DNA of 63,730 nt, the filler included, from Rozella allomycis CSF55 (lineage: Eukaryota): NCBI GenBank assembly GCA_000442015.1. It is 10 parts of 10 records of this genome, joined end to end, with 100 filler letters (N's around TTAATTAATTAA, not from the genome) between each part and the next. Parts side by side here need not be neighbours in the genome. Positions count along the whole stretch, not along the records: positions 1 to 12,046 come from KE560830.1; 9 more parts are not named here. One strand, 5' to 3'. Numbering within the stretch: position 1 is the stretch's first letter; each line of letters starts with the position of its first letter. Made by a program: the position numbers and the translations under genes. The notes under the pieces are model-generated. The model saw nothing but the letters and a program-made list of their open reading frames with translations. It ran no database searches and was not told the DNA's origin. Shown here piece after piece: positions 1 through 63,730 of this stretch.

Positions 1-296
1 TCAATACAGAATCTGTCTCACGACATAGCCATTCGTTATACGGTATGAAATCATGAATTAAATGAAGAACCAAGATAAAGAATCAAATGTAAGTAGATTA
101 TATTTTGATGAAAAGGATCACCTATGTTTGCTAGTATATTGTATTAAGAAGCATGACAATTAAATAAAAAATTTAATCAATGTNTTTGATGTATAGGATC
201 ATAATTGTTTCTGGAGCATGAAGCATTAAGAAGCTTGACTATTAAATAAAACATTTAATCAATGTATCATAAAAATATCTCAATTTTGAAATTTAT

Positions 297-2845
297 TTAT
301 TTGGGAGCATTAGAGTAAGGGTTATATGGAGCATTTTGATATTGATAACCCTGACTAGCCTGCCCCTGAAATTGAGGAGGAATTTGATTTTGCTGATAGG
401 GGTTAAAAGCTGGTTGCTGGTTGTAGTTAGGAGGGTACGGATTGCTTTGAGCATAGTTGTAGTTAGGACGAGGTTGTTGCTGGTATGGCTGTTGGTAAGG
501 TGCTGGAGCATACGGACCAGATTGATAGGGCTGCTGCTGAGGAGGAAACATTTGATAACCAGAAGTTGTGAATGGAGAACCTAAAATTGTTCGTGGATGA
601 AAAGAGTACCTGTGCCTGTTGATGATGAATAGTTGGCTGGCATTGCAGAGTTCCAGGTTGTTTGAGTTGAAGGGATTGAATTTGAGAATGATTCGATTTC
701 TTTTTCTAAATTTGAAATTGGCTTTTGAATGTCAGCGTAAAACTTTCATGATTTAACGATCTTTTTACTTTAATTGCTTCATCTACAAATGAACATAATT
801 TTTCGTATTCAATGTAAACGTTGTCTAAGTATGCAATAAATTCATCCTTTTCTTTCACTTTTCCACTTCCAAGTCCCTTTTGATGAATCTCTTGAATTAT
901 TTTGTTTTGAGCTAAAATATTTTCATTTATTTTGTTGGGGAATTCGTCGTATTTTTTGATTTCATGATCAATGACGATCGAAGGGTTTTGATTGTCATCG
1001 TTTGCCTTTTCCAATAGAGAAGCTAAATAAACTTTAATGAATGAATTTACAAATGTCATCAGATTGAACCAAAGATTCAATATTTTGTTTTATTGCTTTT
1101 AAAGAATCAACTAGAAAAGACAAATTTCCAATCAATTCTCCATCTGCAAGGGTAGGAGAAGGATGAAATGATTTAAATCGTTCAAGCAAAACATTTTCCT
1201 TTTGAATTAAAAGAATTAAAATACTTTAGATAAAATATCGATGCCTTGTTTGATGTTATTGAACAAGTTTTTGACTATTTCATCAGAGGCAGAGGCTTTG
1301 GACGTCAATTCAGAGTAATGCTGGAAATGTTTTTGAAATTTAGCTTTTATTTGATTATTTTCAAATTTCAAACTTATTTGACTCAATGTTTGACTAGTTG
1401 CATTTTTCATCTCATCTATTGTTTTCATTGATGATTCAAGTGCTAATAAACCCCCATTTTTCACAATCGATTTCATTTTATTTAAAACATTCGCTGGAAT
1501 TTCAACAGCTTGCAATTTCTGTGTTTCTGAAAAATCAGAAATCGTTATTGAACCAATTGTTATTTGGTCATCACATTGTCTAATTAATGGGGAAACAATG
1601 GATTCTCTTTGAGAGATATACAAAGTCAAACTATGATGAATAGAAAATGGAATCAAAGTAGAAAAAAGTGGGGTTCCGATTATTTCTGAAAAATTGGAAA
1701 CTAAAAATAGAGTTGGCTTGGCTAATTCCACCCTTTGAATTGACTGCAAAGTAGCTTCATTTGGAACTGGCATATGATAAATCACATCATTATCCTTTTC
1801 AGACAATGAAATCTCCTTTTTCAAAACACTCTCAAAAGTCTATAAATAATTTCAATAATCACATTTTTACTTTTAATTCTGACACAAGATTGGCATCCAT
1901 GTATTTTGATTCTAACAATGCGTTTTTGTTAATCTCCANCACCAATGCATTTTTGGTAATCTCCAACGCTACTTTCAATCGAGTCACAACCTCTCCATAC
2001 TCCCCCTGCGTTTTAGCATCATTCGCTTTTTTCATCATCGCCATTACCAAATATTTACATCCATTCCCAAACAAATTCGGTCCAAATTGCTTCCCAAACA
2101 CACTTCTCTTGGGATCACTCGCTTTCACAGTCTCATAACACAATTCATACATCTCCCCAGTCCTTGCAGCTATTTTAGCCAGCAATCCATCCTTCATCTT
2201 ATCCTGCATCCCCTTCAGCACATAACACTCTTGCGCTTTCGCTTGATACACCATCGTTAGAATATTCAAATTAACATCATTCACCTCACTATTAGGCGCT
2301 TCCGTGTTCAAATGCTTCTCCCTCACATACTGAAATATTCCACTCGCAATCTATCAAAATCACACAATCAAACTACCAGAAATGAATTGCATGCTCTTTT
2401 GATACTTTCACTATCAGTTTTCGGCTCCCTCTCGCCAACCAAACAATGCGCAACAGCTGCATTAAACAACGTACACGCCTTTTCATATTCCAATGACATG
2501 CTGCTGCCTATCCATACTCATCCATAAACTATCATACTGCTTTCACTCGATTTAAAACTACTGGTCCACGTAAACATCACCTTGATATTGTCTTGTCCGA
2601 ATTTGAACTTTTTTTCAATTTCAGTCAGCTGTCCATAATATCTAAATGATTTCATTCAAACTACAGTACTGGATACATCTATTGGCGTATTGGATACTAA
2701 CATCCACAGAAAGTACGCCGTTTCTTATCCCGTTGAGGCGCTGGAATTCCATGTCATATACACTCGGATCTTGCGCATATATTTGACGTATAAAACTCTT
2801 CAAAGGGTCTTCTAAATTCACCGCAGAAGGGCGCTTCAGTTCCAT
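297..2845 (-). CDS. BRO1-domain ESCRT-associated protein (ALIX/Bro1/PalA-Rim20 family), multi-exon
   Basis: Exon ORFs give Bro1-domain motifs (LKSFIRQIY, QAKAQECY, EYGEVVTRL, EKDNDVIYHMPVP), then V-domain-like helical exons and a Pro/Gln/Tyr-rich tail (297-551), joined by short GT-AG introns. Confidence 0.85.
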
Positions 2846-3556
2846 CGGTCTCAGCCACGTTCAAAATAGGTACAATTGGCAAATTCAATCATTTCCAAAA
2901 ATCAAATAATACATCAATCAGTCTTTATTTACTCATTTTCTGTGGCTTTAGAGGAGAAATCCGGGGTTGATAGCGCATTAAAGCAGTGGAACAAGAAATC
3001 AAAGATTGTTTTAAGCGAATCAACATCGAATAAAAGAAACAAAAGAATGAGTTGTGGTTGATGGGGAAAAGGAACTTGCGGCTATTACAGAAATTCTTGC
3101 GGATTTAATAGACAACACTAACAGACGAGAACAGATCCATTACGCTTCAAAAAAAATCGAAGTAAAAAAATTGCTTTGGAGAAGTTGGCCAAATGTGTCA
3201 GTGTATTAATGATATAAGAGATTGCAACTCTTCACAAATCACAAGAGAAATGACGTAAAGGAAAACTGCAAAGTGTGACGATTCAAATCTTTGATGAACA
3301 TTGGCGGTTCTTTAATAATGACTAAGTGACTATGACGGCAATCTCTTATAAATTAAATAATACGAATTCAAGAAAGGTTTTCTTTCGCTGGGCTTGTACA
3401 GGCCTACAAGAAATATTCAACACGATCAACACATTTGATTTTTGAATAGAATAAACTTTTTTAACTGAAAAAAGGATAAATATCAAAAGAGTTCCTTGAA
3501 CTACACTGAAGAATATATTGGACTTGCAATGGTAACTAACCCGCTTTTCTCTCCGT

Positions 3557-5244
3557 ATGCCTCAGATCATAGAATTTATTCCATGTAAGTTGATTTTCCA
3601 TTAAACAACTCATCAATTCACTTTAATTTAAACCTATATACATCTAATCTCAGCGCGTTTGTATTTTTCATGGGGCACCTCGCCACCGGCACCTGCCAAC
3701 GACATATTTTATTTCACGGTAGACAATGACCTTCAATACGTACCATTCAATCAAGATTTTGGGCCAAACAATATAGCACATGTAGTTTTGTTTAACAGAT
3801 TGCTGAATTCGTATCTTCAGGTAATGTTTAGGTGTGACAGGTATAGTCGTCACATTTGAAAAACAAAAAGATTTGTTTGTTTTCGCATACGGATGATAGG
3901 AAACGAGTCAATGCGGCTTTTTTCATTTCATCTTTTATGGTAAATGTACTTGGTGTTGATTAAAGATGCTGGAAATGGGACTTACACCTGAAAAGGCATC
4001 GTATAAGCTCATGGACATTGAACCGGCATTGTCATTATATCGTGATGCAGGGCAAGGTAATAGAAGAAATTATGCATTAAAAGGATCTGCAAGCTATTTT
4101 CTTACAATTTTGGATTGCTTGAAGGGAATTAAGAAAGCCATTCAGTGTGGAATATTGAAACTTGAGGAGCTAGATGTTAAAGAGTAACAAAAGTTAAAAT
4201 ATTATATAGATATCTTTTTAGAGAACGAGTTGAAAATGGAGACATGAATTGGGTTGTACCTGGCAAGTTTCTCGCATTGGCGGGTCCGGAGAAGTCTATT
4301 TATGACAGACATTCTGCTATAGCAATGTCAAGAGGATTGAATACCTTTCACTTTGCTGATTTAATTGAATATTTTAAAAAAACCAACGTCAAATGTGTAG
4401 TTCGCTTAAACAACAAGTTATACGATGAAACAATGTTTTTAGACAATGGAATACAACATGTAGATTTAACTTATCCTGATGGATCAAATCCACCCGAACA
4501 TATTATGATCAGATTTTTGGATGTAGCTGAAAAAACTAATGGTGAATATTTCTCATAGTTCATATAGGGCCACTAGCTGTGCATTGCAAAGCAGGATTGG
4601 GAAGAACAGGGACATTGATCGCTTTGTATTTAATGAAGCACTATCAATTTACGGCAAAAGAAGTCATTGGATATTTGAGAGTAATGAGACCTGGCTCTGT
4701 TGTCGGACCACAACAACAATTTTTGGAACAGTAAAACAATTGACCTTTTAACAAAGAATGGAACAAAGAATGTGGCAAATGGGTCAAAATTTTAAAGACA
4801 TGTATTCAGAGCTTACTAGAAGACCTCATTCTGCAGGTACTATAGTAATTTAATGTTAACAGTCGCTGAAACGTACTCGTCCACAGTATCTTTCATTCCT
4901 GTCCAACCAAACAAATCGAACATTTTTTACGCGAATCTTCCAGAAAACTTAAAAGTAAAGTAATGTTTGTATGTTGATAGGAATATGTACCGAAAAGTGA
5001 TCAAACCGTTAATAGTGTATATCGATTGAACAATCCTCGACCAAATTACGAAGTTTTACAACCTCCAAAAACATCTGCAGGATATCATAACTATAATTTG
5101 CGTTCAAGTGGCCCTCAGATACCATCACAATCCGCACAAGACACCAGCAAGCTAAAACAAAAAAGTCCCAAGCCCTTAGACTCTGATTTGGAACTAGTTG
5201 GCCAAAGTTACTCTAACTTAAATCATAAATCAATACAAAAATAA
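3557..5244 (+). CDS. CDC14: Cdc14 dual-specificity protein phosphatase, multi-exon
   Basis: [49 protein letters not shown]; catalytic [11 protein letters not shown] at about 4578-4610; [11 protein letters not shown]. Confidence 0.93.
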
Positions 5245-5293
5245 AGAAAAGGTTACATTTGATTGTATATCCGTAAATTTCCGGATTGAATAA

Positions 5294-7391
5294 ATGAGCA
5301 ATGACTCTGGAAAGAATAATCTAAAAGTTCAGACCAAACGAAGTAAATCAATGGATTCCACTCAAAAAATTGTCGCAGATTTGATAGAGGAAAACTCATT
5401 TTCAATTTCACCAAAATTTTTGACACCCCAGAACACATCGTTTCCACCTCCCTTGTATCAGCCCCTATTAATGATGTTAACGAGACTCCATAGTTTAAGA
5501 AAAGTGGAAGATTTTGATAAATTACTGGGAATTAAACTTAATATTCATGTTAATGAGTACCTAATGAAAACACCACACAATAGATTGCACATTGATAAGA
5601 TTCATGAATATATTCACACTTCAATTCATAATTTAGGTATTATATAGTTGTTAATGTTATAGGTAAACACTCCAAATTGATGTAATAGTACTTTCCAATA
5701 CCACAACTTTAATCATTGATCAGCTATGCGAATATTTGGCTAATACTATGTCTTCTCTAACAAAAGATACGTAGGTTTGCTTTAAATATATTTAAGTAGA
5801 TGTGATGTACCAGATTCTCTCTACAACGCTTTTCTAATCATCAGTTTGTCGATCAAGTATAATTTGACAGAGAAAACTGAGAAGAGAGCATTGCATCATG
5901 ATCAAAGTTGCTATATCAGACTTTTATCGTCCTTGATTTACTTTCTCGTGACTTGCAGTTACAGGTAACGCAAAGTCTATTCTTTAAGAAGGAATTCTAA
6001 ATATTTGTACATGATGTATTCAGACTCTTTATTCTTGTTAAAGAAATTGTTTATAGAAAAGCCAATTGAAATAAATTTGGACGACATTTTAAAGAGATTG
6101 CTAGTCAACATATCATCTGATGATCGTTTGCCGAATAATGGTAATAAAAAGAGAAATACAAAGACAGGGCTTGTAAAATACGCAATGAGTTTTATTTTTT
6201 CAAATGAATCGGAATTCAACTTTGAAATCATAAAGAAAAGGTCAATGTCACTGTTTATGACCCTATGGTATGTTGGCGGCCAAAGATCCGATGTTTTACA
6301 AAACTTAAAATACAAGAGTCGTAATTTCAACAATTCAGGTTTACATAGAATCATCTGATTCTTTTTCAGATGTTGAAACATTAGAAAATGTTTGTATACC
6401 AGAAATATTTGAATTTATTTACAAAAATATTGAAAACAATTCCATCATTGCCTTTCTTTATTGCCTTGTTTATAATAGCCCAATATTTCGAATGTTTGTA
6501 GCTTCCCAAACCAACATTCATTATATTGTAATTTTAATGAATGTTTTAAATTAGATTATCCCGTTTTTGAAATCATTTTACCGTTACTCTAGTGGAGACT
6601 CCTTAAATTCTCTTTATTTAAAGATTTGCGTTCTCTTGCTACTCTCCCAGGATGACATTTTCTCAGCAAACATTCAAAACAGAATAGTTGATCCTCTAAA
6701 TGTGATTGACGATAAAATAATAACCGTCATGAATTTAGAAAGTTTGCTGGTTGTTGTTCTCATAAACTTGGCGACTATAAACATTTCTCTTGAAAGAGTA
6801 ATTGACGATCACAAAAACAACAAAGGATTCATTTTTGCACGTTTGTATCTTTTCGCTTTTATTTAATTTGAGTTTCAGATTTAAAAACCTTCACTATTTT
6901 GCTGCTCAAAAACTGATGTTGTAAAATTTAATGTAGTGATTGTTTAGGTTCATTCAGTTCCTGACAGACAATCCTGAAAAGACATCTGAAAACAATGAAA
7001 GAGAAAAGTTCTTGATTTACACAGATACTGCATGCCTATCCATAGAAATAGCTTCAAACGCCATCTCCCATCAGCTTTTATATTCTTCGCCTCTCATCTA
7101 CTCTATAATCCAATACAAATCAACTTTTGATGAATACTTGGAAAACCACTATTTTGATCCTATCATGGAATGTATTAAAAAGGTATTCTACAATCAATCT
7201 CTTCAAAGATCATTCAAGTCTTTGAGTCAACATTAGATTCAACGTTTTCTTACGATGAGTCTATCAAGCATATATCGGAAAAGGTGAAACTGCTACCATC
7301 CACATTGATACAAAAAACAGACATGTACTTTATGCTGTACAAAGAAACAGACCCCTCATTTTTGATTGAACACTTAAACACTCATAAATAA
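5294..7391 (+). CDS. DYM: Dymeclin-like protein, multi-exon
   Basis: Spliced blocks FLYCLVYNSPIFRMFV, ICVLLLLSQDDIFSANI, LESLLVVVL and FKNLHYFAAQKL resemble conserved dymeclin segments as I recall them. Confidence 0.7.
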
Positions 7392-7415
7392 ATATCCATT
7401 TTTGATTTTTGGTAA

Positions 7416-8076
7416 ATGAGGAAATACTTTGTCAAAGATGTTGAAGGCCAAATTGCCCATATGAAACAAATGCCATTAACTGATTACGACAAATGGAATT
7501 TGTATACTGCAGCAGCAAAGACAGTTTTAGGGGGTAATTAACAATTACAAAAAATCAGAGCGACTTGCGGCCTGTTTTTAGGATTCAACATTATCCACCC
7601 AAAAAGTAAGATTTCAATGCTTTTAATTATATTGGTCGTGCGCTATTACCGCTTTGGAAATCGCTGGCGGCACGGTCCGGTACATGCATAATGAATCTTA
7701 GATAGCTTTGGGAATCTCTGGGGTGTTTATAGGAGGAATGGTTGGAACACACTGTGCTGTAACCAAATTAATTTTTATGAATACGCCATTCTGCCAGGAA
7801 CTGAAAAAACTAGTGTACGAATGAACTGTTTTAACAATTAGCGATATGCATGATGATATAAGGAAATTTGTTATGCTGAGAAAACCGCATCTGCGCTTCA
7901 TGGGTCCGACAGGAGAACTCTTGTTTGGGGGTCCGGATGATATTGATCTGGAGGAGCTGGAGTTTTGGAATAATCTGAGCGATGAGGAGAGGGAGCTGAG
8001 GTTTTTAATAGAAGAGTATGAAAAGGAGAATAATTTGGAAAATGATTTTGGTCGTAAGTTAGATTTGGCAGGGTGA
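7416..8076 (+). CDS. Small hypothetical protein with hydrophobic segments and acidic tail, multi-exon
   Basis: ATG at 7416, short GT-AG introns, Gly-rich hydrophobic exons and last exon 7846-8076; no family recognised. Confidence 0.45.
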
Positions 8077-8334
8077 TTGTAGGCATCCTTGGGAAAGGTA
8101 AGTCGGCCAAAAGTAGTGAAGAATTCCATGAAGCAAAGCTGAGTCTTGATTCTTATGTTAACGAAATATGAAATTGTGAATAAATATATATTATATCATT
8201 GTATTGGCTGATTCGGAGTTTGTAGTAGGTCTGTCCTGTATGTCATTTGAGCCTCTTTCGAAATTTATGTAAAGAAATCAGCTTTAAAATCAAAAATCTA
8301 ATCAATCATCAATCAATTATTTTATTAATCAAAA

Positions 8335-11300
8335 CTAATGCCTTCTTTGCCGACCCCTCCTTGAAGAGAGTCTTAAACTAGAAAGTTCGCTGTACCGTTT
8401 AGATTTGTACCAAGCGGTGAATGCACCCAGACCAGCTGCAGCAGAAACACCAGTGACTATTCCTACAATGATACCCGCAGAATCAGTTTCCTTTTCATGA
8501 GTGATTTCCTCTACCTTTGGAGGTGATTGACTGGCATTGTCAGCGGGCCTTCCTTGATTACTTTCATTTGAATTTGAATTTGGGACTATTATTTTGGCGC
8601 TCTTTTTCTTTGTTCGTTTTAGTTTTCTGCGCTTGGGTCTTAAAACTTTCTCCTTCTTTCGTGGTTTCGCTTTCGATTTAGGTACGTTTGTCTGAAGATC
8701 ATTGACTAGAACATCGTTTATGGGAAAGTCTTCAGTTACATTTTCCTCGTTATTTGATCTTTCTGATACTTCTTGCTGGTCATCTGTAGAGACTGTTGGG
8801 GCGCTTGTTATAGTTGCTTTAAGAGGATTATGAATTGGTTCTTGAATATTTACATTATCTTGCGTTGAAATTATCTTGCTAGAGTCCGCTTGTTTTGACA
8901 TTTCCTGTTTCTTAGCAATTGGGGAACTAGCTACTTTATTGGCCTTAAACGATTTCAAGTTTCTCGAATGACCAGCATTGCGATTAACATAGAGATCTAC
9001 TTGTTCAACTCTCTGCAAGATTCTCCGTGGTTTTTGACTTTCCTTAGTCTCAAAAATGCTTCTCATTGTTTGTGCAAACTTGCCCATCACTCTTGCCCCA
9101 AAGGAGGGTGTTTCTTCTGATTCTTCAGAAATTGCCTGAGGGGGCGATCTTTGTCCCACTGTGGAATCTTCATTCTGTGTTGGTAGTTCTTCATGGTCTG
9201 TTTGGATGCCAATAGATGTAGACTGGACATGCTCAGATTGCGTAGAAGATTCTTGAACTACTTCAGGAGGTTCTGTCTGTACGGCCAACGAAGAAAACTC
9301 TGGTTGTGTAGATACTGTTTGCACAGCGCGCGATGAAGACCCAGCAGTTTCAAATTGTGTAGAAACATCCTGTAATACTAGCGGTTCTGTTTGCATAGCA
9401 AACGAGGAAACTTCAGGTTGTGTGGCGTCTGTTTGCGCAGCAAAAGTAGAAGTTCCAGCGGGTTTCCATTGTGTTGACGTGTCTTGACTAACAGGACTTT
9501 CAGTCTGCATAGCAATGGTTGATGTCTCTAAAGGATCAAACTGCGTATCTGCATCTTGTAAAAGTGGAGTCTCAGTCTGCATAGCAATGGTTGATGTCTC
9601 TAAAGAATCAAACTGTGTATCTGCATCTTGCAAAAGTGGAGTCTCAGTCTGCATGCCAATGGTTGATGTCTCTAAAGATTCAAACTGCGTATCTGCATCT
9701 TGCAAAATTGGAGTCTCTGTCTGCATGCCAATGGAAGATGTCTCTAAAGGATCAAACTGCGTATCTGCATCTTGTAAAATTGGAGCCTCTGTCTGCATGC
9801 CAATGGAAGAGGTCTCTACATTGTCGCTTTGGGTGCCTGCATCTTGGACTGCCGTAGGTTCTGTCTGCACAGCAAACGAGATCAACTCTGGGCTTGCAGT
9901 TTGAATAGAGACATCTTTAGCTTCCATTACGTCTGTTTGAACTTCAATTTCTTTTGTGTTCTTGATAGGCGTGTCAGTCTGCACTTGCCTTGTCACTTTA
10001 TTTCTTTCCTTTTCTTCTAGACTCGTTTTAAGATCTTCCAATTCTCTCGAACACGCTTGAAAGTCATCGCTAGATTTAAAAGTCAATTTCTCTATTTGCT
10101 TGGACAAACCTAAATTTGAAAAGATTTAAATTGTTACGATTGATGTAATAAAAACTCTTTTGCGATGTTTCGTGAAAAGTCTGAATTTTCTTGGCGCGAA
10201 CTCTTAAATTATGCATCTTGCGTCTGACAGTTTCAGTATATGTTTCATCTGGGCGGGCTTCCATAAATGTGTCAAGTGGGTCTGGTTCTTCTTGCACTAT
10301 TTGACCTTCGGAAGCCTGCAGAGCTTGATTAGCTTGAGGTGAATTGTCGTCTTGTCCTTCCACTTCCACTTGTCCTTCTGATGTTCCTGCTACGATTTGC
10401 TCATCCTGTAAGTTAGCTTCATCAATTTCATGATTTCGTTTCCCAGAATCATCAAGGTTAGAGATAACTTCAGTTTGTTCTTCTGAAGGTGTTTGGCCAA
10501 CGTGATTGTCTTCACCTTGTTCTGCTCCCATTACCATTGGGTCATCTTGTACAATCGCTTTTTCAATGTCAACATTTTCCGCCTCAGAACCATTTTCAAA
10601 ATTAGGAGCGTTCATTGTTTCGATATTATTGTTGTCCTTTTGTTCTTCTGAAGGTGTTTGGATAACCTCATTGTCTTCACTCTGTTTTTCCCTTGTCACT
10701 ATTGGGTCATCTTGCCGCACTTGCCCAGTCCTTTCTTTAATTTCAACATTAAGCGGTACAGAACCATTTTCAAAATTGGGAACATTTATCGTTTCGATAT
10801 TATTGACGTCCTTTTGTTCTTTTGATGGTGTTTGACCTTCCACTTGTCCTTCTGATGCTCCTGCGACTGGTTGTTCGACCCTACCCTTCTCCTCCTTAAT
10901 TTCATCATTTCGCTTCTCAGACTCCTTGTCAAAATTCGGAATATTCTTCGTTTGACCATCAACATGCAGTTCTTCCGACACTAGAATATCGCCTTCTCCA
11001 TCTTCAATCGACGGTAAATCTGCATGATCAGTTAATCCGCCAACCTCAACATGGATTCGATTCAAGACAATGCCATGAGAATCTCCAGCAACATTTTCTC
11101 CCTCTTTTACTTTACATGCAAACTTGACAGGCGGTTGATTGGGTTTCAGTTTCACATCTTCAATATGATTGTCAGTGGCATGAGGTGCCATAATTGAATT
11201 GCAACCTATATTGCAACTTTTTAGTAACGTACCAGCACCTACCACGGCCTTTGTAGCTTTAACTTCCTTTCCCTTATCCTGCACTGTTAAAGACGTAAAT

Positions 11301-11756
11301 TCATGAGTGGCGGCAACCAACACATTCGGCTCAGCAACTTTTGTTGGAAATTCCGTAGTAGCACCTTTAATTGTTTTTTCGTTTTCGGCGGCTATATTCG
11401 AAATGCGAACATATCTTACCTTGATTGTCACTTTCTTGTTTCTCCTCTAAAATACCTATTTTTTTACAAAATGTCAGCTTACTGGCCTCGATTTGCACAA
11501 AAATCTGTCTCAGGTTTCGATAAGGTTTCAAGTCTTTAATACCACGTTCCAAAACAACTTCTTTCAACCACGCCTTTACACCTTTATGCGATTTTATCAT
11601 ATCTCGCGCATTTTTATTTATAGCCAACAGATTAAGCGCCCCAAGTTTTCTTTCTTGGAATATGTCTTCCATTTTACTCTTGATATCGTCATTGGCTATA
11701 GCCTCCACGAAAAATACATAGAAAATAAAAACACTTAGAAAGAAATACAATCTCAT
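8335..11756 (-). CDS. Predicted type I membrane protein (about 1100 aa): signal peptide, acidic repeats, coiled coil, about 22 QT/TQ motifs, basic patch, C-terminal TM helix
   Basis: ORFs 11367-11933, 10076-11431 and 8335-10107 join in frame via 28-nt introns GTAAGATATG..AATATAG and GTAACAATTT..AATTTAG. Starts MRLYFFLSVFIFYVFFVEAIA; TM segment GIIVGIVTGVSAAAGLGAFTAWY followed by KSKR. Confidence 0.8.
9500..9820 (-). repeat. 72-bp (24-aa) coding tandem repeat, about 4.5 copies
   Basis: Unit ETS(S/T)I(G/A)MQTETP(I/L)LQDADTQF(D/E)(P/S)L repeated nearly identically. Confidence 0.95.
10480..10880 (-). repeat. About 180-bp coding internal duplication
   Basis: QTPSKEQKDVNNIETINVPNFENGS / QTPSEEQKDNNNIETMNAPNFENGS / QTPSEEQ. 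Confidence 0.8.
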
Positions 11757-12046
11757 CTGGTGGCTGTTTTCAGGACCCCAGAATATAGCAAGGGGCTGTG
11801 TCATGTGACTAGAGCATATGCGGTACAGGACCCAGAATGATGGCCACTTTATGAAATATTTGCCAAAATCTAAATCGTCTACGCCATCGCGAATATTTAT
11901 GGCGCGAACCGTACTATTTACGTGTAAACCCACATGAAAGCTAATTTTAGAAGACTTGTTGATGAAAAATTAATCAATTTGTAATACAATTTTTAGTAGA
12001 TCTCTATCATTAAATAATTGCAATATAATCATAAAATGATAGCCCC

Positions 12047-12146
12047 NNNNNNNNNNNNNNNNNNNNNNNNNNNNNNNNNNNNNNNNNNNNTTAATTAATT
12101 AANNNNNNNNNNNNNNNNNNNNNNNNNNNNNNNNNNNNNNNNNNNN
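12047..12146. other. Artificial contig spacer (44 N + TTAATTAATTAA + 44 N); also at 35319, 46573, 48394, 50496, 53111, 56419, 58655 and 60605
   Basis: Identical six-frame-stop linker centred in every 100-nt gap. Confidence 0.97.
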
Positions 12147-13420
12147 TAACTATGGTTAATATTCCCCTGCTTCACCAATCTCTTCTGTTCTTTCAAATGC
12201 TTTATTATCTCCTTATCAACACCCTTCACATACTCTCCCTTCCACTCCCTCACTTGTTCAGTAAACCTTCCATCATCATCAACAGGACATGGAATCTTCT
12301 CATCCTCTTTTATTATCCCATTCTTCAAACACACTCTAAAATCATCTTCTCCAAACGCAGGTGCTTGGTGGACTATCCCTGTTCCACTGTCATCCTTCAC
12401 ATACCCATCGCCCAATATTCTGAAATTTCCACTTTCTCTTCTCTCTCCAAAATAATCAAACAACGGCTTATAATATCTTCCAACCAAGTCACTCCCCTTC
12501 ATCTTCTCTATCACTTTATACTTTTCCTTATTCTTCTTTTCTCCATACAATATTCCAACACACTTTTCTAACAAAATATACTTGTTTCCACTCTCCTCAT
12601 CCCTAATCTTCACATACTCATATTCTTCATTCACACACAACGCTAAATTAGATGGCAACGTCCACGGCGTCGTAGTCCATGCCAACACACTCACATCCTC
12701 TTCTCCTTCCAATGGGAAACTAACAACAACTGCCGGATCTATCGTATCCTTGTAGTTTTGATTGGCCTCAAAATTACTTAAACTAGTACTACATCCAGTA
12801 CTAAATGGCATAACCTATTCTTTTCACTTCACTCCCTTACCTTAAATCCACGATACACTTGGTCCTTTTCATACAACTGCTTAAACACCCACCACACACT
12901 CTCCATAAAACTAGGATCAAGCGTCTTGTAATCATTCTCAAAATCTATCCATCTCCCCATCCTCTCAACTGTACTCTCCCACTCCTTGGAATACCTCATC
13001 ACTATATTCCTACACTCCTCATTATACTTTTCTATTCCCATCTCCAACACCTATCTCAATCCACACATCCTCTTACTTGGCTGCGTGATGTTATCCCCAA
13101 CTTTTTATCAATCTCATACTCCACTGGCAACCCATGGGTATCCCAGCCAAACCTTCTTTCAACATAGAACCCTGTCATCGTGGCATATCTTGTCACTATA
13201 TCCTTTATAGTGCCAGCAAGCAAATGTCCATAATGCGGCAACCCAGTAGCAAACGGTGGCCCTATCTTCCACTATCTTGCCTCTTACCATCATAAAAACT
13301 ATAGATTGGTCGGTCCTTGGAAATTTCTAATGACTTTTGAAATGCATTTATAGAACGCCAGTACTCCAATATACGAACTTCCTCTTGCGCAAAGTTCATC
13401 GTTTTAGGCAACTGTGACAT
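12147..13420 (-). CDS. ILS1: Cytoplasmic isoleucyl-tRNA synthetase, 5' part (truncated by gap)
   Basis: [16 protein letters not shown] (HIGH motif), [39 protein letters not shown]. Confidence 0.95.
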
Positions 13421-14019
13421 AAAATTTATGGCAAGGGTTTGGTGGCGAAGTTGAGGCATTACAGTCATGTGACGATTATTCTCAATCAGAAATTTAATTC
13501 TACATCGTCTCGTCATTGCGCTTAATTGGGAGCCACACAGTATCAGTCTCATCAAAATTTGGAAATTTGGAAATTCCTTTAGTTATGACTTGAGTNTTAA
13601 TCCTTATTTGTAGGGTCGTCACCCAACATGTAAAGATAGCACCTTGGTTCGGTTTGTTGTCACTCTACAACATAAGGTCGCCAGTTTTGGTGGCGTCTAA
13701 CCCTACATTTCAGGTCAGCACTCTACCATAATTTTTGTCACCCTGGTAAATGTCGGCTCAGCACACCACTGGTTACCCAGGCAAGGTATATCATACGAGC
13801 ATGTGTCTGAAGTAAATTCTGTTCGATTTGACGATATTGAAAGCAGTGTTCTATGACCTGTCAAATCCGATCGATCTAAAGTAACTAAAACTTTGCTTGA
13901 TTGCCGTTATAAAGATCTTGACATTAAATGTCATTTGTGACCCAAACTGTTTTCAAGTCGATTACCTGCTCCACAGGTTCTAAAACAAAAATGTTTATAA
14001 GCACTGCTTAGACACAACT

Positions 14020-15227
14020 TCAAGTACGCAGTCGATAAATTTCAGTCGATTGTTACTTTTTAAATTTAAATAGTGTTATTGACACTAATTAAAGGAAGTT
14101 GTTCGAGTCNTCGACTGAAAGTCGATTGCAACTTCAAGTAGCTGAGCCACAAAGATAAAAAAATGCCAAAAAGAAAAGCCGATGATGAGGATTATTTTGA
14201 CGAGGAAAGCCAAAACAAAAGCTTTACCTGGTCAAAACAACAGGTTGAAACTCTTCTCCACCTTCGCCTTGAGAAGTATCGAGAAGAGTTTTTAGCCTGT
14301 AAAGAAAAGAAAAGGAATCTTCAACTTTGGCAACAAATCTTAAATGAAATCAATACTTTTTACAATGTAAGTCTAACTATTAAACAAATCAAAAACAAAT
14401 TTCAACATTTAAAGAAAGTTTATCAAGGAAGAAAGGCTGATTTGTCTAAGACTGGAAATCCATTGCTGGGCCCGGAACCACCAATGTGGGAATCGCTAGT
14501 CCAATACTTTGATTGGATAAAATCTGCATTTTANTTTGAAAACGAAACATTCATTGGGGATTGTGATATTTTAACCTCATCCAATATTTCAAATATTAAT
14601 GAATCCACAAACAAATTAAAACGTGAAAAACTTGATTTACCGCGTGCCATATCGGAACTTGGAATGTCGATTCGAGATGGTTTCTTTGCTATTGGTCACG
14701 GAAGAATAAATTCGAATANTTGATGGCTGGTTTGTGGACAGATTACGTTGTAGTAAGGCATCTTTTAAACATATCGCTTCTACAATCTCGACAAATTGGT
14801 TAAAGGTAAATCAAAATATTCACTGGAATACCGTGTTTCGAATTGAAGATCAACTAGCGTTTACAATTCATTACTTTGCGCATGGTGGGTCCATTAATTC
14901 TAGTGCCCGAATTTTCGGCATGAGTCAAGCCGTAGGCATTCGTTCATACAAAAACGTTATGCGCGTGTTAAATTATTTGCTTCCTACTTTTGTTCAGATT
15001 CCTAAAACGTTTAATCAATGGTTCAAAATTATGGATGGTTTCGAAAAATTCGGAAATTTGCCAGGTGTCTGTGGAGCAATCGATGGCAGNATATCATCGT
15101 ATACTTCAACGTTCTTCTCAATCTATTCCATTTCCTCGATAACAGTGTCATCTTTTAATTGACGTAAGAAATTATGTAACACAATACAGGATTTGATAAC
15201 ATTTGACATCTCGCTTCTAGTCGTTTN
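14020..15227 (+). mobile_element. PIF/Harbinger DNA transposon remnant (Myb ORF plus DDE transposase fragments)
   Basis: ORF 14734-15089 has LRCSKASFKHI, QLAFTIHYFAHG and PGVCGAIDG (first catalytic Asp). 15091-15227 on the minus strand encodes the C-terminal IKSCIVLHNFL motif. Upstream repeated AGTCGA/CAACTTCAAGTA motifs. Confidence 0.8.
14163..14723 (+). CDS. Myb/SANT-like DNA-binding protein of a PIF/Harbinger element
   Basis: WSKQQVETLL..LR...LWQQI...LTIKQIKNKFQHLKKVY..TGN is a trihelix/MADF-type pattern; lies directly upstream of a Harbinger transposase. Confidence 0.75.
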   Translation: MPKRKADDEDYFDEESQNKSFTWSKQQVETLLHLRLEKYREEFLACKEKKRNLQLWQQILNEINTFYNVSLTIKQIKNKFQHLKKVYQGRKADLSKTGNPLLGPEPPMWESLVQYFDWIKSAFXFENETFIGDCDILTSSNISNINESTNKLKREKLDLPRAISELGMSIRDGFFAIGHGRINSNX

Positions 15228-17479
15228 TAGTGTTAAATTTCAATTAGCGTTGTTAACATGAATTACGAATTTTTGACGTCTTGAAGTTGTTCGTAATTAG
15301 TATTACTAACACTAATTACCATTGTCGGTGTAGGCACTGGCCATATTGTCGATAGAACAATATCTGCAGATGTAAAGAACAATAATTGTATCTCTTGTGC
15401 TCATAAAAAGGATGTTCGTCGGATGTATCAACTAAGACATGACAAATGTGAGACACAGTGTATATTAATGATTGTGGCCCCTTTTAGGTCTTCAGGGCCT
15501 AATTCAACAAACATTCAACTTTTGGAAAGTCATTACATTTTGTTTGTTTTGTCTATTAATGCTTGCTAGAAGACAACTTTCATACTTTTTCGGAAAGTTC
15601 ACTACAAAGTAAACCGTACACGCCCCGCCAGAATATCATCTTGGCATGTTGTCCGACGTAATATATAATATTATGAAGTTTGATTTGTTGAGAAATTAAG
15701 ACGTCACATACGATCTCTTTAAAACATTGTGGATGTATTTAAACGAAATGCGTAACTGTAGGATACCAATATTTAGCTTTGTAACTTGACATAGTGAAAT
15801 CCTGCTTTTACGTTATTCGCGCCAACATCGTAAATTTGACTTTAGGGCAAAGGAGTAAAAATTTTGATTTTAATACTGTAGCTATATATGAATTCACAAA
15901 ATCTAAAACATAGAAAAAAGAACGTTTAAAAATCTGTCAATGCTGTATTGAAATACCAAACGCAAAAATGCGCAATCATAATACAGAAAAAAATTAGTTA
16001 ACCTCTTTTTTATTCAATTATCGGTAAAAGGACCTTCTTGTTAATGGTACAGAAAACCTCAGAGAATAAATGAATGTCAAGAATTTAGAAAATTGAACCA
16101 AAGGCAAAACAATATATATTTTTCGTATCAGAATAAAGATTATACAATGCTAGTTTATTGCATTTAAGCGATATGCTTTTCATACAGAGTTTCAGAAACA
16201 GTAACAGGAAAGGTGTCTGTGGCATCAATGTCAGTCAATGCATCCCGGCATCACCAACGTACGCGAATATTTTTTTTCGTAGAAATTGCAAGCACTATGA
16301 GGAGACTATCCTAGAAAGAAGAGAATAGAACCTTTCGGAATCTTAAAGACCGGAATTTAAAGTCGATTCATTTAGACTTCCTATAGATATATACACACAA
16401 GTGTTTATTCTTAAGCAATAATTGCGGCAAACGGAAAATGGTCGGCGTACTCTTCAATTCTGTCCAAATGATTGTCCGTATGGATAGTCTGTGTCTAACA
16501 TCCATCCGCAGACATTAAGCAGGGTTTCCAATAAAATCTTTTACAAGAGCGAATTATTTGGACGGCGAATCCGGAAATAATTTTCTGCTTGATTTCGTTT
16601 AGAAGTGAACGTATTCCAGAAGCGACAACTAGCACTGAGTTGGAAGGCAATTGCGGAAGTTTGACAAATGCTATCCCAAGATATATTGGAATCGCGAATA
16701 CCGATAAAATATATTCAGGGAGTAGTCCATTATTCTCGTTCTTGAACAACACAAATACGTGAAAGATGTTTTTTGCCTTTAGGCGACGTTCCCATGCGTG
16801 CGTTTGGGTGCCTTGTTACAGGAGGTCGGATTTCATTTTGTGACGCTATTTTCGCCAGTCGTTCTTTCTCCAGATGATTTGGGCAAGTCCGTTTTACGCA
16901 TAATCTCTACAGCGCTGAATTTTAGGTTTTCATTTGTCTTTTGTGTAAGTCATAAAAACAAGACAAGGGTTAATATTTTCATCCCAATTATGTAATCGGT
17001 TAAATAAACCGAAAAACAACAACTGTGTAGGTTAACAACAACAGATTCTAAAATACAAAATAAACCTCTATAGCCGGATTGTCTAGCTTGAGCAGACGAT
17101 TGAGCGTGGTGACCCCTAACGTTACCCAACCGATTGAGGTAAAAAAATAAAAACAACGTTTGTTCGTACTAAGCACAAACGTTCGCATTGTTCCCATTCA
17201 AAAATACACGCCCTTGAAATATGTAGAGAAGTCACCGCAGGAGCACCCGCCAGTCGTTGCCCAGCCGATTGAAGTGAAACCATTGTGAAAATAGTAGTCA
17301 CAATGTAGTAAAGCTTTTCTGAAAATACGGTTTGTGAAGATTGATATTAGGAAAATTGTAAATTTGTGAAATGGAAAACAAATCTTTACTTTTTGTGTTT
17401 TAAAGTTCCCAAATGTATTTGTATGCGCTTCTAGATCTATCTTTTATTGTTTCAAAGATGATTTGCATATCCTTGTAAA

Positions 17480-19050
17480 ACATCAGGGCTAGACTTGCCT
17501 TTGTGAATACTTTATGTTTCAGTCAATGATTGTAATCGGTTTATAAACTGTAAAAAGTCAAAGACTATTTGTTAGGTCAAATTCGCGCTTGTGGAAACTT
17601 GTCTCAACCAAGTTTGCGTTTAGTAATAAGTTCTGAGATTTCTTCCGGTGGTGCGCAAAGATTTTAATTAAGGGAGGTTGGTATACTAGAGGGCTTAGTT
17701 GGAGTTATTTCAGTAATCGCCTTAGGCGGGACATATTTATTTTTTCATTCATCAATTGTATTAATCTTGGCTTCTAACGCATCAAAGAGTTCATTCACTT
17801 CTCTCTTAATATTACGATCCATAAATTAAGTCATGTTGGTGATGTAAAAATCGTCAACAGAATACAACTCGCTTCCAGCTATTTGCCGAAAAGGCAGTTA
17901 GTGCATATAATGCGAGTTTGCGACACCAATATGCCGATTTAATCCTATCCAAATATCATTTGGTGTAACGCCTAATTCCAGCAGGTCACGACAGCAATTT
18001 GAACGTCCCACATGATAGGCTTTAGTAAAGTTTTGCACAGCCTTTGACAGTGCGTTGCTAGTTCTTGATCATATTTGGAAGAGATATAGGTTGTGAAATG
18101 ACTCGGTCAGGACAGATATTAATGGATTAAATAAATGCCAGGTTTGTCCAGTCGTTCAATTCATTGATTTTGTTTAAATATTAATGTACAAGCAGGAACA
18201 AATAGAGTAAAGCCCGGACACGGGGCTCTTTGTGAAACAGGTTCTTTACGTGTTTTTTGATTCATCGTTTTGCTGTCGCATATAATTGCTAAAACACCAT
18301 CATATGTTGACCGTTGTCTTTCAATACGTTTGGTTATATTGTAAGATTTTTATTGAACGCAAACAGCTCCAAGTGTATCTTTTGAACATCTTTCAACCCG
18401 GCTAAAATACTTAAAAATGGACATATGAGAAAGAAAGGGACCTCGATAGATGTAATCTAATAATTTGTTAAATTGAGATTGAAAATTAATCCAAATATTA
18501 GAATGATCATCATTGATTGTAACCATATATTGTTTATTTGTAGTGGAAAATAGTTGATATATACAAGCTAAAAATATTCTCCCATGTACAAGTTTTTAAT
18601 GGACACTTAAATCATCTTAAATCCATTAAGTAGGAATGCAACTGTGGCATTAGAAATTTGCTGTTGTGATGTCAAAGCATATAAAGCACTGCGTAAGATA
18701 TAACCTTATTTATTAGGCGATAACCAATTTTCTCCAGATTTCATTTTTGAAGACGATGTTGAGTAGATCCCCATACAGATACTGATGTCTGTTCATGATG
18801 TAAAAGATACCTCATATAATATAGTGATTTAGTAAGCCCCAAACGCCAGAAACGAAAGTACGACCAGCTGAATTGCAAGATAGTTGTGATGAAATTTGGA
18901 GTTTAGTTTCGGCGACTCAATGATCTGAAAGTTTCAAATGGAGTAATGCTTCTTTTTTGACATGTCAATTGATGTGATATCTCTGAGGAGCATTCATACG
19001 AGAAAGAGAATTTTGTAAATTTGTTTCACAACGCTCTTTCATGTGTGTCA
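17480..19050 (-). pseudogene. Degenerate Crypton/Ndc10-like tyrosine recombinase remnant
   Basis: Manual minus-strand translation with stops and frameshifts: SALYALTSQQ; VLAIICDSKTMNQK..HKEP..VRALLYLFLLVH (18183-18300); TKAYHVGR..ELGV..I...N....ANSHYMH*LP (17890-18030), giving the HxxR and catalytic Tyr spacing. Confidence 0.55.
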
Positions 19051-19385
19051 TTGAATTATTTGTAATAAATAGAGAAAAGTTTACCAAGTAGGAATCTATA
19101 ATGTGGAATTATGAACTTCGTTTTAAGTAATACAATCTGCACATATTTATGCTACGATACGTGAGGAGGTAAAACATACCAAGATCCTAAATTATATTTC
19201 GTTTTGACGCTGACAACGTTCAATATTTTTTTGTAAATGATTGTTTTGGTCTGGATCTAGCATGAAAACATTGATCGCATATATAATATAATGTATTTTG
19301 AAAACTTCATCAGATTACATCTTCCTAAATGATTACATCTTCCTAAATTAAGAGTCTGGATCGGGATATCCGGCTAAAACTTTTA

Positions 19386-19490
19386 CCACCCGGGGTGCTT
19401 AAACACCCCCGGTTGGATTTGCGCGTATTTAAGTGAATGTGATTGGATGATGCTGCGCTGCGCCGTAATAACATATGCCATGTTATTTTC
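19386..19490. repeat. Dispersed GC-rich hairpin plus TGATTGG motif block (copy A; copy B at 59806-59910)
   Basis: CACCCGGGGTG-loop-CACCCC(C/T)GG ... TGATTGG..GATGCTG(C/G)GCTGCGCC shared by both loci. Confidence 0.6.
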
Positions 19491-19952
19491 AACGCGGGGC
19501 CTTTTTCAACTTAGAAAAAAATTAATGTCTATTGTCAAAAATAGAATATCGTGAAAAGTAATATATATAATCTCTACATTGGAAATTTATGAAACATTAC
19601 GAAATAATCTAGAGATTTCACCATGGGTTTTAAAGCCTTTGGACAATCAATTTGTTAACATTTTTGAAAAGATTAAAATCAATGAAAATATTATAGAGCG
19701 ATTTATATCTTGCTGAAACGGGGATCACATCCTGAAAGATTTTGAATATCCCTGGAATATTTGGGAATTTAATAATTAAGTTAGAAATTCAAGGAGATTT
19801 TTAATGACGAATTCAGGATTGATGAAATCAATATTAGTTCATGAAGGTGAAACTTATCATTCAATGCAAGAAATTAATATATCAACTTCAAAAAATCTGG
19901 TAAGGAATTTGGTCGAGTGGGACCAATTCTTATTACTCTCAGTTATTATGGN

Positions 19953-20235
19953 TCATAGATAAAACCGATACCCCATACTTGCCCTTAATTAAAAAAGTTT
20001 GTTTCTAGGGTTGTCCTCATAGTCATAGATCGCATATGTTTCATTAGCTCCGAGTTCGCAGGCCAGTCGAGGGTTTGCGCTTCACTCGCTTTCACAATTC
20101 ACATTGAAAAAGTGTTTTTTATAGACTATTTCCCTGAGGATAAGACGAGATAAGCAACTAACAAAGCGAAACATTGTGTACTGACTATTTTATCCACATC
20201 CAAAACTCAGACGACAACGTATAAGCATTCAAATG
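19953..20235 (-). mobile_element. Partial copy of the non-autonomous Helitron-like repeat family
   Basis: CATAGATAAAACCGATAC, CCATACTTGC, GTTTCTAGGGTTGTC, GCTTCACTCGCTTTCAC and TTTATAGACTATT match the copies at 51.6-52.2, 55.3-56.4 and 57.6-58.6 kb. Confidence 0.75.
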
Positions 20236-20595
20236 GAGTAACTTAATTATACAAAAGCCATTCGTTAACATAGATCTTGAAGGAGATTACTCATTTTAAT
20301 TATTTAGTCTTCTATTTTTATAACATATGCAATTCATTATTTACAAGCTGTTTACTTGTTTCTTCTCGACACGGAAGATTTCATGAACCTTCGTGGAAAA
20401 CAAATTTTGTACTATATTCATGAAGCCTTCAAGAAAAATTTGTCGGAGAATCAGGTCATTGCCTTGATCTGCTCAGAAAATTTAANTTATTTTATTACCC
20501 ATTAAAATATCAATTATTACAAATGCTTTCACATGAAAAAATATCCATCGAAACCTTTCTTATTTTGTCTCATTAATCCCCGATCTCAAATCACA

Positions 20596-21502
20596 ATGCG
20601 TCAAGCTTCTCCCGACAACAAAAATCAACAAAATAAAGAACCTCAAGTTGCTGCACGGTGGAATGGACCCGGGCCAGCTGCTTACACATTGCCAAGCGCT
20701 ATAGGAGAAAGTCCCGTATGGAAAAGAGCTCCAGCAGTTTCTGTTGCCGGACGATGGAAAGCTTTAAAAAGTATGACAAAGTAACAAATTAGACTTAGCC
20801 GACTCTACTCCAGGCCCAAATTCCTTTTTCCCAAGAACCACTCGTATCGGATCAGTGAGAGGACCAGCTTTCTCAATACAAGGTCGCGTGAAGAATAACT
20901 TTGACGAAAAAAGTACATATGTTTTTATACTTTATTCAAGATGAAAACCCAGGACCGAGCAATTATTATCCAATTTTGCGATTCGCTAAAAGCGCACCTC
21001 CAGCTTTCACGATCAGTGGAAGATCAACTGTTACTCATCGTACATATTTTTCTTCTAATGTAAAAAAGTAAGCACAAATCCTGGGCCTTCTCAATATAAT
21101 ATACCTTCGTCAATTGGCGGTGACCAATTCTTTGTGAAAAACGCGTCTCCAAAATTCACCATGGCACCAAATAGAGGTCAAAAATGTAAAATTGTTCAAC
21201 TTGATTCATTTTAGCTGGAAACAATCCATCGCCAGGGCCTGCCGCATATTCTGCAAATGAAGTTCGGGTAAATAAACCTAGCATTCCCGCTTATTCTCTG
21301 TCTGGAAGATACGTGAAAGGTTAGATATTTGGATATATGTTGATCAGATTATGTAAACGAAGTTCCTGGACCAAATCTCTACATGCCCAAAATCGGTTTC
21401 ACACATCCAGCAACTCCACGGTTTTCTTTTCGTAGCAAACATTCTCCATACATGGCTTTTGTCCCAGATGCTGAAAATGGAGATCATTTAGACTTTAATT
21501 AA
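20596..21502 (+). CDS. ODF3/SHIPPO-repeat (STPG) axonemal protein, multi-exon
   Basis: Six PGP repeats (GPGPAAY, TPGPNSF, NPGPSNY, NPGPSQY, SPGPAAY, SPGPNLY), each followed by PAFS/PAFT-like segments; ends FSFRSKHSPYM. Confidence 0.85.
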
Positions 21503-21559
21503 AACATGAAATCAAATAGAAATTAAAATTGTTTATCTTATTCGTTTTTATTCTACTTT

Positions 21560-23461
21560 CTAGGCAAGATTGAGAATCAAGGTTCTTAAGAATATTTGCT
21601 CGTATTTGGTGTTGTTAAATATAACTTGGGGATTATCTGAAGGACACCGAAGAAAATTAGGCGCGAAAACCATAGCAATATTTTGGACAGTCATTTTGGT
21701 AAAAGGTTGGTTATCTGGATGAGCAATTACCTTTTTAATCATTGAAACAAAAATTACTTGTAAAAATTTAACAGTGTACTGAATAACATTTCTATTGTAC
21801 TCAGGAAGTTGTTGCAGTAATAGCATGACTCGTTCGACGTTTTCTGGATCTTCAATACATGCCTCATAAGCTTCTGAAGGAATTAAGGGCTCAGCCAGGT
21901 CGCGCAACCAAAGTTTTAGTAAAGCGGCGGGAATATTCGGATCTTGAATATCTTTCAAATCATACCGATCATTTTCAATCCTAAGCTTCAATTCAGAAAC
22001 TTTCTCAGAATCAGCTGGCACTCTAAAAATTCCTTCAGACTTTTGTCCTCCCAAATTTAAGACGGCTTCAGTTAGAAATGGCAAGATCCGTGGAACTTTA
22101 AGATCCGGGAAGGAGTTCTTTTGCATGCCCATAATATCCTCTAGTGTCTCTCCGAATACAGATGGATTAAGAGGAGATTCCTATAGCCTTAAAACACGCT
22201 TTTTTACCCTAATTCTTTCTATTTCTGGTATCGTCAAATGCTTCCCCCTTGGACCTGTGCGACAAATTCGTTCCAACTTTTTCAATGCAAAGCGACAAAA
22301 TGTTGCAATCTTCTCATCGTTAAATTCATATATTCTTGATTGGATAAATGATTTCAAGTATTCTTCAAAATTTTTAGAAGGTGGAAACCCTGTACTCAAA
22401 ACACACATTAGCTCCCATCCTTTATATATCGATAGGCTAAAATTTAAAACTCGGCGATTATTTACATATTCGGGTTCTTTGTAAGTTGTTTACAAAGCTG
22501 GACATAAATTTCATCCCTCAACTCACCCCTGTTAATCCCCTTTTCCAAAAGAAACGACATTGCTTCCGGTATGTTCAATCCTTTATTTGGTCTATCTCCC
22601 ATTATAGTTTGTATGATTTTGAAACATTTAATGGCATCTTTATGTAGTTCTCTCCGCATTGACATCAATGGAGAGCCGATGGAATCCTAACACATTTTTT
22701 GGAATGCTTTACTTTCTCAAACATAAGCATTTGTTCGACTGGTACTTTCCTTCTAAAAATACCGCGTTTGTGTGTCGCAAAAAACTTTTTCGCAAAACCA
22801 TCGATCATGAACTGGTTTATTTCGGTCTTTAAATCATCAGGCAACGATCTATTGCTAAAAATGAAGGAATTAATTTGTTATTTACCTTGATTCAGAAAAT
22901 GGCCTTTCAAATCCTTTCATTACCACTTAATCAAATATGTAATGCATGATTACTTTTCGAAACAGATATCGGCGCGCTTATTGTTATTCTTTCTCCATTG
23001 GAAAGCTCCCTTACATCTTGTGCAATGGTTGGGGGTACGATATCTGACATTTGCATCACATCAAATTCGTTCAAAATTGAGGGTGTAGAACCCTTTTCTG
23101 ATTTAATTTCTTCACAGTTGTTTTGTATGTCCATATTATTATTTGCCAGTGCTTTCTACGCTCTTAATTACGCGAAAAATATACTTGAATAACAATAAGT
23201 GGAATAACGTCCACGCCGATTGGTTTTAACCATTCGGTTTTTCCGCTTTTGGTATGGTAGTAATACGGTAAACCGTGTTTATCATCAAATAGTTCCCACC
23301 ATTCGTTTTCTTCGTCCCTTGGTTTTCTATCTTGATAATAATGTAATCTCAAATTACACATTTAATGGGCGCTTCCAACTACAATCACCTGTTATTGGAT
23401 TAGCATAAAATGTTGCTTTTGACTTTGGATCTGTTAATTCCACCCATTCATTCGTATCCAT
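21560..23461 (-). CDS. ARHGAP39: WW + MyTH4 + RhoGAP protein (ARHGAP39/Vilse-like), multi-exon
   Basis: Two WW domains (EWVELTDP..FYAN, WWELFD..PYYYH), MyTH4 (LRDEIYVQLCKQLT, GFPPSKNF) and RhoGAP (EGIFRVP, LLKLWLRDL, NIAMVFAPNFLR). Confidence 0.9.
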
Positions 23462-23728
23462 TCCAAAGTGGGATGTGGCTAAGTGTTAATCAACATAGAA
23501 ATAGAATAAAAATAACCACGTTTACGTCTTATTTTCAATTCAAAACTGAAACATTAACACTCGATTTTAATGTTGGAAGAATATCGCTTTCTTAAGAGAT
23601 ATCATGTTTCACCGCATTGTTAGAACTTAGAAGATAGAATCTAATGCAATAAATGGTCACTTAAGTCCATCGCTGATAATTGCTACAGAAGTATAAAATT
23701 TTAGGTTTATTAAGTTCTTTAATTATTA

Positions 23729-23995
23729 TTAAACTATTGTCAAAGTTTCGATTGGAAAGTCACTTGTGGAAGTAGTCGTTGAAGATGGTTCCGCACTTGT
23801 GGTGGTCAATGTAATTGACGTAGAAACAATGGTTGGATTAATTGTACTTGTAGAGCTAAAAACTGTTGTGGTAGCAGTTGTTGGTGTAGATGGCAATCTT
23901 GTAGATGATGGCACTTGCTTGGAAGTAAAGTAACCACATTTTTTGGAATTTACGATGGTTAACGCGATTGTTAGAAGGTAAACGATGCTCTTCAT
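23729..23995 (-). CDS. Small secreted Thr/Ser-rich (mucin-like) protein
   Basis: Signal-like MKSIVYLLTIALTIVNS followed by a Thr/Ser/Pro-rich 70-aa body. Confidence 0.55.
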   Translation of the reverse strand: MKSIVYLLTIALTIVNSKKCGYFTSKQVPSSTRLPSTPTTATTTVFSSTSTINPTIVSTSITLTTTSAEPSSTTTSTSDFPIETLTIV

Positions 23996-24085
23996 TCGGC
24001 TAGGGTTTGTTTGTTTTGTTTTGCCCTTTAAACACCCCCAATCTTCCTACTTTTGGTAAACCCCAAAAATGTAAATAAACAAACT

Positions 24086-24982
24086 TTATTTATGCTTAGA
24101 CAGAAATGAAGAAGTAAAATTAGTAATTTTTTGTGGGACAAGAAAGATTCTAATTCTTGGATTTTGAAAAGTCGTATGAGCTTTAGATTGCATTGTCATA
24201 ATAACATACTTTTTCATTCATATTAATTTTTATACTAATGGGAATAAAAAAGCATTAATTCCTGTTATTAGGTTATTGGAGACTACAAATCCGAGAGCCA
24301 TTGAGAGAAACCCGAACCCAAAAAAATAGGGCAACCGATTTTCAATGTATGCAATTCGACTACTGAATCCCCATCCCAAAGATATCCATTTGCAGCTAAA
24401 AATTATTGTTTCATTCATTTACTCGAATGAATACAGAGAATAAAGTAATGCTATAAAGACATTGCCAATAATGGATGCATGTTATTCAAAATAATTCGTC
24501 TTACCAATAACGGGTATTTTTACAATGATCAGGTAAAAAATATAACAATTGAAATAAAATATGGATCGATAAATCTCGCTGGCAATCGTTTCGACTGCGG
24601 TTCTTTGAACTTTTGCTTTGTCTATCTTTTTCTCGAAAAACTGTACAACGTCCTCGACTATATCTTGATACCAAAAATTGTTTATAATAAATGCAATGAA
24701 ATTTAGAGGGGTAAATATCAGTTTCAAAAGTAAGTTCCTCTTATTTCATTACTGTTATATAGATATTATGTAAGAAGTATTTTTGAAATATGGAATTGAC
24801 TATTTCTGCGGCAACGTAGACAGCAATGTTTACGATGAAACATTTTAGCAACCTATTTTGTACCCTTGGCAATCTAATAAAAAAACAAGTCATAATTACC
24901 TATACACGATTGAAATAGCAAAAGGGTAGGATAATGAATCCAGAAGGCCAACATAGATGGATGAAAACCATGACTTTATCAT
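24086..24982 (-). CDS. EI24: EI24 (etoposide-induced 2.4) family membrane protein, multi-exon
   Basis: INNFWYQDI; LYSLYSFE-KWISLGW....IAYIENRLPYFFGFG; FLFPL. Confidence 0.8.
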
Positions 24983-25530
24983 TACTTGTTTCCAGAAATT
25001 TCAGTAATATTGCTTGGAAGGGTAAAACCCTAAAATAACTTTAATTCAAAAATCAACTGATATTGAAGGTCGATACTTCATTGCACAGCACTATTGATGA
25101 CTTCATGTTTAATACACTGGACATCCGCGATGAGAATATGTCATGAATTCCATGCCAATTGACACCATATATTTTATAGTATAGTTATTAGTTTCTTAAT
25201 TATAAGAATAGAGAATGAGATATTTGACACCAATCATTTTTCTGGATTACTTTGAATTTTCTATGAATAAAATTGTCTGCCTAATATTAGGCTTTAGCCG
25301 ATAATGAAAATTTGAATTATTGACACTTGATTCTTGACAAAGTCAACGCCCAATTTATGTTAAATGAGTCCTATTATATCTTATTGTGGTTATTAAGTGG
25401 CATTTCGGTGACTAACTTTTTAAGTAGGAGCTTATAATTGTCATTTAAATATGGCAAAATTCATCAGAGTCTACTACAAAAGCTTGTTTTACATCTTTGT
25501 TTATTTACGTTTCAAATTGCACACTATAGA

Positions 25531-26852
25531 ATGATGACCAGTGTCTCCAAAGAAGCATCTGCACAAAACGGAAATTCTTTTAACAATATAAATGGCATGA
25601 ACTCATTAGATGGTACATGCACATATGACTATTTGGATACCATAAATTATTCATGTAATTCACAATTGAAATTGTAAATAGTGAATAATTTAGATGCTAG
25701 AAATGTAACAAACGAGTCAATGGTTGGTGATTGGGGACAACAAATTCCACTTAACTCGATCGGAGTTAATTCGGTTCATGTCAGCAAGAAAATCAGCCTT
25801 TACAAAACGGAGCTTTGTAGAACGTTTGAAGAGACTGGCTTTTGTAGGTATGGTACAAAATGCCAATTCGCGCATGATATGTCTGAGCTTAGATCTGTAG
25901 CAAGGCATCCACGTTACAAAACTGAAATTTGTAAGACATTCTGGGAACAAGGAAATTGCCCGTACGGGAAAAGATGCTGTTTTATACATACGGAAAGGCC
26001 AGCTCATTTACCGTCAACAACCACCATAGCTGAATATAAAGAAATGAAAGCCAAAGAAAACGACGAGATTTCCTTTCCAAGGAGAATGTCCATCGCTAGT
26101 GCCACTCATTCTGAGTTTATTAATGAAAGTAAATACAATAGGATTTATATATTAGGCGATCCTAATAAAAGTAATTCCACGGAACAAATACAAAGAAGGA
26201 AATCATTTGTCTGGCCATTAAATACCAAAAACACTGGTATCATGGATAGAGTGACTGAGCTATTACCATTTCGTCAAGAAGATGTAGATTTTATCAATCA
26301 AGCCTATCCAAAGCGCACCGGGATTGAAAAAGACATTTCAACATTAAGCGCGTATTCATGCATCAACAAATCATACAACTTTCCCTCAAATTCTCCCAAG
26401 CCAATCAATAATAGCATTGAGGATTCACAGCCTCTTCGACCAAGAAGTTTTTCTATACATGAAGAGAATAATTGTGGAGGAGAAAAAATATATTTACCGA
26501 ACAGGCATCATTCAATGTCACTTCCAAGCTCAGAGAAACCGCGCTTTGATTTAAATCCAGCTTCTTCTATTGAATTATCAGAATTACTTGACAAAAAATT
26601 AACTGTTGATGATAATGAGTTGACCCAATGTGAAATGCTAAAGGTAGTTATATTTATAATTTTAGATAGGATGAAGTGATTGAGCTGCCCGAGAGTCTTA
26701 TGGAGCTCTCAGTTCAAAGAACAAGACGTGGCTCATCTTTGACAGGTTTGCATTTTGTGAAATCAATATCAAGCACAGGAAATGAGGACACAGAGATTGA
26801 TTTTCCTAATCTTGATTACTTTTCAGGACTTAATGAAAAAACCTTTAATTAA
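25531..26852 (+). CDS. Tristetraprolin-family tandem CCCH zinc-finger mRNA-decay protein
   Basis: [25 protein letters not shown] and [25 protein letters not shown] in tandem. Confidence 0.93.
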
Positions 26853-27048
26853 TAGTTGTACAGTATTAAAGCAATAAAGTATATATTAAACATAAGTCAT
26901 CAACTTAATGGGCAATTTCTTAGTTATACTATTCCAGATTTCTCAAGCTGAGAAATGCTTAAATAATAGAGTATGATCAGCGATTTATTTAACTTTTCTT
27001 TAAAACATGAATTGGTAAATTTCTGTAACATCAAGAAGTGGACACAAT

Positions 27049-27951
27049 ATGTCAAAAATACCAAACCAAGTAATATTTAAGATACAAAGATAATAGAAAA
27101 AAGTGATGATAGATAAAATCGATGACTTGCAAAAGCAACTACAAGAGTTAAAAGAAATGTGGTCATCGTTAGAAAACGAATCAACATCTAACCAAAACAT
27201 GGCAAATAATAACTTGGAAGGATACAATAAGGTTGTTTACTCTGGTAGAGGGAATTCATTACATCCAGTGCGAGATTCCGGTGTGTCACCTTCATTGCCA
27301 CCACTGTCAATGCAAAATAGTTTTTCACAAATAGCTCACAATATCTCGCATGCGATGCATCAAGCTTATCCAACACTTGTGGAGGGAAAGGAGGAGAGTG
27401 TCCTAAAGGCTATTGAATCAGTTTTAGATGTTGGAAAGGAAAGTATTTTGAACAAGATCGAATGCGTATTACGGGAAGAAAATTTTGAGCACAATAGGGG
27501 CAAAGTTTTAGCAGATTTAGAGCCCCTTTCAGAATTAGTGGATGAACATGCTAGTATGCGCGAAGAAAAACGAGACAAAGTAGCGTCTATAAAAGATCTT
27601 TTATCTTCGCCCCATGATCCTACGTTCAATAATAATTTTACCAACACATCCTTAAAATCGATGGTTGAAAGCTTCCTTTGTGAAAACCCGGCACCGCTGC
27701 CTCCCAAAGAAAGTGGATCCACCTTTATGGATATTGGAAAGGAAACGCGTGAAGAAGAGCCTACATTTCCAATTTTAAACAATTTGCCAACGCTACCTCG
27801 TGTTCAAGTACCAGAACTTGATAGGACTTTTGAAGAATCCACCATTTTTAACAAGGAAAATTATGAATCTCCGACATTGGCATATGATCAATTTTCTGTC
27901 GCATCACTTGAGTATCTTAAAAAATATGAACTGCTAAATCGTCGGAATTAA
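27049..27951 (+). CDS. Hypothetical protein with N-terminal coiled coil and C-terminal SVASLEYLKKYELL motif (possible STIL/SAS-5-like)
   Basis: 282-aa ORF plus a probable short first exon (27-nt intron); the family call is weak. Confidence 0.6.
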
Positions 27952-28099
27952 GCCATATATATTAATAAAATCTTGCAATACTAAAATAATTGTATGTATT
28001 AATTTTTATTTAATTTTCATAGTTCATAATTCTTTGTTTTAACTATTTTTGAAAATGTAAAATCATTATTTTCTGGGTGGCTAAGTCTGAACTAAAAAA

Positions 28100-30002
28100 A
28101 TGGGAAACTACAAAAAAGAGAAAAGCAGGAGAGCAAGAGAAACAGATTCAAGCAAGAACAGTGTAAAAATCCATACTAAAGGAGTTAATTTCTACCATGA
28201 TGAAAAGGAGGTTGCACTTCGTAAGATGCGTACGGGAGGTCAAGCGATTCGAGACCGGAATGGGAAAATATTGAAAGCTGCTGCATATCAAACAAGGAAG
28301 GGACATAATGAGGTAGCGCGAGTTGAGCCAAATAGAAAATGGTTTGGAAACACGCATGTGAGCACACAGGAACAGTTGGATCTATTTAGAAAGACTATGG
28401 AAGAAAAGGTGAATGACCCATTTAGTATTTTATTGAAAACGAGCAAATTGCCGTTAAGTTTGATTACTGATTCAAAGAAACAAGGCAGGATGCATTTGTT
28501 GGAAACAGAGTCTTTTTCACAAGTGTTTGGACCCAAGGCGCCAAGAAGAAAGCCAAAAATGAAGGTTGCCTCTATGGATGAGCTTGCAAACAAAGCCACG
28601 GAATTGGAAGAAAACTATCAAATTGAGAAAGATAGTGGATTAAAAGGAGAAGAAGAATTTTCAACATTGGTGAGTGAACCAATTTTTCAAAAGGGGCAAT
28701 CTAAAAGAATTTGGAATGAACTTTACAAAGTAAACCATTTAAAGTTGAATGAAGAGGTTGTGGATTCTTCAGATGTGATTATTCATGTGTTGGATGCACG
28801 TGATCCCATTGGAACGAGATGTTTGGCTGTTGAAAAATATATTCAAAAAGAAGCTCCACATAAACATTTATTGTTTGTGTTGAATAAATGTGATCTAGTT
28901 CCTACATGGGTGACTGTAAGATAACCATTTGAGTTTAAAAAGGCTGCTTGGGTGAAAACATTGTCAAAAGAATATCCAACTATAGCGTTCCATGCGAGCA
29001 TTAATAATTCCTTTGGAAAGGGTGCGTTGATTCAATTGTTGAGACAGTACAGTCGCCATCATTCTGATAAGAAGCAAATTTCAGTTGGATTTATTGGTTA
29101 TCCAAATACAGGAAAAGTAATTCAATTTATTTAAAGTTTTCTAGTCTTCTATTATTAACACTTTGAGAGCTAAGAGTGTTTGTTCTGTTGCTCCAATCCC
29201 TGGTGAAACTAAAGTTTGGCAATACATCACTTTAATGAAAAGAATTTATCTTATTGATTGTCCAGGAATTGTTCCTCCTTCCTCTGATCAATCAGAAACT
29301 GACATTGTTTTAAAAGGAGTCGTTCGTGTTGAAAATGTTCAAATGCCAGAAGATCACATCCCTGCATTGCTAGAAAGAGTTAAACCAGTCTACCTTCAAA
29401 GAACATACGGCATTCATTCTTGGGTTGACCACATCGACTTTTTGTCTCAAGTCGCCAAGAAAACTGGAAAACTTTTAAAGGGTGGTGAGCCTGATCTTGG
29501 AACCGTCTCAAAAATGATTCTAAACGATTGGCTTAGAGGGAAAATTCCTTTCTTTGTCGCTCCACCTACCCCTGAAAATACTGAAAATGTTCAAGGCGAA
29601 AATGATCCTAAAAATGAAAATTACATTGATCAAAAGTTTAAAAATATTCCAGTCTCTACTGACTTTATTCAAGAAGATGTCATGGAACTTGAAGAATCTA
29701 ACATTGGAAATGATCTAGTCCAAGATGAAGTAAAAGAAGATTGCGATTGGGATGAAATTTATAAAGACGTCGAAGGAGAAGTTGTTGATGAACCCGAAAT
29801 TTCAGAAGATGCTCAACCTGCAAAGAAACAAAAGTTGGAAAAGTCTACCAAGAGAAAATTAGACGAATCAATCGATGATGATGAATCCAAAATTAAAAAG
29901 CCAAAAAGAATGACTACAAATAAAATGAAAGTTGGCTTCAACTTTTACGACTCTGCAAACGTCAAGAATAGAAATAGGAATAAATCAAAACCAAAGAAAT
30001 AA
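28100..30002 (+). CDS. NOG2: Nucleolar GTP-binding protein 2 (Nog2/GNL2), multi-exon
   Basis: [60 protein letters not shown]. Confidence 0.96.
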
Positions 30003-30028
30003 ATCCTCATTTTCTCCATTTTTATTTC

Positions 30029-30741
30029 TCATGCTTTACTACTATAACCTTCTTCACATGAATCACACGACCAGTCCATCTCCTGTGTAACTTTATTTAC
30101 GTTTCTTATGCACTTAAAATGGTACCGATCTCCACATTGTGAACACTGGCTCGTGAGATATATTAATCGTTCCAACTCGTGACAACTCTTGCAAACTGTA
30201 GTGACTCTTTCTTGTATCAATTTAGGCCTTTTCGCTGCACGGTGGAATTCTATCTGTTCGGCTGCATTCTGAAGAAGCTACTCTAAATTAAAAATATATA
30301 TTACCTCCAGTGATCCCTTTGTTTGATCTATAAGAAATGATGGTATTGGTTTAGGCAAAGGTCGGTATGCTAACTTGGGTGGTGGGTATGCTAGGCAATT
30401 GGGTAGTGTTTTCTTATCTAATGCAACCGATAGAGACTTTGTCTTGGCTTGAGAACTATGATCACCATTTGCTTTAATATCCTTTATAAAACGAATGGCA
30501 TTTTCAATCGTAGAAACCAAAGAAAGATCATTTGAATTTCCCGTCGGTGAAAGTAGTTTCTCAAGCTCTGCTATTTTCTCTTTTAAGAGATCTGACACTA
30601 CAGGAATTCTCTCATCTACTTTCATTAGCCTAGTATGTGGCGAAGTTTTACTGTACCGAAAATACTGTGCCACATGGTGTACTAATCCTCAGTTCAAGAA
30701 ATTCCTCTTTAATTAATTAAAATTGACTCACTTATGTCCAT
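30029..30741 (-). CDS. PHD-finger protein, multi-exon
   Basis: C-terminal CKSC...CSQC...YHFKC...WSCDSC (C4HC3). Confidence 0.7.
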
Positions 30742-30812
30742 CTATTAATATATCATTAGCAATTCACTACAAGAGCTTTAATTTACATCCCCATTTAAGA
30801 AATTTTGGAAAC

Positions 30813-31313
30813 ATGTCAACATATTCAGATTTCTATTTAAGATACTAGTAACCATATTTTCGATTTATAAAAGTGTTGGGCACAAGGGGAAATTTGGTCA
30901 TGAATTTTTAGAGTTCGAGTTTCGTCCAGACGGAAAACTGCGTTACGCTAACATGTCAAACTACAAAAAGGACACTATGATCCGTAAAGAGTGCTTTGTT
31001 GCTCCTAGCGTTATATCAGAACTTCGCCGCATTATTGAAGAATGTGAAATTACTAAAGAAGATGATAGTCAATGGCCGCAACCAGACCGTGTTGGTAAAC
31101 AGGAACTTGAAATCATTATGGGTGACGAACATATTTGTTTCACTGTAAACTAAATCATTTTATTTACCTCAGACGTCTAAAATCGGGAGTTTACTGGATG
31201 TTCAAAATAGCAAAGACCCTGAAGGACTCAAAGTGTTTTATTACCTCGTTCAAGATCTAAAGGCATTTGTAATCTCATTGATATCAATGCACTTCAAAAT
31301 TAAACCAATTTGA
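30813..31313 (+). CDS. MAGOH: Mago nashi (exon junction complex)
   Basis: [33 protein letters not shown]...FYYLVQDLK...HFKIKPI; two short introns. Confidence 0.97.
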
Positions 31314-31365
31314 ATAAACATTACTATTTAAGGGAACACAAATTCTAAATAGATCAAACAGGAGA

Positions 31366-32115
31366 ATGCTCTTTTTTCTTTTATCTACACATTATTTACT
31401 CTACTTTATACAGTCAACATCATTAATATGTACTAATTTCAATCAAAATACTGGTCAATGTGAAGGATATCCTCGTGGCTACATAGAATACCTACTTTCC
31501 CCAAACCTCCCATCGTACAAACCTATAGACGGCAAAATTTGTAAGCCGAAATCGCAAGATGGTCTTAAACGTATTAGAGATTACTATCCATCCAGCGTTA
31601 TCAAGTCGGCTATATCGAAGGCGGGAGGTGTTTTGACAATGTCTTATTTGGTTAGTAGTTCGCCTGATTTTAGTCCAAAGATGCGTTTAGATTGCATCAG
31701 TCAAGAATGTAAGGGTCCTATAGAAATCGACATGAAAATGGGTGATTGTCTTAACCGGTCCGATGGGTTCTTACTTTGTTTCTTCAACATATCAGTTCCA
31801 CGAGTACCTCATTCTAAATTTGTCTCATTTTCGTGGTCAATGAATGGATATACTACATGCTTTGATGTCGCTGTCATCAAATCAGAACTCCCTTTTGAAT
31901 TCAAGGTTGAACCATTAAGTATTACAAAGAGTGTAGCCCTTTATAGAATTTTGCATCTCATAAATCCAGCTCAGTTTATGCCTATCGGAATAATTACAAT
32001 TTATGGTTTGACTTGCCTGGCAGTTATAGCGACCTTATCATACCACTTTTTGTCAACGCAGTGGCATTTAAAGTCTATTTACAGAGATTATAAAGAACAG
32101 AGAAGTAAAATATGA
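31366..32115 (+). CDS. Cys-rich predicted secreted protein with C-terminal TM helix
   Basis: Hydrophobic N-terminus, CEGYPRGY, FSWSMNGYTTCFDV and a C-terminal hydrophobic helix. Confidence 0.65.
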   Translation: MLFFLLSTHYLLYFIQSTSLICTNFNQNTGQCEGYPRGYIEYLLSPNLPSYKPIDGKICKPKSQDGLKRIRDYYPSSVIKSAISKAGGVLTMSYLVSSSPDFSPKMRLDCISQECKGPIEIDMKMGDCLNRSDGFLLCFFNISVPRVPHSKFVSFSWSMNGYTTCFDVAVIKSELPFEFKVEPLSITKSVALYRILHLINPAQFMPIGIITIYGLTCLAVIATLSYHFLSTQWHLKSIYRDYKEQRSKI

Positions 32116-32185
32116 TTGTATTACATCAGGGTTGCAATTTCGTTTAATAAATTTTTAGGTGTGTTAGTAATTAGTAAATATCAGA

Positions 32186-32874
32186 ATGGGTGCAAGTCAT
32201 AGTAAACTCTCCAACGAGCAAATTCATGAATTTCAAAGACAAACAAAATGTACCGACAAATAAAGGTCTAAAATTAGTTGATTCTAAGGAACTCGGAAAT
32301 TGGTATAAGGCGTTTTTACAAGATGCCCCAAATGGATATTTGTCAAAAACAGATTTATACATGGTATATCAGCAGTTCTTTCCTTTTTCTGACGCTATTC
32401 CTTTTGCCGATCATGTGTTTCGATTATTAGATGTAAATCGCAATGGACGAATTGAATATGTAGAATTCATAAAAGCATTAAGCACAGTAAATCTGAAAAC
32501 CAAGATTTTATAAAAAGTTATCCAGAGGCACATTAGATGAAAAGATAGAAATGTCCTTTCGGCTGTATGATGTTGATGGTGATGGCTATGTTTCAAAAGA
32601 TGATATGCGCATGATAATTGACGCAGTGCATAAAATGGTACTTTGGTTTGATTTTGAGTAACTTTCAGGTTTCAGATATTATCCGTAACTCTCAAAGGGA
32701 TGAAACGGTGAGCGGAAGAATTACCAGATTGTTTACCGAAATGGATAAAGTAAATGTTACTCAAAGAAATATTAGGACGGGGATAATAAGTTGTCTTACG
32801 ACGAATTTAAGACAGGAGCGAGAGAAGATCCTTCAATTTTGCAAGCCATTTCCATATACGACGGGCTACTTTAA
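32186..32874 (+). CDS. FRQ1: Neuronal calcium sensor / frequenin EF-hand protein, multi-exon
   Basis: MGASHSKL myristoylation start, WYKAFLQDAPNG, YQQFFPF, DVNRNGRIEY, YDVDGDGYV; ends IYDGLL. Confidence 0.9.
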
Positions 32875-32914
32875 CAGGCATACCAACAGGCAAATAAACA
32901 CAAATACATATCAT

Positions 32915-33827
32915 TTATTGAATTCCGTGATGAGTTTTAACAATCAACACTGAGCAGGTAGCATGACGAACAACATAATCATTTACATTCGGCGCAAGTG
33001 CTCTATATATGCATTAGAATTCAATTTACCGGATAAAAGACCCAGCTGGTTTGGAGCCTACAATTAACAGTTCTGCCCCAAATTTTCGACAGCTCTCCAC
33101 AAGTACTTCGCCAATACTATTATTCGAGATTAACAATTTTGCGTTGTCAAAAATCTATTATGATATTAACATTCAAATACTCCGTTGACTTTAAGCTGCT
33201 CACAAACACTATTAAATGATTTGAAGAATGATTGCACATCTCCGCCAGCACATGCCTTGAAATCAACCAGAGATTCTTGATTTATTTTAGTTTCACCAGA
33301 TTCAATTGAATGCACTAAAAGAAGATTGTCATATGAATGGATGAAATTGTTTTTTATGCACCACTGGAGAGCCTTCAATGACGATTCATCGTTATCGATG
33401 GCCATAATTAAGGACCTTGCATTTTGTGGTTTCAAATGTTTAGGGGTCTTAATTTGAGATGGTATATTTGTTTGAACTTCAGCCCTATATTTAAAATTTC
33501 TTTTCCACGTTACATTTCTCCAGACTCCCATGGACGTTCTACCTGAACAGGAACCCTAGGAATAAATTCTTCTGGTTTGTATGGGACATTTGTAGGACTA
33601 ATGTTTTCAGATTCAACGTTTTCTGCTGAACTAAGAACATCGACAACGGTACCGTACTTAAAGCCAGACATGTGAACTTCTTCACCCCAGGAAATTTCTT
33701 CTCCGCGTTTGGCCAATGATTCTGAAGATACCTCGCTTCTTATACTTGAAGATGTTAGTCCCAGAGAATGCTTGAGACCAGATTGTTTGGACACAAATTC
33801 ATCAAGTTTTGAATGTACTTGTTCCAT
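32915..33827 (-). CDS. Universal stress protein (USP) domain protein, multi-exon
   Basis: IMAIDNDESSLKALQW, LLLVH, ELLIVGS, C-terminal PCSVLIVK. Confidence 0.8.
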
Positions 33828-34145
33828 GATTACGGTTAATGATTGCTGAAAGTTTATAATTTCGAATTCATCTTATCAATCAATCAAAATTAAAGTTCTT
33901 TGGATGGGGATGTAATTTAAGGTTATGATCACCAGGCGATTTTAAAGATGCGCATTTTCGCATCGAAAATTGATTATTGGCTAATATCATTTAGAATTAG
34001 ATCGATAAATGAAAGTTGAAGCGGCGAAATTTTCAATCAACTAAGGTAACTGTCAAGAAGAAGGAAGTAGAAAATTATAAGAATTCAAATTAGTTTATCA
34101 GAAGTAGTTTTATGCTAACAAATCGTAACTGACAAGTTTTTGTTA

Positions 34146-34718
34146 TTAATTAGACTTATTGATTTCACTAGCCTCGTGATTTTCATGCGGATGGATACCA
34201 GTACCTTCAGGAATCGATTCATGATCATTTTCTCTTGACTCCATCAATTCATCTACGTCATCGTTATCATCATCAGGTTTGAGGCCTTCAGGATTTGATT
34301 CATGATCATTTTCACTCGGCTCCTTAAAATCCTCACCTTTGTGAATTTCTTTCGTGTCATTCGTTTTTATTTTCTTTTGAACCACGTATAATTCTGGTAT
34401 TGTTTCAGGCAAGACATCATTGAGAAACTCGAACCTTTCCACGTTGCGAGATAATTTTACGAGATCTTTGTAAAAAATCGTTTTCCGTTTTTCTGACTGG
34501 GCTATGGTACTGGCTTGAGTTGCAAAGTTTTTTATGAATAATTCTGAAGCAACACTGATTGCAAGAACGGCGTCTTGGCTAACCACCGACTGATCAGAAA
34601 CCGCTTTGATAAGTCTTTTCATTCGAGCTATTGGAAATACAGTTATTTTTGATGAAGGATTAGAAGGTTTCTCTGTATTCTGAGTGTCTTGGATCTGAGT
34701 ATCATCCATTTGTGTCAT
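34146..34718 (-). CDS. Histone-fold protein (NF-YC/Dpb3/CHRAC1/POLE4-like) with acidic tail
   Basis: FPIARMKRLIK..SQDAVLAISVASELFI..KRKTIFYKDL..FEFLNDVLP. Confidence 0.85.
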   Translation of the reverse strand: MTQMDDTQIQDTQNTEKPSNPSSKITVFPIARMKRLIKAVSDQSVVSQDAVLAISVASELFIKNFATQASTIAQSEKRKTIFYKDLVKLSRNVERFEFLNDVLPETIPELYVVQKKIKTNDTKEIHKGEDFKEPSENDHESNPEGLKPDDDNDDVDELMESRENDHESIPEGTGIHPHENHEASEINKSN

Positions 34719-35044
34719 TTTAGAAATTTTACAAATTTAAAACTTTGCTTTAGACGACGGAAATGCTACTAAAGCTGATTCATGAGTACTAGCTGCAATT
34801 GCTGGAATGAAACCCTTAAAACGGTCTCAGATACCAAGGGCGACTGAACAAAATATCAAAGATTTAGCGCCTTTATGCATAATGGCTTAAAAATTAAAAT
34901 GACAAAATTTTATCAAAATATCGTAAATACTTTAATAAAACTTCTTATGTTATTTGTTAAACAATTTCAGACATCAGAGTAAAATCGATGTTTGAGTATT
35001 ATTACCCTGGTAATCAATTTTAGGCGCCAAAACCGAAATCAGAA

Positions 35045-35318
35045 ATGCAAGAATCTAGTCCACGCCGTTCTAGCCGACTTCACGAAAGATTTTTAAAGGG
35101 ATCACCAGATATAATAAATGCTGATCTACGGCCGCGAGATTCATTGAGGGTGTCACTTGTTCGCAAGAGAGTTGATTCAGGCGTTAATCCCTTTGCTGCT
35201 AGTAATGAGGGAGAAAAGGAAAATAATACCAGAAATAATGTGAGTGGTAAGAATGATATTTGGGAGAGAAAAGAAATGAATATGATGTATTTTAATCCAG
35301 AACCAGAAGAACTTGTCA
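35045..35318 (+). CDS. Hypothetical protein, 5' fragment truncated by gap
   Basis: Open ORF from ATG into the gap; contains a KEN motif and SPRRS; no family assigned. Confidence 0.4.
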
Positions 35319-35670
35319 NNNNNNNNNNNNNNNNNNNNNNNNNNNNNNNNNNNNNNNNNNNNTTAATTAATTAANNNNNNNNNNNNNNNNNNNNNNNNNN
35401 NNNNNNNNNNNNNNNNNNCGTGACATACAGAAATTCTGACATTCTTCATCACATTCACACAAAGCCTAATATTAGTTATGTATGGGCAGGCGATCCAAGT
35501 TTCATAATATGGATATCTAATGTTGTAAAGTCTCGTCCATAACAGAAATAGAATAAGCCGGCCCAGTTAAGATATCATTGGCGCCATATAGAAAAATAGA
35601 TATATCTTTTTTCTGGAAATTTCCAAATCCATGGTATTTGAAGGTTTCATGGACACACGTGGCTTGGAAA

Positions 35671-36771
35671 ATGAAAATTTTTGCTATCCTCGCTGGAGCA
35701 TCTTTAATTATTGCTAGTTCTCCAAACCAAACTCCATACTCTGACTTTGGATCTGATAGCATATCACCTTTACAACTTGACAGTGTTTCAACTCCTCCTC
35801 AAGAAGAGTTCGTTCCAAGCGCAGGTCCTTCCGTTTCCTTACCAGTTCCTCCATCAGTTGAACAAGCTGGTCCAGCTATTCATCTTGAAGAAGACCAATA
35901 TCAAAGTCAACAAAGACCTAGAATTCGCGCTAGAAGACGTATGGCAAGGGATCTTTCTCCTATTGACACCTCGGTAATACCTGAAAGAGCAAGAAGGATG
36001 TTTTCTTCATCTTCTGCTAGTCAACAAGTTCAACCAAATCAAACGATGTCTGAGCCAATGGAATTTACTCTTCCTCAAGCTGGACCAAGCACTTTTCATT
36101 CAACGACTGCAACATATTTTGACTTACCAATGGCAAGCTCATCATCAAGCCAACAACAAGCACCGGAACAGCCATTGCCAAGCTCAGAATATAATCCAAC
36201 CGAATCTCCTCTTGTTTGCCCAGGTGCACCCATGATTAGAAACCGTCGCAATAATCGTAGATCATACTATGATGACGAGTATTATAGAGCTATGTGCAGT
36301 GCCGTTGCTTCTAGCAGTTTAAATTTCCGTGATCAACGCGACTCTCGCACATTACCAAGTCCAACTATGGATGCACAGATGCCCCCTCCACCTCCTCCAG
36401 TTCCTACTGAAAGAGATATTTCAAGAGTTCATAATCGTTTCCAAAGTTATCAATTTATGCGTGATTCGGGTTTAGTCGGACTTGGAATTTCCATGCCATC
36501 ATCATCAACAAACCCGCCGCCCCCAATGCCATTGCCAATGGGTCCACCATCATCAAACGCTCCAATAGAGTCTGAAGATATTCCATTTGTTCCTTTTAGA
36601 CTTGATTTGCAACCTCGCCAAGGACAAGCTTCTTCTTCTGCAAATGCACCACCTAGACCGGAAACTCCTAATTTCAACGTTATTCTTTCCATTACTAATC
36701 CAGTTGAGAATGTAGAAGAGGATGAAGACATGGATGTCGAATATGATTACGAAGACGCTGAAGATTACTAA
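35671..36771 (+). CDS. Predicted secreted, intrinsically disordered Ser/Pro/Gln-rich protein
   Basis: Intronless ORF starting MKIFAILAGASLIIAS, with a low-complexity body and acidic C-terminus. Confidence 0.7.
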   Translation: MKIFAILAGASLIIASSPNQTPYSDFGSDSISPLQLDSVSTPPQEEFVPSAGPSVSLPVPPSVEQAGPAIHLEEDQYQSQQRPRIRARRRMARDLSPIDTSVIPERARRMFSSSSASQQVQPNQTMSEPMEFTLPQAGPSTFHSTTATYFDLPMASSSSSQQQAPEQPLPSSEYNPTESPLVCPGAPMIRNRRNNRRSYYDDEYYRAMCSAVASSSLNFRDQRDSRTLPSPTMDAQMPPPPPPVPTERDISRVHNRFQSYQFMRDSGLVGLGISMPSSSTNPPPPMPLPMGPPSSNAPIESEDIPFVPFRLDLQPRQGQASSSANAPPRPETPNFNVILSITNPVENVEEDEDMDVEYDYEDAEDY

Positions 36772-36847
36772 ATAAATAGCATTAACTTTTCGATTTTCCG
36801 TTCCCTACTCTCTAAGCCACACAAATTAAACTCAGACAGTGTGACAA

Positions 36848-37734
36848 ATGACAATTCAATGCAACAAATACATCCCAGACAATTGTTGGGCACTAAAACC
36901 TGTTGAATCCGACTTTCAGAAACTGGAGACTGTGAAAACAACTGTCAAGAACCTCTCAAAATCACAATCAGTGTGGTGTCAAAGACCAATAACATCCTCA
37001 CCTAACCCAATCCTCAACGACTTTAACCCCCATCCTGATTCATTTAAAATCACGAATCCATTCCATTTCCCCCAATTAGTCGATCTCCAACAAATCATCC
37101 TCAAAATCCTGAATCTCCCCTGGGAGGCCACGAGCAGCGACCTGATCGATTTTTTCGACGGCTACAATGTTCTCGACATCCATATCCCGATCGACAAGAA
37201 AACCGGCAAATCACTTACGGAATCATTCGTAATCCTGCAATGCACATCACACATGAGAAGAGACATGATTTCGCACCAGATGGAGCTGCGGCAGGGTAAT
37301 ATAATTAAAGAACGGAATATATTTTTCAAACTGTGTTCAATTAGTGATGTGTTTAATGTGTTCTTTCCGCTGTCTAGCTGCACGCGGTATATTGGCAGGG
37401 AGGATGTGCACCAGATTCTGACTGTTTGCAAGCACTACAAGGTAAATGAGTGGAAGGCGTTGAATAGATTTACTTTTCGCGGAAATGCGCTGACCGCCCT
37501 TTTAGGCATATATTGTCCATGCTGAAATTGGTGCCGATCCAGAGACTGGATTGGAGGGAACGGTATTATTGCTTTGAGATGGTGAGGATTGGGTTGCAGA
37601 TACTGAAAGCGCATGTTTCTAAGCAGGCTTCTACGTTGGATAGTGGGTTGATTGATGAATATTGTGATACTGTTGTTGGACTTGGATATTTTAGTCAGGA
37701 AAGAGTTGATGAAATTTGTAGGATAAAGGTATGA
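36848..37734 (+). CDS. RRM-domain (qRRM-like) protein
   Basis: ILKILNLPWEATSSDLIDFF..IHIPIDKKTGKSLTESFV; one short intron near 37442. Confidence 0.7.
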
Positions 37735-37938
37735 CAATTTGGTGTGTTTTAACCAGACTAGTGATGACATAACGATTGACCAATTTCCCAATTGAAGAAC
37801 AAATTTCGGCATTTATAACTTAATAAACCTTTAGCTCCTTTAAAATTTAATGATAGAAAACTATTTAGAATATATAATATTAAAATACTAGTTAAAAATC
37901 ATTTAAAACAAATTTCTGAATCTCTAATCTGTAATTGA

Positions 37939-40900
37939 TTAAAGAGAGTTTATTGCATCTAATACAGTAGCACTTGACCAAGCCTGAATATGACTAGAAT
38001 GCTCGCAATGCACTCCATTTTCATTTGTCAATTCCGGCAGCCCACTCCATTCATTTTCAGCGATGTATTTTCTGTGGGTGTACAAAAGTGCGTGAATTTT
38101 GTGTTTCTTTTCTTTATCCTATTAGTAGAGGTGGATGTGGTGTACTGGGAGGGTTGAAAAGATGTTTATGGATTTTAAAAAGTAACCGAATAGCCAGACC
38201 CATTCGGGGCCCTGATGGTAGTTGAATCCTTTGGCGATTGAGGGATCTGAGGATTGGTTGTCGTTGTCGTAGAAGCCTCTGTATTCCCAGTCTGAGGGAT
38301 CTAATGTTTTCATGCCTAACTAATGAAAGAATATTTCAAGTACCTATTTGAATACTCTAACCTATTGATTACCTATTTGAATACTCTAACCTATTAATTA
38401 CCTATTTGAATACCCTAACNCTAATACAGTAGCACTTGACCAAGCCTGAATATGACTAGAATGCTCACAATGCACTCCATTTTCATTTGTCAATTCCGGC
38501 AGCCCACTCCATTCATTTTCAGCGATGTATTTTCTGTGGTTGTACAAAAGTGCGTGAATTTTGTGTTTCTTTTCTTTATCCTATTAGTAGAGGTGGATGT
38601 GGTGTACTGGGAGGGTTGAAAAGATGTTTATGGATTTTAAAAAGTAGCCGAATAGCCAGACCCATTCGGGGCCCTGATGGTAGTTGAATCCTTTGGCGAT
38701 TGAGGGATCTGAGGATTGGTTGTCGTTGTCGTAGAAGCCTCTGTATTCCCAGTCTGAGGGATCTAATGTTTTCATGCCTTTCTAATGAAAAATATTCAAA
38801 GTACCTATTTTAAAACTTTAAACTCGTTGTTACCTATTTTAAAAGTTTAAACTCGTTGTTACCTATTTGAATACCCTAACATATTGATTACCTAAAGGAC
38901 CAAGTAGATTATTTTCAATAGTGTTTAAACACTTTTGTACATTCTCAGGCTTGAATAATTCAGGAGCAACACTAAAAGCAATGCAACAATTTGGTCTCAG
39001 CTGGTAATCTCTAAACGGCAATGAAGATTTATAACAATCCTTGTAAATATCAATACTCAATAAAGAAAATGAATTACCAGTTTTGTGGATGAGAGATTCA
39101 TCAATTTCGTAATTATTGAAATTGGTTGAGGGGATGAAGAAGTGTTTTTCAAAGTTAGATTGGATTAGATTATTCCATTCTTTAAACGATACGAATTTGT
39201 CTTTTTTGATGATTGTTGGAATTTTTACCATCTAGTTGGATTCCATTGAAGGGATAAATGTTTTCTTCTTGTANAAATTTATCTTTTTTGATGATTGTGG
39301 GAATTTACCATCTAGTTGGATTCCATTGAAGGGATAAATGTTTTCTTCTTGTAAATTGCAAATCCAACGAAGAGTTGATTTCAGCATGGCGATTATTTCA
39401 ATAGCTGCACCATCCCTTGGTGTTGCTGGTTTACCTTATTTCTAGAAAATAGTTGAATTGTGTACCTAATTAATGTCATTTAAACTCTTTTACCTAATTA
39501 ATGTCATTTAATGAGCTTTTTTACCTAATTAATGTCATGTAAACTATTTTACCTAATTAATGTCATTTAATGAGCTTTGTTACCTAATTGATTTCAGCTA
39601 ATGAACTTTGTTACCCTTGTTAACTTTGGAATCACCCATCTTATCCATCCTAAACAAAGTTTAACAATTTGAATTACCAAGTGCCACAATTGGAATTATT
39701 TCCCCCAAAAACAAACCCAGTTTCCCAATCAGTGGAAATATCAATATTGAATCCCTCATCGCTCATCGCATGATCCAACAGAGGCCCAGCATTCCATTCT
39801 CTAAAATGAATTCCTTTAACAAACCAACCACACACAAATACCTCTGGCATGCGACTCTAGAATATTTTGAATGAAATCAACAACTCTCATTTCAACAGTG
39901 TATGCTCTATCATCAAATTCATCAATGTAATCATCATTAAAGAATCTTTTGTATTTGGAGATGTGGAATACCTTTTTTTGAATTTGACAAATAGAAAATT
40001 GTTTCCTTCTGGACTTTTCAAGCAATAATCTTGGATTGCTTGAAGACAGAACCAGATAGAGTCTCTTGAATTGTAGCGTGGTTTTCTGGCAGCGTCTAGT
40101 AGATTTGGAATTAATCCATGTTTAAGGACAGAACAGAATGCTAAAATGTGATCTCTTGCGTCTTGGAATCTATTTGTTTGTAAATAGAGTCCTTTGGAAA
40201 TGAAAACATCTCTTCCCCAACAACGCATATGTCTAATAGCGAAATGTGGCAGTCCTTTAAATCAATTGAGAATAAGGATACCTTTATAGTTTCAACAAAA
40301 TCATTTACCTATAGATTAACTTTAACAAAATAGTTTACCTAATTAACAATTAAAATTATTTTCTTACCAGCTGCTAGTGATGGAATGTCTTTGAATGGAT
40401 CTAATCCAGTATTCTTCACTACCCCTGTCAATGCAACACTAGTAAGACCAAGAGATTGAATAAATTTATCCTTTCAATTTCAAACAATAAAAATACTTTA
40501 TTTTCTAGTTTCATCAACTTGATTGCCTTTTCTTTCAATTTCTCATTAATTTCATTTATAATCAAATAAATAAATTTTGGTCGGAGATAAAAAACAATCT
40601 AATCTAAAAATAGATTAGGAAATTTACTAATTTCAATTCATTAAAAACAGATTTCAAATAATCAATAAATTCAAATAGATTTAAGTTAAAAGTTGAATTG
40701 TATTTAATTAATCTATTAATATAATAATCTAACAACCAAATGCCTCCTCTTAAATGATTACAAATTGGATGACCCAAATCATTCAACTCTACAATTTTCT
40801 TTATTGAATTTAAGAAACCAAAAAACCCACAATATTTAAAACTGCCAAAATTATCAATGAAATAACTAGATTGATTAATAGACTCATTTTCTTCTATTTC

Positions 40901-43865
40901 ACTTTTAAACATTATTATATTCAAATTATTCAATGAATTCAAACATTCAAAATTCAAAATATTTTTATCATTCAAACTTTTATACAATCTTTCAATCTGT
41001 ACATTGTTTTCTGAAACTTTTTCAAATATCAACACTGACCCTGGTGTAAATGTTTTCTTTAAAATTATTTCTAAATACAATCCATGATGATCTGTCCCTT
41101 CTTCTATTTCAAAAAAGTCATCTCTATCAACCAAAAGGGGAGTAGTCAAGGGAGTGAATGGAGTCAATGGAGTTAAGGGAGAAGTAGACGGAGAATGATC
41201 ACCACTTTCACCTACTGCATCTCCCCTACTCTCTCCACCTTTACTCTCACTGATTAATTGCTTGGAAAATATTAATCTATATTCACCCCTCAATTTAATC
41301 TTCTCAAATGTCTCATTCCCCTTTTCTCTAAACGCCATATGCGCAATCAACAAGTACCCCTTCAGCGTCACTGGATCTTCTCTCGTTATTCTCACTACTT
41401 GGTCATCTTGATGCACAAACGTTTCAATACACTCATTCATCTCCACATGCAATCTATTCAGAAATCTCCTTGCTTGTTTAAACTCTGTATCCACTAGTTC
41501 ATACAATTTATCTTCCTTGACCAAGTCACGCTGCTTCAAGTACAATTCATCATAGCCATACACTGATCCAATAGCTGATCTGGTAAACGCTACTATACTC
41601 GTCAAGGGTAGTGTATCGCTAATTGTTCTCTTTTGATTTGGCATTTCATTGTCATGTGTACAATCCATATACAATGCATGAATCAATGATGAGTTTTTCA
41701 CTGTTACGCTATTTTTACCTTTTCAACTATTTAAACTATTCTTACCTACTATGATACCATTAGAGCTTTTATTACCTATGATACCATTAGTGCATCTATT
41801 ACCTATTGTTACACCTACAACTATTCTTACCTTTGAATTTCTCATTTTCAATTGCATTCTTGAATGACCCAATCGTCTGCCCACTCAGTTTATGACTAAT
41901 CCTACATTGCTCCGACACATCCCATGGCTGAATGCCTTCTCTAATCAATGAATTTATTCCCAANTTGAATTCTTGAATGACCCAATCGTCTGCCCACTCA
42001 GCTTATGACTAATCCTACATTGCTCAGACACATCCCATGGCTGAATGCCTTCTCTAATCAATGAATTTATTCCCAACTTTGACACAAATATCAAATCCTT
42101 CTCTTCTGACCCAGTAAACAGTTCAGCTACAACATACAAATCTCTCCTCACCCTCCTCCCTGCATCAATCAAATACTGCGCTACTGGAATGGGCGTTGAA
42201 TGGCAATTGTCAATCCTAAACCCATGGAATATCTCAGCCATCTTTACACTATACTCTCTCATATACTCCCACAAGATCAAATTATCTCTCTTTAATCAAC
42301 ATTGTTTATTAAATTTACTGGCTCTTTTCCATACCTCAGTTTCACACAGTCGCCCCAAATAATCACCTGTCGCAAGAAATACGCATTCGTTTCTGCAAAA
42401 TTATTCAATGGATCGCCATTCCAAATCCATCCATTATTCACCAACGCATATTTCTTTCCATTCCTCTCAAATCTCGTAAAATATGAATACAACAAGGGTC
42501 GCTCTTTACTCACTCTGCCCAACTTTGGCCCATTCTCCGCCAATCTCTCATACTTTATTCTATCTCTCATATTCTTTATTATCACTTCAACATCCTTGTC
42601 ATATTTCTCATAAATAGGCAAATTCAAGCCATTCAAAATCTCTAAATACTCCTTCATCACAACCCTCACATCTTCATTATACTTTAACAATTCATATGCA
42701 ACAAGTCTCTTCACTCGCACAGAATTTCTATCTTTTCCAGCGTCTTGGTACATTCCATTCTCTCGCAAATATTTAATCTTCTCTTCCAACTTCATCTCAC
42801 TCATCTCTCCATCCCTCTCCTCCATCCTATTCTCAAACAACTCCCTCATCTCTGCAATCGCTCTCTCAACATCAACAACAAAATACTCCCACAATTTATA
42901 CCGCTTCATCCACTCATTCTTAAACACTCCTATCACCTTGTCCAACTCTCGCTCATCTCCAATCTCTCCACTCAATCCATACCCCTGCATCCCTTCCCCA
43001 AACTCCAATATCGCCTCGTCCAACGCAAACGCTACCTTCAAATGCGGACTATTCTCCAAATTATACCCTCTACCTCACATCCACCAATCATTACCCGCAT
43101 CCGGATACTCCCTCAACCACTCCGCATTACTAGCCATATGGTTCCACACTACATCCACTATCATATACAACCCCCGCTTCTCCATCCCTCGCACAAACTC
43201 ATTCAACGCAGCATATCTCTCATCCTGCCTCTTCTCCACTCCAACCAGCCCATCATCCAACATCAACGGATCATACAGCGAATACGGCGACCGACTCTCC
43301 CCCTTTTGCTGCACAGGACACAGATGCACCATATTATACCCATGCTCAAGCGCATCCTCCATATACTCGCCCCATCGCTCAATCCCTCCCATCCACTTGG
43401 GCACCATCGTCTTCAACACAATCTCATCAACCTCAATCCCAATCTTCGGCGGGATCTGGAAATACCCACTATGCGAATGGTTCCCAAGTCTATCCACATA
43501 CCTCATACCACAAAATCTACAATGTTACCGGTACTCAAAGGTTCCTGCATACATCACATTCGCCAACATCCCAAACGCATCCGTCTCGCAGTCATAGTAC
43601 AAATCAATTCGCGCAAACCGTCGCCGCTCAAATTCAGACCTCTCTCTTCCAACTTTATCACTTACGAATAATTGCATTCAATGTATCCACCACCATGCTC
43701 CAGACACGGTGAACCGGCCGTTACCGTGAATTTCAACGTTATCGGGAAATTCAAATGCGGGAATCGGATAAACTAGAAAGAATTGCATTTCTTCTTTACT
43801 TGGATGGACTTTGATGGAGATCCATCAGCCTCCAACGGAATTGTTACTGTTATCGATTCTTGCAT
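37939..43865 (-). CDS. GDB1: Glycogen debranching enzyme (4-alpha-glucanotransferase/amylo-1,6-glucosidase), multi-exon
   Basis: [93 protein letters not shown]. Confidence 0.96.
38778..38891 (-). other. Compound intron: 4 abutting GT..AG micro-intron units (29+29+29+27 nt)
   Basis: Removing all units joins TTA G|GC ATG to give the conserved [10 protein letters not shown]. Confidence 0.85.
39435..39614 (-). other. Compound intron: 6 abutting GT..AG micro-intron units (31+31+28+31+28+31 nt)
   Basis: Removing all units joins AAG G|GT AAA to give [17 protein letters not shown]. Confidence 0.88.
40255..40367 (-). other. Compound intron: 4 abutting GT..AG micro-intron units (29+30+27+27 nt)
   Basis: Removing all units joins GCT G|GA CTG to give SLAAGLPHF. 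Confidence 0.85.
41719..41830 (-). other. Compound intron: 4 abutting GT..AG micro-intron units (28+27+30+27 nt)
   Basis: Removing all units joins AAA G|GT AAA, in frame to [12 protein letters not shown]. Confidence 0.85.
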
Positions 43866-43992
43866 TACTAGGCGATATCTCTAGGGTACAAAACCAAAAC
43901 AAATTGGAAATTAACCAAGCCATAAAAATTGTACAGTCAAATCGGGCTAAAATTCAATACTTACATGAACGCTTCAATTTTAAACGTATAAC

Positions 43993-44722
43993 TTAGTCTT
44001 TATTTAATTTAACTCGCGTGTAATGACCATGCTTTATGCGCACACTAAATTTGGCAATACCAATCGCCAAAAGCCATGCAAAAACAACAATCGCAATCTG
44101 GCCATATAAACTAACTCTGCCAAAAAGCGGATACACCCATATCTATTTCACAACTCACAAATACATACCCCATCAATATAATTCACAACATGCACTAGCA
44201 CCAAATATCCCACAGAAACAACAAAACTAACAATGCAATCCACCGGATCAATTCTTTATCATCATAACATAAAATGTACCCAACATGATGCGAAAAATAC
44301 ATCCATTCAACCCACATCGCAATCGCCGGCACCAGATGCATCTCCAAATTCTTCCACAGAGGCAGCACCTTTTCAAATTCAGGATGGTTCACCAACTCTT
44401 CATGGATCAGCAATGACTTGTCATAGGTAAACAGCAGCCAGAAAAATGAAAAGATTATATTCTCCATCGAAAACGCAAGCACTAGCAGGCGAGATACCCG
44501 TTGGCCTGGGAATATCAAGAGCAGAAATAGAACAAGGGCTGTTACGTGGGCACCGAGGATTGTTAGGAACTAGGATATTAACGCGATTGTTGATACTTGG
44601 TACCGACCAAGTGTTGTTTTTATGAGACCAGAGTCAAACATCATGCCGTCTACAGTGAGGACTAGGAATATTAGACGGATGATGATTTTTGGATATGTTG
44701 ATGGCTGCATTGCAATTTCCAT
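43993..44722 (-). CDS. FAR-17a/AIG1-like membrane hydrolase, multi-exon
   Basis: GRYQ-FLTILG (catalytic Thr region), EMHLVPAI (His), WVYPLF; several TM segments. Confidence 0.8.
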
Positions 44723-45137
44723 GAGAGTTTTGAAAGAGTTTGAAGTGGGTGGAAACTTCCTGATTTATGAAATCTCCTGAATGGAAACTTTCCCTCGATG
44801 AGATTCAGAATGAAGTCGATTCTCTCAAAAAGAAGTCTAATTTCATTTATACTGTGACTCCATTATAATTCTTAACTTTATTTGATACTGATTAACAAAC
44901 TAATCGTTTTGAGATATATTTGTCGTCTCTAGGTCTTGACCACATGCCTTCAAACTTGTACGCTTGGTGTTGGATATGAAATCTAGGGTTGCACTTTAAC
45001 GCCTACTAATAACAATATAATTAACTTAGTGCGTTAATAACGGTTAAAGACTCAATTGTTACAGTATCCACAAAAAAATCAGTCTATGAAATACAAAATA
45101 GGATTTATTGAATACGCATTTATCGCAAATTGTATCT

Positions 45138-46283
45138 TTAGTTATTGTATTTGTAAATATCATTTTGCAACAGCATGTAATCGACTAAAAATTCCAGATT
45201 TTTGATTCGCCGCAGGTCAAAGGATGAAAGATCCCAATTCTCATTCCTCGATCGTATTAAATTTTCTACCAAAAATGCAATGCTTTTAAATCGATATCTA
45301 ATGGGCTTTGGATTTTCTAGTGCTGACTGTAAGAATTCGCTCACAACTTCAGAATTGCTAGAGTGTTTAGCTATCCAAGATTTCATATCATCAGAACCTC
45401 CTAGAATCAATTTTCTGCTCTTTGTAACATTCTTGGAATCCTTTGCTGACTTTTTGATACCCGAGGATAGTTTTGGTCCACCGCCATCCCTTTTCAAAAT
45501 TGGAATTTGCAAGTCTAAACTCGCATGAAGATTTTTTGCGACGTTTAGATCGTGTGATGAAACTTCATAATAATGTCTCACCCTTGCTCCATAATCCACA
45601 CTTGTGGCCACATGTGTTCCAAATTTCTGAATGAAAAATTTGTACCCAAACCACCTAGAAGAATCAAGTTGAGTCGTTCTTAAATCTGCAGGAAGAAGTG
45701 AGTTAAATAGAAATAACATATCTTCAGCGTGCTTAATTTTGACTAGATCATTGTCATCTATTTGTATTGTATATAGAACATTCATTTTATCTTCTAGATA
45801 ACTAATGATGCTTTTGGAAGAATTGTTTCGCGGCATTGATTCATTTCTTAAACTTAGTGATAACCCTAGTCCGCCTTTAAGCAAAGAAAAAAAATACGAC
45901 AGGCTCTTTTTAACATTGAAACTGAACGCATTCGTTAGATAAGTTGTGTATGAAGAAAAACTGTCAATAATTTCATTACTTTCATCGTAATTATTGATTT
46001 TAGAATATTTAATGTTCACCTCGTCAAGATCATACAACTGTGTTTCCGGCTCAAAATTAAGGAATAATATCTTGTTTCCAGTAAGGGTATGTCCATGTCC
46101 AAGAAAGCTTTTAGCGTTTGAGATATTACCAGCTACTTTTTCAATTTCTTTGTGGCGCGCGTAGAGAGTCTTTAATTTCATGAGAGCGTCACTTTCTTGT
46201 GTAAATATTCTCTTTGATTTTATTGCTGAAACTGTATTTCCAGTCATTTCAAAAACAAGAAACAGAAAGACCAATAAAATCAT
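45138..46283 (-). CDS. Secreted MACPF (perforin-like) domain protein
   Basis: Signal peptide MILLVFLFLVFEMTG, LGHGHTLTG, MACPF signature variant FIQKFGTHVATSVDYGA, ILGGS and PKPIRYRFKSI; intronless 381 aa. Confidence 0.8.
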   Translation of the reverse strand: MILLVFLFLVFEMTGNTVSAIKSKRIFTQESDALMKLKTLYARHKEIEKVAGNISNAKSFLGHGHTLTGNKILFLNFEPETQLYDLDEVNIKYSKINNYDESNEIIDSFSSYTTYLTNAFSFNVKKSLSYFFSLLKGGLGLSLSLRNESMPRNNSSKSIISYLEDKMNVLYTIQIDDNDLVKIKHAEDMLFLFNSLLPADLRTTQLDSSRWFGYKFFIQKFGTHVATSVDYGARVRHYYEVSSHDLNVAKNLHASLDLQIPILKRDGGGPKLSSGIKKSAKDSKNVTKSRKLILGGSDDMKSWIAKHSSNSEVVSEFLQSALENPKPIRYRFKSIAFLVENLIRSRNENWDLSSFDLRRIKNLEFLVDYMLLQNDIYKYNN

Positions 46284-46672
46284 ATTTTCACACTGACAAG
46301 GGTGTATAAAAAAGGCGCAGCATCATTCCATAATCAAGCATGACAGTTCAGTGCTCATAATCGCCTTGACCATTTGAAAATAAATAAAAAAATTTAAGAT
46401 TTTCTTTTCCATTTTTATTTACAATCCCACCTTCCTCTGGATTTTCCAAGCCACATCATCGATTGACCAATGAGACAATTCGCAGGGGCGATTTTCCATT
46501 TATTAAAAAGGACGCATATTAATTCTTACAAAAGAGGGTTTTATGGTGCTGTTATTGGATGTTCCTTTGCTTNNNNNNNNNNNNNNNNNNNNNNNNNNNN
46601 NNNNNNNNNNNNNNNNTTAATTAATTAANNNNNNNNNNNNNNNNNNNNNNNNNNNNNNNNNNNNNNNNNNNN

Positions 46673-47381
46673 CCATGAAGGTACTAACGAGCATGTCTAA
46701 CCAACTTCCTCTAAACAACAATCCAGCTACTGAACCCGAAAAAAGACCAAAAGCTAAAATCTTTGCAAAATAAGAATAATATGAACTCCGTAAAGTTATC
46801 TCATCAATATCTTTGATAAAGTCGCCAAGCTTAGCGCCAAGAGTTTTTCCTAATAAGAGTTCATTCAACGAATTTTCAACCAATTGCAGTTTGTACATGT
46901 CAAAACCAGTCGAGGCTTTCAATATTTGCGTGCAACTCTGTTCAGATTCAAAGTCATTCAAGGAGATTATAATTAAGGATGGCAGTATAACAAATGATCC
47001 TTGGATTCTAAAGGACTCTGACACCATTAACAAATTAGACTCCAAGCGATACGATGGGCAACCATATTCATACAAACTTAACGCGACTTTGCAGATGTAA
47101 TCCTTTTTCTTATTGAATGATTCAGATGACAATCCTTTTAAGTAAAATAGCAGGGATGGAATAATTGGATCTTCATGCACATCGATACTGTTTTCCATTA
47201 AAGGACTAGCTATATTGGGTCTTACAGTTGCTGTGGTCTCATATGCAGAGCTAAAAGATGGGCACGGTTCTTTATATGGGGTTTGACCATAGCTCTTGTA
47301 GGAAAATGAGTAAGATTGTAACAGAGAAAGTGCTGATCTAGGATGCAACGGTTTTTTCCCAAGTGATTCATTAAATTGCAT
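46673..47381 (-). CDS. ThrE/DUF1212 (Prm10-like) membrane protein, 5' part truncated by gap
   Basis: SLYEYGCPSYRLESNL, ILPSLIIISL, GFDMYKLQLV, LLFRGSWLDM. Confidence 0.8.
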
Positions 47382-47699
47382 TAATAAATTAGAGTTAAAT
47401 TTTAAGATTCAAGGGTGAGCCACCTCATCAATAACTTTCAGCGAGTTTTTACTTCAGAAGAGGAGTCAATAGAAACAATAAGGATGATTTATTAGTAAAT
47501 GACGCGAACATTGATTATTAATAAGTTGTTACCTTCCCAGGCAATTAGTCCAATTCTAAAACCAATTCAGAGTATTTATTCATTCCAAATATATTTTTTA
47601 TGACAGTTTGCAGGAAAAATATGTCCGACTAATTGATACCAAAAAATTTTCAGTCTTATAATTAGATATTTTAGTCGTAAATTTCCGATAGGATTTGTC

Positions 47700-48393
47700 A
47701 TGGACGAGCTCAATTATTTGAAATCTTTACGAAGAAAAAAGTTTGTAGAATGGACGGAAGAAGAAAAAGCAAGCTTTATAGATTATAAAAATTTAAATGA
47801 GTTGATCGAAAAGCTAAGTCTGGAAATAGAAAAGAGAAACTAAATAGGAAGCGCATACATTTTGATAAATTTGTAAAATATCTCAAAAATAATGCCCAAT
47901 CTTTCACTTTTAATCAAAGGAAGTATTTATGGCAACGTTTTGTGAAAGGTTATGATGACAACTTTCTTTATCAAACGGGCGAATTTGAAGAGATAATTCA
48001 AGATATCTTTGACAGTCAACCTGCACCATACATGTCGGAATGGATCAAAGCTTGTAAACTTTTGAAATGTTCCTTTCAAGATACTCCAGGTCAATCTTTC
48101 TGGAGAAGGTTTTACGAGTGCTTGGAATATGGCATATTAGATACATCATTTTTGTTTAAGTTTCCAAATTTCATAAAGAATAAGCTCTCGGAAAATATGT
48201 TTAGCAGTAGTTTGTCATGCAAGATTGAATGTTTGAATTTAGAGACTGTGATTGATCCTACAGTAACAGAGAGTTTTCCATACAAAGTTGCATTTTTTAA
48301 AGCCAAAACTTTCGAGCATTCAAAAGAAGCTAATCCAGAAGAACAATATCGATGCCTAATTGGGTGGATTTTTGAGGCTGGATTGTGTTTCAC
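47700..48393 (+). CDS. Hypothetical protein fragment truncated by gap
   Basis: ATG near 47700, probable short intron, ORF 47942 running into the gap; no family recognised. Confidence 0.35.
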
Positions 48394-48493
48394 NNNNNNN
48401 NNNNNNNNNNNNNNNNNNNNNNNNNNNNNNNNNNNNNTTAATTAATTAANNNNNNNNNNNNNNNNNNNNNNNNNNNNNNNNNNNNNNNNNNNN

Positions 48494-50068
48494 AAACAGG
48501 ATGCCCCAAATAACTCCCAAATCACCAGCATGACCAGAGAAAGCAATGAAATCAAGAAGTTTTTGTCTTTTAAATTTGTATAGACGAGTATACACAACAT
48601 CGGCAACATAATCTGAGGCAAACAAATGAGTTCTGGTTAAGAAATCATTCTGGACAACACAGTGAATAAGACAATCTGTCTCTNCTGTCGTCTTTTAAAT
48701 TTGTATAGACGAGTATATACAGCATCGGCAACATAATCTGATGCAAACACATTAGTTGTGGTTAAGAAATCATTCTGGACAACACAGTGAATAAGACAAT
48801 CTGTCTCTTCACTAGATGCTTCTAGATTCCCAATAGCTCTGAACAAAATATCCAAATCTACATAAGAAATGGTAGACGCTAGTAGCATTTGTTGGCTTTC
48901 ATGAAGTGCATGCGCCAGAACAAATCTTGGAATTCCTCCCCACTTGTTATACAAATCATTGACAGTCCTCTCTGGTAAATCCTGATAAAGCAAAGAGCGA
49001 CAAGCTTGAATTTCGTCCTTGCTCCAAACTGACATATATCGGATATCGCAATAATCTTTGCTGAATTGATACCAAACTTCACGACGAGGAGATGACAGAA
49101 GAATGGTCTTGGCAGCAACTTCCACTGGTNTAATATCCCAATCTACATAAGAAATGGTAGATGCTAATAGATCTTGTTGGCCTTCATGAAGGGCATGCGC
49201 CAGAACAAATCTTGGAATTCCTCCCCACTTGTTATACAAATCATTGACAGTCCTCTCTGGTAAATCCTGATAAAGCAGAGCGCGACAAGCTTGAATTTCG
49301 TCCTTGCTCCAAACTGACATATATCGGATATCGCAATAATCTTTGCTGAATTGATACCAAACTTCACGACGAGGAGATGACAGAAGAATGGTCTTGGCAG
49401 CAACTTCCACTGGTTTGAAGGCATCAACAATGTATATGGTATTAGGATCATGGAGATAAGGAACAAAGTCTGATTGAGATCCACTGCTAATCACTCCAGA
49501 CGAAAATAGATATCTCTCGTTGCTTCTCCCTCGCTCATAAACCACAGTATGGTTATGCTTCGCGAAATAATGAAGAAGAAAATACCCGAAATAGGTTTTA
49601 CCAATCCCAGGATTTCCTAGAATAACCAAGTGAGGCGTGGTGGGATCTGCAATAATTTCCAGACATTTAGCTAGAAGAAGCGTATAACAAGGACGCACAA
49701 ACCAAGACTTGCCAATGCCTAAATTCCCAAGGATATGAACATTCTCTGGTAGATTTACGACAGTACTGGGAGCACCAATTTCCAAAACCCGTAGTGCATT
49801 CCAGTATGCGGCAACTCTAGAAGTGTAGATTGTAGCAGCCACTAAATCAGTATTCAAACTTTTATTTCTTACTTGTAGAATGAAGCTTGTTGTAAACAGA
49901 TGGACCATAGTCATCACCAAGTTTTCTAATCCAATCTTGTTTGTCCCATTGACAATACAGACCAAATTCAATGATATCTCCATCTTTATCTTTCAAATTT
50001 TCAACTTTATCTTTGAGCTTCTTGCTTGTTGCAACCAGCCAGTTTTTAAATTCTTCCTCTCTAATCAT
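48494..50068 (-). CDS. Crinkler/RHS-type (CR) effector-like protein with P-loop NTPase domain; disrupted or misassembled
   Basis: WFVRPCY, VILGNPGIGKTYFGYFLL, VVYE, YIVDA, TILLSSP, YMSVWSKDEI and KWGGIPRFVL are typical of the CR-NTPase module. Frameshifted N-terminus; duplications across single N. Confidence 0.75.
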
Positions 50069-50859
50069 CTCGTTGACAGGGATAAATAAAGGTTCAGGTT
50101 TTATTTAGAGCATATCATGATTATCATCTACTTCATTAAACCCATAACAAAGGGATACCTCGGAACCCCAAACTAAGTGACCATAGAATTCAAGCAAATA
50201 TGTCTACATTACTAACTTTTTGATACCAATAGCTTGAATTTTAACACCCTAAACGGAATGGCGTTTGGATTGAGGCACTCAAGCGAATATAAATTACATC
50301 AAGATTTTGTGATTCTTAACATGTCTCGGAGTACTCGTTAAATAGGACAGAGATTTAAAAACCAACAATAAATATCTTCACGTAAAACAAATTTTGTCTA
50401 TTGTCTATTTCTCTTGAAATATGGTCTAGTGAATGATGAGTGTGGAGTGAAAGCCAGTGTCGTACCTAGCCCATGGGGGGACACCTGTAGTAAGGNNNNN
50501 NNNNNNNNNNNNNNNNNNNNNNNNNNNNNNNNNNNNNNNTTAATTAATTAANNNNNNNNNNNNNNNNNNNNNNNNNNNNNNNNNNNNNNNNNNNNTCAAA
50601 CACTCGGGACAAAGAAGATGAGGACTTAGCATAGAGCGACAACAACAGTTGATACAAACTGTTTGCTTTCCAATAGGTGTTAAATAAATTTGCCAATGTT
50701 TGTTGCAGAGTCTGGACGTTGCGTAAGCTATCTTTGCACAACAAACGCATAAAGGCATTGTGGCGTTGTAGAATATAGTATCAAGAATAACTTCTATAAT
50801 ACATGACAATTTAACGCGTATTTAAAAATATTAATGGATTATGATAGCTTTTACCATAA

Positions 50860-51270
50860 TTAAAGACGACAATTTAATTTAATCTTAAATATAAAATTAT
50901 TACTAATCACAACAATTGACAACCGACAGCTATGACGAGCCAAAAAATTCTCACAAAATCAAACCAAATGGTAATAAAAAACAGTCTTAACCATACTTAA
51001 ATACAAGAATATAATTTAATCTTAAATATCAAATTATTACTAATCACAACTATTAATAACCGACACCTGTGACGAAGCAAAATAAATCTCACAAAATCGA
51101 ACCAACTAGTAATAAATCACTTTCTACACCATAATTAAATACGAAAATATAGTTTAATCTTAAATATCAAATTATTGCTAATCACAACTATTATAACCGA
51201 CACCTNAATAGTAATACATCACTTTTTAAACCATTATTAAATACAATAATATAATGATTTCTTATATATC
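50860..51270. repeat. AT-rich tandem repeat, about 137-bp unit, about 3 copies
   Basis: TTTAATCTTAAATAT(C/A)AAATTATT(A/G)CTAATCACAAC recurs at about 50878, 51015 and 51153. Confidence 0.8.
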
Positions 51271-51589
51271 AGACCCTGGACAAATAGGCGACGTAAACAC
51301 AAAGCCAATAATCAAAGTGACAACTGTGAGCCCCAGTTAGTGACAGTGGATCCGATTTTGAGACAACAATTAAAGCCAATCAAAAAATTCGAAAGAACTT
51401 AGGGCAACAAAAACGACGACGCAATGACGCTTATAGAGAGACCGAAAACGAAAAGCAACGACAACGACGAGATGAAAATAGGCCCATCACCAAATATATA
51501 AATATTAAAATACAAGGTGGTAGTTCGTCTTTGATAAAACGAACTCATGAATCATTTGGCCGTCAAGGAAACATAATTGTTTAAAAGTG

Positions 51590-52175
51590 AAGAGAAACAT
51601 ATTAATGTCGATCAATCTGTAATACTAAAAGCTGAGTTGCCATGGTAATTGGTTGTCAAGAATATAGGTGAACTTTCAATGATGCCAACAATGAGTACCA
51701 GTATTTTTTATTTTGAATGCTAATACGTTGTCGTCTGAGCCCAAACCACTCTTTAAGCGTTTCTGATGTATCATGTGGATAAAATAGTCAATACAATGGG
51801 TAAGTAAACAATGCTTGGTTTTGTTAGTTGTTAGTCTCGCCTGAGCCTCAGTAAAATAGTCTAATGTCTATAAAACCATTTTTGCAACGTGACAGCGAGT
51901 GAAGCGAGTCGGTCTATGGACAATGGCATGCGAACCTGTTATTAAACATGCGATATACCTATGAGGACAACCCTAGAAACAAATGTTTTTCTAGATTTTA
52001 GTTAAGCGCAACTGCGCAAGTATGGAGTACAGATGCCTCTCAAAGCAATTACAAAATCATAACATGCTTACCATCTGGTATCTATATTATAGTATCGGTT
52101 TTATCTATGAGAGAAACATAACGAATCGAACACAATTCAGTTTTGTAATACGAGCGAAGCGAGTACAACCGCTAG
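51590..52175 (+). mobile_element. Non-autonomous Helitron-like element with intact 3' terminus
   Basis: Ends ACGAGCGAAGCGAGT-ACAACCG-CTAG|T (hairpin just upstream of CTAG, followed by T). Body shared with three other loci; 5' end not defined. Confidence 0.75.
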
Positions 52176-52339
52176 TTGTTAAATAATATACGAGAATTAA
52201 ACACACTAATTTGGGAAAGCATTTTTCAATCCAAAATGGATGCGATTATGTTACAATCAGATTTTTTTGGAAACTTTTAACTCAACAAGACAGCAAGCAG
52301 TTTATAATGACAAATCTATTATTACAAAATTGAATAATA

Positions 52340-52549
52340 TAATGACAACATACGTTGGTGACCAATATTGAATGTTCCGACATTGTTGTATTGAAGTCTT
52401 GGAAGGGCTGTCAGCCACAATATATTCATTGTGATTATGATGACACGAAACTAGACGAATATAAACATGATTACCCTATTCGTGGTATTGTCGCATTAGA
52501 ACACGGGGCCGAACTTTTATTATACAAAGGATCAATAACTATTTTTTAA
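52340..52549 (+). pseudogene. Fragment of a 2OG-Fe(II)/PhyH-like dioxygenase
   Basis: VVLKSWKGCQPQYIHCDY (HxD) ... PIRGIVALEHG; short and isolated. Confidence 0.4.
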
Positions 52550-54499
52550 TCATTTACTGGAACTTCTGAGTAATGACACAAATCTCCGGCAAATATCTTT
52601 TGATTGCCACGTACTACATCATCATTGATCAAGATCAACTTATTAGCCACTTCAAGTAAGAGCGGCTAAAAGCCGGTTACAAATTTCTGGCTTGCAACCG
52701 TGGTCTTGACATCTATCCAAATGAACTTTGGCTCGGTGATGAAGCTATCGCAAGAAATCTGTGACACATTGACAGGTCTANAAATCAAAAATAAAATTGA
52801 AAAAAGTGATCATAAGTCATTAATCTTTTCAAATTTTAATTATTTTTTAATCATTAACTAGAACATCTGAGTAATGACCCAAATCTCCGGCAAATATCTT
52901 TTGATTACCACGTACTAAATGATCATTGATCAAGATCAACTTATTAGCCACTTCGGTTAAGAGCGGCTAAAAGCCGGTTACAAGNGAAGAGATAAATATT
53001 AATGTCGATCAATTGTTAAATAAAATAAGAAAATTAGAAAAACTAATTTGGGAAAGCATTTTTCAATTCAAAATGGATGCGATAATGTTACAATCAAATT
53101 TTCATTTTTTNNNNNNNNNNNNNNNNNNNNNNNNNNNNNNNNNNNNNNNNNNNNTTAATTAATTAANNNNNNNNNNNNNNNNNNNNNNNNNNNNNNNNNN
53201 NNNNNNNNNNTTTAGTTATAGGATAGTTTTGGTTGTTTTAGGATAGTTTAATTGTTTTAGGTTTTAGGATAGTTTTAGTTTTGATTTTGATTGTAAGTAT
53301 GATTAGTGTTAATTATTATTATTCCTGTTAATGTTTTAATATATATGTTTTTTTGAAGATTGAAGATAAAGAATAGATCGTTCGAGTTCTTGTGTGTGCT
53401 CCCTCTGAGCGCCCACGAGTGAAGCCGGCGGTCATAAAGATCTCGTTAGTTTTTCTTTTCGATCAGAAGAGGATTCAAAATGGCTCATAACTCTAATGAA
53501 TGGATGGATGGATGTCTTAAAAGATGAAAGTAAGATGAATTGANCAGACGAAATTACCTTCAATGTAATTTTCTTTTTTGTTTTGTAATTATTCGTTAGT
53601 GCATATTATTTTTGTTTAGTTTGTATGATTGGGTTTAGTTTTAGTTTAGTTATAGGATAGTTTTGGTTGTTTTAGGATAGTTTAATTGTTTTAGGTTTTA
53701 GGATAGTTTTAGTTTTGATTTTGATTGTAAGTATGATTAGTGTTAATTATTATTATTCCTGTTAATGTTTTAATATATATGTTTTTTTGAAGATTGAAGA
53801 TAAAGAATAGATCGTTCGAGTTCTTGTGTGTGCTCCCTCTGAGCGCCCACGAGTGAAGCCGGCGGTCATAAAGATCTCGTTAGTTTTTCTTTTCGATCAG
53901 AAGAGGATTCAAAATGGCTCATAACTCTAATGAATGGATGGATGGATGTCTTAAAAGATGAAAGAAAGATGAATTGAAACTAATCAAATAGAGATTGAGG
54001 TAGAAACGAGTGTTTATTTACATTTTGTTGCTTCTTTTATCTTCTACTGTTCCCATGGATACTTCCCTTCTAGAACCTTCTAATAAATTGTTTTCATATT
54101 CATTCTTCATAAACTTCTCTTCTTTAGTTTCTTTTATTATAATTCCTTTGACTTCTTGGAGGTGTGCTAACACCTCATTAAGCTTTACTTGAATTTTAGC
54201 TTCGTTAATTCTTGCTTCGTTAACCTCTTTGCCACCGAAGCTTATTCCAACACTACATGTGAATAATAATGTTGTTGAAGATGTTACTGAAAAAAATAAT
54301 TGAAAATTGAAATGATTGCAAGATATGAGCATATAGAAAACAGGAGCTAAAATTGAGTGTGATTAGATCGATTGATCAGTTCTAAGTTCTCACAGGGATG
54401 CTAAATGAAAATGAATTTAATTATTGACAAGAAGGATAAGGTATAATTATTTAATTATAAAAGTTTTGAAAGGGGCATTGAAATTTGAATCGTCTCGAC

Positions 54500-55155
54500 A
54501 CTAAAAATTCTTTTGAAATAACGAAAAAAGGCTCACTATTCTTTTCAAGAGTCGGTGTCTATATGTATTATGAATTTTAGATTGGAAATTTTAACCATAA
54601 ATTAGGAGGATCAAGTATTAACATCCTGATGGCACTATGAAAAATACGACTCTCTCTCACGAGGCATCATTCTCTAATTTAAACGACAGTTAGACGAATC
54701 GCGTGATCGCGTAAGTGTTGCCCTCAAATTCACATCAACAATTAGGACCTTGACACTGCAGTTACTGTGTTGCGCATTTCTTTGAAATGTCCACAGCAAT
54801 GACGTAATACACACGGATGTCCGACCAAACAATATTTTACGCGTCAAATCTGTAAAAAACTGTGAAATTGTTTTAGCTGATTGGGGATGTGCATGCACGC
54901 CAAGTAATGGTGAATTAATTTTATTAATATCAACCTAGTTGACACCCGTTCCTTACAATGGTGCTGATTGTCCTTTTCCCCCCTAGCGATTAACTGCAGA
55001 ATATAAGCCGAAATATTCAGAAGATTTCGTCTGTTGGCTAGATTGCTTATATATGTATGACAGGCATTCCCGCATAGATCCTTCTCAATTGGAAAGATGC
55101 CCTGAAATACTGTAATGACCTGAACTATGATGTTCTAGCAGCGATGGAAAATTAA
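54500..55155 (+). pseudogene. Degenerate protein kinase fragment (CRN-associated type)
   Basis: Manual translation near 54790-54900: VHSNDVIHTDVRPNNIL...VLADWGCA (catalytic loop and DFG-equivalent), with in-frame stops around it. Confidence 0.65.
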
Positions 55156-55276
55156 AATATATGCATATTCAAACATAAAATAACTGATAAGTTTACCTTG
55201 GTAATCACTGCATCGCTAAAAGTGTGCTGAATTTTTTTCCTAGAAACCAAAAAGTTTAATCATATATTATAAACAA

Positions 55277-56418
55277 TTAGTGGTTGTGCTCGCTTGGTTC
55301 GCATTAAAAAATTAAATATCTTGTTTTTCACAAAGCATCGTGTGATTTTGCAATTTGATAGGCATCTTACTCCATATTTGTGCTTTACGAAAAACAATTT
55401 GTGTCTAAAGGTTGACATCGCTTCGCTCACATTAATAGATTTACATATTTCCGGGTTCGCGCGCTAGTTAGCACTTACGGCCCCGGGTTCCCACCTAGGG
55501 TTTGTACTCGTTTCACTCGCATTCATATTGCAAAAATGCGTTTTATAGACTATTTTCTTGAATCAAAGATGAGCCTGACAAAGAGAATATTGTCTTTTTT
55601 GCACATTCCATTTTACGCACATGCGAAACCCCTAAAGAGTAGTTTTGACTCAAATAACAACTATAAGCTAAACATTAAGTCATTATCAAAATGTCCCACT
55701 CATTAGTCGGCATCATGGAAGATGATCAGTTCTATTCTCGACGGCCGCCAATTACCAGTATTACATAGCATTACAGACTGGCGGTTGTACTCACTTCGCT
55801 CTCATTAAAAAACTGGGTTGTGTTCGTTGTGTTTCTTAATTCACGCATAGATAAAACCGATACTATAATCTAGATGGTAAGCATGGTATAATTTTGCAAT
55901 TGCCTGGAGAGGCATCTGTACTCCATACTTGCACTTAACTAAAAAGAGTTTGTTTCTAGGGTTGTCTACCTAGATCGCATATGTTTAATTAGCACATCCT
56001 GATCCGGGTTCGCACGCCATTGTCCATTTGTACTCGCTTCACTAGTAAAGAGTAGACTCAGACGACAACTTATAAGCATTGGTTGGAATAATGCTATTTA
56101 TAGAAACTCACTACCAGTATAAAATCAATAAACTCCGTGGAGATTAATCTTCCGGTTACCTACCAATTACCAGTTCCAATTCTTATGTCTTCTGATTCCA
56201 ATTCACCAGTTAACGTCACCTATTAATATCAGAGCTACAGGAGCTTAAGNGTTTCTAGGGTTGTCTACCTAGATCGCATATGTTTAATTAGCACATCCTG
56301 ATCCGGGTTCGCACGCCATTGTCCATTTGTACTCGCTTCACTAGTAAAGAGTAGACTCAGACGACAACTTATAAGCATTTGTTGGAATAATGCTATTTAT
56401 AGAAACTCACTACCAGTA
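55277..56418 (-). mobile_element. Cluster of Helitron-like repeat copies
   Basis: Terminus GCGAACCAAGCGAGCACAACCA-CTAA|T at about 55277-55302 (minus strand), plus further family bodies and terminus-like motifs at about 55420, 55505, 55785 and 56030. Confidence 0.7.
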
Positions 56419-56518
56419 NNNNNNNNNNNNNNNNNNNNNNNNNNNNNNNNNNNNNNNNNNNNTTAATTAATTAANNNNNNNNNNNNNNNNNNNNNNNNNN
56501 NNNNNNNNNNNNNNNNNN

Positions 56519-57189
56519 CATTCAACAAGAGCAAATGCACAAACTGGAGAGCCAGGGGAAAGCGGTTTTCTTAAATATTGACACACAGCAGGATGTTGAC
56601 CCAAAGTTAGAAGCATTTTTACTGCATGATGAAAATCGGAATTTACAACAAGTTCTTTATAAGCGAAGTCACGATCCCCCTCTGATAGCTTTTTTGAAAC
56701 TTTGTTCACTATTTCGCGAAGAACTGCAACTGCAAGACTAACCACACCTTTCTGTGCAGCAAGTGTGAGAACTTCGTCGTCTCCAAATAATACAAGGTTA
56801 GAAATAACCCTGAACGAATTTTGAAATATGAGAGCGTTTCGGGCTTTGTTTTGCCTGTTAGTATATTCTTTGCCAGTTCCCGATCTTTCCAGTTCTGCCC
56901 ACTTGTCAGAAATAGTTGAATGTGCGATGGCTAGTAAACGATCAAAACTATTTTTTGCAACTAGATACCTTGCACTAGGGGTGCCTGGTGGAATAAGAAC
57001 CATCGCTTGCAGATTGTACAGCAACGTACTTAAGTTTGTTACTGTTAAAGCGGCTGGATTAGGATCTCTCGGGTTCACTATTAGGGCTGCCCTATTTAGC
57101 TCTAGATTGTAACCTGCCCTGCGGTTCATAGCTAGAGTAAGAGCAGCGAAAAAGACACATGTTGTTAAAAAATTTCTAAGTGAGAACAT
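56519..57189 (-). CDS. Predicted secreted helical protein (effector candidate), truncated by gap
   Basis: Signal peptide MFSLRNFLTTCVFFAALTLA; more than 220 aa open, intronless. Confidence 0.7.
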
Positions 57190-57617
57190 TTTTCAGTGGG
57201 CTGTCTACCGGGGTGTGCGGTATTTACGTATTTTTAAGTGGCTTAGCAAACGCTTATTTATATAGAAGCTAAAATTAAAAGAGGAAAATTTAAGTCATTT
57301 TTTGTACGTTATAGAATTATTACTAGCCATATTGCGGTTCTAAATTCGCAGTATGTAAATGGAAGTGGTGATTGGCTGTTAGTAGTGGCCTCGAGTTGAC
57401 AAGGGACTCAAGATCTCAAGCCTTGCATTTCTCGAGTCATCCATAACTTCTGGAACTTTGATTACAGGCATCAGCCATTCAACAAGAGCAAATGCACAAA
57501 CTGGAGAGCCAGGGGCAGGATGTTGACCCAAAATTATAAGCATTTTTACTGCATGATGAAAATCGGAATTAACAACAAGTTCTTTATATGCGAAGTCACG
57601 ATCCCCCTCTGATAGCT

Positions 57618-58630
57618 ACTTATAAGCATTCAAAATAGAAAATACTACTCATTATTGGCATCATAATTATATATCTTGACAACCAATTACCATGGCAACT
57701 CAGCGGTTGTACTCCCTTCGCTCGTATTAAAAAACTGGATTGTGTTCGAATTCGTTATGTTTCTCNCAGGATGTTGACCCAAAATTATAAGCATTTTTAC
57801 TGCATGATGAAAATCGGAATTAACAACAAGTTCTTTATATGCGAAGTCACGATCCCCCTCTGATAGCTACTTATAAGCATTCAAAATAGAAAATACTACT
57901 CATTATTGGCATCATAATTATATATCTTGACAACCAATTACCATGGCAACTCAGCGGTTGTACTCCCTTCGCTCGTATTAAAAAACTGGATTGTGTTCGA
58001 ATTCGTTATGTTTCTCGCATAGATAAAACCGATACTATAATATAGATACCAGATATTGGTAAGCATGATATGATTTTCAATTGCCTTGAGAGGCATCTGT
58101 ACTCCATACTTGCGCTTAACTAAAATTTAAAAAAACGTTTGATAGGTATATCGCATATGTTTAATTAACAGGTTCGCCTGCCATTGTCCATAGACCGACT
58201 CGCTTCACTCGCTTTCACGTTGAAAAAATGGTTTTATAGACATTAGACTATTTTACTGAGGCAAAGGCGAGACTAACAACTAACAAAACCAAGCATTGTT
58301 TATTTTCCCATTGTATTGACTATTTTATCCACACAAGCGGTTGTACTCGCTTCGCTCGCATAAAAAAGCTGGATTGTGTTCGTTATGTTTCTCGCATAGA
58401 TAAAAGCGGTGCAATAGCCTTGAGTGGCATCAGTACTCCATATTTGCGCTAACTACAAAGAGTTTGTTTCTAGGGTTTCATATGCTTAATTAGCACATCT
58501 GGGCTCGCATGCCATTTTCCATAGTTAATGGTTTGTACTAGTTTCACTCACTAACTGTTTTTTATAGACTATTGTCCCGAGGCTAAGGAGAGAATAGTAA
58601 CAAAGTGAAGCGTTTGTCGCTCCATGCGCT
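57618..58630 (-). mobile_element. Helitron-like repeat copies in head-to-tail array
   Basis: Reverse complement of 51.6-52.2 kb; AGCGGTTGTACTC(G/C)CTTCGCTCG at about 57702, 57953 and 58336. Confidence 0.75.
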
Positions 58631-58754
58631 TATAGTATCTTAATCCTCTTAAATNNNNNNNNNNNNNNNNNNNNNNNNNNNNNNNNNNNNNNNNNNNNTT
58701 AATTAATTAANNNNNNNNNNNNNNNNNNNNNNNNNNNNNNNNNNNNNNNNNNNN

Positions 58755-59720
58755 AATTCAATAAATTACCTTTAACGTTTACTTCTTTTTAGTTCTACAG
58801 TATACCAATTTCATAACCGAATTCTTCAATTAAACGAAGCTTTATATCCATATGTTTTGTTCGAAATTGTTGAACAGGGTTTTGATGCTACTGCGATCGT
58901 GGATTTTTTGCCTTGCAATATTGACATACTACCTGTGACCTTAAAATTTAATTCCTTCCGGATATTTCTGAAATTTAATCCTTCCCCAATACACCCAACC
59001 AAAGCAATATATTCGGCTTCAGTACTACTTAGAGCAACAAATTTTCAAAATCCAGTTAGCAATACCGATATCTTTAATATCGAATTTTGACTTTATGATT
59101 TCCTTTACACCTGAAATCATAAATGTATTATTTGATATCAATAATATATCATCAACACAAATCAAAACAATCAACAGTTTTCCAGATGAATCATATCGAT
59201 ACATCATCATACATGGTTCACTTTTGCAGGCAATTAGTCCGGAATCTGACAAATATTGACTAAAAGTTTTGAACCATTCCGACGATGCTTGATGTAAACC
59301 ATAATGAGATTGCAATAATTGAGCAACCATTTCAACTTTTGTTTCTTTGTGAAATTCTTCAAAACCGTATTAATATCAATTTGTTCATGATCCACCCTTG
59401 TAAAACAGAAAGAGAAAGAATATATCTAACAGATTAGATTCGGACGACAGGGGAAAAAGTGGTTTTATAGGTTGGTTACCCCATAGCAACCAAGAGAGCC
59501 TTAAATCTTTTTATATACCCATTGTTATGATCAAATACCCATTTTGATGGAATTACTTTTCTATTAGGAGGTGGAGTAACAACATTCCATGTATTATGTT
59601 TGTTTAAAGATTCCATTTCCTCATACATGGCTGTTATAAAATACTGTCCAAATGGTCCTTCCAAAGCTTGTTTTACTGATTTCGGTGGAGATTGAAAATC
59701 AGATCGGTTGATTAAAACAT
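58755..59720 (-). mobile_element. Degenerate Ty1/copia reverse transcriptase/RNase H fragment
   Basis: AMYEEMESLNKHNTW..KVIPSKWVF..RFKALLVAMG; YGLHQASSEW; ICVDDILL; KFDIKDIG; TKHMDIK. Confidence 0.85.
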
Positions 59721-60099
59721 TATTTGGTTTTGAATATTTTGATTTAGATTGAGAAGGTCATTTAATATTTTCTTTTATAGGTCTTGGTAGAGGGTAGATA
59801 TATTTACACCCGGGGTGTGCTTCACCCCTGGCAAAAAAGTCGGGGTAATGAAGAAGTATGATTGGGGGATGCTGGGCTGCGCCAAAATGTCACATGTCAC
59901 GTCATATTTTATGTGCATTTGAGAGGCTTAGCTTTTAGTCTAAAAATATCTTTCTACTTAGAATATTTCTCAAAAATCACTTTTGTCCTGAACATGTAAA
60001 CTCATAATATCGATACACTGTATGTCTGATATTATAAAGTTACCATTAATAAAAAGTTTATGACCTTGTCTACTACTCTTTCTAACTTTTACTTTGTAG

Positions 60100-60604
60100 T
60101 ATTGTACATACTGTATGCGTGCTTTTTGAATTTATTACGTGGCAAATTGAAATCTCTGACTTTAACATGACTGCGCGGCCAATTGTTGACGCAGTTTTGC
60201 AATGGGACTATATTTGCCTAGTAAGCAAATACTGGAACAGGAAAATTATTTCCATGGAAGGAGTGCGTGATGTTCATTGTTCCTGAATTGCGCGGGATAA
60301 TACCAAAATCGTTTTCTCAGATATTCTCGCATATATATGCCTCGCCGTGTAAGCGATTTTACTTAGAAATATACAACGAGGAAGCGAGAGATTTATTGAG
60401 CAAAACACCTAAAGGGTTGGAACTAAAAGAACATCCTGAAACCGGTGTCTATGTGCAATATTTATCTAATTTTGTTGTAAAGAGTATTCAAGAAATAGAA
60501 CAATTGATGAATGTTGGTCAAAAGAATTGCAGCGAGCATGAATGAGCATTTGTCACGATCACAATTAATTTCCACCATAACAGTTGAGTCTTCTGAAACT
60601 GCTG
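60100..60604 (+). pseudogene. Kinesin-2 (KIF3-like) motor-domain pseudogene fragment
   Basis: ARPIVDAVL, broken P-loop TGTGK, PELRGIIP, YLEIYNEE.RDLL, LELKEHPETGVYV; switch I degenerate (LSRSQ); frameshifts and deletions. Confidence 0.75.
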
Positions 60605-61618
60605 NNNNNNNNNNNNNNNNNNNNNNNNNNNNNNNNNNNNNNNNNNNNTTAATTAATTAANNNNNNNNNNNNNNNNNNNNNNNNNNNNNNNNNNNNNNNN
60701 NNNNAAATTACTTTTCAACCTATTCTACACTGTCAATTCATTGATCTATCTTTCGCAGACGACAAAAGTCTGTGTTTTTTTAATGTCAATTCATTTTATA
60801 ATTTAGCTCAGTTTTTGAAAAACAAAAGATTATGAATCAAAAAGTAGACGTTAATCGTCTAACAAGCCTCGTAGTGCTCGTTAAATCGGACGGGGAGTTT
60901 CTAATTAAAAAAATTTCTTCACACAAAACAACATAGAAACTAATTTTATTTAAGGTATTTATGCCAGTCTTCTCAGAATCATGGATGCATTCCTTTTTGC
61001 TAATGTGAAACTAATTTTTAATCTGAGCCTGTGGTATACCACATTAGTCTCAATATTTTGCAGATTGGACACTGTATGCGCGATACTTTTAAGGAAAGCC
61101 AAAGAATCTACGTCGAATTTCCACCCCGATCCCTCCGAANTGGGAAAAATATCAAACCTTTGTTAAAATGGTAAAAAAAAGGAAAAGAAAGAGAATAAAG
61201 GAGAAAATAACGGAAGAAACGTGGTTGTAAAAGAAGCAAATTTATTGGAAGAATGCTTTGAAAGGTCTCCAAGTGTGAACTTGGAGACCTATAAACTTTG
61301 TCAAACCCCGCTTACTTTTTATGCAAACTTCGCTATATTTCGCCTTATGGGATTTCTAGTGTGAAAATAAAGTGCGACAAAGCTTATCTGATGGTATCTA
61401 GGAAAGAATCAGGGTATAAGAAAAAATCGGAAAATAAGTAAACAATCCGTTACTAATCTCAACTGTTTATAAGTTTTAATAAGTTTCTTTATTAATTGAC
61501 TAATACGTACCAAGAAAAACCAAATCAATCCATTAAAAGAAACCACATTTATTAAAATTTANATTTTCCAGTTTCCTCAGTCCTACGAATCCTGAATCTC
61601 ACGACATAAATCATGACT

Positions 61619-63730
61619 TGTTGGGATAATCTTCCAATGGAACCAAGACAGTTAATCTTTAAATTCAAAAGATTGAATCACTTCAAACAGCGCGCAGGCA
61701 AAAACACTATCCACAGATAATTATTCATCAAACTCATTCTGGAAGGGAGCTTTGCCGCCATATCGTGANTAGAGAGTTATGAGCTATAATAGTGACATGA
61801 TTTCCGGAAGCTCTGCTACAAAGATAGAGAAACTTACAGGCTCTGCTAACTACCATTCATGGAGTTGTGACTACCAAGCATTGCTCGAAGACCTCGACCT
61901 GGACCAATATCTCACCTCCAAGGCTTACATGTCCAATACACCAGAAAACGTCAAAGAACACACGAAAGCATTTGCCAGGTAGAAATTGAGTCTCAATGAC
62001 TACTACAAAGCGAATGTCGAAAATTGTACCACTGTTCTCGAAGCATGGAATCTCCTTCACGACAAATTGGCTCCTAGCAACACGGTAACCCAGCATCACG
62101 CAAGACGACCATAATGACCCTGTTTATTATAATCAAGAAAGTATTACTCAGTTTGTGAAGCGAGTGGAGCAGTGCTTGATTGACTTACGCAGAAGCGGCG
62201 ACATATTAGATGAAGAATCCATATTGAACACCATAATTGCAATTTTCCCTGATTAATTGAAACCTTTACAGTATCACGTCCGTCAATTGGAGTCCAAAGA
62301 AAGAACACTCTCCAAGCTAATCCAACTACTGAAAAATGAAGCTAATGAAGCCGATTTGAAGGCCGCTTCTACGTTCATGCTCCTTGCTGATAATGCTTTT
62401 ACTGCGTCGACTCAACCATTCGTCTCAAGATGTGCTATTTGCGGTCTCACCAATCATGACACGGCCTCCTGCAATCACAAACCACATTGGTACATCCCAG
62501 GCAAGTCCAAATTCTTTTTCTGCCAGATTTGTAAATCCAATGATCATTTTATCCAACATTGCCCTACCAGTCCGCCACCAAGACCTGGCTTCACACATCC
62601 CCGTGCCCCTTCCAACAACTTTAATCAACAAAGAAGATTCACCAATTACAACAACAATCAAAACAACAACATCAAGTGAAGCCACTCCAAAAACCAATCC
62701 CAGAAAGCAATCATGTGAAAACTGAAGACCCATTCACACCAGACCTTTTTGTCAATTGCCTCTATAGCGACCTAGACATCATTCCAAAGACCGAAGTTCA
62801 CCATGTAACTACTCAAGAAACCTTTGCCAACTTGGAATCTCTCACTGCCTTAACCACAGGTAACGAATGGATCATTGATACAAGTTGCACCTCACACATG
62901 ACCAAGGACCGATCAGTTTTCAAGACTTTCACTCCACGTAATGACTACAAGATAAGAACAGCAAATGGAGGCATCATGAACGCAGAAGGTTTCGGACAAG
63001 TATCACTCCAAGTACTCTTCCCCGAACACTATCAAAAACTTTCTCTTAGAACACTTATTGTATGTACCCAAATCGACAACAAAATTTTGTATCTATTAAA
63101 GATCCTAACATCAGAAGATTGGACCTTCACTTCATTAAAGGAGTGTGCCATTTCGTTGATCCCGACACCAATTCCACAACGCTCAAGGCCGTCAACAATG
63201 GAAAATTCTACGTAATAAATATCGTTCATGCCTGCTATATTGCATCTGCAAGCCTTCAGAAAATTAACACTATCAATCTATGGCACGCCCGACTTGGACA
63301 CGTGAATGAAGCAACTATCCGCGCAATGTTCAAGAAGAATTCAGTCAATGGAATGAGTACTTTCATTGAAAAAGATAGTTTTGCCTTTTGTGAATCATGC
63401 GCCCTTGGCAAATCGACTCGAGCAAGTTTCCCGCCAAAAAGCAATCGCACTACTTATATCGGTAAATTATGGCACACACATCTTTTCGTTCCAGTACAAA
63501 CTAGAACACCTTCTTGGACATTGTATGGCGTCACACTTATTGAGAACAATTCTGGTTTCACCTATCTGCAGCTCCACGAAAAGAAATCCGACGTCATTGA
63601 AGTACCCCCAACAATGATCAAAAAAATACAATCAGAACACTCATTCAGAATATGAACTTTAAGATCAGACAGAGGTGGCGAATATGTTATCGGAAGTGTG
63701 AAGAAATTTTTGGATGAACAAGGTATCCAT
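61619..63730 (+). mobile_element. Degenerate Ty1/copia LTR retrotransposon (gag, protease, integrase); runs off the window
   Basis: KIEKLTGSANYHSW, two CCHC knuckles, WIIDTSCTSHM, LWHARLGH..CESCALGK, IRSDRGGEY; stops and frameshifts; GTTATGAGC PBS-like site at about 61776; LTR start tentative. Confidence 0.9.

What the first reader, a model, noticed from the sequence alone, without database searches (positions are those of the whole stretch)
8335..11756. Surface-type membrane protein with about 22 dynein light chain (LC8)-like QT motifs on the predicted outside
Seen: after a coiled coil, 9196-9996 encodes 22 motifs at mostly 12-aa spacing (TRQVQTD, KEIEVQTD, KDVSIQT, SFAVQTE, QDAGTQS, SSIGMQTE, QDADTQF ... 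TSIGIQTD), partly by a recently expanded 72-bp repeat. The protein has a signal peptide and one C-terminal TM helix followed by basic residues. Known: LC8/DYNLL/Dyn2 binds (T/I/V/M)QT motifs, multivalently in Nup159 and ASCIZ and often next to coiled coils, and some viral proteins hijack it. LC8 is cytosolic, so an outward-facing array is paradoxical. Inference: in an intracellular parasite it could face host cytoplasm and recruit host LC8 as a rigid stalk or a link to host motors and organelles.
Basis: partly seen in the sequence, partly recalled or inferred. Interest (0 to 1): 0.82.

Follow-up and report, generated by a model that had tools for sequence, protein, structure and literature searches.

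The report
Rozella surface protein with LC8-like array
A membrane protein of Rozella, a wall-less parasite that lives inside water-mould cells, carries on its predicted outward side a long row of motifs like the known docking sites for the cell protein LC8, so it may grab the host's LC8, although similar rows also occur on bacterial surface proteins.

Summary
Window 8335-11756 (minus strand) is one gene. It reproduces exactly the public 1083-aa "hypothetical protein" EPZ35468.1 of Rozella allomycis.

The protein has an N-terminal signal-type segment and a C-terminal membrane helix followed by a basic tail. It carries 22 Q-centred units at 12-aa spacing: 14 xQT and 8 TQ[F/S/W].

The units keep positions -4, -1, 0, +1 and +2, which are the positions specified in the published LC8 motif.

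Only two Protein Data Bank sequences match the whole protein at E<=10, and both are LC8 clients:
- The Dyn2-binding domain of Nup159, with five motifs in register.
- The self-association coiled coil of Swallow (E=0.0064 with the helix region alone). It sits just upstream of the array, as in Swallow.

Against it:
- Equally LC8-like 12-mers occur in Gram-positive wall-anchored proteins and in secreted Orbiliaceae proteins.
- A host membrane may separate the parasite from host cytosol.
- No RNA or binding data could be obtained.

The parts
8335..11756 (-). Whole coding region of the gene, stop codon included. It equals public protein EPZ35468.1 / O9G_005230, 'hypothetical protein', Rozella allomycis CSF55.
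   Evidence: The exon set 11483-11756, 11239-11391, 10138-11205 and 8338-10091 translates exactly to P0034. The P0034 contig length of 12046 nt equals the first contig of the window.
11694..11756 (-). Signal-peptide-like N-terminus MRLYFFLSVFIFYVFFVEAIA, with a possible cleavage after AIA.
   Evidence: Hydrophobic segment at residues 1-23, maximum Kyte-Doolittle 2.25. The N-flank carries R and the C-flank is acidic (EAIANDD), which favours N-terminus-in orientation (sequence plus the positive-inside rule, which is established knowledge). No SignalP-type tool was available.
11392..11482 (-). Intron 1 of the public model (91 nt, GTAAGC...TAG). The other assembly's model instead removes 27 nt (11456-11482) and 28 nt (11392-11419).
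   Evidence: Other Rozella introns in the window, inferred from Pfam-contiguous ORFs, are about 28-31 nt. ORF 2 is open for about 85 codons upstream of its first Met, so it needs an upstream exon.
10355..10957 (-). Acidic region with about 3-4 degenerate copies of a 55-58-aa repeat (xQTPSEEQKDxNNIETxNxPNFENGS...). It contains one IQTP site and two NGS sequons.
   Evidence: The boundaries are approximate and set by eye.
10009..10237 (-). Helical region (P0034 residues 466-526) that spans the last intron. It resembles the Swallow self-association coiled coil.
   Evidence: Protein Data Bank phmmer: 6xor_A 'Protein swallow' at E=0.0064 (20.5 bits) with the 80-aa region; the next hit is at 0.44. 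With the whole protein E=0.17. AlphaFold2 gives a helix at P0001 residues 13-37, pLDDT about 73-76.
10092..10137 (-). Last intron of the public model (46 nt, GTAACA...TAG). A 28-nt alternative (10110-10137) also keeps the frame.
   Evidence: The Swallow alignment runs across the junction with one gap.
9196..9996 (-). Array of 22 Q-centred 12-aa units: 14 xQT and 8 TQ[F/S/W]. Net charge -38, S+T 28%, Q 13%, P 6%.
   Evidence: Protein Data Bank best hit is the Nup159 Dyn2-binding region at E=0.027.
9500..9818 (-). Recently expanded 72-bp (24-aa) tandem repeat inside the array: 4.4 copies, 93% matches.
   Evidence: Tandem Repeats Finder.
8680..9195 (-). Spacer of 172 aa, low complexity and probably disordered.
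   Evidence: Translation. AlphaFold2 pLDDT is mostly below 50, with two short helices.
8593..8679 (-). Polybasic patch KSKAKPRKKEKVLRPKRRKLKRTKKKSAK (19 K/R in 29 residues), 38 residues before the membrane helix.
8407..8478 (-). C-terminal transmembrane helix AGIIVGIVTGVSAAAGLGAFTAWY.
   Evidence: Hydrophobic segment, maximum Kyte-Doolittle 1.92. AlphaFold2 helix at P0001 residues 547-571. Translation.
8338..8406 (-). Basic tail of 23 aa (9 K/R/H, 1 acidic), predicted on the parasite's cytoplasmic side.
   Evidence: Orientation follows the positive-inside rule (established knowledge).

Best explanation
The gene encodes a lineage-specific single-pass (type I) membrane protein of Rozella allomycis.

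Its exoplasmic part is built like a multivalent LC8 (dynein light chain, Dyn2) client. A Swallow-like self-association helix is followed, about 10 residues later, by 22 Q-centred 12-residue units. These units resemble the Dyn2-binding domain of Nup159.

Proposed mechanism (inferred, not shown):
- On the wall-less intracellular plasmodium, or in its phagocytic cups, the ectodomain meets host cytoplasm.
- Host LC8 dimers bind the xQT units as beta-strands and zip two parallel chains into a stiff bead-on-string rod.
- By proportion to the 20-nm rod formed by five Dyn2 dimers on Nup159, the rod would be tens of nanometres long.
- It would project the N-terminal acidic and head region away from the parasite membrane as a spacer or tether towards host membranes, organelles or dynein-associated structures.
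- The membrane-proximal polybasic patch could add binding to acidic host surfaces.

Shown here: the gene model, the array, its statistics, the predicted topology, and the sequence likeness to two LC8 clients.

Inferred: LC8 binding, exposure to host cytosol, and the role.
For: 1. Motif.
- Position -4 is D/S/T in 20 of 22 units, +2 is D/E in 19 of 22, -2 is A/G in 12 of 22, Q0 is present in 22 of 22, and T at +1 in 14 of 22.
- This matches the published preference [D/S]-4 K-3 X-2 [T/V/I]-1 Q0 [T/V]+1 [D/E]+2. In vitro selection also picks Ser at -4 and Gly/Ala at -2 (abstract; passages; passages).

2. Conservation.
- After collapsing near-identical copies, 16 distinct units remain.
- The lowest-entropy columns are 0, +1, +2, -4 and -1.

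3. Spacing and register.
- The array's best Protein Data Bank match (2 hits at E<=10) is Nup159 chain 7tbi_Y1 at E=0.027.
- Its IQTD, VQTD, TQTV, LQTE and VQTF align in register with the first five Rozella units.
- Those five motifs bind five Dyn2 dimers as a 20-nm rod (passages).

4. Upstream helix.
- The helix region's top Protein Data Bank hit is the Swallow coiled coil at E=0.0064; the next hit is at 0.44.
- In Swallow the coil (residues 205-275) is followed by the LC8 site (passages). This is the same order as here.
- With the whole protein, the only two hits at E<=10 are these two LC8 clients.
- Pre-dimerised peptides bind LC8 80- to 500-fold better.

5. The non-canonical unit QDADTQFDPLET is nearly the same as the repeated HDADVQYDPVET of a Mcp5_PH (Num1-type cortical dynein anchor) protein of Radiomyces.

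6. Topology.
- There are two hydrophobic segments only, and the charge flanks at both agree on an exoplasmic middle.

7. Biology.
- Rozella is an unwalled endoparasite that phagocytoses host cytoplasm and gathers host mitochondria.
- In the related microsporidia, membrane proteins of the parasite surface contact host cytoplasm, and such proteins are clade-specific and fast evolving.
- This protein has no relatives outside Rozella.
- It differs by 6% in exon 3 between two assemblies.
- Theileria offers a precedent for a parasite surface recruiting a host cytoskeletal hub, EB1 (listing and start of abstracts only).
Against: 1. The motif is not specific.
- Of the 14 non-Rozella proteins found at E<=0.001 among 1.84 billion, 4 are Gram-positive surface proteins. 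P0008 and P0018 have a Pfam LPXTG anchor. P0017 is named LPXTG. P0013 has MucBP domains and an LPKAG end seen by eye.
- Their extracellular 12-mers (e.g. SDSGTQTDNPST) fit the LC8 consensus better than Rozella's: 19 of 24 and 15 of 17 strict matches, against 10 of 16.
- Bacteria have no LC8.

2. Four Orbiliaceae proteins (P0005, P0006, P0007, P0014) have a signal-peptide-like start and 22-33 x[I/M/L/V/T]QT cores, mostly at 12-aa spacing. They keep the same columns (-4, -2, 0, +1, +2, +4). An extracellular reason for such arrays may therefore exist.

3. The shared 12-aa period of the hits is partly ascertainment, because a 12-aa periodic query was used.

4. Anchor quality.
- 8 of 22 units have F/S/W at +1, and 6 have M at -1.
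- The passages I read say that deviations from the anchor abolish binding in tested peptides.
- I could not see the motif tables, because supplements are closed.

5. The Protein Data Bank E-values (0.027, 0.0064) are weak and come from a small library.

6. Exposure is doubtful.
- In a related aphelid the parasite lies outside the host plasma membrane, separated from it by a fibrillar zone.

7. An S/T-rich region (28%) that passes through the secretory pathway may be O-glycosylated, which would bury the anchor threonines (inference).

8. There are no expression, localisation or binding data.
Confidence: 0.4

Rival explanations
1. An ordinary extracellular stalk or coat. The acidic S/T/Q-rich 12-mer array is an extended, possibly O-glycosylated spacer of a type I surface protein. 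It could be zoospore or plasmodium glycocalyx, or fibrillar material in the host-parasite interface. The likeness to LC8 motifs would then be coincidental, or would reflect a shared physico-chemical optimum for soluble extended linkers.
For: - Signal segment + repeats + membrane helix is the standard plan of surface stalk proteins.
- Near-identical QT[D/E]xP 12-mers form linkers just upstream of the wall anchor in 4 Gram-positive proteins.
- Similar 12-mers form arrays in 4 signal-peptide-bearing Orbiliaceae proteins.
- The array has 28% S+T and net charge -38.
- There are NGS sequons in the exon-2 repeats.
- A fibrillar zone lies between parasite and host membranes in a related aphelid.
- The Rozella protoplast is said to occupy a compartment.
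Against: - This reading does not predict that the diverged units keep exactly the LC8-specified columns with Q invariant.
- It does not predict the in-register match to the Nup159 Dyn2-binding motifs.
- It does not predict a Swallow-like helix immediately upstream.
- S+T at 28% and P at 6% are lower than I recall for fungal signalling mucins (recalled, not tested).
Confidence: 0.33
2. A client of Rozella's own LC8. An isoform lacking the signal segment (for example one starting at Met29) would be tail-anchored by the C-terminal helix with its strongly basic tail. The helix and array would then lie in the parasite's own cytosol, where LC8 would dimerise and stiffen it on an organelle surface.
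For: - The C-terminal helix is only moderately hydrophobic (1.92). It lies 23 residues from the end and has a very basic tail. This is the pattern I recall for tail anchors of mitochondria and peroxisomes.
- Met29 has A at -3 and G at +4, whereas Met1 has C at -3 and A at +4 (read).
- This reading removes the topological paradox and fits the LC8-client-like design.
- Rozella makes flagellated zoospores, so it should have LC8 (inference).
Against: - Both public models include the hydrophobic N-terminus.
- The frame is open well upstream of Met29.
- Charge flanks at both hydrophobic segments agree on an exoplasmic middle.
- There is no transcript evidence for a shorter isoform.
- Rozella's start-context preference is unknown.
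Confidence: 0.1
3. A self-folding beta-solenoid or amyloid-like fibre. The 24-aa units would form strand-turn-strand rungs with Q and T ladders, giving a rigid extracellular rod without any partner.
For: - AlphaFold2 (single sequence) draws strands through most of the array, at pLDDT about 50-57. This is higher than the 30-40 of the neighbouring spacer.
- An invariant Q at a fixed period is reminiscent of Q/N ladders in functional amyloids (recalled).
Against: - Confidence is low: mean pLDDT 44.7 and pTM 0.29.
- Net charge is -38 with almost no basic residues, and there are about two prolines per 24 aa. These features argue for disorder unless cations are bound.
Confidence: 0.05

Closest known systems
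Dyn2/LC8-interacting domain (DID) of yeast nucleoporin Nup159
   Same: - Consecutive [I/V/T/L]QT[D/E/V/F] motifs at 12-13-aa spacing, with the five motifs aligning in register with the first five Rozella units.
- A helical self-association region next to the array.
- In Nup159, five Dyn2 dimers turn two chains into a 20-nm rod.
   Different: - 22 units (14 xQT) here, against 5 in Nup159.
- The helix is upstream here and downstream in Nup159.
- There is no beta-propeller, FG repeat region or Nup C-domain (sequence).
- The Rozella array is predicted to be exoplasmic, between a signal segment and a membrane helix, whereas Nup159 is cytosolic.
Drosophila Swallow (coiled coil followed by an LC8 site)
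   Same: The helix region is the best Protein Data Bank match of the Swallow self-association domain, at E=0.0064. The order of coil then LC8-type motif a few residues later is the same.
   Different: Swallow has one LC8 site and is a cytosolic RNA-localisation factor. The similarity is weak (about 17 identities in 60 columns, by my count) and is most likely convergent.
ASCIZ/ATMIN LC8-binding domain
   Same: A disordered region with many TQT-type sites. Human ASCIZ has 11, described in 2018 as the most of any partner.
   Different: ASCIZ is a nuclear zinc-finger transcription factor with irregular linkers and low occupancy. The Rozella array is regular, longer and exoplasmic.
Linker repeats of Gram-positive LPXTG surface proteins (e.g. 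Actinotignum timonense WP_459475883.1; hyaluronate-lyase-type proteins P0008 and P0018)
   Same: 12-aa units [D]-x-G-T-Q-T-[D/E]-x-P placed between the functional domains and the membrane or wall anchor of a secreted protein.
   Different: They are bacterial, near-perfect recent repeats with T at -1, and they have no upstream coiled coil. LC8 cannot be their partner.
Uncharacterised Orbiliaceae proteins (Orbilia oligospora AOL_s00006g465 and TWF703_002624; Arthrobotrys musiformis; A. conoides)
   Same: A signal-peptide-like start and 22-33 x[I/M/L/V/T]QT cores, mostly at 12-aa spacing, with P at +4.
   Different: They have a conserved 450-aa N-domain and a long C-domain, and no membrane helix. 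Position -4 is E, and Pro at -5 is common. The fungi are not intracellular. No paper mentions the one locus tag that I searched.
Host-exposed surface proteins of intracellular eukaryotic parasites (microsporidian membrane proteins; Theileria schizont surface proteins that recruit host EB1)
   Same: A clade-specific, fast-evolving protein with targeting signals on a parasite that lives in host cytoplasm, possibly using a short linear motif to recruit a host cytoskeletal hub (passages; listing and abstracts).
   Different: No such protein is known to me to use LC8 or a multivalent array. One literature search for this found nothing. Direct contact of the Rozella membrane with host cytosol is not established in what I could read.

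Membership tests
Multivalent LC8/Dyn2 client (DID-type array) | Several 8-residue motifs with Q at 0, T/V at +1 and T/V/I at -1 | tested here: met
   7 of 22 units are [V/I]QT, 13 of 22 if M at -1 is allowed, and 14 of 22 have T at +1. Nup159 needs only five. 8 of 22 have F/S/W at +1 and are not canonical.
Multivalent LC8/Dyn2 client (DID-type array) | Flank preferences: H-bonding D/S at -4, small residue at -2, D/E/P at +2, no bulky -2, no pre-anchor proline | tested here: met
   Position -4 is D/S/T in 20 of 22, -2 is A/G in 12 of 22, and +2 is D/E in 19 of 22. Position -3 is hydrophobic rather than K/R.
Multivalent LC8/Dyn2 client (DID-type array) | Motifs lie in an intrinsically disordered segment | tested here: inconclusive
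   The single-sequence AlphaFold2 model has pLDDT about 50-57 with low-confidence strands. The composition (net charge -38, P 6%) suggests disorder.
Multivalent LC8/Dyn2 client (DID-type array) | Neighbouring self-association (coiled-coil) domain | tested here: inconclusive
   A helix is predicted and the best Protein Data Bank match is the Swallow coiled coil at E=0.0064. Dimerisation is not shown.
Multivalent LC8/Dyn2 client (DID-type array) | Located where LC8 is (cytosol or nucleus of the same cell) | tested here: not met
   The signal-type N-terminus, the C-terminal helix and the charge flanks place the array on the exoplasmic side. Access to host cytosol cannot be tested with these tools.
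Multivalent LC8/Dyn2 client (DID-type array) | Physical binding to LC8 | not testable with these tools
   No LC8 sequence could be obtained by an allowed route, so no complex with LC8 was predicted. This needs ITC or pull-down.
Nup159/Nup214 nucleoporin | N-terminal beta-propeller, FG-repeat region, C-terminal Nup82-binding helices | tested here: not met
   No Pfam family for any exon. I see one FG dipeptide in the sequence. The signal segment and membrane helix are foreign to Nup159.
Type I single-pass membrane protein | N-terminal signal sequence, one stop-transfer helix, positive charges on the cytoplasmic side | tested here: met
   Hydrophobic segments are found only at the two ends. AIA precedes a possible cleavage site. 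The 23-aa tail has 9 K/R/H. This rests on hydropathy and rules only, with no dedicated predictor.
Mucin-like O-glycosylated stalk (fungal Msb2/Wsc-type, recalled) | Very high S/T (and P) content in the repeats | tested here: inconclusive
   S+T is 28% and P is 6% in the array. The usual thresholds are recalled, not taken from a call. Glycosylation is not testable here.

The most novel reading that the evidence does not exclude
Rozella displays on its naked surface the largest LC8-docking array known (14-22 sites, against 5 in Nup159 and 11 in human ASCIZ), preceded by a Swallow-like dimerising helix.

Host LC8 would turn the disordered ectodomain into rigid rods roughly 50-90 nm long. These rods would space or tether the host cisterna and mitochondria seen at the interface, or would hook host dynein-associated cargo for phagocytic uptake.

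This would be the first case of a eukaryotic parasite hijacking LC8 multivalently from outside its own membrane. The similar arrays of nematode-trapping Orbiliaceae might then be secreted LC8 binders too.
Probability: 0.3. Interest if true: 0.85.

Novelty: new variant of a known kind. Interest (0 to 1): 0.66.

Why it matters
How Rozella holds host membranes and mitochondria against its wall-less surface is unknown. The same is true of its relatives, the microsporidia.

This protein gives a concrete, testable candidate. It is a surface-anchored chain whose design copies two well-studied LC8 clients. LC8 is among the most conserved cytosolic proteins, so it would be a universal handle for a parasite.

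If binding and exposure are shown, this would extend LC8 hijacking from single viral motifs to a multivalent structural use by a eukaryotic parasite, and it would be the longest natural LC8 array.

If they are refuted, the finding still matters as a caution. Perfect LC8-consensus arrays arise on extracellular proteins of bacteria and fungi, so motif-based LC8 predictions need topology filters.

Tried and rejected
- **RNA evidence.** No RNA holder was listed. The one run with the same species label held next to none of the words, and 0 contigs were laid on the gene.
- **Whole genome and earlier findings.** Neither was available.
- **Pfam.** Nothing passed for the three exon products; only Baculo_E66 appeared at E=0.051, below its cut-off.
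- **ESM Atlas.** No usable hit for exon 2 or for the array.
- **Metagenome scans.** Scans with the C-terminal 284 aa and with the whole protein matched patterns at 80 and 78 stretches. None encoded a relative.
- **Structure prediction.** AlphaFold2 of the first 165 aa of exon 2 gave pLDDT 28.8, which is not usable, so no fold search was run.
- **Complex prediction.** Two copies of residues 452-560 (helix plus the first motifs) gave 'no answer', with score 0.21 against a mark of 0.32. This is no evidence either way.
- **Complex with LC8.** Not attempted, because no LC8 sequence could be obtained by an allowed route.
- **Nup159 orthologue.** Considered and rejected: there is no propeller, FG region or Nup C-domain.
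- **Three ORFs as separate genes.** Considered and rejected. ORFs 2 and 3 are open for about 85 and about 66 codons before their first Met. Two public models join exons 1 and 2, and one joins all of them. The short introns match the 28-31-nt introns of neighbouring genes.
- **My first splice model.** Two 28-nt introns gave 1121 aa. The public model differs in detail (1083 aa), but no feature discussed changes.
- **Comparison of the two assemblies.** There are 11 differences in the 178 compared array residues and none in the xQT anchors (my count from the alignment). This is too few to test constraint.
- **Powell et al. 2017 on the interface.** The paper is not held. What I say about a three-membrane interface is recalled.

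Full report
**What is there**

The region holds three overlapping minus-strand ORFs. Joined by short GT-AG introns, they give one long product.

The organism is Rozella allomycis:
- The last exon is 94% identical to a partial Rozella protein (P0004).
- Exon 2 is 99% identical to another partial one (P0021).
- The 90% cluster of P0021 contains EPZ35468.1 / O9G_005230, a 1083-aa 'hypothetical protein' on a contig of 12046 nt.

The window is a string of contigs joined by spacers of 44 N + TTAATTAATTAA + 44 N. The first contig ends at 12046.

I rebuilt EPZ35468.1 exactly from exons 11483-11756, 11239-11391, 10138-11205 and 8338-10091.

The other assembly's model splices exon 1 to exon 2 slightly differently, with introns of 27 and 28 nt, and it starts 109 aa further upstream. 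In the window that upstream frame is closed by a stop codon.

Evidence that the ORFs belong together:
- Two annotation pipelines join exons 1 and 2, and one joins all exons.
- ORF 2 is open for about 85 codons, and ORF 3 for about 66 codons, before their first Met.
- Introns that I could fix in neighbouring genes, from Pfam profile continuity, are 28-31 nt. This is the same size class as here.

I saw no transcript data.

**Anatomy (P0034 numbering)**

- Residues 1-21: hydrophobic signal-type start ending in AIA.
- About 90 aa of helix-prone sequence, then about 150 aa that did not fold in AlphaFold2.
- About 200 aa of acidic 55-58-aa repeats.
- Residues 466-526: a helical region.
- Residues 531-798: the array.
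- A 172-aa spacer.
- A 29-aa polybasic patch.
- 38 aa, then a 24-aa membrane helix and a 23-aa basic tail.

Only the two terminal segments are hydrophobic. At both, the more positive flank is on the side that leaves the middle exoplasmic. This applies the positive-inside rule, which is established knowledge. No dedicated predictor was available.

**The array**

- There are 22 Q-centred units, with spacing almost always 12 aa.
- Fourteen are [S/T][S/T]-hydrophobic-[A/G]-[M/V/I/A]-Q-T-[E/D].
- Eight are Q-D-A-[D/S]-T-Q-[F/S/W]-[D/E].
- A 72-bp unit (one of each kind) was recently amplified: 4.4 copies at 93%.
- 14 [TVIMA]QT were observed, against 2.1 +/- 1.4 (maximum 9) in 10,000 shuffles.
- There is no [TVIM]QT[DEP] in 25,648 residues of the window's other ORFs.
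- After collapsing near-identical copies, 16 distinct units remain. The best-kept columns are 0 (invariant), +1, +2, -4 and -1.

**Comparison with LC8 biology**

Motif rules:
- The published motif is [D/S]-4 K-3 X-2 [T/V/I]-1 Q0 [T/V]+1 [D/E]+2 (abstract of PMC3078936).
- In vitro selection prefers Ser at -4, Gly/Ala at -2 and Glu at +2. Pre-dimerisation raises affinity 80- to 500-fold (passages).
- Positions -1 and +1 are buried, and D/E/P at +2 is favoured (passages of PMC6607443).
- The Rozella xQT units fit at -4, -2, 0, +1 and +2. They differ at -3 (hydrophobic) and often at -1 (M).

Protein Data Bank searches:
- A phmmer search with the array found two sequences at E<=10. The best was Nup159 (7tbi_Y1, E=0.027). 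Its five Dyn2-binding motifs align in register with the first five Rozella units.
- Those five motifs bind five Dyn2 dimers as a 20-nm rod (passages of PMC4315244).
- Human ASCIZ, with 11 sites, was called the record holder in 2018 (passage of PMC5963919).
- With the whole protein, the only two hits at E<=10 were Nup159 and the Swallow self-association domain.
- With the 80-aa helix region alone, Swallow scored E=0.0064 and the next hit 0.44.
- In Swallow the coiled coil (residues 205-275) is followed by the LC8 site (passages of PMC3995210). This is the same order as here, where the first unit starts about 10 residues after the helix.

Each E-value is weak. The coincidence that both hits are LC8 clients, in the right order, is what carries weight.

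**Counter-evidence from the large search**

Among 1.84 billion representatives, 15 proteins reached E<=0.001. Besides the Rozella fragment they are:
- Two Orbiliaceae proteins. All four have a signal-peptide-like start and 22-33 x[I/M/L/V/T]QT cores, mostly 12 aa apart.
- Four Gram-positive surface proteins, with polysaccharide-lyase or mucin-binding domains and LPXTG-type ends. Their extracellular 12-mers, such as SDSGTQTDNPST, match the LC8 consensus better than Rozella's.
- A Mesostigma protein with a membrane segment and 16 copies of ATGMQTDAPSLP.
- A Radiomyces Mcp5_PH (Num1-type dynein anchor) protein.
- An ankyrin-PDZ protein.
- Five low-complexity proteins without QT arrays.

The same columns (-4, -2, 0, +1, +2, +4) are kept in the Orbiliaceae and bacterial arrays. 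In that analysis Q0 and T+1 were fixed by my selection.

Consequences:
- The common 12-aa period is partly an effect of searching with a 12-aa periodic query.
- On the other side, the Radiomyces protein belongs to a cytosolic dynein-anchor family. Its unit HDADVQYDPVET is almost the Rozella TQF unit QDADTQFDPLET. This hints that the 'non-canonical' units may also be real cytoskeletal motifs.

**Biology of the organism**

- Rozella grows as an unwalled plasmodium inside Allomyces and phagocytoses host cytoplasm (passages of PMC6317583 and PMC10953367).
- It is surrounded by host mitochondria.
- In a related aphelid, the parasite stays outside the host plasma membrane, with a fibrillar zone between the two membranes.
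- I recall, but could not read, that the Rozella interface was described as three membranes: the parasite membrane plus a host cisterna.
- In microsporidia, parasite membrane proteins do contact host cytoplasm, and such proteins are clade-specific and fast evolving.
- Theileria recruits host EB1 to its surface (listing and abstracts only).
- No paper in the library mentions this protein.
- One search for parasite surface hijacking of LC8 found nothing.

**Verdict**

The gene model, the exoplasmic topology and the LC8-client-like design (helix plus regular array) are well supported by sequence. Binding, exposure and stage of expression are open.

| Reading | Probability |
|---|---|
| Host LC8 recruitment | about 0.4 |
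| Plain extracellular stalk | about 0.33 |
| Signal-less isoform serving the parasite's own LC8 | about 0.1 |
| Self-folding beta-rod | about 0.05 |

The finding is a new variant of a known kind: a multivalent LC8-type array in an unprecedented place. It is directly testable.

Noticed in passing
window 12047-12146 and eight further places (35319, 46573, 48394, 50496, 53111, 56419, 58655, 60605): Each gap is 44 N + TTAATTAATTAA + 44 N, a six-frame-stop spacer. The window is therefore a chain of separate contigs, and genes beyond 12046 are not neighbours of this gene. The gene's start lies only 290 nt from its contig end.
   Followed up: partly
P0004 and P0021 (other assembly of the same strain label) against window 8338-11389: Exon 3 differs by 6% of residues plus a 2-aa indel (437 of 465 identical), whereas exon 2 is 99% identical. 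This could be divergent alleles or haplotypes, a second copy, or fast evolution of the C-terminal half. In that assembly the gene is broken into two contigs at the repeat.
   Followed up: partly
P0005, P0006, P0007, P0014 (Orbilia oligospora, Arthrobotrys musiformis, A. conoides): A family of about 1100-1300-aa proteins of nematode-trapping fungi. They have a signal-peptide-like start, a conserved 450-aa N-domain without any Pfam match, and 22-33 x[I/M/L/V/T]QT cores mostly 12 aa apart. They are uncharacterised, and no paper mentions the one locus tag I searched.
   Followed up: partly
P0016 (Radiomyces spectabilis XP_051424957.1), residues about 620-1100: A Mcp5_PH (Num1-type cortical dynein anchor) protein. 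It has two canonical sites (TQTE, IQTD) followed by dozens of [T/V]Q[S/H/Y] units, including a 12-aa array HDADVQYDPVET that is nearly the Rozella TQF unit. This may be an unrecognised light-chain-binding array in a dynein anchor.
   Followed up: no
P0008, P0013, P0017, P0018 (Gram-positive surface proteins): Their extracellular linker repeats of 12 aa (D-x-G-T-Q-T-D-x-P) are near-perfect matches to the optimal LC8 peptide consensus, although bacteria lack LC8. They are a useful negative control for motif-based LC8 prediction.
   Followed up: partly
P0015 (Mesostigma viride), residues about 470-670: One hydrophobic segment followed by 16 copies of ATGMQTDAPSLP. This is another eukaryotic 12-aa MQTD array, of unknown topology.
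   Followed up: no
window 45141-46322 (-): An ORF with a MAC/perforin (MACPF) domain, E=1.6e-16. A pore-forming-type protein in an intracellular phagotrophic parasite could be of interest.
   Followed up: no
window 43045-43077, 42290-42320, 1840-1870 (-): Very short introns of about 29-31 nt in the glycogen-debranching-enzyme and BRO1-domain genes, inferred from continuous Pfam profile coordinates across adjacent ORFs.
   Followed up: partly
window 11670-11675 and 11754-11759 (-): Met29 has a stronger start context (A at -3, G at +4) than Met1 (C at -3, A at +4). Leaky scanning could give a signal-less, tail-anchored isoform. This is untested.
   Followed up: no
window 59028-63652: Fragments of a copia-type retroelement on both strands (RVT_2, Pol beta-barrel, GAG-pre-integrase).
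   Followed up: no
window 12147-12814 (-): An ORF that by eye looks like the editing-domain region of an isoleucyl-tRNA synthetase, at the edge of the next contig. Pfam gave only a faint tRNA-synt_1 match (E=0.031).
   Followed up: partly

Follow-up and report, generated by a model that had tools for sequence, protein, structure and literature searches.

The glycogen debranching enzyme (GDE) gene of Rozella allomycis, found in a 63.7 kb stretch of DNA that protein identity assigns to this species and that was analysed as a whole (henceforth the window), carries four introns longer than 35 nt alongside a set of single micro-introns. This raises the question of how the long introns are composed, how they came about and how they might be removed. 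We find that all four are hypervariable stacks of complete micro-introns.

The GDE gene and the composition of its long introns

The gene lies at 37946..43677 on the minus strand and was delineated by tblastn searches with fungal GDE proteins and by alignment of a spliced model to 10 homologues. The model comprises about 1,440 codons, with a provisional start at 43677. The tblastn matches span residues 112-1531 of one homologue of 1,542 aa. The best identity was approximately 43%, on an exon of 260 aa. In the 10-homologue alignment, the glucanotransferase and amylo-1,6-glucosidase domains are matched in collinear order, together with conserved motifs. According to precomputed Pfam annotation, the homologues carry PF14699, PF14701, PF14702 and PF06202. 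A search of a public protein collection for a protein with these exons found none.

The gene becomes readable after three assembly duplications are taken out. At the single-N gap at 38420, positions 37959-38419 repeat 38421-38880 (37959..38420; Tandem Repeats Finder period 462). This is an uncollapsed allelic overlap, which means that the end of the gene is not really duplicated, and public contigs skip 439 nt there. The other two duplications lie at the single N 39274 (39193..39274; period 80), where contigs of all four sequencing runs compared jump from 39192 to 39275, and at the single N 41964 (41852..41964; period 113), where contigs of all four runs skip 113 nt. A least-cost open-frame model, with each junction checked against the homologues, places nine single micro-introns on the minus strand (38581..43094): 43094-43068 (27 nt), 42318-42290 (29 nt), 40627-40599 (29 nt), 40496-40471 (26 nt), 39971-39946 (26 nt), 39841-39814 (28 nt), 39677-39650 (28 nt), 39308-39283 (26 nt) and 38607-38581 (27 nt). 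A tenth candidate on the same strand, 43534-43502 (33 nt), is doubtful.

A scripted split of the four introns longer than 35 nt bore out the original prediction that they divide exactly into abutting units, four, four, six and four in number. All 18 units start with GTA, end with AG and measure 27-31 nt with no remainder, and every one of the 14 internal junctions reads AG|GTA. Array 1 (41719..41830, on the minus strand like the others) consists of units at 41830-41803 (28 nt), 41802-41776 (27 nt), 41775-41746 (30 nt) and 41745-41719 (27 nt). The units of array 2 (40255..40367) lie at 40367-40339 (29 nt), 40338-40309 (30 nt), 40308-40282 (27 nt) and 40281-40255 (27 nt). In array 3 (39435..39614), six units start at 39614, 39583, 39552, 39524, 39493 and 39465 and measure 31, 31, 28, 31, 28 and 31 nt, respectively, while the four units of array 4 (38778..38891 in the first haplotype) start at 38891, 38862, 38833 and 38804 and measure 29, 29, 29 and 27 nt. 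When the interior of each array was shuffled with the outer GTA..AG fixed, 3, 1, 0 and 0 of 200,000 shuffles tiled for the four arrays. Likewise, three copies of TAGGTAA at a spacing of 20-26 were matched four times in the window as against never in 100 shuffles.

The spliced model agrees with the prediction that all four arrays sit in phase 1 within Gly codons. The further claim that taking out the units restores conserved protein motifs holds for three of them: in the alignment of 10 fungal homologues, complete removal of array 2 brings back the conserved AAGLPHF, that of array 3 KG.P.TPRDG and that of array 4 GPLGM.TLDP. Judged by this reading of the coding sequence, arrays 2-4 must be absent as wholes from the mRNA. 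Array 1 falls within a variable loop of the protein, where homology leaves the matter undecided; its units 2 and 3 together (57 nt) are in frame and lack a stop in the window haplotype. Of the seven units with a length divisible by three, five were seen on inspection by eye to carry in-frame stops.

Directly after array 3 there is a further 30-nt GTA..AG segment (39405..39434, minus strand), because of which our chain search had run that array on to seven units; the homologue alignment shows that this seventh segment is coding, as it encodes the conserved TPRDG, and it must stay unspliced. Because splicing must pass over the look-alike at 39434-39405, GTA, AG and length cannot be sufficient signals. 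No clear branch-point consensus emerged. Across the 63.7 kb window, the chain search returned no chain of at least three units outside the GDE gene, and thus the pattern is not window-wide.

The remainder of the window provides the background of intron sizes against which the units can be set. Single-intron candidates of 26, 27, 28 and 29 nt number 28, 20, 14 and 13, respectively, as opposed to 0, 4, 5 and 3 in a reversed control. A set of 63 such candidates, which includes some false positives, ranges from 24 to 32 nt with a mode of 26. All unit lengths (27-31 nt) fall inside this range, but the claim that the units have the usual single-intron size needs the qualification that they are slightly longer on average (mean 28.8 versus 27.5 nt; Mann-Whitney p = 0.005). 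A likely stacked pair of 26 + 26 nt with unrelated sequences was located by frame joining in a Dymeclin-like gene (5637..5688, plus strand): two open frames join only upon removal of all 52 nt, and the exons further 3' match the Pfam Dymeclin profile, with the homology covering no part of the junction itself. For this pair 1,179 of 200,000 shuffles tile. A counter-example comes from a CDC14-like phosphatase gene, whose first intron (3585..3653, plus strand) is 69 nt long and cannot be tiled: it has a 5' GTAAGT, a CTAAT plus CAG near the 3' end and no internal AG|GT. The exon 3' of it matches the Pfam DSPn profile from position 2 and CDC14 chains from residue 12-15; as this exon lacks an in-frame ATG, an upstream exon of 9 codons is needed. 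The original prediction that the spliceosome is tuned to about 30 nt hence fails as an absolute claim, and one-step removal of a whole array is mechanically possible.

Variation between units and between haplotypes

Neighbouring units reach up to 96% interior identity, while others are at about 50%, which equals that of random pairs. In array 3, units 1-5 form one family (65-96% interior identity) to which unit 6 is unrelated, and the 3'-most units of arrays 2, 3 and 4 are all unrelated to their neighbours. Between arrays, unit identity does not exceed 68%, set against the background of 50%. Tandem Repeats Finder detected arrays 3 and 4 and part of array 1 as repeats but reported no repeat over array 2. 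The occurrence of several unrelated units within arrays and the tiling of an array that is not detected as a repeat imply that recent duplication alone is insufficient to account for the tiling, which goes beyond passive inheritance. When related units were compared in 12 pairs, differences fell in 51 of 295 interior columns, as opposed to none of the 60 GTA/AG columns (hypergeometric P = 3.5e-5); this test takes units selected because they tile, and in two of the pairs the identity (64-67%) exceeds the 50% background only slightly. On account of this disparity, the internal AG|GTA junctions appear, from the sequence, to be under selection. The prediction that diverged units keep both splice sites and length is upheld.

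In the second haplotype copy of array 4 (38316..38419, minus strand), the 18-nt end of one unit precedes three full units of 29, 29 and 28 nt, all of which start with GTA and end with AG; the N at 38420 marks a contig break within the array. Contigs of three runs (X1, X2 and X6) link 38859 to 38419 via 7 extra letters, which reconstructs array 4 as five units of 29, 29, 29, 29 and 28 nt. Outside the array, only 3 of 357 bases distinguish the two allelic copies (3 of 330 exonic and 0 of 27 in a single intron), with two of the three exonic differences being synonymous and the exonic divergence amounting to approximately 1%. Array 4 itself has been rebuilt between the two copies, with the last unit differing at 5 of 23 aligned interior columns. 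Thus, the arrays are hotspots of change relative to the flanking exons.

More generally, the arrays vary in unit number and sequence in public contigs from four DNA runs in four studies. Array 4 has five units or a mixed form; array 3 is either shorter by 59 nt or replaced in its middle part; array 2 shows loose ends with one further AG|GTA; and array 1 has at least nine substitutions and at least two insertions, with none of the changes listed falling in the 15 junction bases. Two 1-nt insertions in array 1 make units 2 and 3 together 59 nt in the reconstructed other haplotype, where they would therefore be non-coding. All reconstructed versions of the arrays still tile, and every splice site is intact in both haplotypes. 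These reconstructions are based on the variants listed in tables that summarize k-mer contigs, in which repeats can be collapsed. Moreover, the four runs may represent one strain, so their support is not fully independent. Given the imperfect assembly around the arrays, the unit numbers in the window are best taken as one haplotype's version rather than as a fixed figure.

Proposed origin and removal of the arrays

Taken together, these observations lead us to favor, with a probability of roughly 0.55, a scenario in which the stacks arise by tandem gain and loss of units, are held in shape by selection and are cleared unit by unit as ordinary introns. Slippage or unequal exchange would add or delete segments about one intron long, and the G|G flanks that follow from phase 1 in a Gly codon would ensure that even a shifted duplication re-creates AG|GT. 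Only those rearrangements that preserve junctions and length leave the mRNA intact and hence only those would persist, namely ones in which each junction can be read as a 3' and equally as a 5' splice site and all units have the length of an ordinary intron. The original prediction of growth by whole-intron tandem duplication is supported by the 96% identical neighbours and the whole-unit differences between haplotypes but does not extend to the units at about 50% identity.

As for removal, intron definition would recognize each unit as an ordinary intron of about 29 nt, and an array could be cleared through several short splicing events in any order. Read from the sequence, excision of any unit brings the upstream exon or the AG of the previous unit next to the following GTA; each event would thus create a new AG|GTA junction and the last one the exon-exon join. 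Such clearing would amount to recursive splicing through zero-length exons. The unchanged splice-site columns and the unit lengths within the single-intron range favor this, and we consider unit-wise removal probable. By analogy, it also gains support from complex introns in Lipomyces, for which PMC7138796 describes the smallest possible internal intron as being chosen first.

The arrays might instead be intronic minisatellites that are excised in a single step between the outermost GT and AG, with the internal AG|GTA being unused by-products of whole-intron duplication. The detection of arrays 3, 4 and part of 1 by Tandem Repeats Finder, the near-identity of certain neighbours, which makes some junctions young, and the one-step precedent of the 69-nt CDC14-like intron are all in line with this. 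Yet it leaves unaccounted for the contrast between constant junction columns and changing interiors, the tiling of unrelated units and of the repeat-negative array 2, and the retention of tiling and unit lengths in variant haplotypes; the skipping of three to five good acceptors would also be unexpected under intron definition with strong sites nearby. We therefore regard it as unlikely. Less likely still is an evolved recursive-splicing device that delays or tunes expression or yields isoforms. The concentration of four arrays in one gene with a common phase and codon type might hint at one, as might the open, stop-free units 2 and 3 of array 1. Nevertheless, the reconstructed 59-nt version of these units speaks against a conserved isoform, as do the stops in five of the seven units of suitable length; unit number and sequence vary freely between haplotypes, which fits drift rather than a tuned device, and no other gene in the window has an array of at least three units. 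We saw no evidence of a dedicated system or a regulatory role, and the term "system" in the original prediction overreaches for four arrays in one gene and one likely pair.

A very improbable alternative, which concerns origin only, is that the extra units are whole introns inserted at splice junctions, for instance by reverse splicing into AG|GT followed by reverse transcription. The exon-intron junction is itself a proto-splice site, and the unrelated 3'-most units of arrays 2, 3 and 4 and the two unrelated units at 5637-5688 would fit such insertion. Against this, no donor intron was found elsewhere, with cross-array identities not exceeding 68% as opposed to a background of 50%; fast divergence within arrays can erase the similarity of old duplicates; and haplotypes that differ by whole similar units fit DNA slippage. 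It is slightly more improbable still that the arrays are assembly artefacts, i.e. collapsed or expanded repeats or misjoined haplotypes. The gene does contain three single-N gaps with false duplications and one contig terminates within array 4, but four runs, each from a different study, provide contigs covering the arrays, a single X6 contig spans 39576 to 41851 and thereby crosses arrays 1 and 2, and the reading frame requires the removal of each interval. The uncertainty is confined to copy numbers. Least credible of all is a decaying pseudogene in which the arrays are junk that is never removed: while the lack of a matching protein in the public collection could be taken that way, the spliced frame remains open across its full extent with conserved catalytic stretches, the few exonic differences between haplotype copies are mostly synonymous and all splice sites are intact in both haplotypes.

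Relationship to known forms of splicing and intron gain

Selective retention of tandemly gained units with unit-wise removal would place the arrays beside several published phenomena, and they are an unusual variant of concepts already in the literature. Close in layout are the dual-specific AGGT sites at the boundaries of tandem-repeat units in human UBC and VCX3A (Duan et al. 2024, PMC10809524), a study that also argues that repeat expansions are tolerable because they are spliceable and reports a polymorphic extra intron copy. In both cases AG|GT lies at unit boundaries, where one site serves, or in Rozella would serve, as acceptor and donor, and the intron is a multiple of the unit; the arrays likewise have AGGT at each unit boundary and consist of whole units. 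They differ in that the human genome has long introns and its units are coding monomers or repeats of larger size, whereas in Rozella every unit constitutes an entire non-coding intron of the minimal size standard in that genome, some units are unrelated in sequence and all of the stack must always be removed.

Recursive splicing is described at ratchet points in long introns of Drosophila and human (bioRxiv 10.1101/226894; bioRxiv 10.1101/006163) and via zero-length exons in two introns of S. pombe (bioRxiv 10.1101/226894). As in those cases, the arrays have a 3' splice site abutting a 5' splice site inside the intron, such that stepwise removal would re-create the donor, and the junction is conserved beyond its surroundings. 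The known cases involve very long introns or a 336-nt yeast intron with one or a few sites and demonstrated intermediates; in contrast, the Rozella introns measure 112-180 nt and would be divided into 4-6 minimal-size pieces. Complex fungal introns are also known to be removed by consecutive standard splicing reactions (PMC7138796), and stwintrons have been suggested to originate from small splice-signal duplications. We considered identifying the arrays with stwintrons and rejected it: in a stwintron the donor, branch-point or acceptor element of the external intron is split by an internal one, while the Rozella units abut at complete AG|GTA junctions, each has complete signals, no splice signal is split and none relies on the prior removal of another.

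It is conceivable, if at somewhat less than even odds, that the arrays represent a modular mode of intron lengthening, in which minimal introns are stacked at dual-function AG|GTA junctions, turn over far more rapidly than their flanks, are cleared by iterated excision of about 29 nt and are constrained by selection on the junctions. If so, they would be a natural case in which introns of ordinary length are routinely removed by recursive splicing, and would give direct access to intron definition and the limits to intron length. A related, classical model, listed among the mechanisms of intron gain, is the tandem duplication of an AGGT-containing segment (PMC12862383). It shares with the proposed origin of the arrays a tandem duplication at the DNA level that yields a spliceable GT..AG-bounded segment; in that model exon sequence is duplicated to give a first intron, whereas in the Rozella arrays an existing intron would have been multiplied.

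Tiling of introns in the debranching enzyme gene

The glycogen debranching enzyme (GDE) gene (37946-43677, minus strand) contains four introns, here termed arrays 1 to 4 from 5' to 3', that are built from abutting GTA..AG units. As the original prediction had it, all four divide exactly, with no base left over: splitting at AG|GTA on the minus strand yields units of 28/27/30/27 nt in array 1 (41830-41719), 29/30/27/27 nt in array 2 (40367-40255), 31/31/28/31/28/31 nt in array 3 (39614-39435) and 29/29/29/27 nt in array 4 (38891-38778). Their predicted location in phase 1 within Gly codons likewise holds for 4 of 4 arrays in our gene model. A chain search for GTA..AG units of 25-33 nt on both strands of the whole window recovered chains of at least three units in the GDE gene only, namely the four arrays and a second copy of array 4 (38401-38316, minus strand). 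When the array interiors were shuffled and the arrays tested separately, tiling arose in 3, 1, 0 and 0 of 200,000 shuffles; the junction pattern itself has 4 matches in the window versus 0 in 100 shuffles.

The gene model is a least-cost open-frame path, computed with the assembly duplications taken out beforehand; a least-intron model was discarded on account of its nonsense junctions. It comprises about 1,440 codons, the four arrays, nine single introns (26-29 nt) and a further, doubtful one of 33 nt, and homology searches showed fungal debranching enzymes to be collinear with the array-bearing region. Full removal of arrays 2, 3 and 4 yields AAGLPHF, TPRDG and GPLGM.TLDP, which show little or no variation among the 10 homologues aligned. 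The claim that unit removal restores conserved motifs is thus borne out for these three, while array 1 falls in a variable-length loop where homology is not decisive. No stop codon interrupts the frame in the middle units of array 1 (27 + 30 nt) as they stand in the window; in the reconstructed second haplotype, two 1-nt insertions among the changes listed bring them to 59 nt, a length that argues for their being intronic. The 5' third of the gene (42001-44000) has a higher G+C content (0.42), a strong GC skew (-0.51 on the plus strand) and few introns, in contrast to the AT-rich, intron-dense 3' part.

Neighbouring units range from near-identical, with up to 96% interior identity, to about 50%, which is the level of random pairs. 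Tandem Repeats Finder reported part of array 1 and arrays 3 and 4; it returned no row for array 2. The expectation that diverged units keep both splice sites was confirmed: across 12 pairs of related units, picked as tree edges, 51 of 295 interior columns differ versus 0 of 60 GTA/AG columns (P = 3.5e-5), in a comparison where the tiling itself defined the units and two of the 12 pairs are weakly similar. Since the GDE gene has no non-tiling intron above 35 nt, case selection inside the gene is limited.

Allelic versions and assembly structure

Comparison of the two overlapping window copies shows 3 changes in 330 exon bases, two of which are synonymous, and none in the 27 bases of one single intron. 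Array 4, by contrast, is rebuilt: its middle units are different, and its last unit shows 5 differences over 23 aligned interior columns and an indel. Further versions were reconstructed from contigs of four public DNA sequencing runs from four studies (X1, X2, X5 and X6). In X1, X2 and X6 position 38859 is joined to 38419 via 7 letters, giving an array 4 of five units upon reconstruction; X5 has a mixed form joining 38831 to 38340. Array 3 lacks 59 nt in X5, leaving four units, with 32 bases fitting either side of the joint such that k-mer collapse is possible; in X1 and X6 its middle is replaced, giving four or five units. Loose ends of array 2 at 40290 and 40325 in X1, X2 and X5 bear an extra AG|GTA, consistent with two more units in these versions. 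For array 1, the changes listed in the variant at 41736-41792 are 9 substitutions and 2 insertions, and among them 15 of 15 junction bases are untouched; the depth of this variant is partial in X1 and X2 and full in X6. These comparisons show the arrays to be real, allelic and unusually variable, with the tiling kept in every version that could be reconstructed. They would as such be hypervariable markers of Rozella haplotypes.

Nine spacers of 100 nt each (44 N on either side of the 12-base six-frame stop linker TTAATTAATTAA) lie at 12047-12146, 35319-35418, 46573-46672, 48394-48493, 50496-50595, 53111-53210, 56419-56518, 58655-58754 and 60605-60704; hence, the window strings together unlinked contigs and is not continuous. 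A gene whose motifs suggest an isoleucyl-tRNA synthetase-like product is cut by a spacer at 12095. At the single-N gaps 39274, 41964, 48684, 49130 and 57766 the left flank is repeated 80, 113, 125, 285 and 251 nt downstream, respectively, and the gap at 38420 has a repeat period of 462. These gaps are uncollapsed contig overlaps that make false tandem duplications in genes, as seen at the three within the GDE gene (38420, 39274 and 41964), where the public-run contigs skip the duplicate.

The GDE gene seems to be absent from public protein sets for proteins of 164-2000 aa. A 260-aa exon query found no protein with the GDE exons among those of 456-2000 aa, and a 93-aa exon query found none near-identical among those of 164-2000 aa; a neighbour protein from the same piece (35419-46572) is present in public collections. 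Together with the assembly duplications beside the arrays, this means that pathway surveys could wrongly record GDE as absent from this parasite.

Intron size and the mode of removal

Candidate GTA..AG introns that join open reading frames peak at 26-29 nt in the window, with counts of 28, 20, 14 and 13; the reversed sequence, taken as control, gives 0, 4, 5 and 3. A cleaner set outside the GDE gene (n=63), in which some false positives remain, has a mode of 26 nt, and comparison with the annotated Rozella nucleolar GTPase protein (ORF 29145-30002) gives introns of 27 and 28 nt. This ORF shares 99% identity with a protein listed at NCBI under Rozella allomycis CSF55. A passing remark in Whelan et al. 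(2018; PMC6349667) likewise puts R. allomycis introns at about 30 nt. The array units had been described as having the usual single-intron size; they are indeed of ordinary size, but exceed the single introns by a mean of 1.3 nt (p = 0.005). Inspection by eye for a branch-point motif common to units and single introns showed TTAAT- and CTAAT-like words to be frequent, as they are in any AT-rich sequence.

Outside the arrays, the chain search found eight two-unit chains, and seven places were inspected. The one convincing stacked pair among these, judged by frame logic, lies in a Dymeclin-like gene (5637-5688, plus strand) and consists of two unrelated 26-nt units, both of which have to be removed for the frames to join; a Pfam search with the flanking exons matched no family. 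A possible pair of 27 + 25 nt (11431-11482, minus strand) is ambiguous: the 27-nt unit keeps the frame open, and a single 25-nt intron fits the frames equally well. The chain at 31143-31194 is undecided. At 3811-3870 a single 26-nt intron (3821-3846) is the better explanation, and the chains at 43003-43066, 43469-43534 and 12969-13027 lie inside coding exons.

Six introns above 35 nt were verified in the window: the four arrays, one pair and one non-tiling intron; ORF-joining scans for introns of 34-200 nt and a least-cost path over 3500-8200 were too noisy for a census of long introns. The non-tiling one is the 69-nt first intron of a CDC14-like phosphatase gene (3585-3653, plus strand), which begins with GTAAGT, carries CTAAT and CAG towards its 3' end and has no internal AG|GT; it is of the classical fungal type and far above the 26-29-nt norm. 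It is preceded by a 9-codon first exon, and the exon that follows has no in-frame ATG and matches the Pfam DSPn domain from profile position 2 and solved CDC14 chains from residue 12-15. At least one longer intron is therefore removed in one step, and the proposal of a spliceosome tuned to introns of about 30 nt does not hold in absolute terms. Directly 3' of array 3, an exonic 30-nt GTA..AG look-alike codes for the conserved TPRDG and must be ignored by the splicing machinery; thus, simple signals are insufficient.

An array might, like the CDC14-like intron, be spliced out in a single step, but we regard this as unlikely. Junction conservation, the constraint on unit length and the fact that tiling survives rapid change all favour unit-by-unit removal. 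On the best reading of the sequence, unit-length segments would be gained and lost in tandem at introns flanked by G|G, these changes would be filtered by the need to stay spliceable, and the resulting arrays would be removed unit by unit through intron definition. If the units are indeed spliced singly, the GDE gene, with its four arrays and their several allelic versions, would offer a compact natural setting for asking how a spliceosome accustomed to 26-29-nt introns pairs its sites, whether zero-length exons function within introns of ordinary size and how introns are reshaped by repeat instability together with selection for spliceability.

Related descriptions and other features of the window

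We know of no statement on stacked micro-introns in the publication of the Rozella genome (James et al. 2013). Concepts related to the GDE arrays have been published, but we found no paper describing whole introns of abutting minimal introns in a literature search whose coverage excludes most subscription journals; word searches within PMC13644364 and PMC12862383 returned nothing on them. Recursive splicing through zero-length exons has been described in long introns of animals and in two introns of S. pombe (10.1101/226894). [quoted passage not shown] In Lipomyces, complex introns are excised by successive reactions, and the smallest intron is the first to be defined (PMC7138796).

A metagenome scan with the junction pattern gave at least 119 stretches. 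With a coding-flank filter, the matches listed are AT-rich non-coding satellites, coding repeats whose periods are divisible by three and a repeat in the unrelated contig L046, and no stacked micro-introns were recognised among them. L046 (9501-9925, plus strand) carries 12-14 copies of an exon end plus its donor site at a period of 31 nt, such that a run of GTA..AG units opens an intron as a tandem donor-site array in an organism without micro-introns. The host gene is presumably zinc-transporter-like, going by its motif.

In the window, Rfam and tRNA scans gave no match. A 72-nt tandem repeat at 9500-9818 (minus strand; 4.4 copies, 93% matches) encodes a 24-residue repeat within a long Thr/Gln/Ser-rich ORF (8335-10125). 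Judging by motifs, we take the ORF at 45138-46322 (minus strand) to carry a perforin/MACPF-like signature, and those at 62625-63655 (plus strand) presumably represent the gag and pre-integrase regions of a copia-type retroelement.
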